DNA from: an uncultured Candidatus Saccharibacteria bacterium
GTDB lineage: Bacteria; Patescibacteriota; Doudnabacteria; UBA920
Length of the DNA: 64,000 nucleotides
Direction of reading: 5' to 3'
Assembly (NCBI GenBank): GCA_964532425.1
Contig: CAZHIA010000001.1
Coordinates: 201,481-265,480 of the forward strand
In this document: positions 1-64,000 of the stretch, one piece after another
How the letters are laid out: each line of letters begins with the position of its first letter
Numbering within the stretch: the stretch's first letter is position 1
Program-made: the position numbers and the translations under genes
Notes under the pieces: model-generated
What the model was told of the DNA's origin: nothing
Database searches by the model: none
What the model saw: the letters and a program-made list of their open reading frames with translations, nothing else

Positions 1-159
1 ATACGTCGGGTTTTACGTTTTGAGTTCGTTAGCGTTCGTCTATCTCGCTTTTCATGCAGGACTGCTTGTGGAGCGCATGTTTAGTTTGCTCATGCATAGC
101 TTCAGCAAACTAAAACCGCCACAACTGTGGCGGAGGGGTATGGTAGCGGAACTGGAATC

Positions 160-702
160 TTAAATTTGGCGCTGCGTGTCTTGGCTGGTGATGCATATTG
201 CCTGCAGCGCGGAATTCCACTTGCGCAGGAAGGTCGGAAACGTAACGTAATCAGAATTACTGCCGCCGTAGTCGACGAGGTAATAACAGCCGGTGTTCTG
301 GATAAAATTTGACGGCTCAATGGCATGATGGTCCATGCCTTTCAGCTCCTGTTGGGCCTCCGCCGGAAGCTGTCCCATGAGGGTGTGCATAGTGCTTTCG
401 TCGGGCATAGAGCCCGGGATGCGCCGCTGGATATTGACGAGTCCGAGGCTGCACATAGTAGGAGCTAAAAACGGAGACCGAAGGCTGTTCCAGGTCTTCC
501 ATTCAGTCCGGTTTTCGTGAATGCCGCGCGTAAAGACTTTCCATCCCCACTTGAATTCTGGCGCAATAAAACGGCCGTCTCCTTTCCAGAGCATTCGGGG
601 AATATTGATAACGACCCCCCAAACACCCCTAAAACTGGGGAATTTGAGGACAATACCATCCAGCACAACGGTTGTCCGGCAGGAACCTTTTTTTATTTCC
701 AT
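160..702 (-). CDS. hypothetical protein (function not recognisable)
   Basis: 180-aa ORF in a short intergenic context. No diagnostic motif recognised. Confidence 0.4.
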   Translation of the reverse strand: MEIKKGSCRTTVVLDGIVLKFPSFRGVWGVVINIPRMLWKGDGRFIAPEFKWGWKVFTRGIHENRTEWKTWNSLRSPFLAPTMCSLGLVNIQRRIPGSMPDESTMHTLMGQLPAEAQQELKGMDHHAIEPSNFIQNTGCYYLVDYGGSNSDYVTFPTFLRKWNSALQAICITSQDTQRQI

Positions 703-785
703 GGCTTCGTAATTTCTAGTGGTAGTATTATACCATCCCAGGCCGGGTCTGACAATTTCTCACCTACGAACTCATAAAACTATTC

Positions 786-863
786 CTACGAACGTACGAA
801 CCGATCGAACTACGAAAAGCAGTCATTCGTAGTTCGCAATTTTCGTACGCTCGTAGGAAATGT
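786..863. repeat. nested inverted repeats built from TACGAAC units
   Basis: Outer 18-bp inverted repeat ttcctacgaacgtacgaa / ttcgtacgctcgtaggaa (1 mismatch). Inner 11-bp perfect inverted repeat cgaactacgaa / ttcgtagttcg. Confidence 0.8.
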
Positions 864-916
864 ATGTATTTGGATTGTTCGTGTGTTTCTTGTTGTGATT
901 TTTCAGGATGATCGCG

Positions 917-3289
917 TCAAAGGAATTTCAGGCTGGCGAGCGGGCTTGTCTGTATATCGTTCGCCATCAGGTAATAAATTTTTCCGTTATGAAGTATGGC
1001 CATGCCATGTTGCCCCGCTGCTGTCGAAAAGTTGATGGCCGGGTCGCTCTGAAAACTGCCCGCGGATGACGCGGTTACGCTCGGGCTGCCTGCTAGTTGG
1101 GTTGCGACTGTTTCAATAGTACCGTCCGGATAAGGGAATACTTCCACACTGGCCCGTTGGCCGGTGCGACTGGTCAGGACTACGGTGCTGCCTTGGCTGG
1201 AAGCCTGCCAGTCCGGAGACAGCAACAGCTCAAATCCGGCACTCGGATCCTGGTATACTTCGGCAGTTGACGGAGCAGTTGGAGACGCCGTTCGAGTGTC
1301 CGGTTGGGGACCTTGTTGTGGTGCCGCTTCAGGGATGGTCGCGGTAGAAGGGGTTGTGGTAGAAGTAACCGCGCCTGCCGGCGCCGGGTTGTCAGGGATA
1401 AGATTTACCTGGCTTTGCCCCGTGGGGGAGCCGGCGAGGGCTGTATTACTGAGGCCGGTGGCAATGGTGGCTTTTGAACTCTTCTGCAATAGGAGCACCG
1501 CTCCTGCAATGCCTATTGCGGCAAGCAGTGCCGAGGAGGCGATCTTCAGCCTGCTATGGGGAGCTGCGTCTAATTGTGGTTCCTGTTCGTGTCCGTGCGC
1601 ATGGATATCGGTGACCGGCAGGTAGAAGGATGCAATGAGCCCCAAAAAAATAAACAAAGCGGCGTAAATGAATCCGTCTTTGGCGGCGTTTGTTGAAGCT
1701 TGCTTGGCAAGTTCGCCGATCTCTTGTGATATAACGGGCGGCGTATTTTGCGGTGCGACCCCGCTGGAGCCGAACTCGACATTATTTTGAGGATCACTGA
1801 CGCTTTTGATAATCCCCGGTTTAGCCTGGTCAGGCAGCACCGGGCTATTTTGCACGCCCCGTGAAAGGCCACTCACCAGCGAGGTGAGGACGGCGGCGCC
1901 GATGATGGCAGCACCGAGGCTGGACCCGACCTGCCGGAGCGTATTGTTGACACCGCTGGCCTCACCGGCTTCGCGCGGTGGAACGGATGACAGAGTTAGG
2001 TTGGAGATGGGAGCCATGACCATGCCCATGCCAACGCCAAAAAGGATGAGGCCGGGAATGAGGTGGTTGGCCGTTGCATCGGTGCGAACCAGAGTACGCA
2101 GCAGAAAGAGCGCACAGACCTCAACCAGCAGGCCGGCCTGTATAAGGTACTTCGGAGAAATTTTGCGCTGCAGTACGCCGGTCAGCGGCGCCATGACCAG
2201 GATGGTGGCTGACATGGGCAGCAGGGCCAGGCCAGTATGGAAGGCATCCAGCTGGCGTACGGACTGCAACCACACCGGTAATGCAAAGACCAGTCCGGTC
2301 ATACCGAGCGTCATGATGGCAACGGTAATGGAACCGGAAGTGAATTGTGAGTTTTGGAATAAATGGAGGGAGACCAGTGGTGTTTTGCCGGCAGCCTCGC
2401 GCCGTTTTTGCCACCATACGAATAGTCCCAAAAAGAGAAAACCGAGAATCATGGCGAAGGGGACTATGGAAAGGCCGCCTAAATGCAACTGATGTCCAAA
2501 CAGAGAAAATGTGTCTTTTGCCTTCCACCAGCCATACGTTTCAGATTCAATAATCCCAAAGACAATGCCGAGCAGTCCGATGGCAGACAGGGCAACGCCG
2601 CCCCAGTCAATCTGTGGTTTGCGCTCATCTTTTGATTCGGCCAGGAGCAGGAGCGAACCGAGTATGAGTACGGCCGCCACGAAGACGTTAATGCGGAACC
2701 CCCATCGCCAGCTGTAATGAGTCGTGAGGTATCCTCCCAACAGCGGGCCGATTGCTGAGCTCGCCCCGGCCACCCCACCCCAGATGCCGAAAGCTTTGGC
2801 GCGGTCCGCGCCTTTGAAGTTTGCTACGACGAGCGAAGCAGTCGCAGGCATCATCAGTGCGGCGCCGATACCCTCAATGACGGATTCTCCGATGATCATG
2901 GTGCCGACACGGTTGCTGATGGAAGCCAAAAAAGAGCCTACAGCAAAAATTCCGGCGCCGACCATGAACATGCGCTTGCGGCCGAACAGGTCACCAAACC
3001 GCCCGCCGGTAATTGTGAAAGCGGCAAGAATGAGTGAATAAGCCGTAATGACCCACTGCAGACTTTGTAAGTCGGTATGCAAGTCTTGGATCAGGGTCGA
3101 TAATGATACGTTGAGCAGCGTGGAGTCAATGATGATAATGGCAAGACCTAAAGAAAGCACGACCAGACCACCCCATTTGCGGAAAAAGGACTGGTGCTGG
3201 AGGGGGGTGGATCCAGGCTGAGTTTGGGCTCCTTTAGCTTCGGCTTGTTCTTGGTCTTCTCTGGTGGTTGGAATCGCGATTTCTGACAT
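917..3289 (-). CDS. MFS transporter, DHA2/EmrB-like (14 TMS) with long Ser/Thr/Pro-rich C-terminal extracytoplasmic extension
   Basis: N-terminal motifs GxLxDRxGRKxxL-like (GGRFGDLFGRKRMF) and multiple TM helices. About 250 aa of low-complexity TTPSTAT linker plus a folded C-terminal domain follow the last TM. Confidence 0.85.
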   Translation of the reverse strand: MSEIAIPTTREDQEQAEAKGAQTQPGSTPLQHQSFFRKWGGLVVLSLGLAIIIIDSTLLNVSLSTLIQDLHTDLQSLQWVITAYSLILAAFTITGGRFGDLFGRKRMFMVGAGIFAVGSFLASISNRVGTMIIGESVIEGIGAALMMPATASLVVANFKGADRAKAFGIWGGVAGASSAIGPLLGGYLTTHYSWRWGFRINVFVAAVLILGSLLLLAESKDERKPQIDWGGVALSAIGLLGIVFGIIESETYGWWKAKDTFSLFGHQLHLGGLSIVPFAMILGFLFLGLFVWWQKRREAAGKTPLVSLHLFQNSQFTSGSITVAIMTLGMTGLVFALPVWLQSVRQLDAFHTGLALLPMSATILVMAPLTGVLQRKISPKYLIQAGLLVEVCALFLLRTLVRTDATANHLIPGLILFGVGMGMVMAPISNLTLSSVPPREAGEASGVNNTLRQVGSSLGAAIIGAAVLTSLVSGLSRGVQNSPVLPDQAKPGIIKSVSDPQNNVEFGSSGVAPQNTPPVISQEIGELAKQASTNAAKDGFIYAALFIFLGLIASFYLPVTDIHAHGHEQEPQLDAAPHSRLKIASSALLAAIGIAGAVLLLQKSSKATIATGLSNTALAGSPTGQSQVNLIPDNPAPAGAVTSTTTPSTATIPEAAPQQGPQPDTRTASPTAPSTAEVYQDPSAGFELLLSPDWQASSQGSTVVLTSRTGQRASVEVFPYPDGTIETVATQLAGSPSVTASSAGSFQSDPAINFSTAAGQHGMAILHNGKIYYLMANDIQTSPLASLKFL

Positions 3290-3519
3290 ACGTAAAGAAA
3301 TGGTTTAATTTGAAAATGGGCAGTTGCTGTGACTGTCTTTCGTAGAGAGGCGCGCAGCCTCTGGTCCATGAGGGGTTTCTAATGAAAAGGCTTGGCCGAG
3401 TCAGGCCGTCTCTTATTAAGACGGACTGGCGGAGTCAAGTCTTGCTCGCGGTACGCACAAAGTGTATTGATTGTATCAAAATCCTTGTCGGGTATCAAAT
3501 CGGCGCTTGGAAGCAGACC

Positions 3520-3690
3520 GCTTCTCAAATTCCAAATCACAAGCATCAAATACCAAATAAATTCCAATACCCAATATTCAAGGCCTGCAGGATTTAGAAT
3601 TTGAAATTTGAATTTTATTTGATTTTTGGGATTTGGAACTTGGTGCTTTAACGGGTGGGCGTCTCCTGCCTGCCGGCAGGCAGGGTCAGT
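3520..3690. repeat. AT-rich CCAAAT/ATTTGG inverted-repeat element ending in GC palindrome CCTGCCTGCCGGCAGGCAGG (copy A)
   Basis: Imperfect long inverted arms around a CCTGCAGG centre, plus a 20-bp GC palindrome at 3665-3684. A related element lies at 24730-24870. Confidence 0.7.
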
Positions 3691-3764
3691 GTTCCCTACA
3701 CTACATGGTGAATGGGTGAGTGAATCATCCCTCAACTGAATCTCATATGTTATACTACTAATGT

Positions 3765-4865
3765 ATGCCAAAACGATTTTTATTTTTTATAGCAATTGCC
3801 CAATTGCTTATTATTTTGTTCCACTGGTTATTTTACCAAGCGTTCCTGCTTTTGTTCCCGTCGTTGCAGCCTCATCACCTCGGGGTTGCGTGGGCACTGG
3901 GAGTGTTGTCGGTCAGCTTCTTGTATTTTTCGGTCGTTGATTTTAATTCTGAGAATATCGTGGCTCGGGTCGGTTATATTGTAGCCGCGGCTTGGATGCC
4001 CGTATTCTTTTATTTATTTTTAGCCTCCGTCCTCTCCCTCTGCATATACCTGTTTTCTCGCGAGGTGAGTCTGATAGCAGCCCCGATTTTGTACGCTGCT
4101 GCCGTGGTATTGTCTGTGTACGGATTGGTGAACGCGCGTATGATCCGGATCACGAAAGTCAGGGTGCCGCTGCCGAATCTGCCCGCCTACTGGCACGGCA
4201 AGACAGCCGTAATGCTGTCCGATCTGCACCTTGGCCATGTGCTGCGTGAGGGGTACGCGCGCAAACTGGTTGCCCGCGTCAACGCGCTGCACCCTGACAT
4301 CGTCTTCATCCCGGGAGATTTTTTTGACGGGGTTCATACGACATTCAAAGAGTTGGCGGAATTGTTTAAAGGCATCGCTGCGCCGCATGGCATCTATTAT
4401 GTCAGCGGTAATCACGAGCAGATCGCCGGCATGAGAGTTTGTGAGAATGCTTTGGAAGAGACCGGAATTCGGGTGCTCGACGATCAAAAGGTGGAGGTAG
4501 AGGGTCTGCAGATAGTCGGCACTGCGTATCATACGGGCGAAACTGCGGAGAGCTTGCGGCAGATTTTTTCTGCAATGGGAATTGCGCGGGAGAAGCCATC
4601 CGTGTACTTGAAACATATTCCCGACCATTTGGATGCGGCAGCTGACGCCGGCCTGGATTTGCAGCTGTCGGGACACACCCATTTGGGGCAGATTTGGCCA
4701 TTCCGTTTCGTAACCCGCCGCTTGTTCGGCCAATTCGATTATGGCCTGCATTATTTTAAAGACATGGCTGTGTATACCTCAAGCGGCGTCGGAACTTGGG
4801 GACCGCCGATGCGGGTCTTTACCCGCTCAGAGATAGTCTCACTCACATTTATCAACAGGTCATAA
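3765..4865 (+). CDS. membrane-anchored calcineurin-like metallophosphoesterase (YkuE-like)
   Basis: N-terminal TM helices followed by the motifs LSDLHLGH, GDFFDG, GNHE and GHTH. Confidence 0.85.
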   Translation: MPKRFLFFIAIAQLLIILFHWLFYQAFLLLFPSLQPHHLGVAWALGVLSVSFLYFSVVDFNSENIVARVGYIVAAAWMPVFFYLFLASVLSLCIYLFSREVSLIAAPILYAAAVVLSVYGLVNARMIRITKVRVPLPNLPAYWHGKTAVMLSDLHLGHVLREGYARKLVARVNALHPDIVFIPGDFFDGVHTTFKELAELFKGIAAPHGIYYVSGNHEQIAGMRVCENALEETGIRVLDDQKVEVEGLQIVGTAYHTGETAESLRQIFSAMGIAREKPSVYLKHIPDHLDAAADAGLDLQLSGHTHLGQIWPFRFVTRRLFGQFDYGLHYFKDMAVYTSSGVGTWGPPMRVFTRSEIVSLTFINRS

Positions 4866-5048
4866 TATATCGAAACTACGAATTCTGCCTCCGCCAGTTG
4901 GCGGATGGCAGGACGAATTTCCGAAGAACTACGAATGCAGGCATTAATAGATTCGATGTATTTAATCAGTTCAGCATTTATAAAATACCCATTCGGATGA
5001 ATGGGTATTAATTTTGGCTGGCTTTTCGGCATGGCCCTGTTTTGCGCA

Positions 5049-5366
5049 TTACGCAGCTGGAGGAAACTCTCTCCGGAGGCGTGATGGCAGTTTGGAGGCG
5101 CGCATGGCAGCGCGGATCGTTTCTCCGTCTGGCGTCAGACGCAGCTTGCCGCGGAGCAAGTTTCTGCGCGCCAGTTCAGGCTCAGGGTCTGCCGGGGGAT
5201 TCACCGCCGTGACAAGGCCGTGGTCGATCAGTTCTCCGAGGTACGAGATGAGCAGGGTACTGCTGAGTTCTTCGCCGCTTTCCTCTTCGATGCGCTCGAG
5301 CAGGCGAACGAGCGTCGTGTCGGCAGAGTGGGGGAAAAACGCAAGCAAGCGACGGGCATCGAGCAT
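5049..5366 (-). CDS. small hypothetical protein, possible wHTH regulator
   Basis: Good SD (AGGAGG, 9 nt from the ATG) and an extended -10 (TGgTATACT) upstream, with a palindrome at the promoter. Weak helix-turn-helix-like pattern. Confidence 0.45.
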   Translation of the reverse strand: MLDARRLLAFFPHSADTTLVRLLERIEEESGEELSSTLLISYLGELIDHGLVTAVNPPADPEPELARRNLLRGKLRLTPDGETIRAAMRASKLPSRLRREFPPAA

Positions 5367-5440
5367 ACTATAGAAACCTCCTGTGTGTACTACCCATAGT
5401 ATACCATTTTTATGGTTGGCGGTTTATCTACATTAAACAC

Positions 5441-5476
5441 ACTGTCCAACCAAACACAGGACAGTGTGTTTTTTGT
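5441..5476. promoter_or_regulatory. palindrome ACACACTGTCC-N13-GGACAGTGTGT at the promoter of 5049..5366 (operator or plus-strand terminator)
   Basis: Perfect 11-bp arms followed by a T-run on the plus strand. It overlaps the -35 region of the minus-strand gene. Confidence 0.55.
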
Positions 5477-5799
5477 AGCGTTAGCTACCCTGCGGACGGC
5501 CGCCGCCATGGGAGGCCCGGCCTCCAGCCTGGGCTACACGGCGCCTCGTTTCTTTGTCAGCCGAGGCGAGTCCGCGCTTGCTTTTTCCACGTGCCATAGT
5601 CTCCACCCCCTTCCTGAGCTCTGTTACCTAAGCTGAGCCGTATAACAGAATTAGTGCTTAAGTTACTGGATATTTTTTGCTCCGAATATGTAATATCGCA
5701 TATGAATCGATTAGTGAAGTCAACCGGCTGCAAAGCCGTATATAATAGCTAACGGCAGAAGCTCGCAATGGTTACAAGTATTCGATAATTAAAATCCCT

Positions 5800-5825
5800 C
5801 ACGCAAGAGGGATTTTTTGGTGAAA
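5800..5825. terminator. bidirectional terminator after the SdpI-like gene
   Basis: aaaatccctcacgcaagagggatttttt. Confidence 0.8.
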
Positions 5826-5840
5826 GACAGCAGCTGCGAT

Positions 5841-6491
5841 TTACGCTTTGGGAATCTTCCGGTAAATAAAGTATGAGTATGCGGTGGTTGCCAGGGCAAA
5901 GGCCAGCACGGCACCCATGGTGAGCAGGAAAGCGGCTTTACCCGGAATAAGCGGAGCTGCTAGCATGAGCAGGCCGCAGGCTACCATCAGATACCCACCC
6001 ATCCGGTGTGTCTTGTTCCAGACATCCTCCGATGACATAGTCCACGGCGTGCGGATGCCGATAAACCAGTTCCGTTTGATCTTACCCATAGAGTTCCCGA
6101 GAATAATGAACAGCAGGCCAATGAGCAGCGGGGTAAGGGTGGCAATGTTTACAGAAAAGCCTAGATTGTACATGCCGCTTGCAATAAAGAGCAGGAGTAA
6201 CATGCCCAGAATTGCAGCTTTGAATACATGATAGACGGACGCGAAGCTTTCATACCGCTGCCGTCGCGGGTCCACAAGAGGGAGGAGCAGGAACAATGCG
6301 TACATGCCGGACAGCAGCGCTGGCAGGAAGAATGCGCCACCTGCGCGGCCCATGTACCCATTCACGCGTCCGTTGGCATCCCAGTGCGTTGCCACCAGCG
6401 CGGGGAAGTGGCGGTAGAAGTAAAAACCGAGCGCCCAGGCAGCTGCCAGCAGCAGCAGGGGAAGCCATTCTGTTTTAAGCGAAAATTTCAT
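5841..6491 (-). CDS. SdpI/YhfL-family membrane protein (DUF1648 + SdpI domain)
   Basis: Six predicted TM helices and a conserved GIRTPWTMSSEDVWNKTH motif typical of the SdpI family. It lies in an operon arrangement with the ArsR gene. Confidence 0.7.
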   Translation of the reverse strand: MKFSLKTEWLPLLLLAAAWALGFYFYRHFPALVATHWDANGRVNGYMGRAGGAFFLPALLSGMYALFLLLPLVDPRRQRYESFASVYHVFKAAILGMLLLLFIASGMYNLGFSVNIATLTPLLIGLLFIILGNSMGKIKRNWFIGIRTPWTMSSEDVWNKTHRMGGYLMVACGLLMLAAPLIPGKAAFLLTMGAVLAFALATTAYSYFIYRKIPKA

Positions 6492-6506
6492 AGTTGTGCC
6501 TTTGAA

Positions 6507-6779
6507 TTATTTTTTAGGATGGATGAATTTTAATATCTGTTCTGCCAGTTCTTCCAACACGCTCAGATTGAGCGAATAAAGAATCTGTTGCCCTCGCCTT
6601 CTTCCGGAAACCAGGCCGGCCCGTTTGAGGATGTCCAGGTGGTGTGACAGGGTTGGCATGGTGACAGGCAAATGCCGGGCAATTTCCGAAACAGCCATCT
6701 CTTTCTTCTTGAGCAGGTCAAGGACTGTTCGGCGGTTCGGATCGGAAAGCGCGGCAAAGGTTTCTGACAGTGGAGCCAT
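6507..6779 (-). CDS. ArsR/SmtB-family transcriptional regulator (SdpR-like)
   Basis: HTH with ELxVxELA....Q.TVSHHL-like pattern (MAVSEIARHLPVTMPTLSHHLDILKRAGLV). It sits directly upstream of the SdpI-like gene. Confidence 0.85.
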   Translation of the reverse strand: MAPLSETFAALSDPNRRTVLDLLKKKEMAVSEIARHLPVTMPTLSHHLDILKRAGLVSGRRRGQQILYSLNLSVLEELAEQILKFIHPKK

Positions 6780-7407
6780 GGGATAAATTAGATAATTAGA
6801 TATGTATCTAAATAATAGGACAGGCTAGCAAAAGTGTCAAGCGCGAAATCCGTAACCTAACAGGGAATTAATTTTGTTTGGCTCATTAGTCTGGCCTTTA
6901 GAAATATTTCGCATAATTTAAGGAGCAAGATGTGGAAATAGTCTTGTTACTGCCAATGAGGAGGCTCGTCGATTATTTGGCGGCATCCAATGATGCGTGC
7001 ACAATGTAAATTCCCTTGAGAATGCAGGACTCTACGGGGTATTACCCCGGAGTCTGCAGTGCACAGTCACTATCAGTAATCGCCGGAAAGGAGGTGGATG
7101 GCCATGGCAGGAAATAAAGGTCAGGGAAGAGGCTGGCATGGAGATAGCGAAGGCCATGCGGAGGCTGGCAGCCAGTCGCACAAGAATGACTGACATATGC
7201 GCAGGCAGGCCGCTGTGAGTTTTTACAATTTGGCAGGCTCTTTGAGCCACGGCGGGAGATGTCCGCCTCTACTTTTTGAAATGAAAAGCTGGGGCGGATT
7301 TCGTTTTGCTTTCGCGCGCCGGGTCGGCATCGCGGCGATTGAGTACAGCGGGCTTTTTCGGCTATACTATGGTATGGGTGTATATAACTATTTGAACGCA
7401 TTACCGT

Positions 7408-7854
7408 ATGTCAACACAACAATCTTACAATTTTTCAGATCCCGAAATTGAACAGTTACAGCATTTGCGGACCGGTTTTTTGGTTTTGCACAAAGTTCTC
7501 CTTGAATACCAGCGCAAGCAGTATGAGCGGCAGGTTGGGCGCGTGCTCAGCAAAGGCGAGCTATTCAAGCTCGTGGTTGGTGATCCTGCGTTTGGGTGGC
7601 TGCATCCGCTTTCGGAGTTCCTTGTCAGCATAGATACCGTGCTTGACGGAAAATCCCAAGCATCAGACATGAGCCTGTCCGACCTGTTCGGTTATGCGCG
7701 CAAGTTGATCGAGCCGGCCCAGGGAGGCAGCGAATTCCAGCAGAAATATTTTCAAGCAATCCAGGCTGACCCTACCGTTGCGTTGGCCCATGCGAAAGTG
7801 AAAGCGATTGCGGGGGCAGATGAAAAGCATGAAGGGAGCCACGCGGCAGTGTGA
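7408..7854 (+). CDS. hypothetical protein
   Basis: 148-aa ORF with an upstream TATACT/TATATAACT promoter-like region. Confidence 0.5.
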   Translation: MSTQQSYNFSDPEIEQLQHLRTGFLVLHKVLLEYQRKQYERQVGRVLSKGELFKLVVGDPAFGWLHPLSEFLVSIDTVLDGKSQASDMSLSDLFGYARKLIEPAQGGSEFQQKYFQAIQADPTVALAHAKVKAIAGADEKHEGSHAAV

Positions 7855-8008
7855 CCGCCAGTCTTTCCATATACGGCTGCGGCCCCGGCAACTTTCAGAT
7901 TCGGTATCGTACTTTACTCCCGGCGTTTTATCTGCGAGTAGCTGGGGTAATACTGCCAATGTTTGTACGTCTACATACGTGTGCAGTAAGAAATCCTATA
8001 CAACACAC

Positions 8009-8275
8009 ATGCCAACATTGACTGATCATGAGCGGATACGCGCATGGGCCCAGGAGCGGGATGCTCATCCTGCCATAGTCGAGGGAACCGAATCGGCCAA
8101 AGGCGAAGGCGTATTGAGATTCGATTTCGGCGACCCGAATGACAACCTTCGCCGTATCGACTGGGATGAGTTTTTCCAAATTTTTGATGAGCATGGCCTG
8201 ACTCTGCTCTATGATGAGGATGCAGAAAGCCGGTTCCATAAGTTCGTCTATCCGGAGCATGCGCACCGTGCATAA
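8009..8275 (+). CDS. small conserved hypothetical protein
   Basis: Internal ATG (MPTLTDHERIRAW...) of the 7808..8275 frame. Compact acidic domain with a WDEFF motif. Confidence 0.5.
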   Translation: MPTLTDHERIRAWAQERDAHPAIVEGTESAKGEGVLRFDFGDPNDNLRRIDWDEFFQIFDEHGLTLLYDEDAESRFHKFVYPEHAHRA

Positions 8276-8362
8276 TGAGCAGGAATTGTTCCAGCCTTCC
8301 CTTGAAGGCTGGTTTGTCTTTAGAGAGGAACATGAGTCAATGCAGGATAAACAGGAGGAACT

Positions 8363-9340
8363 ATGACAAGATTTTCCATGGGAGCGGTGGAGTGGTTTCC
8401 TTTTGAGGACCGCACACATGTCGCTACCGTTCTCGATCTCATAAAAGAGGCCGGAATTCCCAGCCTGAGGACATGTATTTCCTGGGCCGATGCTACCCGC
8501 GCAGGCGCGGACCGCTGGTTCGATTTTCTTTTGAACGAATTGGACCGGGCTGATATCGAGGTTATCCCGAACTTCTTTTACACGCCGCCGAGCCTGGCGC
8601 GCACCGCGCCGGATATGCCGGAAGGGAAAACTTCCTTTCCACCAAAGCGGCTTGAGGCCTACGCGGATTTTGTCGGATCGGTTATCGAGCGGCATGGCCA
8701 CCGGTTCGAATGGGTCATGCTCTGGAACGAGCCGGATAACGATGCATACTGGAATTGGAAACTTGACCCTGACAAACGGTTGTTCGCACAAATGTTCAAT
8801 TGCGCCGCCGACCGTGCTGTTGCGCTTGGTAAACGCGTTGTCCTTTCGGCCTGGGGCATTAAGGACGCCCAATGGCTCCAGCTCATGCACCGGCACGGCT
8901 GCCTGCAGCGTTCGCAGGCCGTGGGCGTGCATTGTTTCCCCGGTACCTGGGAGGACATCTGGTACGATTGGCCTGCGGCCTTGGGTACGTTTCGGGCAAT
9001 CCTTAAAGGACTCGGCTCGCCTGCTCAACTGTGGGCTACAGAAATCGGTTTCAGCACATGGGGAAGCGACGGCGATCGTCAGGCGCGCGAGAACGAACAG
9101 GTTCGGGTCTTTGACGAAGCCAACCGCGCGCTGGCCGAGGGGTTGGCTGACCGCATGTATTGGTATTCGGTCATGGACCAGCATATGGACACATTGACCG
9201 ACAATGCCTTAAACCAGGAAGGGAAGACTGCCGACATTAAGGCTTACCACTTCGGATTGGTAGAACGTTCCGGCCGCCGTAAACCGCTGTTTCTCCATTG
9301 GAAAGACTTAAATACACGGCTGGCAGACAAAGCTGCATAA
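8363..9340 (+). CDS. glycoside hydrolase, clan GH-A TIM barrel (GH5/GH39-like)
   Basis: LWNEPD motif (acid/base Glu in NEP) and ATEIGF motif (nucleophile Glu), as in GH-A retaining glycosidases. Confidence 0.65.
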   Translation: MTRFSMGAVEWFPFEDRTHVATVLDLIKEAGIPSLRTCISWADATRAGADRWFDFLLNELDRADIEVIPNFFYTPPSLARTAPDMPEGKTSFPPKRLEAYADFVGSVIERHGHRFEWVMLWNEPDNDAYWNWKLDPDKRLFAQMFNCAADRAVALGKRVVLSAWGIKDAQWLQLMHRHGCLQRSQAVGVHCFPGTWEDIWYDWPAALGTFRAILKGLGSPAQLWATEIGFSTWGSDGDRQARENEQVRVFDEANRALAEGLADRMYWYSVMDQHMDTLTDNALNQEGKTADIKAYHFGLVERSGRRKPLFLHWKDLNTRLADKAA

Positions 9341-9488
9341 GTCAATAATACCGCCTCGATGCACATCGAGGCGGTCTTTTATGATGAGAGGTTTGACTTG
9401 AGCTTTGAGCTCAAGCGTTTCTCGGCCATACGAGTCAAAACCCCGGCTGTACAGCCGGGGTTTTGGTCTTGTGTACTCGTGATCAGTA

Positions 9489-11348
9489 TTATGAGCTTGT
9501 CATACTGGAAGTTGTGCCGAGGAAGTTGAACAGCGCCTGCAGCGTGTTGCGTGTCAGCGGGATCGCAACCCAGCCGGGTGCAAGCGAGGCATGGTTCATC
9601 ATTCCCATCATGTCCATGCCGCCGCCCATTGGCATATTGCCGGGCATGCCCATATTCATTCCGCCGGGCAAGAGGGGCGACCCGCCGGAGCAATTCTGGC
9701 CGATATGGTGCGCAGGGTCAGTATCGTTCGGGTTGGTCGTGTGGTGTGCGGGATCATTGTCGACATTGCCGGAACAGTCAATGTAGTTGCCGTTCATCAT
9801 GGGGTAGCCGTTCGAATATGTGTACGGCGAACCCGGCTGCGTGGAAGTGGATGTCCCTCCGCCAGTTCCCCAGGGAATCGTGCTTGAGCTAAATACGTTG
9901 GGGTACATGGTAAGGAAGCTGCTCGGGACCAGAATCCAGCCGAAGACCTGGTTGCTGCCGATAGATCCGGGTGTGCTGGTGCCGGTGCCGCCTGATTGAG
10001 TGGCAGGCAGGGTTGTGGCTGTCGTGGTGGCGGATTGCGGCGAAGTGTTGCCGTTCTGATCATTTGCGGTAACAAAGTAACTGTACGTTGTCCCCGGATT
10101 CAAGCCGGTGTCCGTAAATGATACGGTCTGCGGACTGCTCGTACTGCCGGAGCTGGTCGAAGCGGCGGTCGTGCTGCCAATTTCCGCGCTGTTGCGGAAC
10201 ACGCGGAATACTACGTTGGCCGGGGTGGTGGAGTCAGTGCTGAAATTCCAAGTCAGGGTAATGGTGGTCGGTGAGGTTGACGAAGCCGCCAAGTTAACCG
10301 GGGTGGGAAGCGTGCTTGTGCCGGTCGTACTTGTCGCTGTGCTACCGCCGGTTGAGGAAGCCATGGGTGTTATAGATACGGTATATGTTTGCACTGACAT
10401 ATTTCCTGCCGGATCCGACGCAGTCAAAGCGTATGAAAATGCCGAGCTGCTTGCAGTGGTGGATGCCGGCGGGGTATCCGTATAGGTAGTCGCTCCCGGC
10501 GAAGTGGTTGCGAGGTGGCTGCCATCGCGGGAGACGTGGTAGCTGAGGTCAGTGGAAGTGTTGTCTGGATCGGTCGAAGCAGTCCAGTTCAAAACTACTT
10601 GTGACGGTACGGTAGACGTAGCCCAAAAGCCGGTCGGTGCTGTCGGAGCCGTGGTGTCCAGAGTGCTCGATGAGGTCGAAGTGTTATTAGTTGCTGGGGT
10701 GTTACTTGTCGTATTGCCGGTTGTCGCTGCCGCGGTTACTGTCACAATCCCTGTCATACCAATACCGCTCTGCGTGCCGTGGTAGCGGCAATAGTATTGG
10801 TAAGTTCCAGCGGTCGGAAATGCATGACTGTACGAGCCGCCGGGCTGGATGTTGCCGCTGTCGAATGAACTATCATTCGCCGTAACGGTGTGTGTGTTCT
10901 GTCCCTGGTTGGTCCAGGTTACGGTAGTTCCTTCAGGTACCGTGATGTCCGCCGGGTTGAAGGTATTGTCAGTGATAGTCACTGTTGACTGCTGGGTGCC
11001 CGTCGCTGTCGTGCTCGTCGTCGTGCTTGAAGCAGTTCCGGTTCCTGCTTCATTGTTGGCCGTCGTGCTTCCAGAGGTGGAGCTGGTGGTCGACTGTTGC
11101 GTGCTCGAGCCGGTGCTGTTCCCGGTATCCGCAGTCGAAGTTGCGGTGCCGGTCAAATTTGAAGCATTGCCAGTGCCGGTAGTGCTTTCCGTTGTGGTGG
11201 TTGCCGTAGATTGCTGCGTGCTGGTCGACGTATCGCCCGAGGTCGTAGTTTGGGCAAACGCATTCGGACCTGCGGTAAGCATCATGAGCGCTGCCAGACC
11301 GGCAAAGCTACCGATTCGCATCAAGCGGTGCATAAGATCTCCTTTCAA
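9489..11348 (-). CDS. secreted multi-domain protein: cupredoxin (type-1 Cu) domain + fibronectin-III repeats + His/Met-rich C-terminal metal-binding tail
   Basis: Signal peptide present. Cupredoxin signature: H...YYCRYHGTQSGIGMTG (Cys-His-Met ligands). FN3-like LNWTAS.. repeats. C-terminal PAHH repeats and GGMNMGMPGNMPMGGGMDMMGMM Met-rich motif. Confidence 0.75.
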   Translation of the reverse strand: MKGDLMHRLMRIGSFAGLAALMMLTAGPNAFAQTTTSGDTSTSTQQSTATTTTESTTGTGNASNLTGTATSTADTGNSTGSSTQQSTTSSTSGSTTANNEAGTGTASSTTTSTTATGTQQSTVTITDNTFNPADITVPEGTTVTWTNQGQNTHTVTANDSSFDSGNIQPGGSYSHAFPTAGTYQYYCRYHGTQSGIGMTGIVTVTAAATTGNTTSNTPATNNTSTSSSTLDTTAPTAPTGFWATSTVPSQVVLNWTASTDPDNTSTDLSYHVSRDGSHLATTSPGATTYTDTPPASTTASSSAFSYALTASDPAGNMSVQTYTVSITPMASSTGGSTATSTTGTSTLPTPVNLAASSTSPTTITLTWNFSTDSTTPANVVFRVFRNSAEIGSTTAASTSSGSTSSPQTVSFTDTGLNPGTTYSYFVTANDQNGNTSPQSATTTATTLPATQSGGTGTSTPGSIGSNQVFGWILVPSSFLTMYPNVFSSSTIPWGTGGGTSTSTQPGSPYTYSNGYPMMNGNYIDCSGNVDNDPAHHTTNPNDTDPAHHIGQNCSGGSPLLPGGMNMGMPGNMPMGGGMDMMGMMNHASLAPGWVAIPLTRNTLQALFNFLGTTSSMTSS

Positions 11349-11530
11349 AATTAATGGTTAAAAAGAGTCTTCCGATGAAGGTACTATTTTTGACGTATTT
11401 TGCCATGCATATAATGGCTATGGTCTTGTTCATCAAGAGTATTTATAAATACCTTTTATCTTCGGTCTTTTTGGGAAGCGGTGCTTGGGAAAGAAAAACA
11501 CCCTCGGAATGAGGGTGTTAAAAAATTTCG

Positions 11531-12436
11531 TCAGTAGACTGCGGTCTGCGGTGCGGCCTGTGTCGGCACCGCGGCAGCAAGGATATTTTTTGCGTAATTG
11601 ATCGGTATGGAGAAGCTTACGTTCCGATAATTCGAGGCAATGGCGTCATTGATGCCGACAACTTTTCCATTTGTATCGAATGTCGGTCCGCCCGAATGTC
11701 CCGGGTAGAGCTGCATGCTGCTTTGGAATAAATCCTGCAAATGCTGTCCGGGAGTGTCGGCGTTGCTCGGTACAATCTCCTCATGGAGCGATGACACTGT
11801 TCCGCCCGACGTAAAGTTGCTGAACTGGCCAAATGCATTTCCCATGCCCAAAACGGTCTGGCCGACGCGGAGCCCGGCGGAATCTCCCAGTTCTACGGTC
11901 GGATAATTGCTGCCTGGAATTTTCATGACTGCAATATCCTGCTGGGCATCCCGGTATACGACTTCCGCGTCATGAGTGGAGCCGTCCGCTAAGACTACCT
12001 GGTAGGTGGCGCTTGGGTCGGATACGACATGTGCGCAAGTCAGTAGATAGCCGTCCGACCTGACCAGGAAGCCGCTGCCGGCGTCCACTTCCATTTCGCC
12101 GGTGTTAGGCACTGAAATGGTCAGGTTAAAGAAAGGCAGAGTGAATATCGTGGCGTCAGGGGAGGGGGTAGCGGTCTTGTACCCGTAAATAGAGACTACG
12201 GCGGGGGAGATTTTTCCGATCGCTGCCTGCGCCTGGGTGCTGTCAGTCAAGGCTCCACTGGTCGCGGCCGCCAGTGTTGCGCGGCTGTCTGAGGGTCGTC
12301 CGGACAAAGTCCAGGAACCCTGAGCGCCGTTCATGCGGCGGCCGAGCTGCAGGGCGTGGCTTTGCACGAAGGAAGGTGCGGAAGCGACTGCGAGCGCCAG
12401 TAGAAAAATGGCGATAAATTTTCTTGGTGTAATCAT
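11531..12436 (-). CDS. trypsin-like serine protease (S1/HtrA-like, no PDZ)
   Basis: Signal peptide. Catalytic-triad motifs TCAHVV (His) and GHSGGP (Ser). Confidence 0.8.
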   Translation of the reverse strand: MITPRKFIAIFLLALAVASAPSFVQSHALQLGRRMNGAQGSWTLSGRPSDSRATLAAATSGALTDSTQAQAAIGKISPAVVSIYGYKTATPSPDATIFTLPFFNLTISVPNTGEMEVDAGSGFLVRSDGYLLTCAHVVSDPSATYQVVLADGSTHDAEVVYRDAQQDIAVMKIPGSNYPTVELGDSAGLRVGQTVLGMGNAFGQFSNFTSGGTVSSLHEEIVPSNADTPGQHLQDLFQSSMQLYPGHSGGPTFDTNGKVVGINDAIASNYRNVSFSIPINYAKNILAAAVPTQAAPQTAVY

Positions 12437-12481
12437 AGGTGTAGGTAATCGTGGTTAACTGTGGGTGGTATCCGGTAATGT

Positions 12482-13114
12482 ATGATGGCCATTACAGCAA
12501 AAAATTACATGGCTTTGCGGGTTGGCCAGTTAAGAATTTTCATTATGGAACCAGACAGAATCCATGCTTTAATAGCGAAAGCGGTGACCGGTATTTCCGG
12601 CGCGTGGGCGGATTTCGGCTCCGGCGACGGCGTATTTACCCTGGCTTTGTACGCCCTGGCCGATCCTGATACCGTGATTTTTTCCATTGATCGCGATGAG
12701 GAATCTCTTCAGGTGCAGCGTTTGCGTTTTTTAGCAAGTTTCCCCGCTGCACGCATAAATTATTTGGTTCAGGATTTTACCCAGCCGCTTATATTACCGA
12801 AACTGGACGGCATTCTCATGGCCAACTCGCTCCATTATGTCAGGGACCAGGCGGCGTTTTTATCGCGCGCTGCCCGGTTGCTTAAGCCGGGGCCGCCGGT
12901 CGAACAGGATCACGCAAAAGCAGGCGGAAGGATCGTGGTTATTGAGTATGATGACCGTCAGCCGTCGCCATGGGTCCCGTATCCGGTAGGGTTTCAGCGC
13001 CTGTCCGAACTGGCCCGCAGTGCCGGCTTGCAACCCCCTAAATTTTCCGGCACCGTGCCGTCCCTGTACGAAGGTTCGCTCTATTCGGCGATTATTTCGC
13101 GGAGGAGCAGGTGA
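12482..13114 (+). CDS. class I SAM-dependent methyltransferase
   Basis: Motif I DFGSGDGVFT and an acidic motif II. Confidence 0.7.
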   Translation: MMAITAKNYMALRVGQLRIFIMEPDRIHALIAKAVTGISGAWADFGSGDGVFTLALYALADPDTVIFSIDRDEESLQVQRLRFLASFPAARINYLVQDFTQPLILPKLDGILMANSLHYVRDQAAFLSRAARLLKPGPPVEQDHAKAGGRIVVIEYDDRQPSPWVPYPVGFQRLSELARSAGLQPPKFSGTVPSLYEGSLYSAIISRRSR

Positions 13115-13119
13115 CTATT

Positions 13120-13168
13120 TTCTGGCAAAACAAAAACATCCAAGGACATATTGTCTTGGATGTTTTTT
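13120..13168. terminator. bidirectional terminator
   Basis: caaaaacatccaaggacatattgtcttggatgttttttg. Confidence 0.8.
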
Positions 13169-13176
13169 GAAGCCTG

Positions 13177-13407
13177 TTATGCATTTTGACGAGCCGGCTC
13201 CGGTTGCAGTTCCTGGAGAGCCTCATCAAGCTGCCGCAGGCGTGCTTCTAGAATTTTTTTGCGCTGCTCAAGCATTTCTTTCTGCTCTTGCTTGGATAAG
13301 TGCGCGTGGTATCCGTAGCACATAAAGAATTTCCCCTGTACGTGAATGGAATGTGTCGACCTTTCAAGTGCTGGCCTCTGTATATTATTACGGACCGGTC
13401 GGAACAT
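13177..13407 (-). CDS. small coiled-coil protein (hypothetical)
   Basis: Lys/Glu/Gln-rich helix. The true start may be the internal Met (MCYGYHAHLSK...), which has an AGGGGAA SD. Confidence 0.3.
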   Translation of the reverse strand: MFRPVRNNIQRPALERSTHSIHVQGKFFMCYGYHAHLSKQEQKEMLEQRKKILEARLRQLDEALQELQPEPARQNA

Positions 13408-13495
13408 CCTTAACAGAGCGGATGCTCGTGCAGTTCGTACAAGACGTGAAAAAGAAAATCCGCCACAGCATCGCGCTGTGGCGGGCAGGTGGCAG

Positions 13496-13711
13496 CTAGT
13501 TGTCGTATGCCGAAATTTCGGTACCGGTTTCCTTGCAGTTCTTGCGCCGGCATTTCACGCGCACGTGCCCTTTGCCGGGCTGGAACTGCACGTGGCGTTC
13601 GGAATCCTCATGCTTGACCAATTGTTCGAGCAGCTTAGCTGCCGAAATGTTGTCTTCGGCAGCGAGTTTAATAATGGTCATAGCTGTATCTTCGCTGATG
13701 GTAATATCCAT
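13496..13711 (-). CDS. small ribbon-helix-helix-like protein
   Basis: AAGGAGGG SD upstream. The N-terminus fits a beta-strand plus two helices of RHH proteins. An own terminator lies downstream. Confidence 0.4.
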   Translation of the reverse strand: MDITISEDTAMTIIKLAAEDNISAAKLLEQLVKHEDSERHVQFQPGKGHVRVKCRRKNCKETGTEISAYDN

Positions 13712-13837
13712 ATGAGAATGACCCTCCTTGGTATTCTTGTAACTATACTATGATTTACCTATTTTGTCAACCATCACTCCTTGCCATTCCGAGTGAGGAG
13801 CAGTATACTGGTATGATCTTTAGTAAAGGAGGGTGGT

Positions 13838-14185
13838 ATGGCGCATTTGTATCTCAATACGAGTGAGCTGCTGGGGCAAGACCTTGCCGGCTTTCACATC
13901 GAGGAGTGGTACAGGCTTGAGTATGATACGGATCCGGGTAAAGCCGGGTGCATCGAACACTACAAATCCCGCGATTTGGCACTGGCCATGGGTGAGCGAG
14001 CCGGGGATGACGGACGGGATCTAACGCCGAAAGTGGTGTATGTGCTGACCCGGGACGGCCAGAACGGCATTAGCGTCGGTATGGGCTCCATGATTCTGGT
14101 TGATCCTGAAAAGGCACTGGCCAGATTACGGAAGAAGTACCAGGTGTCGATACCGCCGAAGACCGCCAAAGTTCTGGGCAGATAG
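13838..14185 (+). CDS. hypothetical protein
   Basis: 115-aa ORF with a GGAGGG SD, followed by a strong bidirectional terminator. Confidence 0.5.
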   Translation: MAHLYLNTSELLGQDLAGFHIEEWYRLEYDTDPGKAGCIEHYKSRDLALAMGERAGDDGRDLTPKVVYVLTRDGQNGISVGMGSMILVDPEKALARLRKKYQVSIPPKTAKVLGR

Positions 14186-14204
14186 GGCCGGTTTAACCGG
14201 CAGC

Positions 14205-14232
14205 AAAAAAGCAGCCGCATGCGGCTGCTTTT
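14205..14232. terminator. bidirectional rho-independent terminator
   Basis: aaaaaagcagccgcatgcggctgcttttt, a perfect GC hairpin flanked by A/T runs between convergent genes. Confidence 0.85.
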
Positions 14233-14246
14233 TCCAGAGGCAGTTG

Positions 14247-15500
14247 TTACCCCACGTTCGCTTGAACGGGTGAAAGTTCGGCAGCTTGGCTGCGAATTTT
14301 TGCAGCCACGGCCAGGAACTGGACACCGCTGATGAAGACCAGCATGGTACACCATTCCAGGGCGGTCTGTAGACCATAGCGGTCGGAAATACGCCCGACC
14401 ACGGCCGGGGCCAGGGTATCGCCAAGGAGGTGAATGACCAGCAGATAGACGGCGAAAGCAGTGGCATACAGTTCCTTCGGGACAATGTCGTGCATGACCG
14501 CGGTGGAAGGTCCGTTGTAGAACGACAGCAGCATGGTACCGAGGAAGAAAAAGACAAAGAACATCCAACGGCCGGATTGCGCCTGAATACCCGTATACAT
14601 GACTGGTCCGGCCAGCATCAGCGAGACAGCGACGGTCAGGCTGCGACCCCAGGCGAATTTTTGCTGAAGGCGGTCGGCAATGATGCTGCCAAGGAATACG
14701 CCGATGACGCCGGCAACCATAAGCGTCAGGCCTAATATGATGCTGGTATCCCGCAGGGTGTAGCCTTTGTAGCGCATGACGAATTCGACACCCCAGGAAA
14801 CGAACGCACCGACTCCAAAGGTGGTAAATATGCCGCTGCCCACCAGCCAGAGATACGTTTGGTTCTTAAGCAGCGTGCCGATCCCCGCGGTTTTTTCCCG
14901 GCGGGAGAAAGCTTTGTCCGGTAGCCGCGTGCTCAGCCATCCCAGCAGCAAGCCGGGCAGGGAGACAATAAAGAAGGCCAGGCGCCAATTGCTATGCGCA
15001 TAGTAAGCGACAATACCGCCGAGCATGGCACCGATGGTGCCGCCGGCGAACATTCCCGCATTAAAGACACCCTGGGCCCGGGCGCGCGCGGATTCCGGAA
15101 CGTTGTCCGTTATCATGGCAGTCGCCGCCGGGGCGTAAGCCGCCTCGCCGACCCCAACCAGGGAACGAATGCCAAGCAGGGTTTTAAAATTTTTGGCCAA
15201 CCCGGAAGTGAAGCTGGCCAGGGTCCAGAAGATGACGCCGCCAGCGATGATATCGCGCCGGGAGCGTTTATCCGACAGGATCCCTAAGGGCACGCTGGCC
15301 AGCGAGTGGACAAGCATAAACACCGTGCCGAGCAGGCCAAGTTGGAAATCGGAAATTAAGAATTCTTTTTTAATCAAATCGAAGAGCGGGAAAATAACTT
15401 GGCGGTCAACATAATTGATGAAGTTGATCGCCGTGAGGGTTAGCAAGATGATTTTTTGCTCGCGCGTGAGCTGTTTGAACATGTGTTTTGAGGTATACAT
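14247..15500 (-). CDS. MFS transporter (12 TMS)
   Basis: 12 predicted TM helices and the MFS signature G-x-L-x-D-R/K (LGILSDKRSRRDII). Confidence 0.85.
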   Translation of the reverse strand: MYTSKHMFKQLTREQKIILLTLTAINFINYVDRQVIFPLFDLIKKEFLISDFQLGLLGTVFMLVHSLASVPLGILSDKRSRRDIIAGGVIFWTLASFTSGLAKNFKTLLGIRSLVGVGEAAYAPAATAMITDNVPESARARAQGVFNAGMFAGGTIGAMLGGIVAYYAHSNWRLAFFIVSLPGLLLGWLSTRLPDKAFSRREKTAGIGTLLKNQTYLWLVGSGIFTTFGVGAFVSWGVEFVMRYKGYTLRDTSIILGLTLMVAGVIGVFLGSIIADRLQQKFAWGRSLTVAVSLMLAGPVMYTGIQAQSGRWMFFVFFFLGTMLLSFYNGPSTAVMHDIVPKELYATAFAVYLLVIHLLGDTLAPAVVGRISDRYGLQTALEWCTMLVFISGVQFLAVAAKIRSQAAELSPVQANVG

Positions 15501-15651
15501 TTGTCAGTCTCTATAGTATAAACGAAAATTCCACTTTTAAAAAATAGACTAAAAAAATCTCCCATAACCATGGAAGAATCGGATTCCAGTTTTTATTTTT
15601 TTGCAAAAAGCGCTAATATGAAAAGGTGTCATTAAGATTCAAATCCCCGAT

Positions 15652-16473
15652 ATGGATACACCCGAACATTCTCCCCTCAGCGACGACGCTGTGAACGAAG
15701 CTCCGACGCCTCCGGTACCAAAGAATAACGGCGAAGGTTTTCGTACCCCGAAGATAACAAATCGGACAATCCCGCAGAACTCGTGGCTGACCGACGCCGA
15801 TGCCGTCAAGCCGCAGGATAGGAAACTCATTATGCCTGCCATCGCCAAACGAGCGGCGCGGAAAAGCCATCCGGTCCGAAACGGCATTGTATGGATCGTG
15901 ATCCTGGCGGTGCTGGGATATGCCTCTTACCGCGCGTATTTGATGTTCGGTCCGGAAGCAAAACAGCACATGCAAACATCCGTCGGTTATGGGTCGCGAC
16001 CCGTTGCCGCCGATAACTCCCCGACAGGTACATTGCCGGTGACAGCCCAATTTGGCGACTCCGGGCAAGCCTTAGGCGCGTCCACCGGAACGGAGTCTTC
16101 AGTATTGGTAAATGCAACCAGTTCTCCTGCGAGCACAACTGCCGTAACAGTGGCGACGGCGACTTCAACTTCTCCTGCGGCTATTGGCGCTGGCTCTGCA
16201 CTGTCTCAGGGAGTAAGTAATCCAGGTTCACCGGCAGGCAATCCTACTTCGACAGCAGGCCGGCCGGGGTCGAAGTCTATTAAGATAAACGACAACTCCC
16301 TTGGTTACCTTAATGTGCGGAGCGAGCCGTCTTCATCCGGCAAAGTGATTACCCAAGTTCATCCCGGCGAGCAATATGCCTATGGCGACGCCAAATACGG
16401 CTGGTATGAGATTACCTTGGGAGCCGGCAAAACAGGCTGGGTCAGCGGACAGTACGTGACAGTGATAAATTAA
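15652..16473 (+). CDS. single-pass membrane protein with C-terminal bacterial SH3 (SH3b) domain
   Basis: One TM (IVWIVILAVLGYASY), a Ser/Thr-rich linker, and C-terminal YLNVRS...G..Y....GW..I-type SH3_3 motifs. Confidence 0.65.
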   Translation: MDTPEHSPLSDDAVNEAPTPPVPKNNGEGFRTPKITNRTIPQNSWLTDADAVKPQDRKLIMPAIAKRAARKSHPVRNGIVWIVILAVLGYASYRAYLMFGPEAKQHMQTSVGYGSRPVAADNSPTGTLPVTAQFGDSGQALGASTGTESSVLVNATSSPASTTAVTVATATSTSPAAIGAGSALSQGVSNPGSPAGNPTSTAGRPGSKSIKINDNSLGYLNVRSEPSSSGKVITQVHPGEQYAYGDAKYGWYEITLGAGKTGWVSGQYVTVIN

Positions 16474-16552
16474 TATGATTTAAAAGATTTAAATGATTGA
16501 GCAAGATTGCCAGGATACACTCTTGGCAATCTTTTTAATCGTGTCATTCTTG

Positions 16553-17166
16553 TCAATGTTTGTGCATCCACACCGTAAAATCTCCGCTATCGTAGCCGGA
16601 GACGATTTTGATATTGTCAGATAATTCTCTGCAGACCTCTCTGACCTCGTACCAGTTGTAAGTCAGGTATCGGTCGTCCGAGGTGTGGACCGCGCTATCG
16701 AGCATGTTAAAAGCTACTCCGCGTCGGGCGCGCCGGAACATGGTACGGATCATATCATAGTAATAATCCTTGCCTCCCGCGACATTGAATGTCATGGCTC
16801 CGGAGGCCAGGTAATAATCGAATGTGCGGTCGGTTGAGAAGATGTCGCCCACCGCGAATTCGGCTTCCGGGTATTCGTTCCGGGCCGCATCGATCATGGC
16901 CGGCACAATGTCTAAGCCGAGATAGCGGAAACCGGTAAACCGCGTCAGCAGAAAATAATAAAGGTCGCCAACACCACAGCCTACGTCCGCAACACTGCAG
17001 CCTGAAAGGTCCCCGATGCCGGCCAGATTCCTGAATCGTTCCAGCTGGTCCCGGATAGTTATCCAATGGAAGGCTTTGGGATTGTTGGGGCCGTACGCGG
17101 CCAAGGCACTGGCATAGAATTGGATAAGCCGCTTGCGGTCTGTCTCGCTCAAAGAAGTCATTGTCA
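16553..17166 (-). CDS. class I SAM-dependent methyltransferase
   Basis: Motif I VADVGCGVGDL. The start was trimmed to an internal ATG (MTMTSLSE...), because the longer 16553..17389 frame overlaps the next gene by about 60 bp. Confidence 0.75.
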
Positions 17167-17330
17167 TACTTATACAAGACGGAGTACAAAGTATCTCGTG
17201 TTCGCATCCGTTGCTGCCATTTGGCCAAGGAGTGCGCTTTTTAGGCATTTCGTAGGATTTAGCGCTGCCGGCCGTCCTAAAAGATATTATCCTATCGTGG
17301 GAAAGGTGCGCCGTTTTAGCAGATGCTTTT

Positions 17331-19559
17331 ATGGATCCGAACAGGAAGATTACGACCCAGGTATACCGCAGTTTTTTTGAGCAGCTCACCGATGCATTCC
17401 CGGCTCTGCTCGTCGTTTTTAACTTGCAGACAGGAAAATTCGTGTTTGCGAACAGGAGTCTCGAGCAACTGACGGGGTATTCTTTTAAAGATCTGGAAGA
17501 CGGCGGTTTGATGCGGGCAACCTCCTTATTACATCAAGATGAATTGGGGCTATTAACGGAAAAATTCCAACAAGGGCTGGCCGGGTTGCAGGAGTCCGGC
17601 GGGACTGAGGGTGCTTTTTTGGATCTCGAACACCGGTTGCGGCGGAAACAGGGTTCATGGGCGCGGCTCAGGACACAAGCTACCATATTCACGCGCGATG
17701 CCCAGGGCCGGCCGGAGCTGGTCCTGTTGTTTTCAGTCAGCTGCGCAGCGCGCAAGAAAAGGGCTGTGGCGCCCGGAGCGGCGAGCGAAGAAGCGATTGA
17801 ATCCAAGGTTCGTGACCGCACTGGGGCTTTGCTGGCTGCCCAGCAGAAGGTGATCAATGACCTGAAAAACATCCAGTACGCCCTGGACCAGTCTTCCATC
17901 GTAGCTATTACCGACAAGAACGGGGTCATCCAGTTTGTTAACGATAAATTCACGGAAATTTCCAAATACTCCCGCCAGGAACTCCTCGGGAAAACCCACC
18001 GGATCATCAATTCCCGCTATCATTCAAAAGAATTTTTTAAAGATCTGTGGGATACGATCCTGTCCGGCAGGGTTTGGCGGGGAGAACTGAAAAATCGCGC
18101 CAAAGACGGGACGTACTACTGGGTGGATACGACCATTACGCCGCTGCTTGACGAGCAAGGCAAGCCGAACCAGTTCATTGCCATTCGTAATGATATTACC
18201 GAGCGGAAGCATGCCGAAGATATCGTGCGGTACCAGGCACAGCATGATGCCCTGACCGCCTTGCCGAATCGCAAGGCGCTGGAAGACAGGCTGGCGCTGA
18301 CCCTGGCTTCTGCCGGGATTGTCCAACGGCCGGTTGGATTGGTCTTTTTGGATTTGGACCGGTTCAAGAACGTTAATGATTCGCTCGGTCACAGCATCGG
18401 TGACATGGTTCTCAAGGAGGTCGCAAATCGTCTGCAGGTCGCCGTTCAGGGGGATGACTTGGTCGCCCGCCTGGGTGGTGATGAATTTGTCCTCCTGCTT
18501 ACTCATCCGCTGGGCCTGGATGAAGTGACAAATACAGCGCAAAAAGTCCTCACTCACGTCGCTGTACCGATGAAGATCGGCAAATATCATTTGCACGTGA
18601 CCGCGAGCGCAGGCGTGGCTATGTATCCCGAAGACGGCCAGGACCAGCAGACGCTCATGAAGAATGCCGACTCGGCCCTCTACCGGGCAAAAAAGGCGGG
18701 CAGGAACTGCTACCGTCTGTTCAATAAGGAAGAGAATGCCCAAGCTTCGGCTCGGTTTATTCTCGGCAATGATTTGCGGCAAGCACTCGGGTCTGACCAA
18801 TTGGAACTGCATTACCAGCCGGTGGTCGACACGGAAAGTGGCCAAACAATAGCAACGGAAGCTCTGGTCCGCTGGAACCATCCGGATCTTGGGCTGGTCT
18901 ATCCCGGCGAGTTTATTCCCATTGCCGAAGAGCAGGGGTTGATCGTCGAGCTTGGCGAATGGGTCATGCGCAACGCCTGCCGGCAAATGAAAGAATGGCG
19001 CGCCCAAGGCATGCCGCCCTTTCGAATTTCCATCAACCTTTCCGCACCGCAATTTTCCGATGCGCAGCTGATACCGCTGGTCAGCGATATCCTGCAGGAA
19101 TCAGGCCTGACCGGAGAGCACTTGGAGCTGGAGATCACGGAAAGCGTGGCTGTAGAGAATTTTGACCGGACCAGGCAAAAGCTGCAAGACCTTCGCGATA
19201 TGGGCATTCATCTGACCATGGATGATTTTGGGACCGGGTATTCGTCGCTCAACTATCTGCGGCGTTTTCCGCTGCAGAAGCTCAAGATCGACCGGTCGTT
19301 CGTCCGCCACAGCATCGTCAGTCAACAGGATTCCAGCATCATCCAGGCCATTATCGCTATTGCCAACAATTTGGGACTGAAGATCGTTGCCGAAGGGGTG
19401 GAAACCATGGAACAGTATGAGCTACTCTTAAAATTGGGCTGCTTCCGTATGCAGGGGTATTTGATTAGCAAGCCGCTGCCGGCTCTGGATTTTGCCGCCT
19501 GGGTGAACAATGGCAGCAGTTGGCCGTCGGTTAAACTCTCGCCGCGCCGCCGGATTTGA
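17331..19559 (+). CDS. PAS/PAC-PAS-GGDEF-EAL c-di-GMP signalling protein
   Basis: Two PAS-like segments, GGDEF motif (RLGGDEF), EAL motif with ELEITES and the Mg-binding DDFGTGYSS. Confidence 0.9.
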
Positions 19560-19631
19560 CAGACTGGTGCGGGCATATAATAATACCCATATCTTTTCAA
19601 AATCAAACAGCTTATTTGGGGAAGTCCGGTC

Positions 19632-19705
19632 AGGTAAAGTTTCAAGTTATAAAGTAGAAAGTTATCAAGTTTCTGCAGTCACTTTCTACTTGATAACTTT
19701 ATAAC
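19632..19705. repeat. cluster of direct/inverted AAGTTATCAAGT / ACTTGATAACTT and AGTAGAAAGT / ACTTTCTACT repeats
   Basis: Seen directly downstream of the GGDEF-EAL gene. Confidence 0.7.
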
Positions 19706-19955
19706 TTGATAACTTTGTCTTATCCCGGCACTGTGCCGCAACTGTAAGCCCTGCCCTTTGTTCCGCCAGCTGGCGGAAAAGAGCGGGGGAGTCAGGTCGC
19801 CAAATAAGTCATGTGTTGTTCTCCCGAGCAGGACTGTTCGTATTGTTTTAACATCGCCTCGGGAGAGGCGGTTTTTTATTCGCCCAGCAGGAAGCGAATA
19901 GCCCGGCGCAGCACTTCCCGGAAGGACGAAGGCGGGTACAACCATTGAGAATCAC

Positions 19956-22514
19956 TTGATTCATACTTGTATGGAAACAGAAACTTCCACAATTGAAGAA
20001 GGACAACCCGGACAGGAGCCATTCGAAGGCCGCTGGTCGGAAACCGGCGAGAGCCAGATCGATCACCTGCTCTTACAGGTTGATTTGCATGAGCTTTCCG
20101 ATCCGGGGTCGCTCGAAGCTGCTGAACTGTCTCTGTATCCCGAGAATGATGATGAGGGGTTGGGGATGTTGCCGGAGACGGAAGGCGAAGCCGAATTTCA
20201 GGAAAAGTTCGGTTCACTTCCCGAACTCGTTGCCGCTCTGGGTCCGCAGCAGGTTGGTTGGGAAAAAGTCGCAGCCAGTTCCGGTGGCGATGTCTTAAAA
20301 CGCGACGGGCACGAGTGGGTGTTCCGGGACAAAGATGGGCAAGAGACGTCCGTGACGCAGGCAGTGCAGGGTACGGCAATAGAAGCTCGTCATGCCGGCA
20401 TTCTGGAACAGTTGTATAACCAGGGGTTTGCCGTTTCTGAATTTGAGCGCGACCGCGAGACATTGGTGCGGGAAGTGTATTTTGCCGATGAAAAAGGCCG
20501 TATCAGTTTTGAAGTCTATGCCTTCAACAAAGAACAGGATGGATTTGAATTAGATGCAGAGAGAGAACTTGGAGAGGAGAGTGTGGCCAGCAGTGCGGAG
20601 CCGGCACTTCCGGACTCTACTGCTATTGACGATTTGGAAATTGAACCGCAACAACTGACCGTGCAACAGGGGGAAGTTCTATTCGAAACAGCCGTATTAG
20701 GAACAGATATGGAAGCGGAAAGTTCGGACAGTGAACTTTCCGCGGTTGCACTGGAGCTGGATGAAGCCGGAGTTGCGCCCGAATTTTTTGATGATGGAGT
20801 TGTTGAGATCAAAACTGAAGATTTGACCCAGGTCGAACCGGCTGCCGAAGAGATGGCTGTGGATGCGCCTCCGGAAAAGTATGCGGTTTTGCCGAGCAGT
20901 GTTCCGCTGAAAGAGACAGTGATGCAAGCGGCCATGAATGTCGCCGTTGATGGACAGGCTGTCCGGACAGTGGCGGAACATGTATTGCCCATAGAATCCA
21001 TAGGAGTGATGGAAGCAATTTCTTTTGAAGCGCAAGGGATTGGAATTCAGGAACCTGAAATTGAAGCTCACCAGGTCCCGGCAGAGAGTGAGAAGCCAGT
21101 CACTGAATCCGCCGACAGAAAACAAGAGGGTGCAGTGCCGTTTATGGGAATACCGGATGCGATAGTTGTGCGGCAAGAAATAGCTCCGACAGCGGAAGAG
21201 ACAGTACAGGCATTAGGTAATTCAGCCATTGAAACAAGCCGCACGTCCGAAGTACAGCCCAGAGCCGTGCAGCAGAACGCTCCCACTATCGAACTGGCAA
21301 TTATGCCAGAAGTTTTCAGGACTGAGGCACCCGTTCAGGATATCCTGGCGACTGAATCCGCTACCGCAGATATCGAATCGTTGCTGGTGTCGCCAGTGGT
21401 TGCCGAGACGGTTCAAGCGGTTTTGCCTTCGGAAGCGAGCAGCGGGATTGAACTCGACACTGAGTATTGGATTGATTCAGAAACGGACACAGTGAGTATT
21501 GAAACCGGCCCTATGCTCCGGCAAGAAAGAGCTGAGTTTACTGAAGGTACACCAACCGTTGCCCCGGTAGAAATCGGCGGTGAGAAGCCCGCAGAAGGAT
21601 TATTTGAATTTGGAAGTAAACCGGAAATTGTAGAGACGACAGTACAGGAAGATTCTCACGCCAGCCAGGCTATTGAAATCGCTGCCGTATCCGAAGAAGA
21701 GTCCGAGATTCAAATCCAGGAGGATCTCGAACCCGCTCAGGAGTCTAAGCCGCGTCAGATTCAGGCTGTGCCGGAAAGGGTTTACTATGAATTTGCAACT
21801 CTGGAATCATTAGGTATAGCCGTGCAGGACGGTGAAGAAGCACAGGACCGGAGTATGCCTGAAATTTTACTTAAAGGCAGTTTCAAATCAGAACAGCGCG
21901 AGCCGGAGGAGGGGCTTGTGGCCGAATTAGAGGATGCCTCGGTTCGGTACACCAAGACAGTAACCGTCGAAGTGCCAGAGAGGTCTCCCCAGCAGCGGTC
22001 TGGCGAACCTCACCAAACCAGCGCAATAAGTGAATCCCGTAAATCCTCCAATGAGGTATCCACGGAGAAGCTTGGTATTTCGCTCGAAACGGAAGTTGTT
22101 GTAACTGGACAGGAGAGCGCAGTTCTTGTCGCTGAAGAAGATGTTTGGGAAGATCCGCGGGTCGAAACCGGGCAACCTGCGGTTCGGATAGCGGACATGG
22201 GGAGGCTGGAAACGGAGTTCAAAACACCAGCCGCAGTCGAGCCACAACCTATAATGAAGGCCACCCTGCTTCAGGATGGAGCAGAAACCTCCCGTTTTGC
22301 AACGCAGCTTGGTATTGAGTTGAACGAGTCCGTATCCGATGTACGGCAATCCGAATTCGCCAGTCAGCAGCAGCCGGCCTTACGAACCGTTTCGCGGACA
22401 GAAACGCTCGGTAGTGCGGTTCAGGCAGCCCGTCCGGTCTTGGACGCGGATGATTACGAGATGCAAGTGCCGCCAAATTTGCCGCGAGGGAAACGTTTGC
22501 AATTTGCAACATAA
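19956..22514 (+). CDS. very acidic low-complexity protein (Glu/Asp/Ala/Val-rich), unknown function
   Basis: 852-aa ORF. An N-terminal roughly 180-aa globular region is followed by about 650 aa of degenerate acidic repeats. It is co-directional with and 40 bp upstream of the ClpB-like gene. Confidence 0.6.
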   Translation: MIHTCMETETSTIEEGQPGQEPFEGRWSETGESQIDHLLLQVDLHELSDPGSLEAAELSLYPENDDEGLGMLPETEGEAEFQEKFGSLPELVAALGPQQVGWEKVAASSGGDVLKRDGHEWVFRDKDGQETSVTQAVQGTAIEARHAGILEQLYNQGFAVSEFERDRETLVREVYFADEKGRISFEVYAFNKEQDGFELDAERELGEESVASSAEPALPDSTAIDDLEIEPQQLTVQQGEVLFETAVLGTDMEAESSDSELSAVALELDEAGVAPEFFDDGVVEIKTEDLTQVEPAAEEMAVDAPPEKYAVLPSSVPLKETVMQAAMNVAVDGQAVRTVAEHVLPIESIGVMEAISFEAQGIGIQEPEIEAHQVPAESEKPVTESADRKQEGAVPFMGIPDAIVVRQEIAPTAEETVQALGNSAIETSRTSEVQPRAVQQNAPTIELAIMPEVFRTEAPVQDILATESATADIESLLVSPVVAETVQAVLPSEASSGIELDTEYWIDSETDTVSIETGPMLRQERAEFTEGTPTVAPVEIGGEKPAEGLFEFGSKPEIVETTVQEDSHASQAIEIAAVSEEESEIQIQEDLEPAQESKPRQIQAVPERVYYEFATLESLGIAVQDGEEAQDRSMPEILLKGSFKSEQREPEEGLVAELEDASVRYTKTVTVEVPERSPQQRSGEPHQTSAISESRKSSNEVSTEKLGISLETEVVVTGQESAVLVAEEDVWEDPRVETGQPAVRIADMGRLETEFKTPAAVEPQPIMKATLLQDGAETSRFATQLGIELNESVSDVRQSEFASQQQPALRTVSRTETLGSAVQAARPVLDADDYEMQVPPNLPRGKRLQFAT

Positions 22515-22554
22515 ATTCAGATGTCTTACCCGCTTCGCAATGGCGTCCTAAGGT

Positions 22555-24243
22555 TTGAATATAACAATTGAGGTAGTCCGTATGGTCGATTTTAACAAAA
22601 TTTCATATTACGACCTGAAGCTGGAAGCAATGAAGGGCAGGCTTGCGGCTGTTGTGGGTAGACGCGATGAGTTCTCTCGAATCTCGCGTGTCATTGCGCG
22701 TCATATTCATAATAACTGCATTTTGGTCGGGAATAGCGGCGTGGGCAAGACTGCGCTTATTCACGGGTGGGCTCAATCGACACTGTTGGATGAAAACCGC
22801 TCCATGCTTCCTATTGTGCAGCTTGAAGCGGAAAGTTTTGCGTCTTTCGGTTCGGCGGGGACCATCCCACTGCAGCGTTATAAGGAGGCGTTCGAATCCC
22901 TGCCCCCCTGTGTGTTGGTTATCGACGATTTTGGGGGGATCGTTTACAATAAACCGTCAGCCGTGCATACGATGCTCCAGCTGCTCAGACCGGTGGCGGA
23001 GAGTGGCCAGGTGCAGCTTATGCTCGTCATGGAAACCAAAGAACATAAATGGTTGGAGAACGAGCAGCCGAATTTTTTGAATTTTTTTGAGACCATTCCG
23101 GTCAAGGAACAATCGCATGCTGAGCAGTTGGAAATTTTAAAAAATTCTCAGGAGTGGTTCCGCAGCAAGCAGGCCGCGGGCGCGGATGATGTTTTGCTCG
23201 AACTTATTCTGCAGCTGGTGCAGCGGTTTGCCATGCTCGGGCAATTACCGGCTTCGGCTGTGAAGATTTTGGATGAAGTTCTGGCGCTTGCCCAGGCAGA
23301 AGGAAGAATGCAGGCCGCTGAATCCGACGTGTACCGGGTCGTTTCGGACAAAGCCGGTATCCCGCTGTCGCAGCTGCAAGTTTCGGAAAAAGAACAGCTT
23401 AAGAATTTGGAGCGCAATTTGAATTCCCGGATCATTGGGCAGCCGGCCGCGCTGAGTCGGATCGCCTCGACGATCAAGCGTGCCAAACTGGGTTTAAAAA
23501 ATCCGGGACGTCCGCTGGGTTCGTTTCTGGTGCTCGGCCCATCCGGCGTTGGTAAAACCGAGACGGCAAAATTCTTGGCCGAGACCGTATTCGGAAAGTC
23601 CGACAGTTTCATCCGTATCGACATGTCCGAATTCGGGCAGGAGCACACGGTGGCCCGGCTGATCGGCTCTCCCGCCGGCTATGTGGGGTTCGATGCGGGC
23701 GGCGGCCTCACCAATGCGGTCAAGCAGGAGCCGTACAGCTTGGTGCTGCTCGACGAGATCGAAAAAGCACACCCGAAGATTTTTGATATATTTTTGCAGA
23801 TCCTGGACGACGGCCGCTTGACCAGCGGGCAGGGTGAGACCATCGATTTCACCCAGACTATTGTCATGGCCACTTCGAATATGGGTGTGGAAGAGATTAT
23901 CAGGGGCCACGAGACGGGAGAAGATGTACATAGCGACTCGTTCTTCCAACAGCGGCTTGTGCCAGTGCTCTCGAAATCTTTCCGCCTGGAATTTTTAAAC
24001 CGATTTGACGCGGTGCTGGTATTCAAGCCGCTGACCGAACCTGATCTGTTGGAGATCGCCAAACTGGAAATTAAGAAGGTTGAGGCTCGCGTGTCCCGGC
24101 ACAACATCAAGTTCAAGATTGACCCTTCCGTACTTGTCAGGCAGATCAGAAACCTTGCAGATCCGCGTTTTGGCGCCCGCCCGGTCAAGCGGTTCGTAGA
24201 GACGACGTGCGAAGATTTGATTAGTAAAAAATTGTTACAATAG
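22555..24243 (+). CDS. truncated Clp/Hsp100-family AAA+ ATPase (degenerate D1 + canonical ClpB-type D2)
   Basis: D1 has Walker A GNSGVGKTA but an aberrant Walker B (VLVIDDFGG). D2 has IIGQ...LGPSGVGKTE, Walker B LLDEIEKAH, sensor/arginine-finger context and a C-terminal small domain. It is only 562 aa and lacks the N-domain and long M-domain. Confidence 0.8.
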   Translation: MNITIEVVRMVDFNKISYYDLKLEAMKGRLAAVVGRRDEFSRISRVIARHIHNNCILVGNSGVGKTALIHGWAQSTLLDENRSMLPIVQLEAESFASFGSAGTIPLQRYKEAFESLPPCVLVIDDFGGIVYNKPSAVHTMLQLLRPVAESGQVQLMLVMETKEHKWLENEQPNFLNFFETIPVKEQSHAEQLEILKNSQEWFRSKQAAGADDVLLELILQLVQRFAMLGQLPASAVKILDEVLALAQAEGRMQAAESDVYRVVSDKAGIPLSQLQVSEKEQLKNLERNLNSRIIGQPAALSRIASTIKRAKLGLKNPGRPLGSFLVLGPSGVGKTETAKFLAETVFGKSDSFIRIDMSEFGQEHTVARLIGSPAGYVGFDAGGGLTNAVKQEPYSLVLLDEIEKAHPKIFDIFLQILDDGRLTSGQGETIDFTQTIVMATSNMGVEEIIRGHETGEDVHSDSFFQQRLVPVLSKSFRLEFLNRFDAVLVFKPLTEPDLLEIAKLEIKKVEARVSRHNIKFKIDPSVLVRQIRNLADPRFGARPVKRFVETTCEDLISKKLLQ

Positions 24244-24424
24244 TTATTAGTAGTAATCTCGAATATGGCGAATACAGCGCAAATATACCAATAGTTATTG
24301 GCCGTTCAAATTTCAAAAGGTGGTGTGCTGTATTCGTATATTTGTGCTTGATTCGTATATTAGAGAATACTATTTTGAGATTACTCCTCCTCGATTATTA
24401 TTAGGGAATACCCCTTAAACGTAT

Positions 24425-24739
24425 ATGAACAAGAACGAGTTGATTCCATCACGCGAGTTGTCGCCGTCTCAATCAGCGGAAACCGAGGCACCTTCAGGCA
24501 TGTTGACCAAGGATGATGCGGAACGGGTGTATGCCGGCAGGCAGCACGATCTGGAACAGGTTCGCCCGTTTATTTGCCTGAAGTTCTACCATGAGATCAG
24601 CGAAAAGCTCGAGCGGGAAAAGCGCCAGTTCGACCGGTTACTGCATATCGAGGATAAAAAGCAGGACATACTCTCGCGCTACACCTTCGTGCTGAACCCA
24701 TACTTTTTTGAACAGAGGTTTATCGATCAACGAGCCTAG
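24425..24739 (+). CDS. hypothetical protein
   Basis: 104-aa ORF followed by the GC palindrome/terminator at 24761. Confidence 0.45.
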   Translation: MNKNELIPSRELSPSQSAETEAPSGMLTKDDAERVYAGRQHDLEQVRPFICLKFYHEISEKLEREKRQFDRLLHIEDKKQDILSRYTFVLNPYFFEQRFIDQRA

Positions 24740-24870
24740 TTGCAAATTTCCAATATCCAATTTCCAACCTGCCTGCCGGCAGGCAGGTTTCCAATAAAAT
24801 GTCTAATGCTCGAATTTGGAAATTATTATATTTGAAATTTTGTTAGGAATTAGAAATTGGGAATTTGAAA
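24730..24870. repeat. AT-rich CCAAAT/ATTTGG inverted-repeat element centred on CCTGCCTGCCGGCAGGCAGG (copy B)
   Basis: The same 20-bp GC palindrome lies at 24761-24780, flanked by ttccaatatccaatttccaa / gaaattgggaatttgaaatttt arms. Confidence 0.7.
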
Positions 24871-24874
24871 TTTT

Positions 24875-26158
24875 ATGCCTACGTCTTCTATTATTCTTGG
24901 TGAAAACATTTACCGCAATGTGCATCGGCCAATCGTGTTCCAGGACCATGACCGGCTGCGCCATACGTACATGCTCGGCAAGACCGGAGTGGGGAAGTCC
25001 ACGGTCTTTCAGAATATGTGCTTGCAGGACATCCGCAACCGGCACGGCGCCTGTTTTATTGACCCGCACGGCGAATCTATTGCTTGGCTGCTGGAACGTA
25101 TCCCAGAAAACCGCCTGGAAGATGTCATTCTGTTTGAACCTGCGGACGAGGACTGCTCATTCGGGCTTAACCTGCTTGAGGCCAGCAGCGAGCGCGAGAA
25201 AGATTTTTTGGTCTCCCAGGTCATTGAAATTTTTTACAAGCTATTCGATCCCGGACGAACCGGCATTATCGGCCCGCAATTCGAACACTGGCTGCGCTGC
25301 GCTGCGCTGACGGTCATGGCGGGCCCGGAAGGCGGGAGTTTAATAGAGATCCCCCGGCTGTTCATTGATAAGGGGTTTGAAGCCAAAAAACGCAAGTACC
25401 TCAAAGACCCGGTGGTCCTGGATTTTTGGACCAAACAAATGGCCGGCACTTCGGATTTCCACAAGTCAGAAATGCTCAACTACTTCACCTCAAAGTTCGG
25501 CCATTTCATGAACAATTCGCAGATGCGCAACATTATCGGCCAGCGCGTTTCATCATTCAATTTTGACGAGGTACTGCGCCAGGAAAAGATTCTACTGGTC
25601 GATCTATCCAAGGGCAAGATTGGAGACATGAATGCGCAAATGCTCGGGCTCATTTTGGTAGCCAAGTTGCAGGGGGCGGTGCTCAGGCGTGCCGCCGTAC
25701 CGGAGCAGGAACGATACCCGTTCTACCTGTATGTCGACGAATTCCAGAATCTGGTCACAGACACGTTCGCGTCCATGCTGTCCGAGTCGCGCAAGTACGG
25801 CCTCGGGGTGCATTTAACCAACCAGTACTTCGCGCAGCTGCCGCCGGCTATGCAAAATGCCGTGCTGGGCAACGTCGGCACGCTGCTGGCGTTTGAAGTG
25901 GGCGTGGAAGATGCACAAATCTTAAGCCGCGAATTTGCCCCTATCGACAAGGAAGACTTTATAAACCTGCCGCGCTTCTCGTTTTATATCAAGCTGATGA
26001 TTGATGGCAAGACAAGTGAGGCATTTTCCGGAACCAGTCTGCCGCCGGACAGCAAGGTCATGGCAGGCAACGGCGATCGTATTCGTCAGATCAACCGTCT
26101 AGCTTATGCCGTCCCGCGCCTTCTCGCTGAGGAGCTGGTGAAGAGTTATATGAGATAG
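24875..26158 (+). CDS. TraD/VirD4/TrwB-like P-loop ATPase domain protein (T4SS coupling-protein-like, no TM anchor)
   Basis: Walker A GKTGVGKST and Walker B YLYVDEFQNL, followed by the SESRKYGLGVHLTNQ motif typical of the FtsK/TraD/HerA clade. Confidence 0.55.
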   Translation: MPTSSIILGENIYRNVHRPIVFQDHDRLRHTYMLGKTGVGKSTVFQNMCLQDIRNRHGACFIDPHGESIAWLLERIPENRLEDVILFEPADEDCSFGLNLLEASSEREKDFLVSQVIEIFYKLFDPGRTGIIGPQFEHWLRCAALTVMAGPEGGSLIEIPRLFIDKGFEAKKRKYLKDPVVLDFWTKQMAGTSDFHKSEMLNYFTSKFGHFMNNSQMRNIIGQRVSSFNFDEVLRQEKILLVDLSKGKIGDMNAQMLGLILVAKLQGAVLRRAAVPEQERYPFYLYVDEFQNLVTDTFASMLSESRKYGLGVHLTNQYFAQLPPAMQNAVLGNVGTLLAFEVGVEDAQILSREFAPIDKEDFINLPRFSFYIKLMIDGKTSEAFSGTSLPPDSKVMAGNGDRIRQINRLAYAVPRLLAEELVKSYMR

Positions 26159-26339
26159 ATCGAGCTTTGAATATCGGTGAGGGTAATAACCATAACCATA
26201 GGGGAACAGCAGCGCATTCCATTTCTTCACGACCGTCAAGAAATGGAATGTGTTGTTATATGAGTGTAATATGCTGTCGTCTATAATGATGGTTTTGAGA
26301 ACGGTCGTCGTTCTTGGAGGGCTGTGATACAATAAGTGT

Positions 26340-27965
26340 ATGGAGATTCTAAAAAAATATTTCCACCATTGGCATATCTCCAATGCTTTTTTGGCAGCAC
26401 TTTTGTTTGTTTGTGGTTTGGCGGTGTATGCCAATACGTTTGGTAACGGCATGTTCTGGGATGACAACGATTTTATCCTGAACAATCAGTACGTTCAGCA
26501 TTGGCAGTATGTACCTAACATGTTCCGGGAGAATGTTATAGCCGGCTCTGGCCTGAATAGTAATTACTGGCGGCCGGTGCTGCTTCTGGTCTTTTCTACA
26601 GAGTGGCACGCCTGGCAGGGGTGGACGCCCGGATACCATCTGGTCAATACTGCATTCCATTTGGCAAATGACGTGCTGCTGTTCTTCCTCTTATTAGCTG
26701 TATTTCGCAAGCGAGCACTGGCATTTTTGGCAGCCCTTATTTTCCTTGTCCATCCGCTGCAAACCGAAGCGGTATCGTATGCTAACAGCCTGGGAGATTC
26801 GCTGTCAGTCTTTTTCATGTTCTCAGGATTGTTGCTGTATGCCCGGGCGATAGCTCTGGGTCGGCCTGCCTGGCGCCAGTGGCAGCCGTATGCTGCGGCT
26901 ATGTTGTACGCACTCGCTCTCATGTCGAAAGAGACCGCGGTCGTCATGCCTGGCTTGCTAGTACTGATCGACATCTTCGGGCATCACCAGTCGCGGCCTG
27001 AGAGTTGGAAAGAATTCCTGCGCTCTCTGCTCGGTTCCGTGAGGCGGACGTGGCCGTATTTTCTTCTGGCTGCCGTGTATATTGGACTGCGGGCTACGGT
27101 ATTGAATTTGGGCAACACATTCAACCTCTATAACGAGACTACGGTTTTTACTGCCAGCGTATGGGTTCGGATTTTGACTTTTTTCCGGATCCTTCTCGAA
27201 TATTTCGGCCTGATGTTCTGGCCGCGCGTCTTGCATATGGAACGGAGCGTGGCCATTGCCACCAGCCTGCGTTCTATTGATGTCTGGCTCGGCGGATTGC
27301 TGGCTGCGGGTTTGCTGGCCTTGGCAATCTGGCGTCTGCCCCGGCGGTCGGCGGTGAGTTTCGGCATATTGTGGTTCTTCTGTGCCGTATCCGTGACTTC
27401 CAACATTGCCGCGCCGATCAATGGTTTGCTGTATGAGCACTGGATGTATGTCCCTCTGGTTGGTATTTTTCTCGCTTTAAGTTCGCTCGGGATGCAGTTG
27501 TGGGGGCTGAAAAGCGCAGCGCTCAAGCCAGTGAGGGTTTTGCTGTTATTTTTTGCGGTCGTGATCCCGATCGGTTTTGCGGTCCGAGCCATAGCACGGA
27601 ATGTGGAGTGGCGCGACCCCGTCACTTTTTATACGCAAACGCTGCGGTATGCCCCGACCAGTTATCGTATTATCAATAACCTCGGTATGGAGTATGCCGG
27701 GCGCCAAATGTACCAGCCGGCGCAGCAACAGTACGAACGGGCGGTGCAGCTTGATATGACAAACCCGGTAGCTCACCACAATCTCGGCAATCTGTACGTT
27801 GCGGAGGGCAGGTACCGTGAAGCGGTTACCGAATATGAGACCGCTCTGAACAATGATCCAAAATTCCTTTTCTCGTATCGCAATCTCATCGGGCTTTATT
27901 TGCAGCTGGGCGATAAGCAGGCAGCCGAACGCTGGTACCTGCAGTTTCTGCAATACATAAAGTGA
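26340..27965 (+). CDS. GT-C fold glycosyltransferase (PMT/ArnT-like, DUF2723-type) with C-terminal TPR repeats
   Basis: N-terminal polytopic domain with a first-loop FWDD acidic motif. The C-terminal roughly 120 aa carry 3 TPR units (AHHNLGNLYVAEGRYREAVTEYETAL...). Confidence 0.7.
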   Translation: MEILKKYFHHWHISNAFLAALLFVCGLAVYANTFGNGMFWDDNDFILNNQYVQHWQYVPNMFRENVIAGSGLNSNYWRPVLLLVFSTEWHAWQGWTPGYHLVNTAFHLANDVLLFFLLLAVFRKRALAFLAALIFLVHPLQTEAVSYANSLGDSLSVFFMFSGLLLYARAIALGRPAWRQWQPYAAAMLYALALMSKETAVVMPGLLVLIDIFGHHQSRPESWKEFLRSLLGSVRRTWPYFLLAAVYIGLRATVLNLGNTFNLYNETTVFTASVWVRILTFFRILLEYFGLMFWPRVLHMERSVAIATSLRSIDVWLGGLLAAGLLALAIWRLPRRSAVSFGILWFFCAVSVTSNIAAPINGLLYEHWMYVPLVGIFLALSSLGMQLWGLKSAALKPVRVLLLFFAVVIPIGFAVRAIARNVEWRDPVTFYTQTLRYAPTSYRIINNLGMEYAGRQMYQPAQQQYERAVQLDMTNPVAHHNLGNLYVAEGRYREAVTEYETALNNDPKFLFSYRNLIGLYLQLGDKQAAERWYLQFLQYIK

Positions 27966-28037
27966 GCCGTTTATACTTTTTGACTTTTATATCCTGAAGG
28001 CGTATAGTGCAGGCACTTCAACCCAAAGGAGAAAAGT

Positions 28038-28496
28038 ATGGAAGCACCCAAAAAGTCAGGCATGGCCCTGGTGCCGGTTCGTACTGTGCATGGCTTTCCG
28101 GTCTTTTTCGAGAAAAAGCCTTCGGAAGAGTTCCTTGAGTCTGTCATTCATTGCGGCTCGACCGACATTAGCTGCGAATTTTGCGGTCGTTACCACTTCA
28201 CCCCGGACTTTCAGAATCAGGAAGGCGGGGAGAAATACGAAGAGTATTCCAAGAAAGCCGAGCTGAAACCGGGCGGCGAATTTGTCGAGCATGACGAGGA
28301 CATGGTTTCGTGGGGCATGCTTGACGGCAAACAGTACGTGGTCGACTGTCCATGCCATGCCGGCGTCGCGTATGAGCAGCTGTTCTGGAAACATCTGGAA
28401 CTGATTTCTGGCTACTCGATCAAACGGGCCGTACAAATGAAACAACATGCCGAACGGGTGCTCGAACGCGCTCAGGCGATTGTGGTTCCAAAATAG
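28038..28496 (+). CDS. hypothetical Cys/His-rich protein
   Basis: 152-aa ORF with CxxC...CPCH motifs and a strong terminator downstream. Confidence 0.5.
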   Translation: MEAPKKSGMALVPVRTVHGFPVFFEKKPSEEFLESVIHCGSTDISCEFCGRYHFTPDFQNQEGGEKYEEYSKKAELKPGGEFVEHDEDMVSWGMLDGKQYVVDCPCHAGVAYEQLFWKHLELISGYSIKRAVQMKQHAERVLERAQAIVVPK

Positions 28497-28504
28497 CGGG
28501 ACAA

Positions 28505-28540
28505 GCAAACAGGCCGCTCTCATTAAAGAGCGGCCTGTTT
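28505..28540 (+). terminator. rho-independent terminator
   Basis: aaacaggccgctct..agagcggcctgtttt hairpin plus U-run. Confidence 0.8.
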
Positions 28541-28663
28541 TATATAATCTGATCGATTCAGAAATACCAAATAATATGTCCGAAAAATGTCATGGTTTCC
28601 GTAGGGGCCGGTCGCGACCGGCCCGTACACAGGAACGTAGCTTCCTGCACGACATTGATCTGA

Positions 28664-29575
28664 TCAAAAGACGTACAGGAAGATGGAAATGCTGATCAGG
28701 GAAATTATGGTGGAAAGAATGATGCAATTGGCAACAAATTCCTTGTCCAACCCGTACTTTTCCGAAATGACGAACGCGGTGACAGCTGTGGGCATGGCAG
28801 CCATGAGGCCGGAGACCCTGGTTTGCGGCTGGTCTAAACCGCAAAGCGCGGCAGCCACAGCCAGGAGTAGGGGGAAAATGGCCAGCTTGAGCACGACACT
28901 CAACGCTGCCAGTTGGGCATGGCGCGGGTGGAACTTACCATGAAGGAAGCCGCCCAGGGCAAATAAGGCAACTGGGGAGGCAGTGGCGCCGAGCATGGCC
29001 AGCGTCTTATTTACAAAGCCGTCAATGGCCGGGATGCGGACAAAGCTCAATGCGATGCCGACTGCCAGGGAAACAATGAGCGGATGGCGGACAAAATCCA
29101 ATATGTATGTTTTGACATTTTTAGTCCGCAGTACGAAGAATTCCACGGCTAGAATAGAGAACGCCAGCCCTATGGCAAAATGCGCCGTACCTGCTACGAT
29201 GGCATCGGAGTATTGCTTTTGTTCGACTGCGCCCGTAACCAAGGGGAAGCCCATATAAATGGTGTTGCCGACCAGGGCGGTCAAATAGATGGCAGCCTTG
29301 AGTTTGCGCTCCATCCGGAGAAAGCTCAGCAGGAGGACGAGCAGGACGCTGAAACCGATGAGTCCGAGCACATTAAAGCCAAGCAGCCCGAGCAAGTGCG
29401 AGTTGGACCAGACCGTCTGCCGAAAGCTGCTCACAATCAGCGCGGGCAGGGAAATATAATATACGAACGTGTTGAGCACGTGTACCCACTCGTCAGTGAC
29501 CACATGCCTGCGGCGCAGCAAAAAGCCGAGGCCAATAATGGCGAATATGGGGAGTACTACCTGGATGATTTCCAT
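28664..29575 (-). CDS. AEC-family (auxin efflux carrier / MdcF-like) transporter
   Basis: 10 predicted TM helices. The N-terminus MEIIQVVLPIFAIIGLGFLLRR is typical of Mem_trans family proteins. Confidence 0.85.
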   Translation of the reverse strand: MEIIQVVLPIFAIIGLGFLLRRRHVVTDEWVHVLNTFVYYISLPALIVSSFRQTVWSNSHLLGLLGFNVLGLIGFSVLLVLLLSFLRMERKLKAAIYLTALVGNTIYMGFPLVTGAVEQKQYSDAIVAGTAHFAIGLAFSILAVEFFVLRTKNVKTYILDFVRHPLIVSLAVGIALSFVRIPAIDGFVNKTLAMLGATASPVALFALGGFLHGKFHPRHAQLAALSVVLKLAIFPLLLAVAAALCGLDQPQTRVSGLMAAMPTAVTAFVISEKYGLDKEFVANCIILSTIISLISISIFLYVF

Positions 29576-29585
29576 GTGTTTGTTT

Positions 29586-29775
29586 CTGAAGTTTTCTGTC
29601 TCAGAGACTGTCTGAAAAGAGATTTTTATGGCGATAATTCAGATTTTCGAGCGAAAGGCTTGAAGAAAAACGAGGTGTCCCGATGTCCTTCGGGACGGTG
29701 AAGTTTTGATGAAAGCCTTGCAGCCGAAAATCTGAATCTGCAGACAAAAAGAACTTTTCAGACAGTCTCTCATAA
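29586..29775 (-). ncRNA. highly structured ~190-nt 5' leader of the AEC transporter gene (candidate cis-regulatory RNA/riboswitch)
   Basis: Three nested perfect stems: outer 17 bp (agagactgtctgaaaag / cttttcagacagtctct), a middle two-part stem (cagattcagattttcgg / ccgaaaatctgaatctg), and an inner hairpin gtcccga..tcgggac followed by a U-run. An extended -10 TGTATAAT lies just upstream on the minus strand. Confidence 0.45.
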
Positions 29776-29796
29776 TATTATACACTATTTGTTCGA

Positions 29797-29819
29797 CAAA
29801 AAAGCTCCGGAAGCGGAGC
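29797..29819 (-). terminator. rho-independent terminator of 29834..30595
   Basis: Minus-strand ggctccgcttccggagcc hairpin plus tttttt. Confidence 0.8.
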
Positions 29820-29833
29820 CGTAATGCTGGCGG

Positions 29834-30595
29834 CTATTGTTCTTTAATCCCGAGCGCAGCGCTTGAATTGTTGAAATCAAGCTTGATCGCATTTTTAAAA
29901 TATCCAAGCGGGCCAAGGTTAAACGGCGGGTTGGTGGTAGATTTCTCTTGGGGCGCGTAGGCCAGGTACGCAGTGGCCTGGGTGCTGGGTATCCAAAAAC
30001 TTAAGTCAACAATCCTGTCCTCCCTGTACCCTATAGTGTAGCTCGTGAAGTCAATGTCCTGTTGGGCAAACTGCATAGAAGCGGGATCCGGCAAATATAC
30101 CAGTTTGAACAGATCCCCCTGAATGATTGCGTCGCTATTATTAATAACATGCAACCGGATTCCAATAAGCGAATACGAAATGTTGGGGTCAAAGACAGAC
30201 GAGTTGGAGCAGTTCGCTCCGAGCTTAACGAGCCGGGCAACTTCTTTTGGCTGGTTGGCGCTGCAGCTTCCAGCTTTGAGGCCGTCGATCCGGGTTATCG
30301 AAAGGAGTGTAAACGTGGCTTTGGGGTATTGGGTAATATGGAAGGGGATGGCGGCATCCGGGATCTGAGTCACGGTGTAGGGACGGGTTTGCGTGTCCCC
30401 GGCAGTTTGCGCGGCTGTTTGGTGGGTGGCTATCTCCGGGTTGGCGGGTTGGGGTTCGTTCAGGATGTAACGGACCAAAACACCCGTGCCAAGCAGCACA
30501 GCCAAAAGAATCGCTCCCAGCATAGCGGGATGCAAGGCGTGTGTGGACTTGTCTGGTGCTGGAACCGGAAGGCCCGGCGCGTTTTCAGTTCCCAT
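29834..30595 (-). CDS. membrane-anchored extracytoplasmic protein (DUF4352-like beta-sandwich?), hypothetical
   Basis: N-terminal single TM with an exposed body. SD and terminator are present. Confidence 0.5.
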   Translation of the reverse strand: MGTENAPGLPVPAPDKSTHALHPAMLGAILLAVLLGTGVLVRYILNEPQPANPEIATHQTAAQTAGDTQTRPYTVTQIPDAAIPFHITQYPKATFTLLSITRIDGLKAGSCSANQPKEVARLVKLGANCSNSSVFDPNISYSLIGIRLHVINNSDAIIQGDLFKLVYLPDPASMQFAQQDIDFTSYTIGYREDRIVDLSFWIPSTQATAYLAYAPQEKSTTNPPFNLGPLGYFKNAIKLDFNNSSAALGIKEQ

Positions 30596-30723
30596 TTTGT
30601 TTCGAAAGATTGCTTTCTGTCATTATACACAAAAAATCCTTTATATAAAAGCGGTTACCACAAGTCTATAGATTTAAAAAACCCTCCTGAATTTCAGGAG
30701 GGGAAGTCGTCTTGCTCGCGGGC

Positions 30724-31209
30724 TTACCGGCAGCAGATGGCTGCCTGCAGGTCTTCGTCATAGCGGCGATACTTGCAGGCCACGGCTGACTGGCACATGA
30801 GCACGTTCAGCTCGGGCGCGGACCGCTGCATCTGGCATTCCTGCTTGGTCGCTTTGATGCGGCTGACGTGGTCCCGGAGGCGCTCAGCTTCCTTGTCCAT
30901 GTCGATCTCAGGAAAAAGTTCCTGGATCGTCGGTTTCAGGTCAGCTAGGTCCTCGGCCAGGAATGGTACGGTTTCGGCTTCCGCCCATCCGTCTTCGTTG
31001 CGGGCCAGGAGCGTCGTTTCATACGACTCAGGATCGTACTGGACCCGCAGGGAGAAAACTGCCGGGTGGTACACGGCGCCAACCGTCCTGCCTTCGAGAC
31101 TTTTGACAAAGCGTTCGCGATGCAGGTGGATCTTTGCCGGATCGCTCTGGTGCGTGCGACTGCGTTCCTTGCGTTTCCACTTATGCCGCGTGTTTCTTGA
31201 GCGTGACAT
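30724..31209 (-). CDS. hypothetical basic protein
   Basis: Start placed at the internal ATG (MSRSRNTRHKWKRK..), which has a CAGGAGG SD. Confidence 0.4.
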   Translation of the reverse strand: MSRSRNTRHKWKRKERSRTHQSDPAKIHLHRERFVKSLEGRTVGAVYHPAVFSLRVQYDPESYETTLLARNEDGWAEAETVPFLAEDLADLKPTIQELFPEIDMDKEAERLRDHVSRIKATKQECQMQRSAPELNVLMCQSAVACKYRRYDEDLQAAICCR

Positions 31210-31497
31210 CGGGTTCCTCCTGAAATACTTGTTATTATACATTATTTTATCTTGTTTGTCAAGATTTACACCCGTGAGCCCAGAAACACGAATTGCTTAG
31301 GAAATATGGTGGTTTCTGTAACGTGCCGATTTATCGGCCACTGTAAGCCCCCTCAGCCCATCAATGGGCACGCTACAAAACCGATGAAACCCCTAACATT
31401 TTTGAGTTCTTTGATTCAGGTTTGCATAGCCGCTGGGAAAAGTTCCTTGTCATGAGCATCAAACTGCCTCGTCGCACAGACTAATTAATTTTTCTAT

Positions 31498-32664
31498 ATG
31501 CGAGCACTGGTATTTCATGGTTCAAAGAATGTGAGCGTCGAGCGGGTGCCGGATCCCACAATCCTGCAGCCCGCCGACGCTATCTTGAAAGTAACGCTAT
31601 GCGCCATCTGCGGCAGTGATCTTCATTTATACGACGGGTATGTCCCGACCGTGGAGGATGGCGACATATTAGGCCATGAGTTCATGGGCGAGATCGTCGA
31701 AGTCGGCAGCAAGGTCAAAAAGGTTAAGGTGGGCGATCGTGTCGTAGTGCCGTTCAATATCGGCTGCGGCCAGTGTTGGTTCTGTCAGAATGGACTGTGG
31801 TCGCTGTGCGATAACAGTAATCCCAACAAGGAGCTGGCTGCCAAGGTATTCGGTTATTCGCCCTCAGGGCTGTTCGGTTACTCTCATATTTTTGGAGGCA
31901 TTCCCGGTGGGCAGGCCGAGTTCGTGCGCGTGCCGTATGCGGACGTGGGGACCTTCAAGATGCCGGAGCGATTAAGTGATGAACAGGTGTTGTTCTTGGG
32001 TGATATTTTTTCTACCGGATACATGGCGGCCGAGAATGCGAACATTCAGAAAGGGGATACAGTGGCTGTGTGGGGCGCCGGGCCGGTCGGTCAGTTTACC
32101 GTTAAGGCTGCCTTAATGATGGGCGCGGGCAAGGTGATTGCGATCGATCGATTCGCGGAACGCTTGGAGCTGGCCAGGGCTTCCGGGGCTGAGGTTATTA
32201 ATTACGAGATTGACAATGACGTGGTGGGACAGCTGAAAGAAAAGACGGGCGGGCGTGGCCCGGATTCCGTGGTGGATGCGGTCGGCATGGAAGCGCATGG
32301 TATTGTGACCGGCCTGTATGACAAAATCAAGCAATCGGTTATGCTTGAGAGCGACCGGCCGACCGCGCTGCGCGAGGCCATCCAAGGCTGCCGTAAAGGA
32401 GGTACGGTTTCCATTCCCGGAGTCTACGCGGGACTGGTGGACAAAATCCCCATGGGAGCTGCCTTTAACAAAGGATTAACGTTCAAGATGGGACAGACGC
32501 ACACTCACCGGTACGTCGAGCCACTGCTTCAGATGATCGTTGAAGGCAAGATTGATCCCACATTCGTTATTACCCACCGGCTAAACTTGGACGAGGCGCC
32601 GGCCGGGTATAAGATGTTCCGTGACAAGGAAGACGGCTGCATCAAGGTGGTGCTGAGGCCTTAG
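31498..32664 (+). CDS. Zn-dependent medium-chain dehydrogenase (glutathione-independent formaldehyde dehydrogenase-like)
   Basis: Motifs [23 protein letters not shown], a structural-Zn Cys cluster ([15 protein letters not shown]) and a GxGxxG Rossmann motif (GAGPVG). Length 388 aa matches the FdhA-like subfamily. Confidence 0.85.
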
Positions 32665-32779
32665 TTTTGGCCTGATCGCGATGTATGGACGTTAGGATAT
32701 AAAAACGCCACGATACCGCATAGTTCGTGGCGGTGATGCCAGGTGAGGCGAGAATATCGCCGGACTTGGGAATGAGTCT

Positions 32780-33163
32780 CTAGTCGCAGCGTGAGATAGA
32801 AAGAAAGTCGCAGGGCTTATAATCCGAGTCCTCAGTTGTTTTGTATACGGGGGTATCTTCAGACACGATTTTGAATTGTTTTTCCTGGTTGCGGATGTCC
32901 TTGAGTGTCGAAAAGTTTTTATGGGTGGCGCGAAAATAGATATGTTGGCATCCTTTTCCAGGTGAATGGAAGATCCCTACAATTCCCTGTGATGGTCCTT
33001 TATACGTTGAGCAGAGGACCCATGTTCCGTGGTATCCCAGAGCTTCCCCTCTGGCGGCGGCAATGCGGTTAGCCTTGTCCTGGGCATCCCTCTGGCCACT
33101 ATTCATAATGAATAAGATGAAGGCCAGAAGCATGCCAATTACGACCATCGTTGAAAAATCCAT
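32780..33163 (-). CDS. small membrane-anchored hypothetical protein
   Basis: N-terminal TM helix. 127 aa. Confidence 0.45.
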   Translation of the reverse strand: MDFSTMVVIGMLLAFILFIMNSGQRDAQDKANRIAAARGEALGYHGTWVLCSTYKGPSQGIVGIFHSPGKGCQHIYFRATHKNFSTLKDIRNQEKQFKIVSEDTPVYKTTEDSDYKPCDFLSISRCD

Positions 33164-33307
33164 ACCTCCTCCTCAGGAGAATTGTATTCCTAAAAACAGA
33201 AAACGAAAAGAGTAGTCACAATGTCCGATTCTTCCTGTCTGGCATTGAAAATTTTAAAAGAAAGACCGCAGTGGAAATTTCCGCCGCGGTTGTTCGTTAT
33301 ACGCAGG

Positions 33308-33733
33308 TCACTTCTTCTTGTTTTTCTTCTTCCCGCTTTTCGATCGCTCGTTCTTCGACGGCGGGAAGACCAGGCAGGTATATTGGCCGGCCTTGAAGTA
33401 AATGCAGTCCTCAGAAATGGCCTCGGCGATCTTGGCTAGCTTTTTAAGAAGCAGGGGAATCTTTTCCTTGCCGAGGAAAGAGACTTCGTACTGGCGGCAC
33501 TCGTCGTACACCACCTGCTTGCCGTCGCTGCGCCAGAATCCGGCGGTCGGCAGGGTGGAGGTGTTGAACGCGCCAAAATGCCTGACCAGGAATTCGTGCA
33601 AGTCGTTTTCGATGGTGGATCCCTTGGCTTTGGTTCTCAACTTGTGTGAAGGGAGCAGGAAGTTGGCCGGACGGCCGAGATCGACCAGACGGTAGGAGCG
33701 TTCGTCTACCAGTTTGGCCCATTTGCTGCGCAT
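33308..33733 (-). CDS. hypothetical protein with Lys-rich tail
   Basis: 141-aa ORF. Confidence 0.45.
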   Translation of the reverse strand: MRSKWAKLVDERSYRLVDLGRPANFLLPSHKLRTKAKGSTIENDLHEFLVRHFGAFNTSTLPTAGFWRSDGKQVVYDECRQYEVSFLGKEKIPLLLKKLAKIAEAISEDCIYFKAGQYTCLVFPPSKNERSKSGKKKNKKK

Positions 33734-33883
33734 GGTGTATTCCTCCTCATGTAGGGTGTTTGCTTACTATACCTCAGTAATTTTGGCTTGTCAAAGCGCA
33801 AAACCAGACAATGCGCACTGTAAGGTACATTCTACCCGCGCGTCCGTATATTCATCTTATTTCCTAAAACAATCCGCACATTT

Positions 33884-34573
33884 ATGGCTACTACGCTGCA
33901 GTCCACAACCAATTCAGTGACGGCTTCGTTCCAGAATTTTTATCAAATTCTGATAAATTTTCTGCCGTCACTCATCGCTGCCATTGTCATCTTTATTATC
34001 GGCTGGATCATTGCCTCGGCCCTGGGATCTGCCGTAACGAGCATAGTCCGCACTATTCATGTTGACCGGCTTGCTGAGCGGTTTGGCCTGACGCAAATGG
34101 GCCAGCGCATTGGCAGGCCTATTTCTATTTCAGGCGTCTTGGGATGGCTGGTGAAGTGGTTTATTTTGGTCATCACCTTCGTAGCCGCGGCTAATGCCTT
34201 GAACTTGCAGCAGGTCAGTAACTTCCTGTATACGCAGGCTATTCCGTACTTCGGCAATGTCGTGCTGGCGGCTATTATTCTGATCATTGGCATCCTCGCT
34301 GCAAATTTCCTGTACGAGATCGTGCGCGACGCGCTCAAAGCCAGCCGCTTTTCCGCAGCAGATACCGTGGCCAGCATTAGCCGTTGGGCCATCCTTATTT
34401 TTTCCGGCATCGCGGCGCTGTCACAGCTGAAGATTGCCACCTTCTTTATGCAATACCTGTTTGTGGCCATTGTCTTCATGATCGCCCTAGCCGGAGGCCT
34501 GGCCTTCGGTCTCGGCGGCCGCGACCAAGCCCGTGACTTGCTCGGCAGCATGCGCAAGCCAAAACAGCCATAA
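33884..34573 (+). CDS. membrane protein with repeated 'conserved TM helix' (MscS-N-terminal-like TM_helix) segments
   Basis: Four TM helices in a repeated IxxAxxIFIIGWIIA pattern. A terminator follows. Confidence 0.55.
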   Translation: MATTLQSTTNSVTASFQNFYQILINFLPSLIAAIVIFIIGWIIASALGSAVTSIVRTIHVDRLAERFGLTQMGQRIGRPISISGVLGWLVKWFILVITFVAAANALNLQQVSNFLYTQAIPYFGNVVLAAIILIIGILAANFLYEIVRDALKASRFSAADTVASISRWAILIFSGIAALSQLKIATFFMQYLFVAIVFMIALAGGLAFGLGGRDQARDLLGSMRKPKQP

Positions 34574-34614
34574 ATAAAAGCGCCGAATAAGTCGGCGCAT
34601 GCGGCTGGTGGCGG

Positions 34615-34917
34615 TCATCGGTATAGCAGAGGTGTAATGAAGGGTATTTTGACTTCCGGGATCCAGATGTTGAACACGCAGAGAGCGATGAAAGTCGAGA
34701 CACAAAAGACTCCGAACGCTTTACTGAATTCCCAGAGCGTTGTTTCTTCTTCTGCCGGCCGGTGCACAAAACAGCTCTTGAACTCTCCCCAGAGCCAGAC
34801 AGGGAAATAGACAATCATGCCGAAACTGACTATGCCTGCCACGAATCCTATGGCGGTGATGATCAGTATGATTAACATGCCGAGCATTCCCAGTAGCAAA
34901 GAGATTAATCCACCCAT
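34615..34917 (-). CDS. small membrane protein, hypothetical
   Basis: Three hydrophobic helices. Terminators flank both sides. Confidence 0.4.
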   Translation of the reverse strand: MGGLISLLLGMLGMLIILIITAIGFVAGIVSFGMIVYFPVWLWGEFKSCFVHRPAEEETTLWEFSKAFGVFCVSTFIALCVFNIWIPEVKIPFITPLLYR

Positions 34918-35183
34918 AGTTCTCCTCCTGCTTGAGACATCTCCAGTATAGCACTGGCGAGACCGGAGTAAAGACCTTGCTGTAAGACGGCTGGTGGGGC
35001 GCAGTGTGTTAATAAAAAAAGCGACGGCGTGCCGTCGCGATTGTGAAGTGATGCTGTTGTCTAAGTGGTCATCTCACGTAGACCGCGTACCACGGAAGGC
35101 CGTCACCGGCATTAGTTGATTCGTTTCTAAATATTAAATCCGCCTGAACCTCTCGGGTCAGGCGGATGTTGGTGTGAGTTCGA

Positions 35184-35396
35184 TCACTTCTTTTCGCTGA
35201 TTTCCCAAACGTAATCCTCCTGGTTCCAACGGGCTTCGGACCGGTCAGGGAATCGGAGGGTGGTTGCATCCATCTTGATGCCCCGGTATTTTTTGACGAG
35301 CACATTGAACGATTCCTGGTCGCGACCTTCGCCTTGCTGGAAATCCAGGGCAAAGTTTATGGCATCAGAGAGCGGCGGAACGGTGTCTTGTGGCAT
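35184..35396 (-). CDS. small hypothetical protein
   Basis: 70-aa ORF with a terminator hairpin downstream at 35140-35170. Confidence 0.35.
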   Translation of the reverse strand: MPQDTVPPLSDAINFALDFQQGEGRDQESFNVLVKKYRGIKMDATTLRFPDRSEARWNQEDYVWEISEKK

Positions 35397-35418
35397 GGCA
35401 TTTGCTCCGGGTATTAGT

Positions 35419-35757
35419 TCAGGCTTGCACAGTTTCCTGTGCGGGCGCTGCTGATGTCATGCGGGCCGGGTTGATCTGGAGCAGGATGCTCGGATGGGCA
35501 ATGCGCCCATTGGAGAGCAGACACCGCGTCCGGTTGAGCCGGTAGAGAGGGGTGCCCGTAGTTGGGCGGATGAAGCCCAATATCTCGAGACGGTACACTG
35601 TCCTGGTCTTTTTGTAGTCTACCGTACTGCCGATGCGGAAATCTCCGCCAAAGCCGTCTGGAACGAAACTCGAGGGTTCCGTATCCAGTCTTTCGTCCGG
35701 TCTCAGCCGCGAAAGCGTTTTTTCGATAATCTGTTCCGATGTGAAATTCAAACTCAT
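35419..35757 (-). CDS. hypothetical protein
   Basis: 112-aa ORF. Confidence 0.4.
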   Translation of the reverse strand: MSLNFTSEQIIEKTLSRLRPDERLDTEPSSFVPDGFGGDFRIGSTVDYKKTRTVYRLEILGFIRPTTGTPLYRLNRTRCLLSNGRIAHPSILLQINPARMTSAAPAQETVQA

Positions 35758-35856
35758 AATTAATTCCTCCTGAACTTTTACTCACTGGTGAGAGACCAGA
35801 AAGTAATCTGGCTATTATACAATCTATAACTAATTATAGCAAGGGGTATTGAAAAT

Positions 35857-35881
35857 CCCCTCCATGGGGACCATGGAGGGG
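35857..35881. repeat. 25-bp perfect palindrome CCCCTCCATGGGGACCATGGAGGGG (copy 1)
   Basis: An identical copy lies at 37808..37832. The two copies bracket the genes 35953..37750. Confidence 0.9.
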
Positions 35882-35952
35882 AAATGAAAACGGCGGCACG
35901 CGCAATGGTGCCGCCGTTTGTTTTGACTTAGTGAATTGTGGTCGCTCGGGGG

Positions 35953-37116
35953 TTAGTCAGGAGAGCCGGCCGAAAGACCGAACTCTTCCAGATGACCGGG
36001 ACGATAGTTGAGCCGGAAGTATCGTTCCTCTTCCCGTTGTGGGGTTTCGCTGATGTAGTCAGGTAATCGCGAGACGATGAACTGCAACACCGGGAAGGTG
36101 CACAACTCGTCATTTACGGTCAGGCCGTTTTCCGCGCAGAATTTCCGCGCGACATCCCTGGCCGCGTCGCCGTAGTCATAGAGTAGCTGTGACCCGAAGC
36201 CTGAGGCAGGCAAGGTATAGTTGTGCCTGCGGTGAGCTTCATCAAGATACATTTCCAGAACAAAGGTGTGCTGGTAGAGGTGGTTGTCGCCGCGGATTTC
36301 CAGCGGACCGTAGCACAGGTGTACGCTGGACTTCCTGCCTTGCACGTTGAGGGGAACTTCGGTGCGGTGCGTTACGGATCGCATCCGGAACCCTTCGCGA
36401 TAGACCCCAACACCTCGCAGCTTCTTCGTCGATGCAATCTCGGTGGCGTTGTCTGCCACTACGATCTTGTCGCCGCCGTTAACCGGTACGTTCGCTTCGG
36501 CTCCGCCTACGGCAATCATCTTACCATTGACGAAACATGACGAGCCCGCCGGGATCTGAAGCTTGAACACTGCCAGTACGTCCGCAACCGAAGGGTTACT
36601 GAGCTGCGCGAACGGAATTTTGTGCTTCCGCCCGGAGGGGTTTTCGGTCACCGTGACCGAATACTTGCCCTTCGTCCCGAATTGGCGCTGGAGCTTGTTG
36701 TACGCTTTGCGATACGGCTCCTCGTAGATTGGATTGTAAGCGTACGCTGTGCGGGTGTCCCGAGGTTGTCCATGAATATATTGGGCACGGCTCGGAGAGC
36801 CAGAGCACACCATCTTGCCGTTCTTATAGACGGGTAGCAGGTGCCGCGCCATCGCAAAGATGGCTGACAGATCGTGTAAGAGGATCATGTCAAACACCGC
36901 AGCGTCATTGTGTGGCGGGCAGGGAAGTCCGCAGCGATCGCAGCACAGGCTATTGCTGGCTGCGCCGCCCCGCGCCATCCGGAGCGCCCTAATCGGGTTC
37001 CGTTCTCCCTGGTAGGAGACGGATGGCTTGCGGCCGCGCGACCTTTGATAGGCGGCGTGCATGATCACGTACTTTTGGCTACCCTGGGGGTAGCAATTCA
37101 CATCACTCTTTTTCAT
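35953..37116 (-). CDS. hypothetical protein (Cys-cluster CCDRCGLPCPPH), unknown function
   Basis: 387-aa ORF flanked by identical palindromes and a terminator. Confidence 0.5.
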   Translation of the reverse strand: MKKSDVNCYPQGSQKYVIMHAAYQRSRGRKPSVSYQGERNPIRALRMARGGAASNSLCCDRCGLPCPPHNDAAVFDMILLHDLSAIFAMARHLLPVYKNGKMVCSGSPSRAQYIHGQPRDTRTAYAYNPIYEEPYRKAYNKLQRQFGTKGKYSVTVTENPSGRKHKIPFAQLSNPSVADVLAVFKLQIPAGSSCFVNGKMIAVGGAEANVPVNGGDKIVVADNATEIASTKKLRGVGVYREGFRMRSVTHRTEVPLNVQGRKSSVHLCYGPLEIRGDNHLYQHTFVLEMYLDEAHRRHNYTLPASGFGSQLLYDYGDAARDVARKFCAENGLTVNDELCTFPVLQFIVSRLPDYISETPQREEERYFRLNYRPGHLEEFGLSAGSPD

Positions 37117-37342
37117 TAGGAATCCTCCTGATTTTTCGAAACATTTCTCAGCCCTTGAAAGTTGCTGAGAGGGGAATGCTCACTTAAAACAATGGGCATT
37201 TCTCTCTCAACTACTGACTCTTAATTATATAGTATTTTAGGCATTTTGTCAAGGATTTTGGCTTAATTATGAGTTATACCCCTATATTTATTGACCAAAT
37301 TCAACTCTTCTGCTATCATTCCCGGTTAACGGAGGAACTTAT

Positions 37343-37750
37343 ATGGTTAAACTGATTGCCATGCTACTGATGGTCGCGGTTGTATTCTCTGCCCTCGTCT
37401 ATGGCTGGGTGCTCATCACGTACGCGCCGGCCAAGCCATTCACGATCTTCGAAAAATGCGGGTTAGTGGTCGGTATTGTCTTTTCCGCGTACCTGTACAC
37501 CGTGTTAGCGGGGTTGGTTCGGTACGGTCCTGCACTCCGTTACAGCTTCATTTCGTTTCTGGTGGTCACGGTGCTGATTGCCTGGAACCCTGTGATCTTG
37601 CATTTAATAGGACGCGGCGCGATTAAAGAGATGCCGACCGTGATCTGGGCAGAGATGTTGCTCCGATTCTTGGTACCATTCCTGACCGCTTGCTTGCTAC
37701 TGCTGAACCGGTACTGCCAGCCGCACCAAGACCCCTTAGGCTCCCGGTGA
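37343..37750 (+). CDS. small polytopic membrane protein, hypothetical
   Basis: Four TM helices with GGAGGAAC SD. A terminator hairpin follows. Confidence 0.45.
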   Translation: MVKLIAMLLMVAVVFSALVYGWVLITYAPAKPFTIFEKCGLVVGIVFSAYLYTVLAGLVRYGPALRYSFISFLVVTVLIAWNPVILHLIGRGAIKEMPTVIWAEMLLRFLVPFLTACLLLLNRYCQPHQDPLGSR

Positions 37751-37807
37751 ACGGAGTTCGCCGAACTATAAAGACCTGAATCACTTCCGGGTCTTCTTTT
37801 TATTAAA

Positions 37808-37832
37808 CCCCTCCATGGGGACCATGGAGGGG
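37808..37832. repeat. 25-bp perfect palindrome CCCCTCCATGGGGACCATGGAGGGG (copy 2)
   Basis: Identical to 35857..35881. It also acts as a terminator for the CDF gene, being followed by a T-run on the minus strand. Confidence 0.9.
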
Positions 37833-37840
37833 TTTTGTCG

Positions 37841-38713
37841 TTAGTGGTCGTGCTTCAATTCTTCAAGGCCGACTTCTATGGTGGCGTGGCCGATGCCGTG
37901 CTGCTCAAGCAAGGTGGACTTGATTCGGTCGACGGTCTGGACTATCTCTTGCTTGGTTTCTTCTTCAAGGAGCACATGGCAGCTTAAGGCAATTTCATGG
38001 GAAGACAGTGACCAAATATGGAGGTCGTTGACGGAGATGACGGAAGGGATGCTGCCAATGGTCAACCTGACTTTGACTGGATCCAAACCTTTGGGCACGC
38101 CTTCCAGAAGAATATGGAGTGCGTCTTTGACCACAGAGACCGCACTTACTATAAGCATGCCCCCAATAATAATGCTGATAATCGGATCGAACACTGTCTT
38201 GCCGGTGAGCATGATCAGGAAGCCGGCTATGAGCGCCCCGACCGAGGCGAGAGTGTCGAACGCCATGTTCAGGTAGGCGCTCTTCATGTTCAGGTCTTTG
38301 GTGCTGTTCCGGAACAGGTAGGCGATGCTGCCGTTGACGAAAATGCCTGCCAGAGCCACGAGCACAATGGCTTTGCCCGCAACCGGGGAGGGCTTTAAAA
38401 TTCTCAGGTACGCTTCGTAAAAAATGAACAGCGCCAGGCCGAGCAGAATGAGGGCGTTGAGTAGGCCGGTCAAAATGCCGGCCCTGCCGTGGCCATAGCT
38501 ATGTTCCGTGTCAGATTTAGTGGCAGAGATCTTATTGCCAAAAAAAGAAATGACCAGGCTCAAGGAATCGGTGAGATTGTGGGCAGCGTCCGATATCAAA
38601 GCCAAGCTGCCGGACATAAACCCGACAACAAATTCAAAAATCGTAAAACCGGTGTTAATAGCTATACCGTACTTGAGTCGTTTGGCAATGGAGCCGTTGT
38701 TTTCGTTGTTCAT
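37841..38713 (-). CDS. cation diffusion facilitator (CzcD/ZitB-like) metal efflux transporter
   Basis: Six TM helices, motifs SLALISDAAHNLTD and HSYGHGR, and a C-terminal cytoplasmic domain. Confidence 0.85.
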   Translation of the reverse strand: MNNENNGSIAKRLKYGIAINTGFTIFEFVVGFMSGSLALISDAAHNLTDSLSLVISFFGNKISATKSDTEHSYGHGRAGILTGLLNALILLGLALFIFYEAYLRILKPSPVAGKAIVLVALAGIFVNGSIAYLFRNSTKDLNMKSAYLNMAFDTLASVGALIAGFLIMLTGKTVFDPIISIIIGGMLIVSAVSVVKDALHILLEGVPKGLDPVKVRLTIGSIPSVISVNDLHIWSLSSHEIALSCHVLLEEETKQEIVQTVDRIKSTLLEQHGIGHATIEVGLEELKHDH

Positions 38714-38997
38714 AAGTAAGAATAATTCTGCTTTATTATAGCAAAAAACCGCCTCAACCCGAAGGTGTGTTGGCGGTTTGTCGATTGCGCAAGTTGCGCG
38801 TTACACGCTGGTAGTCGATTGTGGTGCGTTCACAATTTGGTGCAAGCGGTCTGCGCATGGGTCGCAGAGAAAGACCCAGTGGCGGCCTTTCTTCCAGGTC
38901 TTATCCGTCCGGGTTTCCCATTTGGAGTCATTGTGGTATGGGCAACCGCGCAGGTCTGGCCCGGTACACTTGATGTTCTGCGGCTTAGACATGGGTT

Positions 38998-39564
38998 TCA
39001 ACCGATTCCGATGGATATCGTCGGGTCGAGTGGTCGCACGGGATGTGCTGTGTGCGTGTGTGGTGGTTCTTTGTGCTTGCGCCGAGCCTCGTCCCGGTAG
39101 CAGTAAAACTCGCTGCCGTCGCAAAGGACCGCGACATGGACCAGCTCGCGCCTGCGGGCGAGGTGCATGCAGTGGCGGTAATTCCAGTTCGTGTAAACGA
39201 ACCGGATGCCATCGTTTGGCCTGTTCCAGAACGGTGTGTCTTCCGCACCGTCGAACACGACATAGGCCGCTCCGCCCTTTTCGTTCGGTGTATAAAATTC
39301 GTGGCGGTTGACCTTTGTGCCTGTTCGGGGCCGGGGATAGGGCGGGCGCATCCAGATGCCGCCGATACCCACTATATCGTCGATCGGTCCGCGCTGGTAG
39401 ACGCCGGACAGAGCCCTGAGCTGTTTGGCTTTTTCTTGATCCAACTGGTCGACGTGGATTTCCGGAGGAACCCAGAAATATCCGAACTCGTCCCTGCGGA
39501 CCTGGTCCATTGTAATTCCCGTCAGCTCGGTAAAGAGACGCTCAAACTTTTTGCGCTTTGTCAT
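38998..39564 (-). CDS. hypothetical protein, possibly frameshifted with 38801..39124
   Basis: The 188-aa ORF ends inside an overlapping downstream frame whose product looks protein-like (HWVFLCDPCADRLHQIV). Confidence 0.4.
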   Translation of the reverse strand: MTKRKKFERLFTELTGITMDQVRRDEFGYFWVPPEIHVDQLDQEKAKQLRALSGVYQRGPIDDIVGIGGIWMRPPYPRPRTGTKVNRHEFYTPNEKGGAAYVVFDGAEDTPFWNRPNDGIRFVYTNWNYRHCMHLARRRELVHVAVLCDGSEFYCYRDEARRKHKEPPHTHTAHPVRPLDPTISIGIG

Positions 39565-39759
39565 AAGCCTCCTTGTAAAATGACTTACATTTATAGCAGA
39601 TTTTATCTTGTTTTGTCAATAGTAAAATAAAACCGCACATCCATGTTTGCACAAAGGTGGCCTTTGCGCATGGTATGCTTATTTTCCAAGTCCGTCTTTG
39701 TTCAATAAAAAGAGCGGCACTCCGGACCGAAGTCCGGCAATGCCGCCCAGGTGGCGAAC

Positions 39760-40218
39760 TTACGTGAAGTACTCTTCGAGGCGCTGGTTCAGTTCGGGTG
39801 TGACAGCGAACGTTCTGGTTGCCCCCATGCTGACATTCATTGAGGCACCGATCATTCGAACGAGGTCTTGCATTCTGGGGTTTCCGTTACTGTTTCTTGT
39901 CTGCGGGTGGTAGTAAAAGTCGACAGCAAACAGTGCGACAGTTTCGAAGAAGAATCCATAGAGGTCATCAGGGATCGGAACTTCGGTCCCGTCAGCTTTA
40001 AAAAGCTGGATGGGGAACACGCGGCGGACGGCTTCCGGGCTGGCCAGTTCGGATTCTGAGGCGTTGTTTAGTTCCGGGATGGGGATAGTGAAGCGGATGG
40101 TGTACCGCAGTTCTTTCCCGTTCCGTTTCAGGTACCCTTTGTATTCGCAGCCGTTGACTACCTGCTGGACATACAACTCAAATGAAAAGGGGATGCTCGG
40201 CGCTTGCACTTGTTCCAT
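39760..40218 (-). CDS. hypothetical protein
   Basis: 152-aa ORF. Confidence 0.45.
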   Translation of the reverse strand: MEQVQAPSIPFSFELYVQQVVNGCEYKGYLKRNGKELRYTIRFTIPIPELNNASESELASPEAVRRVFPIQLFKADGTEVPIPDDLYGFFFETVALFAVDFYYHPQTRNSNGNPRMQDLVRMIGASMNVSMGATRTFAVTPELNQRLEEYFT

Positions 40219-40301
40219 TGTTATACCCTCCTATGGGTGTAGATTGGCGGGTCCAAGAATTTTTCCTGATGGTGCGGTATACCGCGGTGACAGTCAAGCT
40301 G

Positions 40302-40610
40302 TTAGAGCACGGTGTAGCCGACGATCAGGGAGATGTGGGTGAAAAACGAGCTGTTTAACTTTTCCTTTGTAGACAGCTCGATGAGGCCGCTGTCAGTGAC
40401 AGAAAAGAGTGTTCCGGCAACTTCTTGGCCGGTAGCCATCATGAGCTTTATGGGCAGCTTGTGTTCTTCTCGCTCGCGTGCGAGCATCTGAAAATAGTTG
40501 ATGGTGACTTTTCTCCATGCATCGCTCTTGGTCAGGGCGCTGTTCGGCAGGTGGTCTAAAACCCATACTACGAATCCTCCGAAAAGAGCACATAAAACTG
40601 CTAATAGCAT
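40302..40610 (-). CDS. small membrane protein, hypothetical
   Basis: N-terminal TM helix. Confidence 0.35.
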   Translation of the reverse strand: MLLAVLCALFGGFVVWVLDHLPNSALTKSDAWRKVTINYFQMLAREREEHKLPIKLMMATGQEVAGTLFSVTDSGLIELSTKEKLNSSFFTHISLIVGYTVL

Positions 40611-40692
40611 AGATTCCTCCGTCCAAGTTGGATATACAACAGCAAAGGCCGCCTTTGTGTATGCTGGTCCGAGCGCAATGCGTATAATCTAC

Positions 40693-40941
40693 CTACCATT
40701 CGCCAAGCTGTCTTACCAGGTCCTGGACGCTGAAGTTGGGAATGGAGGCGGGGCCGATAACTTGCATACGTCCGCGCTTGGCGTTTGCTTGCATGAGTGC
40801 CAGGACGAGTCTGCCGCGGCTCGCTGCGTCAGCGCAGTTACCGAAGACTGGCGTGTCGTCTTTGATGGTAGCGGGATCAACCTTCAGAAATCCTGCTAAC
40901 GTATCGACCACCATTTGTCTTGTGGAAGTCGTGCTTGTCAT
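40693..40941 (-). CDS. small hypothetical protein (carrier-protein-like helical bundle?)
   Basis: 82-aa ORF with a GGAGGAAC SD. Weak resemblance to ACP spacing, but the phosphopantetheinyl Ser is absent. Confidence 0.35.
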   Translation of the reverse strand: MTSTTSTRQMVVDTLAGFLKVDPATIKDDTPVFGNCADAASRGRLVLALMQANAKRGRMQVIGPASIPNFSVQDLVRQLGEW

Positions 40942-41118
40942 TCTTGTTCCTCCTAAAACCTTTAGCCCTTGCTGCTGTCGTTTAGCTAAAGGACTTCCTA
41001 GTATACATTTAATAGTGCGCTCGTGTCCAGGATGGGTTGCAAGACAGCGGCACGGGCAGTGTTATAGAGGTGATCAAAAAGCGTACGCGGCTGCCGGGGC
41101 AGCGCGTACGCGTAGGGT

Positions 41119-41904
41119 TCATTCGAGGTCTGGGAGTGCGTTGGCATCGGCGAACATCTTGGAAGCGGCAGTCCTGTAGCGGATGGCTTCGTGGATATCG
41201 AGGTGGTCCGATTCGGTCCTAAGTTTTCCTTCCGCGTCAATGCTGATGTTGGGAAATTCCCGAACGATCGGTTCTACGAGGTACAAGGTATCGGCGGAAA
41301 GTCCGCCAGCTACCCCAAGTCCCACACCGGCATCTACGCTCGCGAGCGCCCGCAGGTAATCCAACATTTCTTCCGGGTCCAAAGGTTTTCCGGTGCCCCC
41401 GCTTGGGTCGAGCAGTACGTAGTCGACCAAGCCGCTGTACCCGTTCTTCACCTGGAACGCCAGTTCGACCGGGTTGTGATCGATCTTTTCGAATGCCGTG
41501 TGACCGATTTGGAGAACGATTGTCGGCCAACTGCCGAATTGCTCGCGGAATAGGTACAGGTTGCCGGGATTCGGCCAGGTCATGTTGAGCTGGAAGCCGT
41601 CAAAGTTCGGTCCGGCCAGTTCGATAATTTGCCCCAATTCGCTGACCAGGTTTCCTTCGTTCTTCGTTGTATAGTGGACCAGATTCAAAGTGTTCTTCTT
41701 GTCTACGAACAACTCCTTGATCCATTCCATTGCGGGGTAGCGGTTGGGCCATTTGTTCACGGCTCGTTGCAGCGTTTTGGAGCTTGCCAGGACCCCCACC
41801 ATAATTTGGCGGGCGGCTCGCATGGGGACTCGGGGAACGTTGCTTAACACGGTGTATACTTCGACGTCGCTCATGAAGCCGGTAATGCCTATGTAAGGCC
41901 TCAT
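41119..41904 (-). CDS. TIM-barrel protein resembling phosphoribosylanthranilate isomerase (TrpF-like)
   Basis: C-terminal half VLLDPSGGTGKPLD...GVGLGVAGGLSADTL...ISIDAEGKLR parallels TrpF phosphate-binding motifs. The N-terminal 100 aa are atypical. Confidence 0.45.
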   Translation of the reverse strand: MRPYIGITGFMSDVEVYTVLSNVPRVPMRAARQIMVGVLASSKTLQRAVNKWPNRYPAMEWIKELFVDKKNTLNLVHYTTKNEGNLVSELGQIIELAGPNFDGFQLNMTWPNPGNLYLFREQFGSWPTIVLQIGHTAFEKIDHNPVELAFQVKNGYSGLVDYVLLDPSGGTGKPLDPEEMLDYLRALASVDAGVGLGVAGGLSADTLYLVEPIVREFPNISIDAEGKLRTESDHLDIHEAIRYRTAASKMFADANALPDLE

Positions 41905-42056
41905 TGTCTTTCCTCCTTGGAAGTTCTTTGAAGACTTTGAATGGTATCAAGAAAGACTGTGATTGTCCAGGGATGCTATTTCAGGCGGTTGCAATATAAA
42001 GGGAGCTCTACGCATTATAAAAAACCGTCTCCGCGCTGGGAGACGGCAGTGCACTC

Positions 42057-42605
42057 TTAATGGACGTGTCCCTTCTTTTTCGGGGGAGGCGTTTCCCCGG
42101 TCGTTTCCGACCCGTTGTGCCTGAGGACAGCCGCGGCGTGGGCAATATCGTCATAGTCGACATCGAGCATTCCTTCGTGGTTCGCTGTGTGTAGCGTAAC
42201 ATGCGTCGGTCCGATGGCGGTGACTTTGCCGACTATGGTGGTACCGTCATTGAGCTGAAGCCTGACAATATGCCGGATGAATTTCAGGAACGGTGTAGCC
42301 GACGGATGGATGATCGTGCCAGGCTCTTTGAAGGAGACATTATGGGAGCCGAAATATTTCCGGCAAAATTTTACGAGGCGGATTTCTTCGGTGTCGTGTA
42401 CCGTGACGGTTATGTACCAACCGTTTGGGTGTTCGAAATAGCTGCTGATTGGCCGAAGGAAACTCCGGCCGCTGGAGGAGTCTGTCAGACGGAATGCCTC
42501 GCCGAAGGCTTTCATGAAATCCCATTCAAGCCCGAGCGGGACGATTATTTCCCACACGATGTTGCGCATAGTAACACGTGACTCGGCAGTGGGTGCTGGG
42601 TCCAT
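42057..42605 (-). CDS. hypothetical protein
   Basis: 182-aa ORF. Confidence 0.45.
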   Translation of the reverse strand: MDPAPTAESRVTMRNIVWEIIVPLGLEWDFMKAFGEAFRLTDSSSGRSFLRPISSYFEHPNGWYITVTVHDTEEIRLVKFCRKYFGSHNVSFKEPGTIIHPSATPFLKFIRHIVRLQLNDGTTIVGKVTAIGPTHVTLHTANHEGMLDVDYDDIAHAAAVLRHNGSETTGETPPPKKKGHVH

Positions 42606-42750
42606 CTATAACCTCCTTTACCGCCTCCTGTCGGCAATACTGCCCGATATGAGAGGCACTCATAGTATACCAATTCTCCTCTTAAATAAGAAATATTTTT
42701 TTTGCTGCCCACAATCGAAGTTGCTGCATCCCAATCCTAAAAAAAGTTTA

Positions 42751-42776
42751 CATTTTACTGCATATGCAGTAAAATG
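42751..42776. promoter_or_regulatory. 26-bp perfect palindrome CATTTTACTGCATATGCAGTAAAATG overlapping the start codon of 42774..43511
   Basis: Shares the CTGCATATGCAG core with the 44-bp palindrome family. Confidence 0.8.
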
Positions 42777-43511
42777 TTGAATATATTAACCGTTTGGAGA
42801 GATGGAGGAAATTCAAACGGGAACGCAGCGAGTGTTATGAGACAAAAAGATAAAAAAATCAGCATTAAGTATGTAGTCAAAAAACATTTACCTGAAAAGA
42901 AATCGAATACGCCACCTCTGTTTACGCCGGAGGAAGTGGCGAAACTGAAGACCGCAGGTAGTGTTGTACTTGGTATTGTCGTAGCGGCCGGAGCACTGAC
43001 GATTGCGGCCATGGCTCCAAATGCTCTGCAGCTCATCAAATTTCTGCCAGGGTTGAACAAGCGAAATAAGCGTTATTCTGAGAGCGAAGAAATTGCCAAG
43101 GCGGTGTACTATTTACGGGACAGGGGATATGTGGAATTGTTACCTCGTGGCAATGATTATGAAATACGGGTTACAAAAAAAGGACACAAGAGAATTTTAA
43201 AATTTGACCTTCAGAAGCTGGAAGTCCCGCGACCCGAAAAATGGGATGGCAAGTGGTGGATTATTATTGCGGATGTACCGATTAATGAGCGCGTGCATGC
43301 AGGCTATTTGAGGGACAAGTTCAAAGCCATGTGCTTTTTCCCGCTCCAAAAAACCGTATGGGTCTATCCGTACGATCCGCGCGACCAGGTGGATTTTGTC
43401 TCCTCGTACTTTAGCTTGGAACGGTTTCTCACCATATTGCGGGCAGACAAGCTGGATCCAGAAGATGAAAAAGAACTCACTTCTTTCTTTAAGGAACACA
43501 GTATACTCTAA
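42774..43511 (+). CDS. PaaX-like protein: N-terminal TM segment + winged-HTH + PaaX-C/Cas2-like domain
   Basis: The wHTH region EIAKAVYYLRDRGYVELL... is followed by KWDGKWWIIIADVP...LRDKF....FPLQKTVWVYPYD, which matches the PaaX C-terminal pattern. Confidence 0.5.
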   Translation: MLNILTVWRDGGNSNGNAASVMRQKDKKISIKYVVKKHLPEKKSNTPPLFTPEEVAKLKTAGSVVLGIVVAAGALTIAAMAPNALQLIKFLPGLNKRNKRYSESEEIAKAVYYLRDRGYVELLPRGNDYEIRVTKKGHKRILKFDLQKLEVPRPEKWDGKWWIIIADVPINERVHAGYLRDKFKAMCFFPLQKTVWVYPYDPRDQVDFVSSYFSLERFLTILRADKLDPEDEKELTSFFKEHSIL

Positions 43512-43541
43512 GTATATCTAGAAAGTAATCCATATCCTGTA

Positions 43542-43585
43542 GTCATTCTACAAAAAGCTGCATATGCAGCTTTTTGTAGAATGAC
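43542..43585. repeat. 44-bp perfect palindrome GTCATTCTACAAAAAGCTGCATATGCAGCTTTTTGTAGAATGAC (family copy 1)
   Basis: Seen directly. It doubles as a bidirectional A-run/hairpin/T-run terminator. Confidence 0.9.
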
Positions 43586-43784
43586 TTTCATTAGGTAAAT
43601 TTAATGAGGGCATAATCAATTTCTCAAGCTTGACGCTTATGGTGATATGGTGTTTAAATAGAGAGTCCGCACGGACTTACCTGATCCGAATAAAACCTAA
43701 CTTGCTAACCACATGTTGGGTTCGGAAAGGGACAACTGTTGCGCTAGACACGCAATGGTACTTCAATTTGAAAGAGGATTATAA

Positions 43785-44495
43785 ATGTCTGCTAAGCACA
43801 GACCTGCAGAAGTTTTTCGTCCTGTTGACCGGCTCACAGACCTCTTCACCCGGGTATACCAGGAAATGAAGAAGGGTCAGCGCAGCCCGGAGATGGATAA
43901 GGCACTGCTGGATTCGCTCCAGTGGTATCACGAAAACCGTTTGGGGATTGTCATACGTACCGAACCGAAGAAGGCCGCTGTCACCCCTGAAGAAACTCAG
44001 AGGCTTCTTTCCATTCCGATATTTGATTCGACGATTGATTGGAGGATTCAGCGCTACTGCAAGCCGCTGGGCATTCACTACGTCGGCGAACTTTATCTTA
44101 TTGAATGGAAGTACCCCAGAGACCAGAAGCACTCGCAATCCGTGGCGCGGGCAATGGTGGAAGACTTTCTGATCGGCCTTGGCTTTCCTCCTGCGGCGAC
44201 GCTCGAAGAGCTCGACTGGAAACCGCCGTACGACAACGACGAGTTTCGTCGTCTGCTCGATCAGCCCATCGAAACCATAACAACCCAGCACTTTAGTTAC
44301 CAGAGGATATTTCTCGGGTGGAAATACGACAAGATGAGAGAAGTATTTATCGGAGATGCCTTTGGTAAATCCAAACGGGACAACGACTACTTCCGTTCTT
44401 TCCGGGAACACGGCAAGAAAGACAAAGGGCTGCACGCAGGGATGTGGGCAAGAGGCTGGAAGCGGCCCGTTGCATTGGAGGTGGCCAATGGTTAA
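43785..44495 (+). CDS. hypothetical protein
   Basis: 236-aa ORF, overlapping by 8 nt (ATGgtTAA) with the next gene. Confidence 0.5.
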   Translation: MSAKHRPAEVFRPVDRLTDLFTRVYQEMKKGQRSPEMDKALLDSLQWYHENRLGIVIRTEPKKAAVTPEETQRLLSIPIFDSTIDWRIQRYCKPLGIHYVGELYLIEWKYPRDQKHSQSVARAMVEDFLIGLGFPPAATLEELDWKPPYDNDEFRRLLDQPIETITTQHFSYQRIFLGWKYDKMREVFIGDAFGKSKRDNDYFRSFREHGKKDKGLHAGMWARGWKRPVALEVANG

Positions 44496-44736
44496 CTGCG
44501 GCAAGTGCGAGAAAGCGGCGCGGTGGCGGTTAATAACCAAGACCGAAGGTTTTGGGAATTCGGATGCTGGCGGTGCAGCCCATATCCGTTACGCCTGCGA
44601 TGGCCACAGGGACGAGGTGAAGGGGGAGATGGAAGTTACCATCGCTGACGGCGAACGAGCGTGCGGCAATCCGCTGTATCCGCAGTTCTCCAAACTCGGA
44701 TTCGGCCCCGTTCAAACCGTTCCGTTCCGGCAGTAG
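44488..44736 (+). CDS. small zinc-ribbon protein, hypothetical
   Basis: CGKC...C.GH motif. Translationally coupled to the upstream gene. Confidence 0.4.
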   Translation: MVNCGKCEKAARWRLITKTEGFGNSDAGGAAHIRYACDGHRDEVKGEMEVTIADGERACGNPLYPQFSKLGFGPVQTVPFRQ

Positions 44737-44855
44737 CAAGACATGTATTTACACAACCAGCATACGTGCTGGCACGCAGCGCGCGTCTCGGATTCTATCC
44801 GGACGCGCGCTTTCTAATTGTTCCCACAAAGGTCACCTTCGTTTATTCAAAATAT

Positions 44856-44886
44856 AAAACCACCCTTCGACAAGCTCAGGGTGGTT
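44856..44886. terminator. conserved bidirectional terminator hairpin AAAACCACCCttcgacaagctcaGGGTGGTT (family copy 1)
   Basis: Sits between convergent genes. Near-identical copies lie at 46025 and 56218. Confidence 0.8.
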
Positions 44887-44918
44887 ATGGAGACGAAAAG
44901 CACATGGCGCCGTTTTGC

Positions 44919-45128
44919 CTATTTTGGTTCATCGTGCCCGGGGTCGTCCAATCCAGCGGCGATGTTGACTGCCTCTATGGATCGCTGCATTGCTTCGTTG
45001 TCGACAACCTCCGCAACCTGGTCGTACGTTAGCATGGCTACCATAATTGTGGCTTCCTTCAGTTCCCTGTCAGTCATGAAAAGGTTAGCCCGCAACTTCT
45101 GCTCGAAGAATGCTCTTTTTTCTCTCAT
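44919..45128 (-). CDS. small hypothetical protein
   Basis: 69-aa ORF with a strong GGAGGAAAGT SD. Confidence 0.4.
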   Translation of the reverse strand: MREKRAFFEQKLRANLFMTDRELKEATIMVAMLTYDQVAEVVDNEAMQRSIEAVNIAAGLDDPGHDEPK

Positions 45129-45287
45129 ACTTTCCTCCGGTCGTAAGATAGCTTAGGATAGCATGGCGTACGTACGCTGTCCAGAATGGGCAAACCCGGC
45201 ACCTTTACAAATAGTCCCTGCATTGCTATTCTGAATTTTCCATGATCCGGCCTGCGGGCAGGGGATTGGATGGAGAGGAGGAAGTGA

Positions 45288-45629
45288 GTGATTAAGTCGA
45301 ATGAGCGGGAAAAAGGGGATGTGACGATCGTGGACATTAGCGGGCGAATATCGCTCGGGCAGGGTGCAGACAGTTTGAGGGAAATAACCATTGACCTGGT
45401 TCGCAGAGGTCGGAAGAAGGTTATTCTCAACCTGGCCGAAACTTCTTACATCGACTCCAGTGGTATAGGGGAACTCGTGAGCGGTTTTACCCGTCTGGCC
45501 AATCACGGCGCTGAGCTTAAGCTGCTGGTTATTGGAAAGCGGCTTAAGGACTTGCTCAAAATGATAGGACTTTATACAGTCTTCGACATGTTCGAGGACG
45601 AAAACGAAGCTGTCCGAAGTTTCCAGTAG
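45288..45629 (+). CDS. STAS-domain anti-sigma-factor antagonist (SpoIIAA-like)
   Basis: YIDSSGIGEL phosphorylatable-Ser motif. 113 aa, with a GTG start and a GGAGAGGAGG SD. Confidence 0.8.
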   Translation: MIKSNEREKGDVTIVDISGRISLGQGADSLREITIDLVRRGRKKVILNLAETSYIDSSGIGELVSGFTRLANHGAELKLLVIGKRLKDLLKMIGLYTVFDMFEDENEAVRSFQ

Positions 45630-45641
45630 TAGGGAGGGAGA

Positions 45642-45992
45642 ATGGTAAAATTCAACATCACGGAAATTCAGGATGTCACCGTCCTTGATGCGTCGGGCAG
45701 GATCACACTCGGCGAAGGCTCGGTAATGCTACGGGACACATTCCGCGCGCTGGTTGCCGAAGGGAAACGCAAATTCGTTCTGTGTGTCGGTGATGTCAGC
45801 TACATCGACTCTTCCGGCATCGGCGAAATGGTCTCCGGACAGCATGTGGTAACCAAGAGCGGCGGAGAAATCAAACTCGCCGCGCTCACCAAACGCGTGA
45901 AGGACCTGCTTCAGATCACCAAGCTTTATACCGATTTCAGCGTCTACGACACTTCCGAAGACGCCGTCGAGGCGTTTCTGAAGGCGAAATAA
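45642..45992 (+). CDS. STAS-domain anti-sigma-factor antagonist, tandem paralogue
   Basis: YIDSSGIGEM motif. About 40% identical to the upstream gene. Confidence 0.8.
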   Translation: MVKFNITEIQDVTVLDASGRITLGEGSVMLRDTFRALVAEGKRKFVLCVGDVSYIDSSGIGEMVSGQHVVTKSGGEIKLAALTKRVKDLLQITKLYTDFSVYDTSEDAVEAFLKAK

Positions 45993-46024
45993 TAAGCACA
46001 AACAAATGGGGCACGTCCCTACAC

Positions 46025-46058
46025 AAAACCACCCTAGCTAGAACAAAGGGTGGTTTTT
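46025..46058. terminator. conserved terminator hairpin AAAACCACCCtagctagaacaaaGGGTGGTTTTT (family copy 2)
   Basis: Seen directly after the STAS pair. Confidence 0.8.
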
Positions 46059-46176
46059 ATATATCTTTGATGGACAAAATCGTTTACGAAGATTACGAAG
46101 GTGACCTTTGTAAATTCAAATTAAAAAGGCGGCACTGCGTGAGTGCCGCCGTTCTGTTTTGACGGTCTATAAATAT

Positions 46177-46362
46177 TTAGCCTCCTCCTGGCTCTAGTTT
46201 TTCTCCACAGTAGGGACAACACCATACGCGGTTGAGTTGGGGCTCTTGCAGGGTGAAGTAAAATACACCCCAGAAAACAGCGCCGAGGTCTTGGAACTGC
46301 TTTACATGCATTCCGTATGGCCTGCCCACCCCTTTGGGGCACTTATGCTCCTTCAAAGACAA
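46177..46362 (-). CDS. small Cys-rich protein (CPYCGEK zinc ribbon), hypothetical
   Basis: The ORF starts with TTG. An own terminator lies at 46125-46165. The start is uncertain, and an internal ATG is possible. Confidence 0.3.
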   Translation of the reverse strand: MSLKEHKCPKGVGRPYGMHVKQFQDLGAVFWGVFYFTLQEPQLNRVWCCPYCGEKLEPGGG

Positions 46363-46474
46363 CCTCCTTCCCTTCGTTCTTGGCTTATATCTCCCCGTTT
46401 GATAATTCCCAAAAGACGCTTTATTTTACCAAAAACTTTCGCAAAAGCAAAGGCATATTTAATGTATCTAATGT

Positions 46475-46518
46475 ATTATTCTACAAAAAGCTGCATATGC
46501 AGTTTTTTGTAGAATAAT
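46475..46518. repeat. 44-bp palindrome ATTATTCTACAAAAAGCTGCATATGCAGTTTTTTGTAGAATAAT (family copy 2, 1 mismatch)
   Basis: Seen directly. Confidence 0.9.
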
Positions 46519-46638
46519 CATGATTGAGTATGGGAATATACGAAGATGACCATTGTATGGGGACCTTTGTAACACAAAACCACCGCATGAGCGGCGGTTT
46601 AAAGTTTTTTTGTGGGGATACCTGGCCTACTTCGCTTT

Positions 46639-46953
46639 TCAGGCTACGCTGATCTCTGTGAAAAAACCTTTAAGCATTTCTTTCAGAACTGTTTTTCCTT
46701 TGGTTGTTTTAAAATACCTTTCCCTTTTTAGTGCATCAAATTTGTTCGGAAAAGCTTCATAAAAAATTAATTCAAGCGGTCTGCGATTTCGGGTGGAGAT
46801 ATTTTTTCCAGAATTATGATCTTTAACTCTTGTTTTTAAATCTTCAGAGTACCCAATATAAAACAGTCTATCTTTCAGGCTGCGGAGAATATAAACATAG
46901 TAAAATTTTACTGGCATATGTTTGTTTATACTATTTTGGTTATAGTATATCAC
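46639..46953 (-). CDS. GIY-YIG nuclease-family protein (small, URI-domain only)
   Basis: FYYVYILRS..DRLFYIGYSEDLKTRVKDHNSGK....RP..LIFYE motifs. The start is probably the internal Met (MPVKFYYVY). Confidence 0.75.
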   Translation of the reverse strand: MIYYNQNSINKHMPVKFYYVYILRSLKDRLFYIGYSEDLKTRVKDHNSGKNISTRNRRPLELIFYEAFPNKFDALKRERYFKTTKGKTVLKEMLKGFFTEISVA

Positions 46954-46963
46954 TAATTAAAAC

Positions 46964-47100
46964 AGCCCTGAACCACTCGGCCTGAAGGCCTTGGGTACAG
47001 GGCATGTATCAGTCGCTCATGGCTGCACTAGCCCTGAACCAGTCATCCGCCCAAAGCGGATTCCGGTACAGGGCATATACCACTCGCACTTTCATGTATA
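46964..47100. repeat. two tandem ~66-71-nt hairpin-containing repeats (AGCCCTGAACC...GGTACAGGGCAT...ATGGCTGC)
   Basis: Seen directly, immediately 3' of the tmRNA gene on its strand. Confidence 0.7.
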
Positions 47101-47137
47101 TGGCTGCGCCATATACCCGAGCAAAGCGAGTGGTATA

Positions 47138-47526
47138 TGGTGGAGATGCCGGGAGTTAAACCCGGGTCCAAAACGTATCGATCTTCCCATTATTCACAAG
47201 ATTAGTCGGTTATTGTACCTCTATGATATCCAACCGACAACGAATCATAAAGGCTGATATACAAGTCTTGTTCCCGGCAGGTATATCGGCCACCGGGCTA
47301 GCAACCTCTAATGAACCCACTAACCCCGAGCGGAGGTGCGCGCGGGAGTGAGGTAACAACCTAAAGTTAGGCCATTACAGGTGCGAGGTCGGCGTTTTGA
47401 AACGCGGCCACTACCTTTTGCCAGGAATTGGCATTTGTTGGTTGATCGCAGGATTTTCGAGGTCAGCAATCGTGCTCGTCTTGCATATGAAAAGATGTCA
47501 AAGTTCTGTCAAAAACCGTCATCCCC
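47138..47526 (-). ncRNA. ssrA: tmRNA (SsrA), one-piece
   Basis: On the minus strand the 5' end is GGGGAUGACGG and the 3' end is GGACCCGGGUUUAACUCCCGGCAUCUCCACCA. The 7-bp acceptor stem has a G3-U pair (alanine identity). A T-arm with a 7-nt loop is followed by ACCA. An internal tag-like frame follows a UAGUG context, analogous to E. coli UAGUC-GCA: GCC GCG UUU CAA AAC GCC GAC CUC GCA CCU GUA AUG GCC UAA (AAFQNADLAPVMA*). Confidence 0.7.
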
Positions 47527-47823
47527 ATAAAAAACTTCCAGAGGATAGTCCTGTACCCGACTCAAAGGAGTGGTATCAGGGCATCCCCGTGGATAATACT
47601 GTAGCATAAATTTTCCGTCAGGTCAATAAATTGGGTAAAAGACGACTTTTATATGCGCTAATTTATGGCTTATATAAGCCATAAATATATATTAATATTG
47701 ACAATATGACTAAAATGTTATATAATATACGGATACTTTCCAAGTATCAAAAAGGCTTTGCTGTGTGCCTTAACCAAACACTTCACGGCTCTTTATTGAG
47801 CTTTCAAAGGAGGTTCATTCCCA

Positions 47824-48413
47824 TGAATGAACAGATTTTTGACACCATCACGGTCGAATTTGATATCCTGTATCATGCATCGATCGAGCTGAGTGAGAAT
47901 GGAACATTTTCCATCACTCAGAAGTGCCAAGACGACCACGCCACGGCCAAAATCGCTAACAAGGACATCGAAGCTCTTGAGGCAGCTCTTCGGGAGGGTT
48001 TTAGAAACCCTAAAAACCGGCATGCGATTCACAGCATCTCGATCACGTTCAACAAGATGCGGCTCCCTCGGATGCAGATGTATGTCCCGGACAGTCAGGA
48101 CGAAAACGGTTTTCGGCAAGGGCTCGGGGTGCATGGCTTCGATGGGTTTACATTCATTTCTGATTGTGACCCGAAGTCAAAGCTGGTCACGATTATGATC
48201 CATCCGCACCAGATCACCGACGCCGACAAGACCTACGAGCAAGTTTTTAAGGCCTTCGTTGGCTTTGCGAGAAAGACTGTGCAGTTTGCGCGGAGTGGCG
48301 ACGCGATTACTAACCTTATTCGCGCGCTGCGCAAGCAGCCGACGGATGAAGGCTACATCTCCCGGGCCATTCACACGGCCTACGGCGAGATGAGCAAGCA
48401 GGCTCGCTACTAG
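47824..48413 (+). CDS. hypothetical protein
   Basis: Start at the internal ATG with an AAGGAGG SD (MNEQIFDTITVEF...). Confidence 0.5.
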
Positions 48414-48462
48414 TCGCGCAGAAGTGTACTAAGGGAATTTGGACCACACCGGGAGGGTGTAA

Positions 48463-48645
48463 ATGAAGCTATTTCTGCTCGTTTTTGAAGACAACCAGCT
48501 GGAGCTGGTTGACGCCGGGTGCATTTACACTTCTCCGGAAGTCGCGGAGGGTGTGAGAGTTGTCCGTCAGGGAATGTGGCCGGATCGGACGCTTGTCGTC
48601 CGGCCTATGGATGCCGACACGCGGAAGAGTTTCGCCGCGGTTTAG
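48463..48645 (+). CDS. small hypothetical protein
   Basis: 60-aa ORF with a GGGAGGG SD. Confidence 0.4.
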   Translation: MKLFLLVFEDNQLELVDAGCIYTSPEVAEGVRVVRQGMWPDRTLVVRPMDADTRKSFAAV

Positions 48646-48701
48646 TCGGCCAAACCAAAAAGAGGGAAGATGAATCGAGCGTTGTCCTGTGACGACGCGC
48701 A

Positions 48702-48744
48702 CTGCCGCCAAGACATCTTCGGATGTTGAGGCGGCTTTGTTTTG
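48702..48744. terminator. repeated terminator hairpin CTGCCGCCAAGACATCTTCGGATGTTGAGGCGGCTTTGTTTT (copy 1)
   Basis: An identical 40-nt copy lies at 49645..49688. Confidence 0.85.
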
Positions 48745-48824
48745 TCCGCTTACAATATAAAAACCGCCACAACACCCAAGACTTCGGGTGCGGGCGGTGT
48801 TTGATGAGCGACCAGGCTGCTCGG

Positions 48825-49142
48825 CTACTTCCGTTCCCAAACAACGGAATTCCAACCGGGCTTCCAGTTCGGTTTGTTGGGCACGAACTTTTTGACCGGC
48901 AGATCCCGCAAGCAGGGGAACTGATTGGTATCTGCCAGCGTTTCGGGATTGGCTTCGATGAATACCCGGATGAGCTTGATGTCGTTGGTGGATACGCCGT
49001 TCGACCAGGATCCTTTCGCGGCGATGGCTGCCGCCATCTGTTCCACATCCCTCCAGTCTAACGGCGGGGCGAGATTGATTTGGGCAAGCTGGACGCTGTC
49101 TTGCTTACCCACCGAGCCTTCGAGGCTCATTAAGCAGTACAT
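48825..49142 (-). CDS. hypothetical protein
   Basis: Start at the internal ATG (MYCLMSLEG..) with a GGGAGGAAG SD. A terminator lies at 48762-48806. Confidence 0.45.
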   Translation of the reverse strand: MYCLMSLEGSVGKQDSVQLAQINLAPPLDWRDVEQMAAAIAAKGSWSNGVSTNDIKLIRVFIEANPETLADTNQFPCLRDLPVKKFVPNKPNWKPGWNSVVWERK

Positions 49143-49294
49143 TCTAACTTCCTCCCTACTTGTGATGTTGGAACACACATAAAGATGCCATGTTTATGGG
49201 GTATTGTCAATTCAGCGTAGGCTGCATGCAATTGACAAATACCATAGAAGAGTGGTATTTTTGTTTGTTAGTGAACAACCCAAAGGAGACCAAA

Positions 49295-49603
49295 ATGAAA
49301 GTGCAAGTAGTTTCGTGGAGAGGCTATGCCAGCACCATGGATTTCATTCATGGTATGAGGCAAACTTTTACAGGGTTGCTTGTGTCAGGTGACACAACAC
49401 TCTTAATCACTTCAGTCGACGGGCTGGGACTTCAAGCCGCACGCCTCAACGAGAAAGAATTAGAGTACAAAGTTGAAGGTGAGGTGGAAGTTTCCGAAGA
49501 ATTTGTCCGGCGAGCGGAGGCCTTTGCGGCAGCCAAAGACGAACTGGGCACGCACGCACAAGAATTTAAGGCACTCGTCCCCAAAGGGGCCGGAACACTC
49601 TGA
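49295..49603 (+). CDS. hypothetical protein
   Basis: Start at the internal ATG (MKVQVVSWRG..) with an AAAGGAGA SD. Confidence 0.45.
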   Translation: MKVQVVSWRGYASTMDFIHGMRQTFTGLLVSGDTTLLITSVDGLGLQAARLNEKELEYKVEGEVEVSEEFVRRAEAFAAAKDELGTHAQEFKALVPKGAGTL

Positions 49604-49644
49604 AACGTTTGCACAATCTGAGTGCAGAACGGTCATCTTCTATA

Positions 49645-49688
49645 CTGCCGCCAAGACATCTTCGGATGTTGAGGCGGCTTTGTTTTTG
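49645..49688. terminator. repeated terminator hairpin (copy 2, identical to 48702..48744)
   Basis: Seen directly. Confidence 0.85.
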
Positions 49689-49769
49689 CTTATGTAATGA
49701 GACGTACTGAATACAATAGAGTAACTTTAAGCCGAAATGGTATAATACCATTGCTTAATTATAGTAAAG

Positions 49770-50657
49770 ATGCAACACGAACTTAGGACCTATTCTCCAT
49801 TTGAAAGCGAAAAGGGCAATAGCGGGAGATATAACCCCTTATACGAGTCTGTCCAAATTTCATCGTATGAAGGGTATATTGCAAACCCCGACCGCCAAGT
49901 GGCTTGTTTTTCCCTGGAAGCGGAAATGCAGGCAAAAGGGTTTGAAACCACGGCCATCGGCAATCAAACCGGAATTTTCAGGGTATTTAAAAATAAGAGA
50001 CTTTTTGGGTTGGCCCAAATGACTTTTGACAATACGGCCAAGTCCCATGGTGTGTACTTGCGTTTTATCGATCCGGACGGAACGTTCCATAAGCAGTCGG
50101 TAATCTTAAACCCCAAAGAGTATGACAAGGACGACTTTGAAAACATCCCGCTCGCAGATGCCATAGAGGGCATGACCCAATATTCCGAAGCTCGGCAAAA
50201 AGCATTCGAAGCTTACAAGGCGTCTTTAATAGAAGCGGTCAATAAGGGAAAGCGAAGCGAAAAATATGAAAGCTGGTTCAAAGTTGAACAATATATAACA
50301 AATGAGAACCTAATTTTTTACCGGCTTATAGATTCCATAGGAGGGGAGCTGAGAGATTTTCCTCACTGCACCAATCGGGTCAACCATGACCGTTTGAATA
50401 CGTTAATCGCACATTGGATGGACTTGGACATAGACGATACTCAGTTTGCGCGATCGCTCTTGAAGGACCCAAAGAGCGGGGACTTCCTGTACCCGGAAGA
50501 CTACGAAAAAGTCATACTCAATGACCTTGCGAAAGACGGCGATGACGAAACCGTGAGAGACTTACGCGCCTTCCTGGGCCATGCTTTCCAATACAGACAC
50601 ATTGGACGAATAATCCATACAATTGAGCATAGCCCATACTTTCAAAAATCAACATAG
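49770..50657 (+). CDS. hypothetical protein
   Basis: 295-aa ORF with a terminator hairpin at 50668-50700. Confidence 0.5.
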   Translation: MQHELRTYSPFESEKGNSGRYNPLYESVQISSYEGYIANPDRQVACFSLEAEMQAKGFETTAIGNQTGIFRVFKNKRLFGLAQMTFDNTAKSHGVYLRFIDPDGTFHKQSVILNPKEYDKDDFENIPLADAIEGMTQYSEARQKAFEAYKASLIEAVNKGKRSEKYESWFKVEQYITNENLIFYRLIDSIGGELRDFPHCTNRVNHDRLNTLIAHWMDLDIDDTQFARSLLKDPKSGDFLYPEDYEKVILNDLAKDGDDETVRDLRAFLGHAFQYRHIGRIIHTIEHSPYFQKST

Positions 50658-50812
50658 AAACCATTCGAAAACCGCTAGCCCTCCGCCAGCGGTTATATGT
50701 AAAAGAGGAACTGACACCTTGTTTGTTTATTAGAATATAGTACCGGAGGCTTCTGCTGGTGAATACATAGTCCTTTGTAGAATATCAAAATTTACAAAGA
50801 TTATCTTTGTGT

Positions 50813-50851
50813 ATGGGGGACTGAAGGAGTAAGTTTGAGATTTCTGCTATT
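50813..50851. repeat. direct repeat ATGGGGGACTGAAGGAGTAAGTTTGAGATTTCTGCTATT (left copy)
   Basis: Its partner lies at 57705..57747, with a 17-nt identical core GGACTGAAGGAGTAAG plus extended similarity. The pair brackets the low-GC island. Confidence 0.7.
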
Positions 50852-51074
50852 TTTGAAACCGCGCTCTAGGGCGACTTTGTTTTGCAAAGGTCCCCACGCA
50901 ATGGTCACCTTGGTATACCTTGGTATATGATTTGGTCGTTCGGAAAAGAAATAATAAACTATTTCAATAATTTCAATAGCAATAAATAAGTCTTCATGCG
51001 CCTTATTTATTTATACTTGTTAAATAAGCCAAAAAATGGCATACTATCTGTGTAAATTACTATAGCCAACAATA

Positions 51075-53498
51075 ATGTTGAAGATCTATCTAAAACAAGA
51101 CTGGGATTATCCATCCAATTACGATCCCAATACTAACCCCGGACACTTCGCTGGAAGAGATAAAGAGAAGAAAGAATTAGTCGATGAATTCCTGCGTAAA
51201 GATAACGGTAGTATTTTAATTAGCGGCGCAAGAGGTGTCGGTAAAACCTCTTTAGTTTACTACGCATTAAAAGAGTCTCAAGTAAGAAATACAAATATTA
51301 TTCCTATTGTCCTTAATGCATCTCAATTAGAGCTCCATACTTACCAGGTAACTACTAAGGATAAGGATTTGCCTTATGTTATTATAGAAAACCTGATCAG
51401 AAGACTATACGGGTATTTTCAGACAGATGGTACTAAAGTAGAAATTAGTAACAAAAATTATCAAAAGTTAGGCAACCTTTACAAGAAAGCCACGGCTAAA
51501 GAATATAGTCACTCTGAGCGATATGGAAACAAGGATGAATCTGTTGACGAAAATACCGTTGAAGAAACAAATACAGCTGAATCTACTTTCGATAAAAAAT
51601 CTCTTATTAACCTATTTTACTTAATAGGCATTTATACTCTATTTGCTGATCAATATTTTAATATAGAATATTGGAACAAAATAATTGGCATAACCTTTTT
51701 ATTTATACCCACATTTAGTTATAAATATCTATTTAAATCTGTTAAAAAGAACTTAAGTAAACTTAGCAAATCTAATTCCGCAGAAGATTTATACAAGGAA
51801 GATAATTCTTTGGGCAATCTTGAATATGAACTGAATTCTCTACTAAAAGAGTTATGCAAAGAAGGCAAAAAAGTCATTTTTGTCATTGACGAACTGGATA
51901 AGTTGGAAGATTCTCAAGAGTCAGAATCTAAAAAAGTATTTGAAATTATTAAAACTTTTAAGAATCTTTTTACTTTATCTTCTGCTTTGTTTGTTTTTAT
52001 TACTAGTGATATTTCATATAATACTGTAATGGCAACGAGAGCAGAACGTAGAATGTATTACACTTTATTTACTAATCGAATCTTTTTAAATCGGCCAGCG
52101 TATACTGACTTGGTTAAATATCTTAAAGGTATTGTAGATTATGTTGACAATAGTTTAACCAAAGATCGACCAGAGTTTACAGCCTTAGAGCAAAAGGATA
52201 GAGAGAAATTAAATGGTCTCTTCAATCATTTATGTTATGAAGCAAAAGGAGACTATTTTGAGCTATCTTTTGTTATTAGAGACTACATTAATGATTACAG
52301 TACAGAAGGCGAAAAACAACCAATAATCAATCTTGAGGACGATAAATACTTCGGCTTTGATGATAGGCTGAAAGCTAAACTACAAATAGTAGTAGCTCAA
52401 ATATACGATATAAATAAAAATCCAGTCCAATCACGTTGGCATGAGAATGATGGAATACTATCACAGCTTTATGGTTTCTTTGAGCGTAATCTCGCCAAAG
52501 GAACTTTTAGAATTAACCAGAAAACTGAAAATCAGTTAATAAAAGATGATTTAATCACTTACCTAAAAAGATTAGAAATTATTAAACTTCTAAAAAAAGA
52601 ACCGGAACAAGAAAATTCGGAACCAGACGTTGTCCATGTTTATCAATGGACAAATAACATTCCTGGAGAAAAAAGCATTCCAGATATTCCCGAAGCTCCA
52701 AATACTTTATTTAATGAAGAGCAAGCTTTTATTAATATCGCTAAGAAATACGTTCAATTAATTAACGATATTGATGACTTGGAAACCGATGCTAAAAATG
52801 TTGCTGAAGGAAAGTTTGAAAGAGGATCCTATGATTTTGAAACTGGAATAATTCAAACCCGTGATGCCAGCTCCATAACTGGTATTAATGCCTTTAACTT
52901 TTTTGAAAAATACGATGACTATATTTCCGGATTACTTGATTCTAAGCCCGAACATATTAATAAAGCAGATTTAAAGAATTTCACTAAGGAATTTGAAGAA
53001 GAGTTAAACAAGATTAAAGAGGCTACACTAAATATATTTAAAAATCTACTAATTAAAGTATTTAACTCTACAGGTTTTCAACATGGATTTGCCACTTTAC
53101 CCGAAGACGGCTCATTATTCACAAGCCTGAATGACTTAAGGACCGAAGTTGTTAATAAAGGAGTTCCACATTTTGTAGTATATAACTTAGACCCTGAGAA
53201 ATCTAAGCAGCTTTTAGTTACTCAAAATATAGACCTGAATATTTTGAGTAATGAAACTATAAAGTTACTGGATAAAAATTTATCGTATAGAATACTCAAC
53301 ATTCAAACTAATTCAGCACTAGACTACTCAAATAAAAATAAGTACAAAGATCAAAAGACTGAAACTACTAAAGGCAAAAGTAGAGTAACCGAGTTTACAA
53401 AAACGTCCGATTCATTTATTAACCTTGTAGCTAATAATGATTTATCAGTTTATCCTGAAATGCTAAAATCTGTTCATGATTGGTTTAATAGTAAGTAA
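51075..53498 (+). CDS. KAP-family P-loop NTPase (STAND-like, PifA-like) with membrane hairpin inserted between Walker A and B, plus large unknown C-terminal region
   Basis: FAGRDKEKKEL..x..ILISGARGVGKTSL Walker A, then two hydrophobic helices (LINLFYLIGIYTLFADQYF, IIGITFLFIPTFSYKYLF), then Walker B VIFVIDELDKLED. About 30% GC, against about 55% for the window. Confidence 0.65.
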   Translation: MLKIYLKQDWDYPSNYDPNTNPGHFAGRDKEKKELVDEFLRKDNGSILISGARGVGKTSLVYYALKESQVRNTNIIPIVLNASQLELHTYQVTTKDKDLPYVIIENLIRRLYGYFQTDGTKVEISNKNYQKLGNLYKKATAKEYSHSERYGNKDESVDENTVEETNTAESTFDKKSLINLFYLIGIYTLFADQYFNIEYWNKIIGITFLFIPTFSYKYLFKSVKKNLSKLSKSNSAEDLYKEDNSLGNLEYELNSLLKELCKEGKKVIFVIDELDKLEDSQESESKKVFEIIKTFKNLFTLSSALFVFITSDISYNTVMATRAERRMYYTLFTNRIFLNRPAYTDLVKYLKGIVDYVDNSLTKDRPEFTALEQKDREKLNGLFNHLCYEAKGDYFELSFVIRDYINDYSTEGEKQPIINLEDDKYFGFDDRLKAKLQIVVAQIYDINKNPVQSRWHENDGILSQLYGFFERNLAKGTFRINQKTENQLIKDDLITYLKRLEIIKLLKKEPEQENSEPDVVHVYQWTNNIPGEKSIPDIPEAPNTLFNEEQAFINIAKKYVQLINDIDDLETDAKNVAEGKFERGSYDFETGIIQTRDASSITGINAFNFFEKYDDYISGLLDSKPEHINKADLKNFTKEFEEELNKIKEATLNIFKNLLIKVFNSTGFQHGFATLPEDGSLFTSLNDLRTEVVNKGVPHFVVYNLDPEKSKQLLVTQNIDLNILSNETIKLLDKNLSYRILNIQTNSALDYSNKNKYKDQKTETTKGKSRVTEFTKTSDSFINLVANNDLSVYPEMLKSVHDWFNSK

Positions 53499-53585
53499 AG
53501 TTTACCGAATGCGTGGTACTAGAGGCTTTGAATTTGGCAAACTATTTTGCTCTAAATAAGGCATTTTTGGGCAAATAATATCAAT

Positions 53586-54245
53586 ATGACCACTAAGGAA
53601 CAAGTGCTTACTTTAATTTTCCAAGCTGTTCCGTCTTTCCAAAATTCAAAGATTTGGAAAGAGCATTTAGAATTTTGGGGAGATACAGAAGAACGAGGCT
53701 TGTACAATGATACGGCTGAATTGGCTAGATATATGGCGGAACAATATAAGGCTGGGGAAACTAAGGAACTTCCAGCATTATTCACATTGATTGAAAAGTT
53801 GTACCTCGAGGGAGATCATTACGTCAAAGAATTGGCAACAATTGGATTCTTAGAAGATCTTCAAGGCCAATTTGGTAATGCTGAAATAAAATCTGAGGTA
53901 TTAGAAAAGTATCTTGGACCTGAATCACAAAAATGGTGGAACTATTTAAATAACATTTGGTCAGGCAAGCTAAAGGAAAAATATCAATGGTTCCATGAGC
54001 GTGTTACTGAAATCGTCAATGCGCTTGACCCCTGGTATTTAATTTCAGGAGGTGCCCCCAAAGATGAATATAGCCAGGAAGTTACCCGAATTATAGCTGG
54101 TCTGAAGGATTGCGAAACGGAAGAGGATGCAAGGCAGCTTGTACTTAAACATTTAGGTGGCGAAAACAGTAGCAAAGAAGCTTGCGCCAAGATTGCCCAG
54201 CAGGTTTTCAAAATTTGGGAACAAATATTATTTTCCAAGGAATAA
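53586..54245 (+). CDS. hypothetical protein (island gene 2)
   Basis: 219-aa ORF, low GC. Confidence 0.5.
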   Translation: MTTKEQVLTLIFQAVPSFQNSKIWKEHLEFWGDTEERGLYNDTAELARYMAEQYKAGETKELPALFTLIEKLYLEGDHYVKELATIGFLEDLQGQFGNAEIKSEVLEKYLGPESQKWWNYLNNIWSGKLKEKYQWFHERVTEIVNALDPWYLISGGAPKDEYSQEVTRIIAGLKDCETEEDARQLVLKHLGGENSSKEACAKIAQQVFKIWEQILFSKE

Positions 54246-54249
54246 TTGT

Positions 54250-55176
54250 ATGTGGCCATTTAAGAAAGAAAATAAAAAATTCATGCTGCTTCAATCGGAA
54301 AAAGAAGGCAGGCCGGTTTGGATAACTGTCGATGGCAGCTTGAAAAATTTAGCAAAAAAAGATGAAACTCCCTGGTGTCTTTGGCTTGGAATACAAATTG
54401 AATCCCAAAAAGGATTACCGGACGAAAAGGAAGCAAAAGAGTTGAATGATTTTGAGGATGAAATTCAGAATAAATTATCAAAAATTGGTAAAATTCATTT
54501 TGTTCTTAGAACTACCTGGAACGGCCATCGGGACTTGTATTTTTACTTAAGTAAGGCAAAAGAATCCCATGAACTCCTATTGGGTATTACAAATTTACCA
54601 AAACCGCCGAAACAATTTCAATATGAAATTTCAAAAGACCCAAATTGGCAATCTGTTAATTGGGTATTTGAGCAACTAGATAAACAGCCTAAATCAGACA
54701 ATCCGAAAGATGAGAATAGTGTGACTTTGTTTGCTTTCAACAGCAATGAGAAACTGAAATCTCTTGCATATAGGGCTTTGAATGATGCAATAGAATTTAT
54801 GAAGAAAGATGGAAAATTTAACCCTTTCTGTTTAACAGAAAAAGAACTTTGGCGTCCAAAGTCCATTGGCGTTAATGAAAATATTCAAGAAATAGAAAAA
54901 CACATTGGTGTCTTACAAGACGAAACCATTGCTGTTTACTGCCATAGTGGTACAATCGGCATTCCGCCTTTTGGTAAAGAGGTAAACTGGCCGACACAGT
55001 TTGCAATATTTGTAAAAGCTTATGATAAAAACGAAGATAAAGGGTACTTGATTTTTCAGATGTATCGTCCAAGGACTGAAGCGGAAGGATTTGCTATATT
55101 AGGAAATACCACAATAGCACCAACTCCTAATATTTTTATTCATAGCTGTTTTCACGAAGGTGGCCTTTGCAAGTAA
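54250..55176 (+). CDS. hypothetical protein (island gene 3)
   Basis: Start at the ATG of MWPFKKENKK... 308 aa, low GC. Confidence 0.5.
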   Translation: MWPFKKENKKFMLLQSEKEGRPVWITVDGSLKNLAKKDETPWCLWLGIQIESQKGLPDEKEAKELNDFEDEIQNKLSKIGKIHFVLRTTWNGHRDLYFYLSKAKESHELLLGITNLPKPPKQFQYEISKDPNWQSVNWVFEQLDKQPKSDNPKDENSVTLFAFNSNEKLKSLAYRALNDAIEFMKKDGKFNPFCLTEKELWRPKSIGVNENIQEIEKHIGVLQDETIAVYCHSGTIGIPPFGKEVNWPTQFAIFVKAYDKNEDKGYLIFQMYRPRTEAEGFAILGNTTIAPTPNIFIHSCFHEGGLCK

Positions 55177-55747
55177 TTTGGAAAAACGAATGAAAAGAAG
55201 AGGGCATCTGTGGTTGCGGATTTCAGAAGAATCTAATGCCTTAGATAATCTCCAAAAAGCATATTCATTTATCATTCAAACCCATTCTGATGAGAATGCT
55301 TGGAAATGGGTTATATTAAGTATCCACTCCGCTTTATTCAGTTTTGCTATATGCGCTTTAAAAGGTACAAGTACTATAAATGTAACTATTCAGACAAAAA
55401 AAGGTGAGAGATTGATTAGTTTTCCTGAAGCGATCGAAATGGTACAGGACGAGAATCGGATGAGAATGACCGTGATGAGTAAGCATCTCCAGTTAACAGA
55501 TGACGAAAAGCGCTCGATAGATAGGCTGCATACAGAATTTCGAAATGAATTAGAACATTACATACCTAAATTATGGGTAATTGAAGTTCCCATGCTGCCG
55601 AAGATGGTTACTCACTGCTTGGATGTAATTAGATTTTTAGCTATTGAGTCAGGTAATTACGATCATTTTAGTGGCTACCAAAAACGAAAAATCAAATCAC
55701 TGATTTTCCAAAGTAAGAAATTTCTTACAAAGATGACCTTCGTTTAA
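55160..55747 (+). CDS. hypothetical protein (island gene 4)
   Basis: 195-aa ORF overlapping the previous stop. The true start may be the internal Met (MKRRGHLWL). Confidence 0.4.
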   Translation: MAFASNLEKRMKRRGHLWLRISEESNALDNLQKAYSFIIQTHSDENAWKWVILSIHSALFSFAICALKGTSTINVTIQTKKGERLISFPEAIEMVQDENRMRMTVMSKHLQLTDDEKRSIDRLHTEFRNELEHYIPKLWVIEVPMLPKMVTHCLDVIRFLAIESGNYDHFSGYQKRKIKSLIFQSKKFLTKMTFV

Positions 55748-55826
55748 ATACCTGTTTCTACAGGTATTTTCATTTAGCATGGTATTATTATAGGAGGAGT
55801 GCTACCTATAATTTGGTAATAGATAC

Positions 55827-56150
55827 ATGCTCAGGTTTTTAAAAACTCTCCATACTGTTATCTGGGTAATAATGGCCTCTGCCAATTTTTTGGCTTTTTA
55901 TTTTGCCTACATCGGCAGATTTGATGCCTGGTTTTGGGTACCCTGCTTACTCATAGTGGGTGAGAGCATAATAGTAGCCATGAACGGATGGCACTGCCCC
56001 ATAACCCCGATTGCGGCGAAGTACACGAAAGACCGAAATCCAAACTTTGATATTTATTTGCCTCAATGGTTAGCCGAATACAATGTCCGAATCTTTGGCA
56101 TACTCATAGTCTTGGAAATCATTATTGTTCTGGCCAAAAGATATAGGTAA
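55827..56150 (+). CDS. small membrane protein (DUF2784-like), island gene 5
   Basis: Two to three TM helices and a GWHCPITP motif. Confidence 0.5.
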   Translation: MLRFLKTLHTVIWVIMASANFLAFYFAYIGRFDAWFWVPCLLIVGESIIVAMNGWHCPITPIAAKYTKDRNPNFDIYLPQWLAEYNVRIFGILIVLEIIIVLAKRYR

Positions 56151-56180
56151 AAAGTACAAAAAGGTACCTGACACCATTTT

Positions 56181-56212
56181 GTTCCCGGATTTAACTCCCG
56201 GCATCTCAACCG
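56181..56212 (+). repeat. partial copy of the tmRNA 3' end (T-arm + acceptor 3' strand), inverted relative to ssrA
   Basis: gttcccggatttaactcccggcatctcaaccg matches ggacccgggtttaactcccggcatctccacca (the ssrA 3' end) at 27 of 32 positions. Confidence 0.75.
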
Positions 56213-56217
56213 TATAT

Positions 56218-56252
56218 GAAAACCACCCTTCGACTAGTTCAGGGTGGTTTTG
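56218..56252. terminator. conserved terminator hairpin AAAACCACCCttcgactagttcaGGGTGGTTTT (family copy 3)
   Basis: Differs from copy 1 at only 3 loop positions. Confidence 0.8.
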
Positions 56253-56255
56253 TGT

Positions 56256-56864
56256 TTACAAGGCACCGGGTACCTTTTCTGTTCCTTGCTTGGCAACTGC
56301 GAGGAAGACGTATTTGCGGGCCTCCCACTTCTTGCGGTCAGAAATCTCGCGGCTGTCTAAATACTTAAGACATGGACCTCCTAAACTCATTAATTCGGGC
56401 TGCCAGCGGGTGGACATGTAATACATCATCGGCGCTATCACGATTGGGGACTGAGATTTCTTTTTACGAACAAGCAGCTTATTACCTTGGTCTTCGTAGC
56501 CGCCACCCAAAGCCCAAACGAAGACTCCTGGATATTCTTTCAAGATCTCGGGGCAAATGGCGGAAAAAGCCAACCAGTGAATGATGGAAGCCGGGGCCAT
56601 ACCAAAGGCGTCCAGCTCCCTGAGGACCGTTGTGGTAATCATTTCGCGTTCGTTCAAAAATCCTCGAATCTCTACGGTTTCGGTTACATGTCTGCGGTAA
56701 CTATCGTACTTGTCTCTGACCGTTTGGGAAATACAAGTCATCCGTTCCTGGGCATGCGGAGTTTTCCGGTGGGCCGCCCGAAACATTTCTTCAAATGTTT
56801 TGGAGCGGTCAATGTTCACCGTAACCGGCAGATGTATGCCAAAAACTTCCTGTGCCTCAATCAT
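56256..56864 (-). CDS. hypothetical protein
   Basis: 202-aa ORF with normal GC. Confidence 0.5.
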   Translation of the reverse strand: MIEAQEVFGIHLPVTVNIDRSKTFEEMFRAAHRKTPHAQERMTCISQTVRDKYDSYRRHVTETVEIRGFLNEREMITTTVLRELDAFGMAPASIIHWLAFSAICPEILKEYPGVFVWALGGGYEDQGNKLLVRKKKSQSPIVIAPMMYYMSTRWQPELMSLGGPCLKYLDSREISDRKKWEARKYVFLAVAKQGTEKVPGAL

Positions 56865-56977
56865 AAACCCTCCTTAATATGGTTGACTCGAAATCGCTCT
56901 TGCTCCTAAACGGACTCAGCAGGAGTAGGGGTTGCAATAAGGTGTCGTGTGCCTTTTTTGTCCCACACCCATTGCTC

Positions 56978-57019
56978 ATTATTCTAAAAAAGCTGCATAT
57001 GCAGCTTTTTGTAGAATGA
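56978..57019. repeat. 44-bp palindrome family copy 3 (CATTATTCTAAAAAAGCTGCATATGCAGCTTTTTGTAGAATGAT)
   Basis: Seen directly. A TTGACA-N17-TAGACT promoter-like sequence lies about 45 bp downstream. Confidence 0.9.
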
Positions 57020-57121
57020 TAAGATTTTCAATGATTACCTTTGCGTGTCTGTCTTGACAAATTATAGTAGTCATAGTAGACTTTGTAGTCTTATAAAGAT
57101 ATGGAAGTAGGGGGGATTAAA

Positions 57122-57571
57122 GTGGAGGATATTGAAAGAAAGATTGTCCGTCCGGCAACTCGCCGTGACTGGCCGCGATTCGCATATGGTTTGGACAAGG
57201 CTCGAAAACTATTTGTGGCAGACGGAACGGAAGTGTATTTCCGTCATCTGCAAGTGGTGGAAGTCCACCGTCCGGTAACCCGTACTTTCACTAAATGGTG
57301 GGGTCTCAGAAAGTACCAAGAATCGTTCGATGAAATCGAAGAGGCGATATACTTCCAACCATCCGGTAGTGAGACGGCGTCGGACTACTTCTATTTCCGC
57401 TTCTATGAAGAAAAAGTGCTCTTGAAGGACTTGCCGGACGAAACTCTGTTCATTGCGACGGATAAGTTTGTGCGGAGGGGTGGTCGCATTGTAAGGAAGA
57501 AGAAGTCTTGGCTGAAGAAACTTATTTCAGCCCTCACACCCGCACCTGAGCCGGAGATTGTTCCTGCCTAG
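57122..57571 (+). CDS. hypothetical protein
   Basis: GTG start after an AGGGGGG SD. The longer frame starts at 57101. Confidence 0.45.
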   Translation: MEDIERKIVRPATRRDWPRFAYGLDKARKLFVADGTEVYFRHLQVVEVHRPVTRTFTKWWGLRKYQESFDEIEEAIYFQPSGSETASDYFYFRFYEEKVLLKDLPDETLFIATDKFVRRGGRIVRKKKSWLKKLISALTPAPEPEIVPA

Positions 57572-57704
57572 GCCATCAAACACGAATCGTTTAAAGTCTT
57601 TCAAGGCCGGGGGAGTTAGTGGCCTGTTAACCCCTTTCTCATTCGCAAGCGCCCCGCTTGCGAATTTTTATTTGTCAAACAACTGTGGTACCTTTTCCGT
57701 TCAT

Positions 57705-57747
57705 ATGGATGGTGGACTGAAGGAGTAAGGTGGAAATCTCTGTCATT
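57705..57747. repeat. direct repeat ATGGATGGTGGACTGAAGGAGTAAGGTGGAAATCTCTGTCATT (right copy)
   Basis: Partner of 50813..50851. Confidence 0.7.
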
Positions 57748-57796
57748 GACGAATACCAGTTAGTGTGGTATTTTTGACTGTCTAAGGAGGACACAG

Positions 57797-58423
57797 ATGG
57801 AACTGCATTACGATTTGTCTCTCACGCGGATAGCGGATCCCGGCATGTATCAAAGGACTTCCAATTACGATACATTCTTTAATGAGCATTCGCACCCCTC
57901 TCTTCAGGAGATCGACGATTTTCTGGCCGCGGCGTTTGGCTACCGGATGACCGAGGAACATGATTTCGAGAACCGGCTCATGCCGACATCCGCAGCTGCC
58001 GCTGCGCCGAATAATCCCATCGAGCAATACTTCGTGCGAACAGCCATTTTGGCGAGGAATGCGCAACGCAGCGCCCGTCAAGGATTTCAGGCTCCGGCAA
58101 CGGACGAAGCCCGATTGCTCATCGACTATGAAGAGGCGCAAGACCGGAAGTTGAGCGTCTTCGTCGCCATCGGTATCGGGATCAAAAGAGCCGCGGCACT
58201 TATTGAAACCGAAGACCGCTTGCACAAAATGGTCCTCGAGCATCCTGACGGCGGCTTTGCTCTCCTCAAAGAAGTTTGGCAGGAGAACAGAGACGGCATC
58301 CAACAGGAGATCAACGAGCGTGCTGAGCAACTCACCGAGGATGAGGCCAAAACGCTGCTGGCAAAGGCGTTCGGTCTCGACTTCGAGCAGTACAACGAAA
58401 TCTTTTACGAACAGCCGTCTTAG
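57797..58423 (+). CDS. hypothetical protein
   Basis: 208-aa ORF with an AAGGAGG SD. Confidence 0.5.
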   Translation: MELHYDLSLTRIADPGMYQRTSNYDTFFNEHSHPSLQEIDDFLAAAFGYRMTEEHDFENRLMPTSAAAAAPNNPIEQYFVRTAILARNAQRSARQGFQAPATDEARLLIDYEEAQDRKLSVFVAIGIGIKRAAALIETEDRLHKMVLEHPDGGFALLKEVWQENRDGIQQEINERAEQLTEDEAKTLLAKAFGLDFEQYNEIFYEQPS

Positions 58424-58519
58424 GGGCGGCCTGCTGCCAATCGCAGAGCACACAGAACAAAGTGTGCTCTTATTTTATTGCAATTATGTTTGGCCACTTG
58501 AATGACCTTTGAAAATTTA

Positions 58520-58558
58520 AACGCTCGTCCAAGAATTCCAATCTTGGACGAGCGTTTG
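58520..58558. terminator. bidirectional terminator
   Basis: aaacgctcgtccaagaattccaatcttggacgagcgttt, a perfect 14-bp stem. Confidence 0.85.
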
Positions 58559-58572
58559 CGTGTGGTGGCGGG

Positions 58573-58965
58573 TTAGGCCACCTTGAAGTTCCACTGGCCG
58601 TTGTTGTGGACGTGGAGGTAGGAGGGGACGCCGGACTTGCTCGGGACTTGGAATACGATTACGGCGTCGGTCCCTGGGTAGTACTCCACGTTCGAGATGT
58701 AGTGGAAGTCTCCACCGCAGATGAGGTGGTGAGACTCGGCTTGGCGCCTGGACCGCGGACAGTCGTGGGTTACGGTATCGATCCGCACGTGGACTTCACC
58801 GCCATTGTAGTTTACGGCGACGATCGTCCGTGTTCCGCTTGCGGTATTCGGAATATCGAACGACGCAAATTCCAGTCCGCCGGGAAGACTCTCGAGCACA
58901 GTGGCTCGCCTGAGCACTTCTCGCGCTCTGGCAACATCGAAAGAAACGGTTGTGTTTGTGGACAC
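58573..58965 (-). CDS. hypothetical protein
   Basis: 130-aa ORF. Confidence 0.45.
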   Translation of the reverse strand: MSTNTTVSFDVARAREVLRRATVLESLPGGLEFASFDIPNTASGTRTIVAVNYNGGEVHVRIDTVTHDCPRSRRQAESHHLICGGDFHYISNVEYYPGTDAVIVFQVPSKSGVPSYLHVHNNGQWNFKVA

Positions 58966-59451
58966 TTTAGTGCCTCCTTAGAATCCCTCATCCTGTTAGG
59001 GACTGCTTAGTCTATAATAAACAGGGTAGTTTGTCAATGGCTTTTTTAATAAGTTAAGGTCGTTCCAGGACTGGAAAATAACAAATTTCTTAGATAAATA
59101 TAAAGACGCTCTCATTTCGAGAGCGTCTCAATTGCGAGCCATAGCGTTGGGATTCCGACGACGAGCATGGAAGCCGCTATGTGTCTGTTGACTGAACGGG
59201 GTGCGGTGCGGAAAACCATACAGCCTCCGCAGAGAACAAGGAATAATCCGAGCAGCAAAAGAAGCATCTGTCCCTCCTTAACTGATAATGGTAATAAAGT
59301 AGGGAGTTGGCGTCAATAGTTGGATTTTTTTCTTTTGATCGAATTCATTACTAAATACCCCCGAAAAAGTGGTATTTTTGTATATCTTGACATATGCTTA
59401 AAAATATGCTAGAATAATTGTTAAAATCAATTCCAAGTTTAAGGGGGTAGT

Positions 59452-59907
59452 ATGGAAGTCCTCGATTTAACTTTCTGCAAAACGACTCAAGGTGGCAAGT
59501 ACCACCTTGGCCGCGTCGATCTCAATTCGATCGCCGACGAGCAAGTTCGCAGATTCGTCGAAACCCTGGTCCGCACTAAGCAAATCGTGTTCGACTGGGG
59601 GATGGATGTCTTCTGGGTCCACCCTACGCCGTTTGCGATAAACTACGAAACCGGCGCGATTCGCCGGACCGACACCAACGCCGAGATCGGCAACGATGGC
59701 TGGATCCCGTGCGATCCGCTGGACCTGCATTCGGCCCTCTCCTCGGTATTCGAAGGGGAGTGGGGACCGAGTTCGGTGGACAGCATCCTGAGCATGGAAT
59801 GTTCGGGGGTGCGTGTTGACCTCTGCGGCACAAAGACGTACGGCCCAGAGGATCCCAAGGGGTTTATGGAAAGCCTCAGGCGCGAGCTGGTTTCGCAACA
59901 GGGATAG
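59452..59907 (+). CDS. hypothetical protein
   Basis: 151-aa ORF with an AAGGGGG SD. Confidence 0.5.
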   Translation: MEVLDLTFCKTTQGGKYHLGRVDLNSIADEQVRRFVETLVRTKQIVFDWGMDVFWVHPTPFAINYETGAIRRTDTNAEIGNDGWIPCDPLDLHSALSSVFEGEWGPSSVDSILSMECSGVRVDLCGTKTYGPEDPKGFMESLRRELVSQQG

Positions 59908-59916
59908 GAGGGTGTC

Positions 59917-60138
59917 GTGAAATTGTTCGTCTACTGCTTTACTGGCCAAGAGAGCTCCCTCATCTTTACATCGCCGCTCGACTCAGAAGCGATGTGGGCC
60001 TACTTGGCCTCTCAAGACGGGGTGAGCGTCGAAGACGCCAAAGAGCAGTATCGCATGCAGGTCAGGGAGGTAAACCCTGCCGAGACTACTCAGGTAGTGA
60101 ACTTCTACTGCACTGACGGTCTTATTACTCTGAGGTGA
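59917..60138 (+). CDS. small hypothetical protein
   Basis: GTG start with a GGAGGG SD, coupled to the upstream gene. A terminator lies at 60160-60200. Confidence 0.4.
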   Translation: MKLFVYCFTGQESSLIFTSPLDSEAMWAYLASQDGVSVEDAKEQYRMQVREVNPAETTQVVNFYCTDGLITLR

Positions 60139-60261
60139 GGCGGGTGCACGGAAATAGCCTGGAATTCCAGGCAACAACGGTGGCCGTTAACTCGTGCCAC
60201 CGTTCTTTTTATTTATAGGTAAACCGTATAAGATCACAAACATCGTTTTAACCCCACGTCT

Positions 60262-60305
60262 ATTATTCTACAAAAAACTGCATATGCAGTTTTTTGTAGA
60301 ATAAT
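60262..60305. repeat. 44-bp perfect palindrome TATTATTCTACAAAAAACTGCATATGCAGTTTTTTGTAGAATAATGA (family copy 4)
   Basis: Seen directly. Confidence 0.9.
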
Positions 60306-60362
60306 GAACTGATAAATAATAACCGCTCCGAGAAGCTCGGAGCGGTTTTGTGTTTGGCGTGA

Positions 60363-60944
60363 CTACTTGGTGTTTAAGGGTGAGGCGCGGAAGGCGCGGG
60401 ACCTGCTGGCGATATAATAAATCTCATCCGCAGCATCGATGCAGAACATGGCGATGAGCTCGGCAACCATCATTACTACGACGCCCAGTACAGCCGCGAA
60501 CAGTCCTGCACCTATGGTAGCGAACCAGTCCGTTTTGGACATGTAGCAAAGGACAGCCGGAACCCCAGCCCATATACCGCCGATGGTAAGTGAACCGTAA
60601 TAGACGAGCCTATCCGCATTGTAATCGCCGCCGCACAAGGAATAAATCAGGCCCATGAGTTCATCCCGTTCCGAGATGTAAAGGGAAACAGCTATGAACC
60701 ACAGACCCCACAAGAAAGAGCGCGACAGCCAGACGGCAACCGGCCAGGGGACATGGGAGGAAACCCATAACCCAGCAGACAAAGCCACCAGCCCGGCAAT
60801 GCCCATCACGACCAACAGCCTGAATACCTCAAGAGCACACTCCTTTTTAGTCACAAAGCCTCCTATGGTTTGAGTGTGGTGAGTATACCAAAAGCCGATG
60901 TCTGGAGCAATCCCCAGAAGGCTGCCTTCTGGGGTACAATGCAT
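60363..60944 (-). CDS. polytopic membrane protein, hypothetical
   Basis: Five to six TM helices. Confidence 0.45.
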   Translation of the reverse strand: MHCTPEGSLLGIAPDIGFWYTHHTQTIGGFVTKKECALEVFRLLVVMGIAGLVALSAGLWVSSHVPWPVAVWLSRSFLWGLWFIAVSLYISERDELMGLIYSLCGGDYNADRLVYYGSLTIGGIWAGVPAVLCYMSKTDWFATIGAGLFAAVLGVVVMMVAELIAMFCIDAADEIYYIASRSRAFRASPLNTK

Positions 60945-61177
60945 GTACCTAGAGCAATATCGTAAAGGGGTGAGTAACCATTATATAAGCCTTGACGTCA
61001 TAAGGTTTTTCTGTTACTATGCGAGGTCTTTTCCGCGAGGAAGAGACGGGGCAAACCTTCCCTTGCAAAGCAAAAAAGGATGCAGGAGGAAATCGTAGTA
61101 AAAAGGACGCACAATCCTTGCAGTGCCAAAGAAGTGCATATACCGCTCGACTTTTCTAGAAGAAAGGAAGAAAACAA

Positions 61178-61938
61178 TGTCTTTGGATATCAGCAAACTC
61201 CCGGAAAAAACCACGCCCGAGAAGGCAATCTTCTGGCGTGGAGACGAAGGATTCCTGTTCGGCACGCTGTACGTTTGCCCGCAAGCAGACGGCATGCTGG
61301 TCCGAAAGGAATTCACCGAGACTCACAAGGACGTGACTTCCACTGTCATGGCCCACGGGGAAGGCTTAACTCTCCCTAAGGGCTGGGAAGTGGACACGAT
61401 GTGGTATGACGATGAGTATCGGGTTGCCAACTGGGTGAGTTACACCATTCGAGTGAGGCACCAACTGCGCCAGCTGCAACGCGGTGGCGGCATTCCAAAA
61501 GAGGTGGGCTACCTGGTTGCTGGAAATCTGCAGCTCGGTGAAGCCTTCAACTTCCGTAACTTCCGCAATTACGTCTACGGCCAGGATCTTAAGTACCTGC
61601 CGTTCGTCATTGGACCCGAGCACTTCCGGTTCAACATCTTCAATCCAACGCCGGAGCGGGTGCAAAAGGGCCTGGAGGATTTCAAAACTCTCTTGGACAA
61701 ACTTGAGGGGTTGATTTTCTTCCTTCCCGAAGTGCTTGCTGACGTGTATGCGGTGGTGCGGCTGGATGAGGTGAAAAACGCGAGTCCGCTTATCCCGCAC
61801 GCGAAGTCCGAAGTCGAGTTGCGTCTGAAAGACTCGCTCCAGCCTTACAGTAAGGAGTTCGGATACCTCTACAAGGACCTGCCGGGACCGCAAGACGTGA
61901 AGGTGTTTGACTACGATATGTTTGCAGCAAAAAAGTAG
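61178..61938 (+). CDS. hypothetical protein
   Basis: Start at the ATG with an AAGGAAG SD (MSLDISKLPE..). A GC-rich terminator lies at 61955-61985. Confidence 0.5.
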
Positions 61939-62103
61939 CTGCAACTAACGACCCCGCCCGGGCGCACGTCTGGGCGGGGATTTATTAATGAGTGTGCAAA
62001 TAAGGTAGCTCATTCTATTGACGGTCTATTTTAAATATGCTTTAATACGAGGTCGTTGGTTGTAGAAACTGTAATTCCAGAACATCAATTTAAAGGAGTG
62101 AAT

Positions 62104-62385
62104 ATGGGTTCCATAACCTATACACCGCCTCCGGCCACGCTTTCATGGTGGCGCTGGCTGCTGGCCCGCTTGCCGCGGTTTTGCAAGTACTGCGGAAAAC
62201 ACTACGTACGAATCAGCGGCGGTCCCGAACGCTTTAACCCGTTCGTGCCGCTCGGCGAAAACGGACGCGGCTGTCCGGACGGCCACGAAGGCTACTTGGA
62301 CGCTTTCCACGGCTACTTCATAGAGCGAACACACGTGGACAACGTCAAATCGCAATCTGTGTCGACACTCACAGACACTGCCTAA
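62104..62385 (+). CDS. small Cys/His-rich protein (CKYCGK...CPDGH), hypothetical
   Basis: AAAGGAG SD with an internal ATG start. Confidence 0.4.
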   Translation: MGSITYTPPPATLSWWRWLLARLPRFCKYCGKHYVRISGGPERFNPFVPLGENGRGCPDGHEGYLDAFHGYFIERTHVDNVKSQSVSTLTDTA

Positions 62386-62516
62386 CAAAGCGAACTCGCA
62401 CCAAGACCCAGCGAGTCTAAACAAGGGTCTTAATTTTTTTTATGAACACTCCACCCGGGAAGTGTTATAATGCATTTACAGCATGTACGTGCGGAATTTA
62501 AGGCTAACATTTAAAT

Positions 62517-62912
62517 ATGGGTAATCAACTTCCTGAAAATGTAATCATAGGAACCATCGGTGAGATTTTAGTGCAACTTCGCCTATTGGAATACGGAATC
62601 CAGGCGGCTCCGCCCATTAAAGATTCTGGAAATGATCTTATCGCAATCAAAGGCGAGGTTGCAAGATATCTTCAAGTAAAAACTACCACTATAGAACGGT
62701 TTACAAATTTGCACTTCCCTGAAATCTATCATATAGCTGCTTTTGTGAACTTGAAACTAGACGAGCAACAAAGGGTTTTGCTCGACCAATCAACAATCTA
62801 TCTGCTCACCAAGAGTGAAATTGCAAGCAGATCCTCTTACACAGTAAGTGATTTGGAGCTTAATCAGTACCAACTCAACGCACAGAATCTTGACAGACTG
62901 TTTTCAAATTAA
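62517..62912 (+). CDS. hypothetical protein (possible PD-(D/E)xK-like small nuclease fold)
   Basis: A GNDLIAIKGEVARYLQVK segment resembles the D...E.K core. This is weak. Confidence 0.4.
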   Translation: MGNQLPENVIIGTIGEILVQLRLLEYGIQAAPPIKDSGNDLIAIKGEVARYLQVKTTTIERFTNLHFPEIYHIAAFVNLKLDEQQRVLLDQSTIYLLTKSEIASRSSYTVSDLELNQYQLNAQNLDRLFSN

Positions 62913-62995
62913 ATGAAGCAATCTGTAAGATCAAAACGTAGATTATCTTTATATACTTATTGCCCTTGGGGTTTTTATGAGTCTTAACACAATTT

Positions 62996-63694
62996 ATGAA
63001 CAGAGATCATTTTGAAAGGCGACCCGAACAAGAACTTCCTGGGAAGCACATGGATGACATTCTTGCGGAATTGGCTGCTACGGATTTTCGAGGTCGGAAT
63101 TTTGCCGAGTATCAAATCCAGAGACCGGTACAAGCGGATCATGTAAAGGCAGCCTTACATTTACCTTTCGAGATCGCGATAACCGAACTGGATAACGAGC
63201 TCATCCTGACGACTCATTCTTCCGAGGTTCGGTCAACCGGTTCGGATTACATCAATAGGCAATTGAATTCAAGGCTGTCATTCCACACCCACAACGATAG
63301 GCGCGACGGTATAATTGTTGACACACCTTCATTTCAGGATATTGTCGTGGCCACCGCTACGAGTAACCGGACGAAACAACTCGTAGCCCACGCGACTGGC
63401 ATTACGTACTTTGGTCACATGACGAAGCATCCGGTTACGGGCGAAGACTTGTCCAGATTACAGAAAAGCGTAGGTGAAATATTTAATGAGTATCAAAGAT
63501 ATATTGGAGCGGTACTTCATAGGAACTGGGTAACAAAAGCACGGCCATTCATAACAGAAAAATATTCCTTAGCGGAAAGAACTCAACTTGCAAAAGATTT
63601 CATTAAAAAATCAGGTATGTTAATAGCCGAGGCTGCTTGGGAGGATGTAGAGAATATAAATAAATTCATGAGAATTATAAATCTTGAAGAATAA
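62996..63694 (+). CDS. hypothetical protein
   Basis: 232-aa ORF. Confidence 0.5.
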   Translation: MNRDHFERRPEQELPGKHMDDILAELAATDFRGRNFAEYQIQRPVQADHVKAALHLPFEIAITELDNELILTTHSSEVRSTGSDYINRQLNSRLSFHTHNDRRDGIIVDTPSFQDIVVATATSNRTKQLVAHATGITYFGHMTKHPVTGEDLSRLQKSVGEIFNEYQRYIGAVLHRNWVTKARPFITEKYSLAERTQLAKDFIKKSGMLIAEAAWEDVENINKFMRIINLEE

Positions 63695-63699
63695 ATTAT

Positions 63700-64000
63700 A
63701 TGAAGAATTTTAGCGAAGGTGCGGAGCGCCACGAGGAGGTGCGCGATTATATTCAAACGTTCGACGAATTGCGCGCCCTGGGAAAAGTGGGATTTGAGGG
63801 CGGGGAGCGGGTAACGTTCCAGCCGTACGGGCGATACGAAGAGGGCAGACAGGAAGGCGTAGTGCGGTTGTGGGAAGAAGCCCCGGATGTTATTCAAATA
63901 AAATTTATGGGCAGCAAGGCCGGAGTGCCGTATCCGGACGATGAGCGGGTAACGCGGGAGCAGTTCGAGGCCAGGAAAGACATTTGGAAAATCCGGAAAG
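63700..64000 (+). CDS. hypothetical protein (3' truncated by window end)
   Basis: The ORF runs off the end of the window. Confidence 0.45.
   Translation, partial: MKNFSEGAERHEEVRDYIQTFDELRALGKVGFEGGERVTFQPYGRYEEGRQEGVVRLWEEAPDVIQIKFMGSKAGVPYPDDERVTREQFEARKDIWKIRK

Follow-up and report, generated by a model that had tools for sequence, protein, structure and literature searches.

An exact 20-bp GC palindrome at two AT-rich foldbacks of a Patescibacteria contig and its possible link to small GIY-YIG nucleases

The window analysed here, a whole stretch of 64 kb from an uncultured Patescibacteria bacterium, carries in two of its spacers an AT-rich CCAAAT/ATTTGG inverted repeat together with a GC palindrome, which raises the question of whether these sites are copies of a mobile element, a conserved regulatory module or a structured RNA. 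An initial annotation of the sequence described them as two copies of one element of 130-170 bp located in promoter-containing spacers, MITE- or REP-like in size and structure, or alternatively as a binding platform for a nucleoid protein or regulator. We compared the two sites with each other and with related lineages, and combined this with searches for the palindrome in other genomes, viruses and metagenomes, thereby separating what is repeated from what merely looks alike.

Two window sites and what they share

The palindrome, CCTGCCTGCCGGCAGGCAGG (hereafter PAL), is a perfect GC palindrome of 20 nt with exactly two occurrences in the window, at 3665-3684 and 24768-24787. No third copy is present in the window even at up to 3 mismatches, and none is expected (0 in 100 shuffles), in agreement with the initial annotation, which had reported the identical palindrome at both sites. 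Its observation of CCAAAT/ATTTGG inverted repeats also stands: CCAAAT, CCAAT and TTCCAA words and their complements are dense at the two PAL sites only within the 64 kb, and a long AT-rich hairpin plus a GC hairpin are predicted at both. The features considered are:

3526-3644, no strand: foldback 1, an AT-rich imperfect hairpin with CCAAAT-type words in its 5' arm and ATTTGG-type words in its 3' arm
3584-3591, no strand: CCTGCAGG, an 8-nt palindrome at the tip or centre of foldback 1
3665-3684, no strand: PAL copy 1, an exact CCTGCCTGCCGGCAGGCAGG lying 3' of foldback 1 and separated from it by a 20-nt linker
24743-24873, no strand: foldback 2 with PAL within it, occupying the entire 135-bp spacer
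24768-24787, no strand: PAL copy 2, an exact match within the 5' arm of foldback 2
917-3289, minus strand: MFS transporter gene, on one side of the site-1 spacer
3765-4865, plus strand: metallophosphoesterase gene, on the other side of the site-1 spacer
24425-24739, plus strand: 104-aa ORF, the 5' neighbour of site 2
24875-26158, plus strand: TraD/VirD4-like gene, the 3' neighbour of site 2
46642-46917, minus strand: small free-standing GIY-YIG nuclease gene adjoining tmRNA (Pfam PF01541, E = 2.8e-18)

Site 1 is a 475-bp spacer between the divergent MFS and metallophosphoesterase genes, and site 2 is the junction of two co-directional genes (the 104-aa ORF and the TraD-like gene) in a conserved operon. 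The description of both as promoter-containing spacers fits copy 1, whose spacer is of the divergent promoter type, but not copy 2, which lies within a co-directional operon; consensus scans called no promoter or terminator within either element. The copy-1 spacer is identical base for base in an independent Logan assembly of SRR11567520 (contig L163). Logan contig L121 starts within PAL copy 2, indicating an assembly break there of the kind typical of repeats.

Outside PAL, the two elements are alike at the word level only (local score of 35 versus 22.4 +/- 4.1 for shuffles, with a maximum of 42), and their architectures differ: site 1 consists of the foldback, the 20-nt linker and PAL, whereas at site 2 PAL lies inside the 5' arm. 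The arms of foldback 1 align with each other over about 44 nt. When PAL is deleted in silico, the 5' arm of foldback 2 (24746-24767 plus 24788-24807) pairs with 24829-24871 over 42 nt, and copy 2 has imperfect terminal inverted repeats of about 24 nt (AAATTTCCAATATCCAATTTCCAA / TTAGAAATTGGGAATTTGAAATTT). The word TTTCCAA stands on both sides of PAL copy 2, but because each occurrence has a partner in the 3' arm, the pair represents arm words and not a target-site duplication. With only 20 bp in common, the sites are not two copies of one 130-170-bp element as had been proposed; the repeated unit is the 20-bp palindrome itself. The best reading of these comparisons is that a 20-bp insertion module landed in or beside two unrelated AT-rich foldbacks.

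The relatives of the TraD-like gene allow site 2 to be compared with orthologous operons. This protein has thousands of homologues, those with names belonging to Patescibacteria (Doudna-, Falkow- and Magasanikbacteria, among others), which puts the window within the candidate phyla radiation. Three related lineages (L122, L123-125 and L126; 74-77% amino-acid identity) keep the site-2 operon, which comprises the genes for an 850-aa protein and a ClpB-like AAA protein, the 104-aa ORF and the TraD-like gene. The junction between the last two measures 5-12 bp and has no PAL in all three lineages, compared with 135 bp in the window, and the window has therefore gained about 125-130 bp at site 2. 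Judged from this comparison of junctions, foldback 2 with its PAL is demonstrably an insertion, and the absence at orthologous sites on which the initial proposal of mobility turned is thus observed for copy 2 in three lineages. Compared with the empty orthologous junctions, copy 2 (flanks TTGC / T-ATG) shows no duplicated target site. For copy 1 no empty site was found; its closest homologues (55% identity) differ in their neighbouring genes: another gene lies upstream, and the spacer measures 101 bp and has no PAL. Local slippage, and not transposition, may have given rise to the foldbacks.

Insertion and distribution of the palindrome

We joined the flanks of each PAL and searched the joined sequences against all retrieved DNA, which yielded 11 pairs of filled and empty sites. 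Ten of them gain exactly 20 nt, and the L131/L133 pair gains a nested 42-44 nt; neither a target-site duplication nor a common target sequence was found in the 11 pairs, which are:

L106, L083 and L158: tRNA-Gly, tRNA-Ser and another tRNA, 5' fragment versus intact copy (L106 at 100% identity)
L078, L022, L109, L143 and L019: paralogous repeats with versus without PAL
L091 versus L046: a hairpin common to two Thermodesulfovibrionales genomes
L151 versus L077: variable loop of a phage tRNA-Met versus a bacterial tRNA-Met
L131 versus L133: a phage coding region versus its homologue, with the nested 42-44 nt

These pairs identify PAL, at the level of sequence comparison, as a discrete insertion unit that enters DNA without target-site duplication. 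L133 also has a PAL-like palindrome, CCTGCCTGCAGGCAGG, that is shorter than PAL and whose core is CCTGCAGG, the palindrome of foldback 1. Several insertions lie at a stem-loop junction (L019, L091, and the D and anticodon arms of tRNAs), related phages inherit PAL at the same tRNA, and PAL is nested in PAL-like hairpins in L018, L021 and L028. Degenerate PAL variants occur as well, and there is one tenfold tandem array of a 21-nt variant.

Most copies (110/127) lie outside long ORFs, and the other 17/127 are read through. All six reading frames of PAL are free of stop codons; being 20 bp long, it requires a second event (e.g., 22 + 20 = 42 nt) for the frame to be kept; in an RfbB-like gene, a 22-nt variant with a nested PAL adds 42 nt, or 14 codons. 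Two other forms of insertion were considered and rejected. Half-sites that might have been the footprint of a larger transposon with 10-bp ends are all degenerate PAL variants, none of which bracket a kb-scale insert. Direct repeats of 7-90 nt beside some PALs, which could have been variable-length target-site duplications, were judged to be pre-existing tandem words or repeats because the clean filled/empty pairs show no duplication.

With each GTDB species represented by one genome, PAL is found on at least 120 contigs, all of separate species and spread over about 12 phyla; these numbers are lower bounds. The scan took exact matches only, which favours the consensus sequence, and the phylum tally derives from record titles. 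Bacteroidota account for 38 of these contigs, including isolates of Winogradskyella, Flagellimonas, Longitalea, Flavivirga, Aquiflexum, Agriterribacter and Aestuariivivens, and Patescibacteria for about 36. They are followed by contigs deposited as Gammaproteobacteria or Pseudomonadota (12), Omnitrophota (10) and Planctomycetota (6), while Desulfobacterota, Bdellovibrionota, Nitrospirota, Chloroflexi, Elusimicrobia, Verrucomicrobia/PVC and Ignavibacteria together contribute 14, and 4 are unclassified ("bacterium"). By our estimate, chance would give about 1 match in 596 Gb. PAL also occurs on 35 viral stretches, with six copies on one 29.5-kb viral contig, and control palindromes (halves swapped; CCAG type) had 0 and 0 viral matches. 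The palindrome is thus by no means confined to the two window copies, occurring in at least 120 species as well as in phages and metagenomes. BLAST searches of cultured plasmids (7.3 Gb) and phages (2.3 Gb) returned no exact PAL and gave only partial matches at chance level (e.g., 17 nt in a Runella aldehyde dehydrogenase gene).

PAL keeps one sequence across about a dozen phyla and phages, and its flanks differ from locus to locus and are unrelated. Extended inverted or direct repeats span it in about 10% of the copies only, the bases next to it vary (A at -1 in 44%, T at +1 in 39%), and no GTAG tetranucleotide was seen at the flanks. We found no description of PAL in the literature searched.

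The association of PAL with foldbacks extends beyond the window. Local direct and inverted 7-mer repeats are about twice as common at PAL flanks as at control positions in the same loci, and of the unbiased cases, 8.2% have PAL within a long-foldback arm, compared with 2.0% of controls. A scan for PAL followed by two CCAAW words showed at least 120 metagenome loci that combine the two. Many of the metagenome matches listed are built like window site 2, with PAL splitting a CCAAT-word arm that is followed by a loop and then by an arm of ATTGG words, and the Omnitrophota locus L119 is built like window site 1. Across the PAL junction the arm runs on without a break in 22 of the 23 best metagenomic CCAAT foldbacks, as it does in window copy 2; position-specific conservation around PAL is absent overall from the metagenome foldbacks.

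Alternative readings of the two sites

Our preferred reading, to which we assign a probability of roughly 60%, is that both sites are nested selfish palindromic DNA and not a conserved regulatory module. The first layer would be an AT-rich foldback in which degenerate CCAAAT/ATTTGG words extend over about 120-130 bp; it would have been gained in intergenic spacers, a gain that is seen for copy 2 because the operon junction is tight in relatives. The second layer would be PAL, which would enter DNA without target-site duplication and without a sequence-specific target, favouring hairpin-prone DNA such as palindrome arms and loops, the D, anticodon and variable arms of tRNAs, and AT-rich foldbacks; coding DNA would tolerate it only where the frame is restored. 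Any effect on the host in the window is most likely incidental, and could include uncoupling of the 104-aa-ORF/TraD transcript, its cleavage by RNase III-type processing, or a change in the spacing of the MFS/phosphoesterase promoter region.

The alternative that survives best, albeit as an unlikely one, is a classical composite MITE, in which foldback and PAL would move as one 130-bp non-autonomous transposon via a DDE transposase recognising the terminal repeats of about 24 nt given above. Copy 2 does form a discrete insert of about 130 bp whose terminal inverted repeats are imperfect, and the succession of CCAAT arm, PAL and remaining foldback is the architecture of many metagenome loci, in about ten of which PAL splits a CCAAT word as CC|AAT. 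However, target-site duplications, which the initial annotation had suggested looking for, are absent at the foldback of copy 2 as well as at PAL, the window elements are not alignable outside PAL, and the position of PAL in the arm is not fixed across 99 metagenome elements. PAL stands alone in most contexts, and all-against-all clustering of 1,925 ORFs from about 155-160 PAL loci found no transposase-like family shared among them. The MITE- or REP-like description was right in spirit, in reading the DNA as mobile and not conserved, but the unit is 20 bp and comes without a target-site duplication.

We consider it improbable that PAL is a cis-regulatory site, i.e., a parS-like operator of a conserved DNA-binding protein with the foldback arms as a platform for a nucleoid protein. 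An exact 20-bp palindrome shared across phyla does resemble what is generally known of parS-type protein-binding sites, and both window copies are upstream of genes. Nevertheless, the initial suggestion of a binding platform is not supported, because the position is not conserved (PAL is missing from the relatives' orthologous TraD-like junction) and because PAL lands in tRNA fragments, coding genes and other palindromes. It is also found in tandem arrays, paralogous repeats exist both with and without it, and no gene class recurs downstream of it.

A structured RNA selected within transcripts, be it an RNase III processing site, an attenuator, a terminator or a small RNA, has a similarly small probability. 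Long hairpins of bacterial repeats such as Correia and ERIC are RNase substrates, read-through of the operon would necessarily transcribe copy 2, and the predicted folds are more stable than those of shuffled sequences (z = -4.1 for copy 1 on the minus strand; copy 2 has z = -3.6 and -3.7 on its two strands). But related lineages have not conserved the element, the sole pass in the window at the Rfam gathering threshold is tmRNA, and a permissive Rfam scan of both spacers gave only sub-threshold miRNA and snRNA noise. No intrinsic terminator was called at either PAL, and there is no terminator-like U-tract in the tails (GTCAGTG and TTTCCAAT). As a test for selection on RNA, comparing the strands by folding energy in 260-nt windows is confounded by base composition, and the mismatches in the arms were typed instead. 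Those in 23 related foldbacks (G.T 80, A.C 97, other 302) display no wobble or strand bias, which fits inverted repeats at the DNA level and not RNA under selection.

An artefact (adapter or linker, assembly chimera, or chance) is very improbable: a perfect palindrome common to unrelated MAGs might be library-derived and one Logan contig ends inside PAL, but PAL is present in isolates, MAGs and one single-cell genome from several assembly pipelines (as told by contig names and record titles), its flanks are all different and coherent with the taxa, its coding copies are in frame, related phages inherit it in the same tRNA, control palindromes have 0 matches, and two independent assemblies agree at copy 1.

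Small GIY-YIG nuclease genes and known palindromic systems

In a search for a factor acting in trans, small GIY-YIG nuclease genes proved to be physically linked to PAL. The linked ORFs encode 77-90 aa and consist of the catalytic domain only (Pfam PF01541). PAL lies 15-57 nt upstream of the start in 7 of the 12 GIY-YIG ORFs of PAL loci. In a reciprocal sample chosen ignoring PAL (n = 5, the best matches of a profile built mostly from PAL-linked seeds, thereby covering one subfamily), an exact PAL is found 18-44 nt upstream in four members (P0254, P0327, P0320 and P0339), the one without PAL upstream being P0270. In these four cases PAL lies in a displaced 5' tRNA fragment (Leu, Leu, Lys and Asn), with a complete tRNA downstream. 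The order of the cassette is constant: 5' tRNA fragment, PAL at the 3' end of the D-loop (...GGTA|PAL|GAGC...), the ORF at the anticodon loop, and the complete tRNA. It recurs with tRNA Leu, Lys, Asn, Arg and Gly, and is likely for Cys and Ser, for which confirmation is incomplete. In L060, a pair of PAL and GIY-YIG ORF lies within an HsdS-like ORF.

For more than 90% of PAL copies, there is no GIY-YIG gene within the retrieved locus, and a search of viral contigs for GIY-YIG relatives returned only the already-known locus. In the window, no GIY-YIG gene lies beside either PAL; the nearest, adjoining tmRNA at 46642-46917, lies at a distance of 22 kb, and its upstream sequence is free of PAL. 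This gene is a candidate trans-acting factor only, its connection with PAL being drawn from other genomes. In L299-type contigs a second PAL is found 3' of the GIY-YIG ORF, but it adjoins a scaffold gap and was therefore treated as unreliable. A 23S-rRNA-IVS four-helix-bundle protein was also considered as a partner of PAL and was rejected with one clear case only (L050).

I-TevI-type GIY-YIG homing enzymes cut some tens of nucleotides upstream of their own insertion point, and in the case of I-TevI flanking markers are co-converted. From this distance and the placement of PAL upstream of the ORFs, we infer that PAL occupies the nuclease cut site: it lies about 16-45 nt upstream of the insertion points of the GIY-YIG ORFs, approximately the I-TevI-type cut position. 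Our leading hypothesis is that PAL is non-autonomous and would owe its spread to small free-standing GIY-YIG nucleases, which would either act on it in trans or make the breaks into which it is copied. If it lay precisely where the enzyme cuts, PAL would be carried along by co-conversion as the break is repaired and would protect the site from being cleaved again; alternatively, the nuclease may mobilise PAL in a REP/RAYT-like manner. The full proposal, a cosmopolitan 20-bp mobile palindrome that is propagated by GIY-YIG nucleases or that marks and blocks their cut sites, is put forward tentatively and at well under even odds. To our knowledge, no biochemical route is known that inserts an identical 20-mer at sites without homology.

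The closest known kinds of element are the REP/REPIN-RAYT systems, foldback MITEs, Rickettsia palindromic elements, and the mobile GC clusters and palindromes of organelles. Like PAL, REPs are short GC-rich palindromes (20-40 nt) found mainly outside genes. They are non-autonomous, disperse without duplicating the target site, frequently nest or pair up to give larger hairpins, and presumably move through the action in trans of a nuclease whose gene lies at another locus. They are, however, imperfect and species-specific and have a 5' GTAG-type tetranucleotide, whereas PAL is perfect, identical over about 12 phyla and phages, and without GTAG. The gene linked to REPs is that of a RAYT, an IS200/IS605-like Y1 HUH transposase flanked by REPs, whereas the sole gene found linked to PAL is that of a GIY-YIG nuclease. 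MITEs and foldback elements (Correia/NEMIS, ERIC, Nezha, Chunjie) resemble copy 2 in being AT-rich, about 100-170 bp long, with inverted termini, intergenic and absent at orthologous sites. They differ from the window elements, which have no target-site duplication, no alignable pair of copies and no cognate IS that could be found, and whose arms are low-complexity word arrays of only about 75% complementarity. Rickettsia palindromic elements are also palindromic and enter intergenic DNA, RNA genes and, in frame, coding genes, but they measure 100-150 bp and are restricted to Rickettsia, compared with 20 bp for PAL.

The organellar repeats (yeast mitochondrial GC clusters, Neurospora PstI palindromes, Volvox and Fusarium palindromic repeats, and double-hairpin elements) share with PAL the form of short GC-rich palindromes in AT-rich spacers, mutual nesting, tRNA or rRNA flanks and occasional in-frame entry into coding sequence. 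Organellar palindromic repeats co-exist with GIY-YIG or LAGLIDADG homing endonuclease genes. They are organelle- and lineage-specific, some with short target-site duplications, whereas PAL is bacterial and phage-borne and has one sequence (for organellar palindromic repeats, cf. PMC7218506 and PMC2670323). Free-standing GIY-YIG homing endonucleases such as I-TevI and T4 SegB are, like the PAL-linked ORFs, encoded by small genes in or beside tRNA genes; SegB acts in a tRNA gene cluster (PMC2330249). These systems differ in that no conserved cut-site palindrome is known to have been described for them, and in that the PAL-linked ORFs consist of the catalytic domain only.

For annotation, the two window elements should not be recorded as conserved regulatory sites. 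Because PAL breaks assemblies (as in L121), disrupts tRNA prediction and adds short peptide insertions, it should be known to those who annotate MAGs. If the reading proposed here is true, PAL would rank with the smallest mobile DNA units on record and would stand out for retaining its exact sequence in about a dozen phyla and in phages. Under the tentative GIY-YIG proposal, tRNA genes, hairpins, AT-rich foldbacks and sometimes coding genes would be its repeated targets, and it would represent a REP/RAYT-like partnership that relies on another nuclease family and extends over about a dozen phyla and their phages. If PAL is what it seems, it would also serve as a sequence tag for the widespread, unstudied small GIY-YIG genes that lie in tRNA genes of Patescibacteria, Bacteroidota, Omnitrophota and others. 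A 20-mer and an 80-aa nuclease would then form a tractable system for studying how short palindromes spread, a question that dates from the yeast mitochondrial GC clusters and the bacterial REPs.

GIY-YIG cassettes in tRNA genes

A recurrent cassette consists of a tRNA gene whose anticodon loop is the insertion point of a GIY-YIG ORF (a small free-standing nuclease gene). It was found in contigs of phages and of Bacteroidota, Patescibacteria and Nitrospirota. The loci concerned, named by the handles of DNA stretches fetched from other genomes, metagenomes and viral contigs, are L287, L296, L313, L316, L118, L158, L037, L106, L191 and L231. The tRNA is restored by a new 5' half borne on the 3' end of the GIY-YIG ORF, and PAL, the 20-bp GC palindrome, lies in the D-arm of the displaced old 5' half. 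In L313, the displaced tRNA-Lys fragment (~620-662) has received, besides PAL and 9 nt upstream of it, another 20-nt insert, TCCGCCTACCGGCGGACAGG, which is identical to PAL at 15 of 20 positions. This PAL-like insert indicates that the same D-arm was hit repeatedly.

PAL beside other genes, variants and arrays

The pairing of PAL with GIY-YIG extends beyond tRNA genes, as in the fetched stretch L060 (3861-4200) PAL, followed 37 nt on by a GIY-YIG domain, lies within a long ORF that includes the HsdS-like motif LVPQDPND. The sole clear case of PAL paired with a gene for a 23S-rRNA-intervening-sequence protein (four-helix bundle, PF05635) is in L050 (3400-3797), where PAL lies 18 nt upstream of the gene and a second copy of the gene is found 1 kb away.

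PAL also occurs in variant and multiple forms. Ten tandem 21-nt units, CCATGCCTACCGGCAGGCAGG, each a PAL variant, make up L160 3926-4135, and their 21-nt period would preserve a reading frame. Six PAL copies are present within 29.5 kb of viral contig IMGVR_UViG_3300037242_000417 (L147, L154 and L155), which has an outer hairpin, CCCATCCTCG...CGAGGGTGGG, whose loop is occupied in some cases by PAL and in others by another GC palindrome, TCCGCCGCGGCGGA; the two loop palindromes look as if they were interchangeable. N runs directly adjoin PAL or PAL-flanking repeats in L299 (955-1088) and L063 (~2070-2190). Because these are scaffold gaps or masked stretches, the second PAL of L299-type contigs, located after the GIY-YIG ORF, is unreliable.

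Other repeats of the window and the tmRNA island

The window holds a second palindromic repeat family, unrelated to PAL. This 38-nt near-perfect palindrome, ATTCTACAAAAAGCTGCATATGCAGCTTTTTGTAGAAT, has five copies, all confined to 42-60 kb, and hairpin repeats are also present.

Palindromic and hairpin repeats in the window
42757-42783, 43545-43597, 46478-46530, 56980-57032 and 60265-60317: ATTCTACAAAAAGCTGCATATGCAGCTTTTTGTAGAAT family
44856-44889, 46025-46058, 56219-56252 and 60317-60350: terminator-like hairpin repeat AAAACCACCC...GGGTGGTTTT, four copies
48701-48743 and 49644-49686: 43-nt hairpin, two identical copies 943 bp apart
35854-35881 and 37805-37832: hairpin repeat AATCCCCTCCATGGGGACCATGGAGGGG, two copies

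The window also contains a tmRNA gene, next to which stands a small GIY-YIG gene.

The tmRNA region
47138-47526, minus strand: tmRNA
46642-46917, minus strand: small GIY-YIG gene, next after the tmRNA
56177-56216: second copy, in inverted orientation, of the 3' end of the tmRNA

The inverted copy bounds a low-GC (33-37%) island at 50800-56200, which encodes an 807-aa AAA/STAND-like ATPase together with DUF7674 and DUF695 proteins. Most likely it is an island of the integrated or defence type that lies at the tmRNA.

Follow-up and report, generated by a model that had tools for sequence, protein, structure and literature searches.

A predicted secreted cupredoxin-FN3 protein of Patescibacteria ending in a rare module that is also joined to glycosidases

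The gene at 9489..11333 on the reverse strand encodes a modular protein, P0001, in which a cupredoxin domain with a sequence-complete type-1 copper site is joined to a rare, strongly conserved C-terminal module that is also placed on glycosidases. We consider, with a probability of about 0.5, that this protein is a surface-tethered one-electron carrier and that its tail serves for targeting or anchoring. Patescibacteria (CPR bacteria) are regarded as host-attached, and respiratory chains are absent from most of them. The protein bears on the means by which these bacteria keep proteins at their surface, and on the reason for the export of blue-copper proteins by some of them.

The open reading frame 9489..11348 (−) was confirmed, and it provides 619 aa if read from the TTG at 11348. 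A Shine-Dalgarno sequence, AGGAGA, is read directly from the sequence at 11338..11343 (−), 4 nt on the 5′ side of the ATG at 11333, and the TTG lies upstream of this ribosome-binding site; thus, the true start is almost certainly the ATG, which gives the gene in its most likely form (614 codons and a stop codon). The identical 614-aa protein is present in NCBI, on a contig of 334,850 bp, and is the one referred to here as P0001. Residue numbers are those of the 619-aa ORF, and 5 must be subtracted for the 614-aa protein. Two hairpins flank the gene. One, with a perfect 11-bp stem, is located at 9350..9375 (strand unspecified), between the convergent genes 8363–9340 (+) and 9489–11333 (−), and is possibly a bidirectional terminator. 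Another, at 11497..11519 (−), is terminator-like with a T-run and separates the gene from its neighbor at 11531–12436 (−), which suggests that the two genes are separate transcription units. This neighbor encodes an HtrA/DegP-like protease (Trypsin_2) that lacks a PDZ domain and starts with a signal-like segment; the earlier, sequence-only reading of this DNA had correctly placed an S1 protease beside the cupredoxin gene. In an exact look-up on contigs, P0001 was not on record, and the protease was found only on short Logan contigs. The adjacency was absent at L001, L002, L007–L009, L012, and L019. An operon with the protease was rejected, on the grounds of the hairpin between the genes and of the unconserved adjacency.

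From the N-terminus, P0001 consists of a signal peptide, a Ser/Thr-rich spacer, one cupredoxin domain, two FN3 domains, and the C-terminal module of about 150 aa. The Sec-type signal peptide (MHRLMRIGSFAGLAALMMLTAGPNAFA; 11250..11333, −) shows an n/h/c-region pattern from which cleavage after AFA and before QTTT, and hence Sec export, is predicted. The spacer (residues 34–120; 10989..11249, −) is of low complexity, rich in Ser, Thr, Gly, and Asn, and differs in length between relatives. The composition of the whole protein is extreme (22% Thr, 14.5% Ser, one Lys, and four Glu). It carries 11 His residues (1.8%), four of which belong to two HH pairs, and the earlier description of its tail as His-rich was therefore overstated. 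The C-terminus, ...WVAIPLTRNTLQALFNFLGTTSSMTSS, has no sorting motif, hydrophobic span, or basic tail (the LPXTG, PEP-CTERM, and GlyGly-CTERM types were considered), and no NCBIfam sorting domain matched P0001; a C-terminal transmembrane or sorting signal was rejected on the sequence. The general picture of a secreted modular protein with a sequence-complete type-1 copper site and FN3 domains is supported.

The cupredoxin domain (residues 121–207; 10728..10988, −) was located by Pfam/NCBIfam matches and by alignment with plastocyanin. Over residues 111–204, P0001 scores 46.6 bits against PF13473 (Cupredoxin_1; cut-off 27) and 33.2 bits against PF00127 (Copper-bind; cut-off 21.2), and by passing these curated gathering scores it is assigned by Pfam to the cupredoxin superfamily. 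The canonical positions of a type-1 copper site are all filled, by an upstream His (H153; 10890–10892, −), and then by Cys (C187; 10788–10790, −), His (H190; 10779–10781, −), and the axial Met (M198; 10755–10757, −). The four residues line up with the ligands of plastocyanin 1bxu (YYCEPHRGAGM, together with the His of 'HTVT'), and the ligand loop has the form C-x2-H-x7-M, which makes the His-Cys-His-Met set complete. The Cys-His-Met site proposed at the outset therefore stands, with H153 added; occupancy by copper and electron transfer would be expected from this complete set. Among solved structures, its nearest relatives are a NirK, in its C-terminal cupredoxin (9cck; E 2.5e-17), the blue copper protein 5fc9, and plastocyanins, and the Cys, His, and Met ligands match between them and P0001. 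The scores fell below the NCBIfam cut-offs of three named subfamilies: 41.3 vs 87.85 bits for plastocyanin (TIGR02656), 23.9 vs 110.2 bits for amicyanin (TIGR02657), and 36 vs 93.8 bits for halocyanin (TIGR03102). By these scores, the domain is not a member of any of the three. A multicopper oxidase with a Met-rich Cu(I) domain, of the CueO/CopA/PcoA type, was also considered and rejected: P0001 has only one cupredoxin and no Cu-oxidase Pfam match, and its Met cluster is in another module, at a distance of about 365 residues from the T1 loop.

The conservation of the ligands was then found to be high, with two exceptions. All four are kept in seven of nine CPR-type relatives, and also in L015; in P0006 the copper Cys is replaced by Asp, and in P0130 all four ligands are gone, the architecture being otherwise unchanged. 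The view that homologues share the ligands accordingly holds for most of the relatives and fails for these two. Among the module-carrying proteins that bear a cupredoxin, five of seven keep the complete set and two have lost ligands, and the ligands are kept as well in paralogues with other tails, for example in a 365-aa protein in L007. This retention argues for selection on the copper site, and the losses in P0006 and P0130 indicate that the domain may be partly structural. The latter point can be extended to the whole protein: P0001 may be a structural or adhesive surface fiber in which the cupredoxin is a beta-sandwich spacer and the Met cluster of the tail is neutral low-complexity drift. 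Such a fiber would agree with the two ligand-deficient relatives, with the extreme composition, with the FN3- or linker-only makeup of most family members, and with the variable length and sequence and the low pLDDT of the loop containing the cluster (described below). We nevertheless regard it as improbable: the complete ligand sets in the five module-carrying proteins and in the other-tailed paralogues speak against it, no DNA repeat underlies the Met cluster, and the 3.5-fold Met enrichment of the loop, which recurs in distant members, is not readily explained by drift.

The FN3 part was reduced as to its number, as two probable domains were found in place of several repeats. The first, FN3-like domain (about residues 233–330; 10359..10652, −) is recognized from the match to the CbhB FN3 region, from self-similarity, and from the FN3 domains of relatives. 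The second (about residues 347–446; 10011..10310, −) shares the CbhB match and gives 23.5 bits with Pfam fn3 (PF00041) on residues 349–443, just under the cut-off of 25. The NCBIfam CbhB match covers residues 226–454, a comparison of the two segments gives 30% identity (E 1e-6), and relatives give clear fn3 matches.

The conserved C-terminal module (residues 465–614; 9507..9956, −) is composed of a strand and helix, a Ser/Thr linker, a His/Asp core, a Met-rich loop, and another strand and helix. The N-side element is a 'GW...P' strand with a short helix (FGWILVPSSFLTMYPNVF; 9891..9944, −; AlphaFold pLDDT about 86), and the C-side element is a 'W..IPLT' strand with an amphipathic helix (WVAIPLTRNTLQALFNFL; 9519..9572, −; pLDDT about 76–87), which contains no transmembrane segment. 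The core is a mini-domain of about 45–51 aa (9678..9830, −) with the sequence pattern Y.NGYP..NGNY.DC.GN.DNDPAHHTTN..D.DPAHH.GQNC.GG. It includes the two DPAHH motifs (residues 532–536 and 544–548; 9705–9755, −): the PAHH repeats noticed in the sequence-only reading are exactly two, and they form the invariant center of a mini-domain and not a loose tail. Across 31 cores, 11 columns are invariant (two Cys, three His, four Asp, and two Gly), and the alignment of 24 modules has 12 such columns; P0001 has all 11–12 of them. The family can be described by the Cys-bounded pattern C.G..D.D..HH...D.D..H..G..C, flanked by the GW...P and W..(I/V)PL strand and helix elements. In the aromatic part of the core, G8, Y9, and P10 are nearly invariant, and several members have Trp, Phe, or His in place of Tyr. 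The core is probably a divalent-metal-stabilized or metal-binding knot.

The AlphaFold models are of moderate confidence (mean pLDDT 64 and 70). They gave well-defined strand and helix elements and, for the core, a pLDDT of about 70–77 with a predicted three-stranded meander over the aromatic residues; structure prediction was less informative for the Met loop (pLDDT 40–48), and no solved structure matched the fold of the modeled module or core. Sequence searches provided no family for the module either: there was no match with Pfam on the 31 cores at E ≤ 10, in PDB profile searches, with Pfam/NCBIfam over this part of the full P0001, or with Pfam on six relatives. A DUF2946 hit on P0122 (E 4.9e-4, under the cut-off) covers a Pro/Ala linker and was dismissed. 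No described HMM or solved fold of the dockerin, CBM, TSP3, and Excalibur-type families was matched by the module, and a literature search found no paper using the DPAHH motif in such a sense. On the basis of these searches, the C-terminal module is a rare, undescribed family.

Its rarity is also evident from the number of its members. A profile built from five members including P0001 was searched against 1.84 billion (1.84e9) representative proteins, and only 35 members (cluster representatives) were found. P0001, being part of the profile, scored 227 bits (E 5e-63), and the independent members scored 130–180 bits; a word-indexed homologue search with the tail alone added one new protein only. 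All the members are singleton clusters, labeled 'hypothetical' or unnamed. The nine loci with an organism title, which come from six distinct MAGs, all belong to Patescibacteria or to an unclassified 'bacterium' MAG, the titles being Doudnabacteria, Saccharibacteria, Kaiserbacteria, Patescibacteria, and unclassified 'bacterium' MAG. For the Clp ATPase encoded in the window, all of the matches that bear a name are from CPR bacteria.

The proteins that carry the core can be grouped according to the payload. On GH6 proteins (P0122 with two cores, P0143, and P0150), it is placed directly after the signal or anchor region; on GH113 proteins with PA14 or CARDB (P0145, L003, L005, L006, and L014), it is at the extreme C-terminus; and it is found on FN3-only proteins (P0003, P0123, P0125, and L001) and on proteins of bare Ser/Thr linkers (P0121, P0129, and L002). 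Many of the members have no enzyme domain, and most members of the family consist of FN3 or linkers only. Ser/Thr or Pro-rich linkers occur on either side of the core, and the GH6- and GH113-linked proteins lack the variable loop. In L012, a GH6 gene and an FN3-plus-module gene, both core-bearing, are side by side, and one MAG has two core-bearing genes (L003 and L004). As the core is joined to GH6, GH113, FN3-only, and bare-linker proteins, it is, from its sequence contexts, a shuffled module and not a copper-specific partner, and the idea that the tail is tuned to the cupredoxin was not borne out.

Such a distribution would suit a small CBM-like module, in which the three conserved aromatic residues of the beta-meander (Y.NGYP..NGNY) bind sugar and a metal or disulfide steadies the fold. 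The core would then send enzymes to a beta-1,4-glycan, and P0001 would be a polysaccharide-localized redox helper, by analogy with the redox proteins that carry a CBM and assist in the oxidative breakdown of cellulose. The core is indeed placed as CBMs are, both on GH6 and on the GH113/PA14/CARDB proteins, with flanking linkers; the near invariance of G8, Y9, and P10, the predicted meander over the aromatics, and the adjoining GH6 and FN3-plus-module genes in L012 point in the same direction. Nevertheless, this role seems quite unlikely to us, since no Pfam CBM family or solved fold was matched, the strictest conservation is in His, Asp, and Cys and not in the aromatics (the Tyr residues being replaced in several members), many members are without an enzyme domain, and none of the loci showed an LPMO or another enzyme that acts oxidatively on polysaccharides. 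More broadly, we tentatively suggest that the core is an undescribed Patescibacteria-restricted surface-targeting or ligand-binding module, equivalent in function to a dockerin, CBM, or wall anchor. If this were true, episymbiotic ultra-small bacteria would show a blue-copper carrier, GH6/GH113 enzymes, and FN3 stalks at one common site, and the long form would gain a further contact, soft-metal or hydrophobic, through its Met/Trp-rich loop.

The variable loop of P0001 (residues 554–592; 9573..9689, −) connects the core to the last strand, and its low pLDDT suggests that it is disordered. It contains the Met cluster MNMGMPGNMPMGGGMDMMGMM (residues 564–584; 9597–9659, −), with 10 Met in 21 residues arranged in five M-x-M, three M-x-x-M, and two MM motifs. 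The cluster is real: in 20,000 shuffles of P0001, the richest 23-residue window contained 3.4 Met on average and at most 8. No DNA tandem repeat was found beneath it, and a recent slippage repeat was thus ruled out. Across the family, the loop is 27–48 residues long and is rich in Trp, Gly, and Asn as well as Met; Met is the most enriched residue (9.7% vs 2.7%, 3.5-fold, in 24 modules) and Trp is second. The conservation of the Met-rich tail is one of composition: the Met residues occupy different positions in different members, and three of the 24 modules (P0006, P0144, and P0148, all with a cupredoxin) have no loop Met at all. In the cupredoxin-bearing relatives, P0001 itself being left aside, the loop Met content is 11, 0, 6, 0, 0, and 15%, and it reaches 22% in relatives without a cupredoxin. 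The medians are 2.9% with and 8.8% without the cupredoxin (Mann-Whitney p = 0.23); in these sequences, the loop Met content did not follow the presence of the cupredoxin.

These features bear on the question of whether the C-terminal module itself binds copper, the HH pairs taking Cu(II)/Cu(I) and the Met/Trp loop taking Cu(I). The tail would then capture, buffer, or deliver copper at the surface, and would metallate the cupredoxin or detoxify Cu(I) in a CueO/laccase-like manner. The module may resemble both the Ctr1 ectodomain, with its HH and Met clusters, and CusF, with its Met/His/Trp site. Copper binding by the tail is favored by the Met motifs of P0001, the soft-metal-site-like enrichment of Met and Trp in the loop, and the three invariant His and four invariant Asp beside it. 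There are also precedents: the Met-rich domains of CueO are transient Cu(I)-recruiting elements (PMC11494321), and the Met/His-rich C-termini of laccases from lactic-acid bacteria bind Ag(I) and Cu (PMC12723717). Because of the family-wide loop Met enrichment, a copper- or soft-metal-binding role is kept alive as a rival. On the other hand, the loop Met content is unrelated to the cupredoxin and is zero in three cupredoxin-bearing relatives, the Met positions are unaligned, and the His core occurs without the loop on enzymes of GH6 and GH113, for which no requirement for copper is apparent. The comparison with known copper-binding Met families was likewise negative, as CusF, CopC/PcoC, PCuAC, and CopK gave no Pfam/NCBIfam match on P0001, no match on the 31 cores (no copper-binding Pfam family being matched even at E ≤ 10), and no sequence or fold match in the PDB. 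Altogether, copper binding by the tail is unlikely.

The gene neighborhoods agree with this. In the window, that is, the whole 64-kb stretch of DNA analyzed, and in seven related neighborhoods, we found no copper-homeostasis genes (CopA, CopZ, CusF, CopC, or CsoR) and no redox partner (NirK, oxidase, or cytochrome). The copper-handling role suggested in the sequence-only reading is thus not supported by these loci, and a copper-resistance or denitrification context was rejected. The lack of a redox partner in these loci also counts against the electron-carrier reading, as do the ligand losses in P0006 and P0130 and the His-to-Met spacing of seven residues in the copper loop. No conserved neighbors of the core-bearing genes were found. 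A low-GC island was considered as a defense system, and PADLOC gave no match.

Considering these results together, we prefer the following explanation for P0001. The protein would be a modular extracellular protein exported by the Sec pathway in a Patescibacteria bacterium. After cleavage of the signal peptide, a long Ser/Thr-rich spacer would bear the plastocyanin/amicyanin-type cupredoxin, with the two FN3 domains acting as a stalk. The module of about 150 residues would be the constant part of a small CPR-restricted family: its two strand and helix elements are predicted to clasp the Cys-bounded core of about 45 residues with two D-x-D-P-A-H-H motifs, followed by a floppy loop before the last strand. 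As the core is found on several payload types, the module most likely targets or tethers its payload, the destination being either the cell surface or a ligand shared by all of them, in the manner of a dockerin, CBM, or wall-binding module. The payload here is a blue-copper one-electron carrier, and P0001 would therefore be a surface-tethered electron shuttle. In the related multi-cupredoxin proteins P0004, P0007–P0009, P0011, and P0012, a hydrophobic C-terminal helix occupies the place that the module has in P0001, and the module may stand in for this membrane helix. Single-domain cupredoxins have been proposed as electron carriers to NirK in Patescibacteria (PMC12931201); our literature search on CPR cupredoxin-FN3 proteins found nothing beyond this proposal of plastocyanin-like carriers serving NirK.

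The 51-residue core, with its three invariant His, four Asp, and two Cys, offers a testable handle on surface display by CPR bacteria, and also on their extracellular electron transfer or copper handling. Should the module turn out to be an anchor or a site for metal, a new domain family would be merited; if it is neither, P0001 is just another modular secreted cupredoxin.

The module may finally be compared with known systems. Like dockerins, small Cys-containing CBMs, and Ca-binding D-x-D repeats (TSP3 and Excalibur), the core is small, internally duplicated (two D-x-D-P-A-H-H units), rich in Asp/Asn, and Cys-bounded, has linkers on its flanks, and occurs at one or the other end of GH6/GH113 proteins and of non-enzymes. 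However, the resemblance is in design only, with no match in sequence or fold; the invariant His pairs replace the acidic ligands of Ca loops, and no cohesin-like partner was identified. As for the cupredoxin, it shares with blue copper proteins (PF00127 and PF13473; the extra C-terminal domain of the copper nitrite reductase 9cck, and the Nitrosopumilus protein 5fc9) the single Greek-key domain, the His of 'HTVT', and the Cys-x2-His...Met loop. It differs from the aligned classical members in the longer His-to-Met spacing (seven residues, compared with three in 1bxu), and from plastocyanin, amicyanin, and halocyanin in that it sits in a 614-aa Ser/Thr-rich FN3 protein and not in a soluble carrier of about 100 aa. 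CueO and the laccases of lactic-acid bacteria also combine the cupredoxin fold with a flexible Met-rich segment (M-x-M and MM) with His nearby. In these oxidases there are three domains and a trinuclear cluster, and the Met segment is at the T1 entrance, whereas P0001 has one cupredoxin and a distant Met loop, in a separate module and without positional conservation. A further comparison is provided by the multi-cupredoxin relatives, which are of the same 'HTVTA.D.SFDSG ... Y.C..H' subtype with 45–51% identity over the domain. Their 4–6 cupredoxins are arranged in tandem, with linkers rich in Pro and a hydrophobic helix at the end, in contrast to the one cupredoxin, the FN3 domains, and the module of P0001; and, as is proposed here for P0001, they are secreted proteins that stay attached to the surface of the cell.

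The 619-codon ORF at 9489-11348 (-) was confirmed, and the new part of its product is the C-terminal module, rather than the Met cluster that had been noticed first. In the sequence 5′ of the ORF (...TTGAAAGGAGATCTTATG...), an AGGAGA ribosome-binding site follows the TTG and precedes the ATG at 11333 by 4 nt; therefore, the real product is a 614-aa protein. NCBI has an identical 614-aa protein (P0001), a singleton encoded on a 334,850-bp contig. Residues are numbered here according to the 619-aa ORF (minus 5 for the 614-aa protein). The protein has an extreme composition (21.9% Thr, 14.5% Ser, 10.3% Gly, 1 Lys, and 4 Glu). The sequence-only reading had described a protein with a His-rich tail, several FN3-like repeats, and PAHH repeats. 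With 11 His in the entire protein, "His-rich" was an overstatement; the FN3-type domains are present and number two, and the PAHH repeats correspond to two DPAHH motifs (9705-9755). The product is modular and combines a type-1 copper domain, complete in its sequence, with two FN3-type domains and the C-terminal module; it is predicted to be secreted.

The last ~150 residues form a conserved unit, as seen in alignment A1 with the architecture-sharing proteins P0003, P0005, and P0006 and with P0121, a match from a search with the tail alone. Among 1.84 billion cluster representatives, only 35 proteins matched the module profile. The module consists of a "GW...P" strand with a short helix, a Ser/Thr linker, a core of ~45-51 residues (Y.NGYP..NGNY.DC.GN(I/V)DND(P/M)(A/G)HHTTN..D.DP(A/G)H(H/N/R).G(Q/K/M)NC.GG), a variable loop of 27-48 residues, and a "W..(I/V)PL(T/N)" strand with an amphipathic helix. 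Eleven core columns are invariant across 31 cores (2 Cys, 3 His, 4 Asp, and 2 Gly), and the His motifs are the invariant center of the module. With 24 modules as input, AlphaFold gave pLDDT values of ~86 for the strand and helix elements, ~70-77 for the core, and 40-48 for the variable loop; the core alone was modeled as a three-stranded meander followed by loops (mean pLDDT, 70). The invariant His, Asp, and Cys residues suggest a metal-stabilized or metal-binding knot. In core alignment A4 (9678-9830 and relatives), the fourth His is replaced by Asn in 8 members, each of which also has Lys instead of Gln three residues on (HN.GK vs HH.GQ); this covariation either marks a subclade or stems from a contact within the structure. 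Each of two short secreted proteins (P0149 and P0151) was also found to have two tandem units of "DNDPAHHST..D.DPAHH", followed by "C...C.(W/L)V(P/A)(V/I)(A/P)GFD(L/V)(A/N)GN", and to lack the Y.NGYP meander; thus, the double DPAHH motif occurs in a second, different context too.

The partners of the module are diverse. The long form, i.e., the core with both strand and helix elements and the loop, follows a cupredoxin with FN3 or Ig-like domains (the window protein, P0005, P0006, P0144, P0148, P0130, and L015), FN3 alone (P0003, P0123, P0125, P0126, P0132, P0133, P0135, P0137, P0140, and L001), only a Ser/Thr linker (P0121, P0129, P0131, P0138, and L002), or an unknown domain (P0127 and P0142). 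The bare core directly follows the N-terminal signal/anchor region of GH6 enzymes (P0122, with two copies, P0143/L004, and P0150) and ends GH113 enzymes with PA14 or CARDB domains (P0145, L003, L005, L006, and L014); two such enzymes (L003 and L004) come from one MAG. The module thus behaves as a shuffled targeting, anchoring, or binding unit, without dedication to the copper domain. Carbohydrate binding by the core, in the manner of a CBM, is considered quite improbable. At 8001-11098 of locus L012, the gene for P0003 (three FN3 domains and the module) adjoins, convergently, the GH6 gene with two DPAHH cores (P0122), and this adjacency alone hints that core-bearing proteins are functionally linked.

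The copper domain is of an ordinary kind. Its scores exceed the cut-offs of PF13473 (46.6 bits) and PF00127 (33.2 bits). Its best relatives of solved structure are the additional C-terminal cupredoxin in a copper nitrite reductase (9cck, E 2.5e-17), a blue copper protein (5fc9), plastocyanins, amicyanins, and pseudoazurins. In the alignment to plastocyanin 1bxu, NTHTV corresponds to the His-containing strand and YYCRYHGTQSGIGM to YYCEPH---RGAGM; therefore, H153, C187, H190, and M198 constitute a complete type-1 ligand set, in agreement with the site first proposed. The His-to-Met spacing is unusually long (C-x2-H-x7-M), and the loop HG.xGGxGMSG also occurs in the cupredoxins of Patescibacteria (CPR) type (P0005, P0037, P0046, P0144, P0148, and L015) and in a 365-aa paralogue. 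For plastocyanin, amicyanin, and halocyanin, the scores fell far short of the equivalog cut-offs of NCBIfam; the domain is a cupredoxin with a type-1 site that lies outside these named subfamilies. The 365-aa paralogue, a second secreted cupredoxin with the same C-x2-H-x7-M loop, is encoded at 4811-5908 (-) of L007, the contig encoding P0005. Its tail differs, with four "GNTYYDPYNNNL" repeats and then Cys-containing residues at the end; therefore, the CPR cupredoxin is joined to several tail kinds. The fusion of cupredoxin and module is uncommon, as had been supposed: seven proteins, the window protein included, were found across two collections of proteins (15 billion) and two of contigs. Conservation of the four ligands holds for five of the seven (the window protein and four of six relatives) and fails in P0006 (Cys to Asp) and P0130 (all four lost). 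An essentially structural fiber, with the copper site as a relic, is a rather unlikely reading of the window protein.

The Met cluster is real: ten Met lie within 21 residues, while in shuffled versions of the protein the maximum per 23-residue window averaged 3.4 and never exceeded 8. No DNA tandem repeat was found beneath it. The cluster is confined to the variable loop, whose Met content ranges from 0 to 26% across 24 modules (window protein, 26%; P0129, 22%; P0136, 21%; P0123, 18%; P0006, P0144, and P0148, 0%). The Met-rich tail is accordingly absent from these last three homologues. In the pooled family data, enrichment in the loop is highest for Met (9.7% vs 2.7% elsewhere; 3.5-fold) and next highest for Trp (2.8-fold); the Met bias is therefore a soft family trait, though its positions are unaligned between members. 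Members with a cupredoxin had a median loop Met content of 2.9%, and those lacking one had 8.8% (Mann-Whitney p = 0.23); L015, which has a cupredoxin, shows ~15%. Loop Met content is thus unrelated to cupredoxin presence, and the cluster is a variable loop of low model confidence, uncoupled from the cupredoxin. The sequence-only reading is partly supported: the secreted, modular protein with its copper site and FN3 domains stands, and a tail tuned to the cupredoxin is not supported. Copper binding by the module itself would accord with the family-wide Met and Trp enrichment, with the recruitment of Cu(I) by the Met-rich domains of CueO (PMC11494321), and with the binding of Ag and Cu by laccase Met/His tails (PMC12723717). 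However, we regard it as unlikely, since cores are also joined to GH enzymes, loop Met is uncorrelated with the cupredoxin, and no copper-homeostasis genes were found in the 64-kb window or the loci of the seven relatives. Genes for NirK, oxidases, or cytochromes were not found there either.

The adjacent S1 protease was verified to be HtrA/DegP-like, with a trypsin fold and no PDZ domain. A terminator-like hairpin (11519-11497) separates its gene from that of the window protein, and a hairpin with a perfect 11-bp stem (9350-9375) lies before the convergent downstream gene. The neighborhoods of the seven relatives share no genes with the window or among themselves and contain housekeeping genes (e.g., TsaD, LeuRS, alanine racemase, Nramp, pyrimidine-biosynthesis, DivIC, and PPIase). 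The metal-related genes within the window are a CDF transporter and an ArsR/SdpI pair (5841-6779 (-)), in which an ArsR-family regulator (6507-6779) directly precedes an SdpI/DUF1648 membrane protein (5841-6491), an arrangement similar to SdpR/SdpI-like pairs for immunity and signaling. The 418-aa ORF at 7928-9184 (-), antisense to a Glyco_hydro_cc-like gene (8363-9340 (+)), looks like a spurious shadow ORF. A 742-aa PAS-PAS-GGDEF-EAL protein is encoded at 17331-19559 (+); such cyclic-di-GMP signaling proteins are uncommon among reduced CPR genomes. An 852-aa ORF without a Pfam or PADLOC match (19956-22514 (+)) is followed directly by a 562-aa Clp-type AAA+ ATPase without the usual N-terminal half (22555-24243 (+)), and the two may represent a split or atypical form of Clp/ClpB. 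The 427-aa ATPase at 24875-26158 (+), similar to TrwB (type IV coupling protein), HerA, and mad8 (PADLOC mad8, E 5e-13), hints at a mobile element or defense-associated gene. A tmRNA gene (47138-47526 (-); Rfam, 124 bits) encodes an unusual tag peptide, ANSWQKVVAAFQNADLAPVMA. The low-GC island at 50000-56000 (GC 0.33-0.37 vs ~0.52 elsewhere), which holds an 807-aa AAA_16/STAND-like ATPase (51075-53498) and several ORFs without a Pfam family, was probably acquired horizontally; PADLOC matched no defense system on it.

The named relatives of the Clp-type ATPase are all Patescibacteria (Doudnabacteria at 58% identity, then Falkowbacteria, Paceibacterota, and Wolfebacteria), and the titled loci with the module all belong to Patescibacteria MAGs or an unclassified "bacterium" MAG; therefore, the window derives from a CPR bacterium. 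The module is undescribed, rare, and CPR-restricted. The window protein is most likely a surface-tethered one-electron carrier, for which the module would supply tethering or targeting. One reason is that related multi-cupredoxin proteins terminate in a hydrophobic helix in the place occupied here by the module. Another is that a cell without a periplasm would have to tether a soluble carrier to retain it. The last is that single-domain cupredoxins have been proposed to carry electrons to NirK in Patescibacteria (PMC12931201).

Follow-up and report, generated by a model that had tools for sequence, protein, structure and literature searches.

Four co-directional genes, here named A to D, form a real, self-contained operon that constitutes a functional unit and is distributed among Parcubacteria-type Patescibacteria. 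In the window, the 64,000-nucleotide stretch of DNA that was analysed, all four reading frames named in a preliminary description were present, at positions 19956-22514 (A), 22555-24243 (B), 24425-24739 (C), and 24875-26158 (D). We infer the function of the operon, for which our leading, still tentative proposal is a dedicated client-threading module, with A as the client, B as the unfoldase, C as an adaptor, and D as a ring derived from a coupling protein. No description of this four-gene combination was found in the literature, and the earlier remark that it is not a textbook operon is upheld. Overall, the earlier observation was partly confirmed and its interpretation partly supported.

Conservation of the four-gene operon

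The window belongs to a Patescibacteria genome. In all 12 independent loci examined, from Magasanik-, Falkow-, Doudna-, Wolfe-, Pacebacteria, and other ultra-small CPR/Patescibacteria, the cassette is complete, with A, B, C, and D in this order and on one strand, between flanking genes that differ each time. A further 80 loci (1.3 Mb), which encode a membrane-anchored long paralogue of D, lack all three other genes. It is this conserved order between unrelated flanks, together with the absence of A, B, and C from the paralogue loci, that identifies the four genes as a functional unit, and the suggestion that homologues might never be co-localised in other genomes is thus answered. Genes B, C, and D often overlap by 4 bp at their stop and start codons and otherwise abut. 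The cassette, one per locus, has host-like GC (0.26-0.51) and is flanked by housekeeping genes; a VirB6/TrbL-like gene adjoins it in only one of the 12 loci. No T4SS domain was found in the ten other window ORFs scanned, as had been stated for the neighbourhood.

We also considered that the four genes are adjacent by chance or shared ancestry and that A is a spurious ORF, a reading to which A and C, both without a database family, and the empty homologue searches with the conserved domain of A lend some support. We regard it as exceedingly improbable given the synteny described above, the conservation of the A domain and C-terminus, and the A frames of 600-1021 codons, which stay open in genomes down to 26% GC. 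The empty searches are attributable to word-index limits of the search tool, as local profiles recover all orthologues. The long open frames at low GC, with the conserved internal domain and C-terminus, indirectly support translation of A.

The charged protein A and the small protein C

Gene A (19971-22514, + strand) encodes a large charged protein of 847 residues from ATG 19971, the start favoured by gene callers and orthologues; the ORF opens at TTG 19956, from which 852 residues would be read. The 847-residue product is also on record in a protein collection. The description of A as a giant acidic protein was right about its composition (for 852 residues: E 15.6%, D+E 20.8%, K+R 6.7%, net charge -120; 88% of residues within 30-residue windows of at least 20% D+E), while the size is likely 847 rather than 852 residues. 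That about 75% of the protein is low-complexity sequence did not hold, as SEG-like low complexity accounts for only 3.6% and TRF found no tandem repeats. Searches of Pfam, NCBIfam, PADLOC, and PHROG returned zero matches for A, and neither a signal peptide nor a transmembrane segment was found.

A protein of 600-1021 residues occupies the A position in all 12 loci. Within it, an orphan domain of roughly 100 residues (20211-20525, +; residues about 86-190 in the 852-residue numbering) can be aligned across 8 lineages at 16-39% identity and contains an invariant Trp. Its profile matches cassette loci only, Pfam and PDB searches gave no significant match, and an AF2 model from the single sequence was of low confidence (pLDDT 47). 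The second conserved element is the C-terminal tail, ending NLPRGKRLQFAT (22476-22511, +), which belongs to a hydrophobic/basic, ssrA-like family ending in AA with the motifs GI[TS]LxRxAA and PEFELAA. Seven of 12 A orthologues end in AA versus 8 of 143 control ORFs, and an Ala lies within the last two residues of 11 of 12 versus 24 of 143. These alignments indicate that a single small folded domain and the C-terminal AA tail have been preserved in A. The sequence between domain and tail is fast-evolving and variable in length, mean pairwise identity is 0.25 for A versus 0.72 for D, and a 234-bp repeat causes a strain-level size change (1021 versus 487 residues) with B, C, and D identical. A is probably mostly disordered, and its conserved tail, lack of a signal peptide or transmembrane segment, fast evolution, and strain-level size change support the proposal that it is a client.

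Gene C (24425-24739, +) encodes a 104-residue protein, the proposed adaptor or regulator, and all 12 loci carry an ORF of 79-105 residues between B and D. The alignment, with its invariant residues, defines a conserved aromatic C-terminal motif, given as YSFVLNPYYFEQKF and, at 24680-24721, as YTFVLNPYFFEQRF. No family match was obtained in Pfam, NCBIfam, PADLOC, PHROG, or further searches, and a WXG100 match was absent even at E≤1. C is probably helical and appears translationally coupled to D.

The spacers on either side of C carry the repeats previously described as an AT-rich repeat element; repeats are indeed present, as local inverted repeats and a GC palindrome. The B-C spacer holds an unstranded inverted repeat (24269-24355) with 25-nt arms at 24269-24293 and 24331-24355 that are 84% complementary; it is unique within the window and not conserved in loci L092 or L090. 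At this repeat, a short-read assembly made from the same sample is interrupted. In the C-D spacer (24744-24873, unstranded), an AT-rich inverted repeat with 24-nt arms (24744-24767 and 24850-24873) encloses the GC palindrome AACCTGCCTGCCGGCAGGCAGGTT (24766-24789). Both are unique within the window, and the palindrome, which occurs at the same place in L092, the closest relative, may act as an intra-operon hairpin or attenuator.

The ATPases B and D

Gene B (22582-24243, +) encodes a two-ring Hsp100/Clp-type AAA+ protein by its Pfam, NCBIfam, and PDB matches. Its likely start, ATG 22582, is preceded at 8 nt by a GAGGT Shine-Dalgarno sequence. The alignment with orthologues begins at residue 10, and a protein collection contains the resulting 553-residue product; with this start the product is likely 553 instead of 562 residues and the A-B gap is 67 bp, not 40 bp. 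Nor does the label "truncated" reflect decay, as the length is stable at 548-556 residues in all 12 loci. Pfam matches are weak over D1 and strong over D2 (AAA_2, 1.9e-55; ClpB_D2-small). The protein is collinear with ClpA residues 180-720, and N-domain, M-domain, and ClpP loop were all absent from these matches and the alignment.

Eight B orthologues were aligned with D1 of T. thermophilus ClpB, and a HMMER alignment was also consulted; D1 (22612-23364, +) proved degenerate. The P-loop GNSGVGKT is kept (22729-22752), and the catalytic Glu is missing from the Walker-B-like VLVIDDF (22912-22932). All eight orthologues retain Walker A, have D, S, or N in place of the Walker-B Glu, and lack the pore-loop Tyr and the Arg fingers. 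This bears out the earlier call of an inactive D1 and extends it; D1 can probably still bind nucleotide but neither hydrolyse it nor grip substrate. The D2 ring (23392-24243, +), an AAA_2 and D2-small domain that had been called canonical, fully deserves the name, with Walker A and B, the pore loop GYVG, the Arg finger, and the sensor-2 GAR conserved in 8 of 8 orthologues; by its motifs it is a complete motor. A family-specific loop, GxD[IV]HS[ED]xF, occupies the position of the ClpA IGL loop, the ClpA segment SIGLIH aligning to ETGEDVH of B (ClpB/ClpA chimera 5ofo).

B is a specialised paralogue, since a full-length Clp protein that does have an N-domain is encoded separately in the same genomes. 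The D2 of B is about 55% identical to that of ClpB and its best matches are all ClpB, ClpC, or ClpA, while the NCBIfam scores of B fall far under every cut-off (ClpB, 404 versus 1232; ClpV1, 351 versus 885). These likenesses would also suit a specialised proteostasis module, in which B is a stand-alone unfoldase or disaggregase with restricted clients, A a holdase-like or solubilising partner, and D and C regulators or merely co-transcribed; disordered proteins with a high charge can have a solubilising effect. We consider this unlikely, as B has neither an M-domain, which disaggregation coupled to Hsp70 requires, nor an N-domain for binding clients and adaptors, and as the strict linkage of B to D, with its overlapping codons, and the extreme conservation of D would be left unexplained.

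Gene D (24875-26158, +) encodes a 427-residue soluble T4CP-like (VirD4/TrwB-fold) P-loop ATPase with Walker A at 24977-25000, an all-alpha domain at 25190-25579, and Walker B (YVDEF) at 25730-25744, all on the + strand. Pfam matches to TrwB_AAD_bind and TraG-D_C are both weak. In Foldseek searches, the AF2 model (pLDDT 89.8) matched TrwB (TM 0.60-0.65), Cagβ (0.66), VirB4 (0.61), DotL, and HerA (about 0.5), and no hydrophobic or transmembrane segment was found in the protein. D is thus modelled as a coupling-protein fold without a membrane anchor, in agreement with its earlier description as soluble. Its identity across CPR lineages is 66-80% (mean about 72%), and invariance is greatest in the all-alpha domain (45% invariant columns).

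Conservation of this order is typical of core informational proteins, and the fold family (TrwB, HerA, FtsK, VirB4, DndH, TdpAB) consists mainly of DNA translocases. These features would suit a cytoplasmic nucleic-acid machine in which D, as an FtsK/HerA/TrwB-type translocase, moves DNA or RNA in a housekeeping process such as segregation, repair, or dealing with imported DNA; B would remodel or load D, and A, instead of being a client, would serve as a charged regulator or spacer or would mimic nucleic acid. The lack of a membrane component, DNA-related neighbours at some loci (RecG, Pif1, NrdR/RNR, FtsZ), and the strong acidity of A in the window fit this reading. We nevertheless find it doubtful. 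The flanks differ in every genome and provide no consistent DNA-metabolism context, B is of the protein unfoldase type with the classical substrate-gripping GYVG pore loop, and the A tail resembles a protein-recognition tag. Moreover, the net charge of A orthologues ranges from -203 to -29, with almost neutral tails in four lineages; because this charge is not conserved, the mimic role and the earlier idea of a DNA-mimic or polyanion system are weakened.

We also weighed whether the genes make up a defence system against phages or plasmids, or are cargo of a mobile element, in either case centred on a HerA/FtsK-like ATPase with an AAA+ partner. PADLOC gave partial matches for B (PDC-M37B and DolB, D2 region only) and D (mad8, 5e-13, and HerA models), the structural neighbours of D include SIR2-HerA, DUF4297-HerA, TdpAB, and DndH, D matches phrog_5156, and A, being hypervariable, might serve as a sensor or a decoy. 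We judge this very unlikely: strong cross-class conservation of D, stable synteny, host-like GC, and a single cassette are the opposite of patchy, fast-turnover islands; the flanks are housekeeping genes; scans with Pfam, NCBIfam, and PADLOC found no nuclease, Sir2, TIR, or methylase effectors; and viral and plasmid relatives of D are distant (≤42% and ≤32.5% identity, respectively), none being the short form with B.

A putative client-threading module and its relation to known systems

In the client-threading module that we tentatively favour, two ring ATPases would form a protein-threading and delivery machine. The C-terminal tail would tag A as the client, like the C-terminal degrons read by Clp proteins or the C-terminal signals read by T4CPs, and the D2 ring of B would thread and unfold it. 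The family-specific loop, at the ClpP-docking loop position of ClpA, could dock the B hexamer onto the D hexamer in a 6:6 arrangement, and the C-terminal motif of C may bind the hyper-conserved all-alpha domain of D in an adaptor or regulatory role, as CagZ does for Cagβ. Once unfolded, A would be handed on by D to a membrane partner encoded elsewhere, namely the CPR T4SS or the membrane-anchored long paralogue. Threading direction and B-D docking are proposed by analogy only, and the export step is conjectural, since membrane segments are missing from all four proteins and the cassette has no linked channel gene. If delivery does occur, a variable charged protein would be placed on or beyond the cell surface. 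Unfolding is required of T4SS substrates (PMC12857230), a recognisable coupling protein is absent from the Southlakia T4SS locus (PMC10633639), and thousands of VirD4-type homologues in Patescibacteria are unlinked to virB4, for which exaptation has been suggested (PMC12102498).

This proposal is supported by the invariant gene order, the dead D1 and canonical D2 of B, the replacement of its IGL loop by a conserved one, the match of the D fold to TrwB, Cagβ, and DotL and its conjugation-cluster relatives, the small size, conserved C-terminal motif, and coupling to D of C, and the invariance of the D all-alpha domain. Against it, D is far more conserved than the A tail, which would be unusual for a receptor and its client and could instead indicate that D has a partner that does not vary, for example nucleic acid, B, or C, and the acidity of A is not a conserved feature. 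The preliminary suggestion of a substrate/chaperone/translocation module fits this anatomy of a D2-only unfoldase, a T4CP-like ring, a client-like A, and an adaptor-like C, its functional part standing as a conjecture.

Among known systems, D shares with T4CPs (VirD4, TrwB, TraD, Cagβ, DotL; especially monoderm MPF-FATA) the P-loop NBD with an inserted all-alpha domain (TM 0.60-0.66) and intact Walker motifs, and its relatives of about 30% identity in Actinobacteria lie in monoderm conjugation clusters beside PrgI, a VirB4-like ATPase, and a relaxase. The small helical C just upstream recalls the partners CagZ and TraM. Unlike T4CPs, D has no N-terminal membrane anchor, is unlinked to virB4, relaxase, and mating-pair genes in 11 of 12 loci, is extremely conserved with the all-alpha domain most rather than least invariant, and never occurs without a Clp-type AAA+ partner. 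HerA modules (HerA-NurA, SIR2-HerA, DUF4297-HerA, TdpAB) share the ring-ATPase superfamily, but T4CPs match better by Foldseek, and D has neither the N-terminal HerA barrel (HAS) nor a nuclease or Sir2 effector partner.

B shares two AAA+ tiers, a canonical D2, and ClpA collinearity with class I Hsp100/Clp proteins (ClpA, ClpB, ClpC, ClpV), and differs in its missing N-domain, M-domain, and IG[LF] loop and its degenerate D1. Like ClpV of type VI secretion, it would be an Hsp100 paralogue dedicated to a single operon-encoded client and not to general proteostasis; ClpV, however, keeps a VipB-binding N-domain and two active rings, and T6SS genes are absent here. Type VII (ESX) secretion offers an analogy only: both systems have a cytosolic AAA+ protein and an FtsK/HerA-superfamily ATPase (EccA and EccC in ESX), a helical protein of about 100 residues whose C-terminal tail is conserved, and large substrates that lack Sec signals. 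The families differ, EccA being CbbX-like with TPR repeats and EccC membrane-anchored with three ATPase domains, and no WXG100, EccB, EccD, EccE, or MycP was detected. The long paralogues, phrog_5156-like proteins of 780-2000 residues from CPR and other monoderms, are 43-55% identical to D over the whole ATPase module. They are much more divergent, carry an N-terminal TM helix and a roughly 350-residue domain, and are never adjacent to A, B, or C; some also possess a disordered tail of 900-1200 residues, rich in Pro, Ala, and Glu and with its C-terminal motif conserved, a feature reminiscent of A acting in trans.

Organisation and conservation of the A-B-C-D cassette

As put forward in the preliminary description, the window contains four co-directional ORFs on the + strand, encoding a large charged protein (A; 19956-22514), a two-ring Clp/Hsp100-type AAA+ protein (B; 22555-24243), a 104-aa protein (C; 24425-24739) and a soluble P-loop ATPase of 427 aa (D; 24875-26158) that resembles type IV coupling proteins (T4CPs). 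As a public protein collection contains a called product of 847 aa for A, translation of A most likely starts at the ATG at 19971. For B, a called product of 553 aa in the same collection, orthologue alignments that begin at residue 10 and a GAGGT sequence preceding the codon together point to the ATG at 22582 as the most likely start.

The DNA surrounding nine different D orthologues, together with further homologues of C, provided 12 loci long enough to show gene order (the window, L002, L005, L006, L008, L089, L090, L091, L092, L093, L101 and L102). The cassette was found on one strand and in the same order in 12/12, so that the homologues are consistently co-localised, contrary to the refuting case named in the preliminary description, in which they never would be. 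Protein sizes in these loci ranged from 487 to 1021 aa for A, which had no Pfam match, and were 548-556 aa for B, 79-105 aa for C and 423-429 aa for D. B adjoins C on two additional short contigs, and in many genomes B, C and D are joined by 4-bp overlaps or gaps of less than 20 bp. The flanking genes differ from genome to genome and include, for example, those for FtsZ, RecG, pentose-phosphate enzymes, ribosomal proteins and glycosyltransferases. As the same cassette recurs in every locus with different flanking genes each time, we conclude that A-B-C-D is a unit.

In the window, B and C are separated by 181 bp (24244-24424) and C and D by 135 bp (24740-24874); local inverted repeats, together with a GC palindrome, occur in these spacers. 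Relatives do not share the repeats, apart from the GC palindrome 3' of C, which is kept in the nearest relative, L092. Given the gene order shared by all 12 loci, we give almost no credence to the view that the four genes form no functional unit. A second alternative, that the cassette is defence or mobile cargo, draws on matches to anti-phage models in PADLOC, in which PDC-M37B and DolB match the second ring of B, and mad8 and HerA match D, which also matches phrog_5156; no complete system was detected by PADLOC, and the GC content of the cassette tracks that of its host from 0.26 to 0.51. We regard this alternative as very unlikely.

Several further features of these loci were recorded. The AT-rich spacer repeats were considered as a dispersed mobile element and were found nowhere else in the window; an independent assembly of the same sample from short reads (SRR11567520) is interrupted in precisely these two spacers, where one contig ends 117 bp past B and another begins 104 bp ahead of D (L001 and L103). 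Searches for a viral or plasmid origin of the cassette gave distant relatives only, and a metagenome scan with the C alignment returned at least four loci. Signalling proteins for c-di-GMP are unexpected in the reduced genomes of Patescibacteria (CPR); a PAS-GGDEF-EAL protein of 742 aa is encoded directly 5' of the cassette (17331-19559, +), and a cupredoxin and fn3 domain protein is encoded nearby (9489-11348). Elsewhere in the window, a low-GC island (50810-57747; GC 0.31-0.37 between about 51000 and 56000) is bordered by a 42-nt direct repeat with 81% identity (50810-50851 and 57706-57747). Its genes code for an AAA/STAND-like ATPase of 807 aa (51075-53498) and for proteins with DUF7674 (53586-54245) and DUF695 (54157-55176), and the island has the look of an insertion or of a defence locus. 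Two families of intergenic palindromic hairpins, each in four copies, namely ATTCTACAAAAAGCTGCATATGCAGCTTTTTGTAGAAT (43545, 46478, 56980 and 60265) and AAAACCACCCT…AGGGTGGTT (44856, 46025, 56219 and 60317), along with an exact 43-nt duplicate (48701/49644), resemble REP elements or terminators.

The charged protein A, the two-ring ATPase B and the small protein C

The A protein of the window contains 15.6% Glu and 20.8% Asp plus Glu and has a net charge of -120. The preliminary description had called about 75% of it low-complexity, a figure that fell to 3.6% by a SEG-like measure, and TRF found no tandem repeat; A is nonetheless acidic almost throughout, with 88% of its residues lying in 30-aa windows of at least 20% Asp plus Glu. 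Across orthologues the mean pairwise identity of the whole protein is 0.25, and three regions can be distinguished: a domain of about 100 aa near the N-terminus with 16-39% identity and an invariant Trp, a long and highly charged middle that is very variable in length and sequence, and a conserved C-terminal tail. An -AA end was present in 7/12 orthologues versus 8 of 143 control ORFs (200 aa or longer) taken from the same DNA, and Ala occurred within the last two positions in 11/12 versus 24/143, with GI[TS]LxRxAA and PEFELAA as recurring tail patterns. The window also contains a tmRNA gene (47138-47526, -; 124 bits with Rfam) whose tag peptide, ANSWQKVVAAFQNADLAPVMA, has …VMA at its end in place of the classical …LAA, which invites comparison with the …AA, …VA and …AT ends found among the A proteins.

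The net charge of A varies from -203 to -29 among orthologues, and its tails are near-neutral in four lineages, which argues that the earlier suggestion of a polyanionic, DNA-mimicking function does not describe a conserved property. Two strains of Magasanikbacteria whose B, C and D proteins are identical encode A proteins of 1021 aa (L002, 4926-7991) and 487 aa (L004, 6528-7991), the difference consisting of copies of a repeat unit of about 234 bp, and this reflects either strain-level repeat expansion or assembly collapse. Neither A nor C matched any model in Pfam, NCBIfam, PADLOC or PHROGs, and profile searches of the A domain and C against the PDB and Pfam gave chance-level matches only. 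Homologue searches with the A domain, as a single sequence or an eight-sequence profile, returned nothing; as a local HMM of the domain recovers all cassette orthologues, this is probably a limit of the word index. The single-sequence AF2 model of the A domain was unusable (pLDDT 47).

In C, a variable N-terminus is followed by a core, which is probably helical, and by a motif conserved at the C-terminus, [RK]YSFVL[ND]PxYFEQKF, in the YSFVLNPYYFEQKF tail. A WXG100-like identity was rejected for C, as no WXG100 match was obtained for C and seven orthologues at E≤1.

B matched the Clp/Hsp100 models AAA_2 (1.9e-55) and ClpB_D2-small of Pfam, is collinear with residues 180-720 of ClpA, and scored far under the cut-offs of the ClpB, ClpA and ClpV models. 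It lacks an N-domain (no Clp_N match) and a ClpB-type M-domain, the small domain of the first ring (D1) continuing straight into the second ring (D2). Alignment of eight orthologues with Thermus thermophilus ClpB revealed that D1 retains its P-loop (G-x-x-G-x-GKT), while its Walker-B Glu is replaced by Asp, Ser or Asn in 8/8, its KYRG pore loop has been lost or substituted and contains no aromatic residue, the positions of its ERRF arginine fingers are non-Arg in 8/8, and its sensor-1 is not conserved. D2 is complete, with Walker A, Walker B, a GYVG pore loop, an Arg finger and the sensor-2 GAR. The inactive D1 and canonical D2 noted in the window are thus confirmed and extend to all eight orthologues. 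In the PDB match 5ofo, a ClpB/ClpA chimera, the ClpP-docking segment SIGLIH of ClpA aligns to ETGEDVH in B, and the loop at this position reads GxD[IV]HS[ED]xF in 8/8 orthologues. Given the conservation of this anatomy across orthologues, B is a specialised paralogue maintained in stable form rather than a gene in decay. A separate full-length Clp protein with Clp_N is also encoded in one host genome or more, including that from the Magasanikbacteria. The idea that the cassette is a specialised proteostasis module has the Clp-type D2 of B in its favour and, on the other side, a B protein that retains neither N-domain nor M-domain and an association with D in every locus; we consider it rather improbable.

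The soluble ATPase D and its membrane-anchored relatives

D matched T4CP models weakly, with TrwB_AAD_bind at 3.4e-9, above its cut-off, and TraG-D_C at 3e-5 (Pfam). It is 66-80% identical to proteins of about 425 aa from Doudna-, Falkow-, Magasanik-, Pace-, Wolfe- and Kaiserbacteria and from the "Patescibacteria group", which places the window in a CPR/Patescibacteria genome, and the GKTGVGKS and YVDEF motifs of D are invariant across 39 sequences. An AF2 model built from this 39-sequence alignment (pLDDT 89.8) was compared with the PDB using Foldseek. This ranked TrwBΔN70 first (TM-score 0.60-0.65 over about 435 columns), followed by Cagβ (8dol; 0.66, the highest TM-score), VirB4 (0.61), DndH-C (0.58), DotL (0.55) and HerA (about 0.5). 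In the model, a helical block at residues 106-235 is inserted in the nucleotide-binding domain (NBD) and forms the all-alpha domain; 45% of its columns are invariant, versus about 30% in the NBD. Coupling proteins usually show the reverse, their all-alpha domain not being the densest in invariant columns, and the densely invariant all-alpha domain of D suggests an invariant binding partner.

D has no hydrophobic 19-mer and thus no N-terminal transmembrane anchor, being a soluble module from its start, as the preliminary description had claimed; its companion claim, that no other type IV secretion system (T4SS) genes lie nearby, agrees with their absence among the ten other window ORFs scanned. 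VirB4, mating-pair-formation and relaxase domains were absent within 8-10 kb in 11/12 loci, and one of the 12 has a divergent TrbL_3 gene. This VirB6-like gene, in the Falkowbacteria locus L090, encodes 808 aa (357-2783, -) and adjoins A. Just downstream of D in the same locus (9378-17042, -) are genes for a bAvd-like protein and a 2419-aa protein, the latter possibly a diversity-generating retroelement target. The lack of T4SS linkage agrees with a 2025 survey in which 5,713 VirD4-type homologues were spread over 2,918 Patescibacteria genomes and only 148 of them were near virB4, the role of unlinked VirD4-like homologues was left open and exaptation "cannot be ruled out" (PMC12102498). One reading of such a D protein is that the cassette is a cytoplasmic nucleic-acid machine. 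The HerA and DndH-C similarities and the soluble form of D sit comfortably with this, the variable charge of A less so, and we hold it to be doubtful.

A scan of species-representative genome contigs with D returned at least 80 loci; all among the matches listed carry longer, membrane-anchored paralogues of D, so that they serve as a negative control and not as a count of cassettes. These long paralogues (720-1570 aa in the scan) carry an N-terminal TM helix and a domain of about 350 aa ahead of an ATPase module 43-55% identical to D, and are found in Saccharibacteria, Microgenomates, Berkelbacteria and Doudnabacteria. No relative of A, B or C was found in the 80 listed loci (1.3 Mb, both strands). 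The cassette was also considered as a split long paralogue, and the profiles of A and C matched neither the long forms nor their neighbours. In an exhaustive search of representatives (4,725 below 1e-30) the long form dominates, and the short form is essentially one cluster at 50% identity; by these sequence relationships the short form is a tight, slowly evolving offshoot of a family dominated by the long form.

A gene-fusion ("Rosetta-stone") check of six very long D-family proteins found no Clp-like domain, these proteins carrying only TPR arms or disordered tails. In the long paralogues P0125-P0136 (1580-2006 aa), the ATPase module is followed by a disordered, net-acidic stretch of 790-1230 aa, rich in Pro, Ala and Glu, that ends in a conserved KLxxGE[VI][FY]VDExGNV[IV][IV]GE motif; in other family members, TPR repeats take up about 1000 aa at the N-terminus. 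The disordered tails of P0125-P0136 thus parallel, in cis, the A protein that the cassette encodes separately. On a plasmid of Embleya (Actinomycetota), a 30%-identical long homologue lies between genes for a PrgI-family protein, a VirB4-like ATPase and a relaxase-family protein, which by gene content is a monoderm conjugation cluster. From this we conclude that D descends from genuine monoderm coupling proteins and has lost both anchor and T4SS neighbourhood. The closest D relative in cultured bacteria is a solitary gene (L104, 7989-9176) on the non-mobilizable Sulfitobacter mediterraneus plasmid NZ_CP081110.1, lying between a DUF3768 gene and transposases with no Clp-like neighbour; its product has 395 aa, no anchor and 32.5% identity.

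Proposed mechanism and comparison with known systems

In the mechanism that we propose, the cassette would operate with A as the client, B as its unfoldase, C bound to D, and D passing the chain to a membrane partner, a reading that we find plausible and put forward tentatively, as somewhat short of probable. It assembles the following parts: an unfoldase with only D2 functional and no adaptor-binding N-domain, a receptor-type ring ATPase (D), a fast-evolving A protein without a Sec signal and with a tag-like C-terminus, and C, translationally coupled to D. A would be gripped by its C-terminal tail and threaded through the D2 ring of B, which may dock onto D via GxD[IV]HS[ED]xF, the loop replacing the ClpP-docking loop. 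The C-terminal motif of C would bind the all-alpha domain of D, in the manner of CagZ on Cagβ, and D would hand the chain over to an unlinked membrane partner. The model thus predicts three interfaces, between the C tail and the all-alpha domain of D, the B D2 loop and D, and the A tail and the B pore. The export step is its weak point, with no membrane component in the cassette and a VirB6-like neighbour in 1/12 loci only; the client assignment is weakened by the much greater conservation of D than of the A tail. A more specific version, a CPR-specific secretion feeder, would have a dead-D1 Hsp100 stacked coaxially on a soluble, T4CP-derived hexamer and threading the hypervariable, Sec-independent, …AA-tailed A toward the T4SS or long paralogue of Patescibacteria. 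We consider this version unlikely.

Much of bacterial diversity lies in the Patescibacteria, and for most of their conserved genes no function is known. Within the cassette loci, one slowly evolving VirD4-like branch is soluble and always in a four-gene operon, accompanied by a specialised unfoldase of the Clp type, a small protein resembling an adaptor and a fast-evolving charged protein with a tag-like C-terminus. If the client-threading reading is true, it would explain in concrete terms how substrates of the T4SS type become unfolded, and with A it would reveal a new class of CPR proteins that are exported or processed. Reviews hold that T4SS substrates need to be unfolded and describe no dedicated unfoldase (PMC12857230); the Southlakia T4SS locus is without a recognisable coupling protein (PMC10633639). 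Were the secretion-feeder version true, the cassette would contain the first dedicated unfoldase to work with a type-IV-style coupling protein, the orphan VirD4-like genes in Patescibacteria would be accounted for, and a fast-evolving family of surface or host-directed effectors would be identified. Even without export, the cassette remains a well-defined machine built on two ring ATPases.

Compared with known systems, B belongs to the broad Hsp100/Clp superfamily by its AAA_2-type D2, GYVG loop, Arg finger, GAR and D2-small domain, and departs from each of its established branches. ClpB/Hsp104 disaggregases have an N-domain, a coiled-coil M-domain and two active NBDs, of which B has neither of the two domains and a degenerate D1 (TIGR03346 score 404 versus a cut-off of 1232); ClpA, ClpC and ClpE have an IG[FL] ClpP-docking loop and an adaptor-binding N-domain, neither of which is present in B (TIGR02639, 380 versus 993); and ClpV has a VipB-binding N-domain and a type VI secretion (T6SS) context, whereas B has no N-domain and no T6SS domains occur in the loci examined (TIGR03345, 351 versus 885). 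D shares with T4CPs such as TrwB and Cagβ the Walker A and B motifs of the NBD, the fold and the all-alpha domain, but not the N-terminal anchor or genomic linkage. Type VII (ESX/Ess) systems contain WXG100 proteins, a multi-domain membrane ATPase (EccC/EssC) and a CbbX-type EccA, none of which is found in the cassette, whose D is soluble with a single ATPase domain and whose B is of the Clp type, so that the likeness is one of logical analogy only. The anti-phage systems in PADLOC require a full protein set including an effector, while the cassette gives partial, single-domain matches only. Full-text literature searches returned no description of the A-B-C-D cassette. Taken together, the cassette combines known ATPase families with two orphan proteins, A and C, in a previously undescribed, lineage-wide arrangement.
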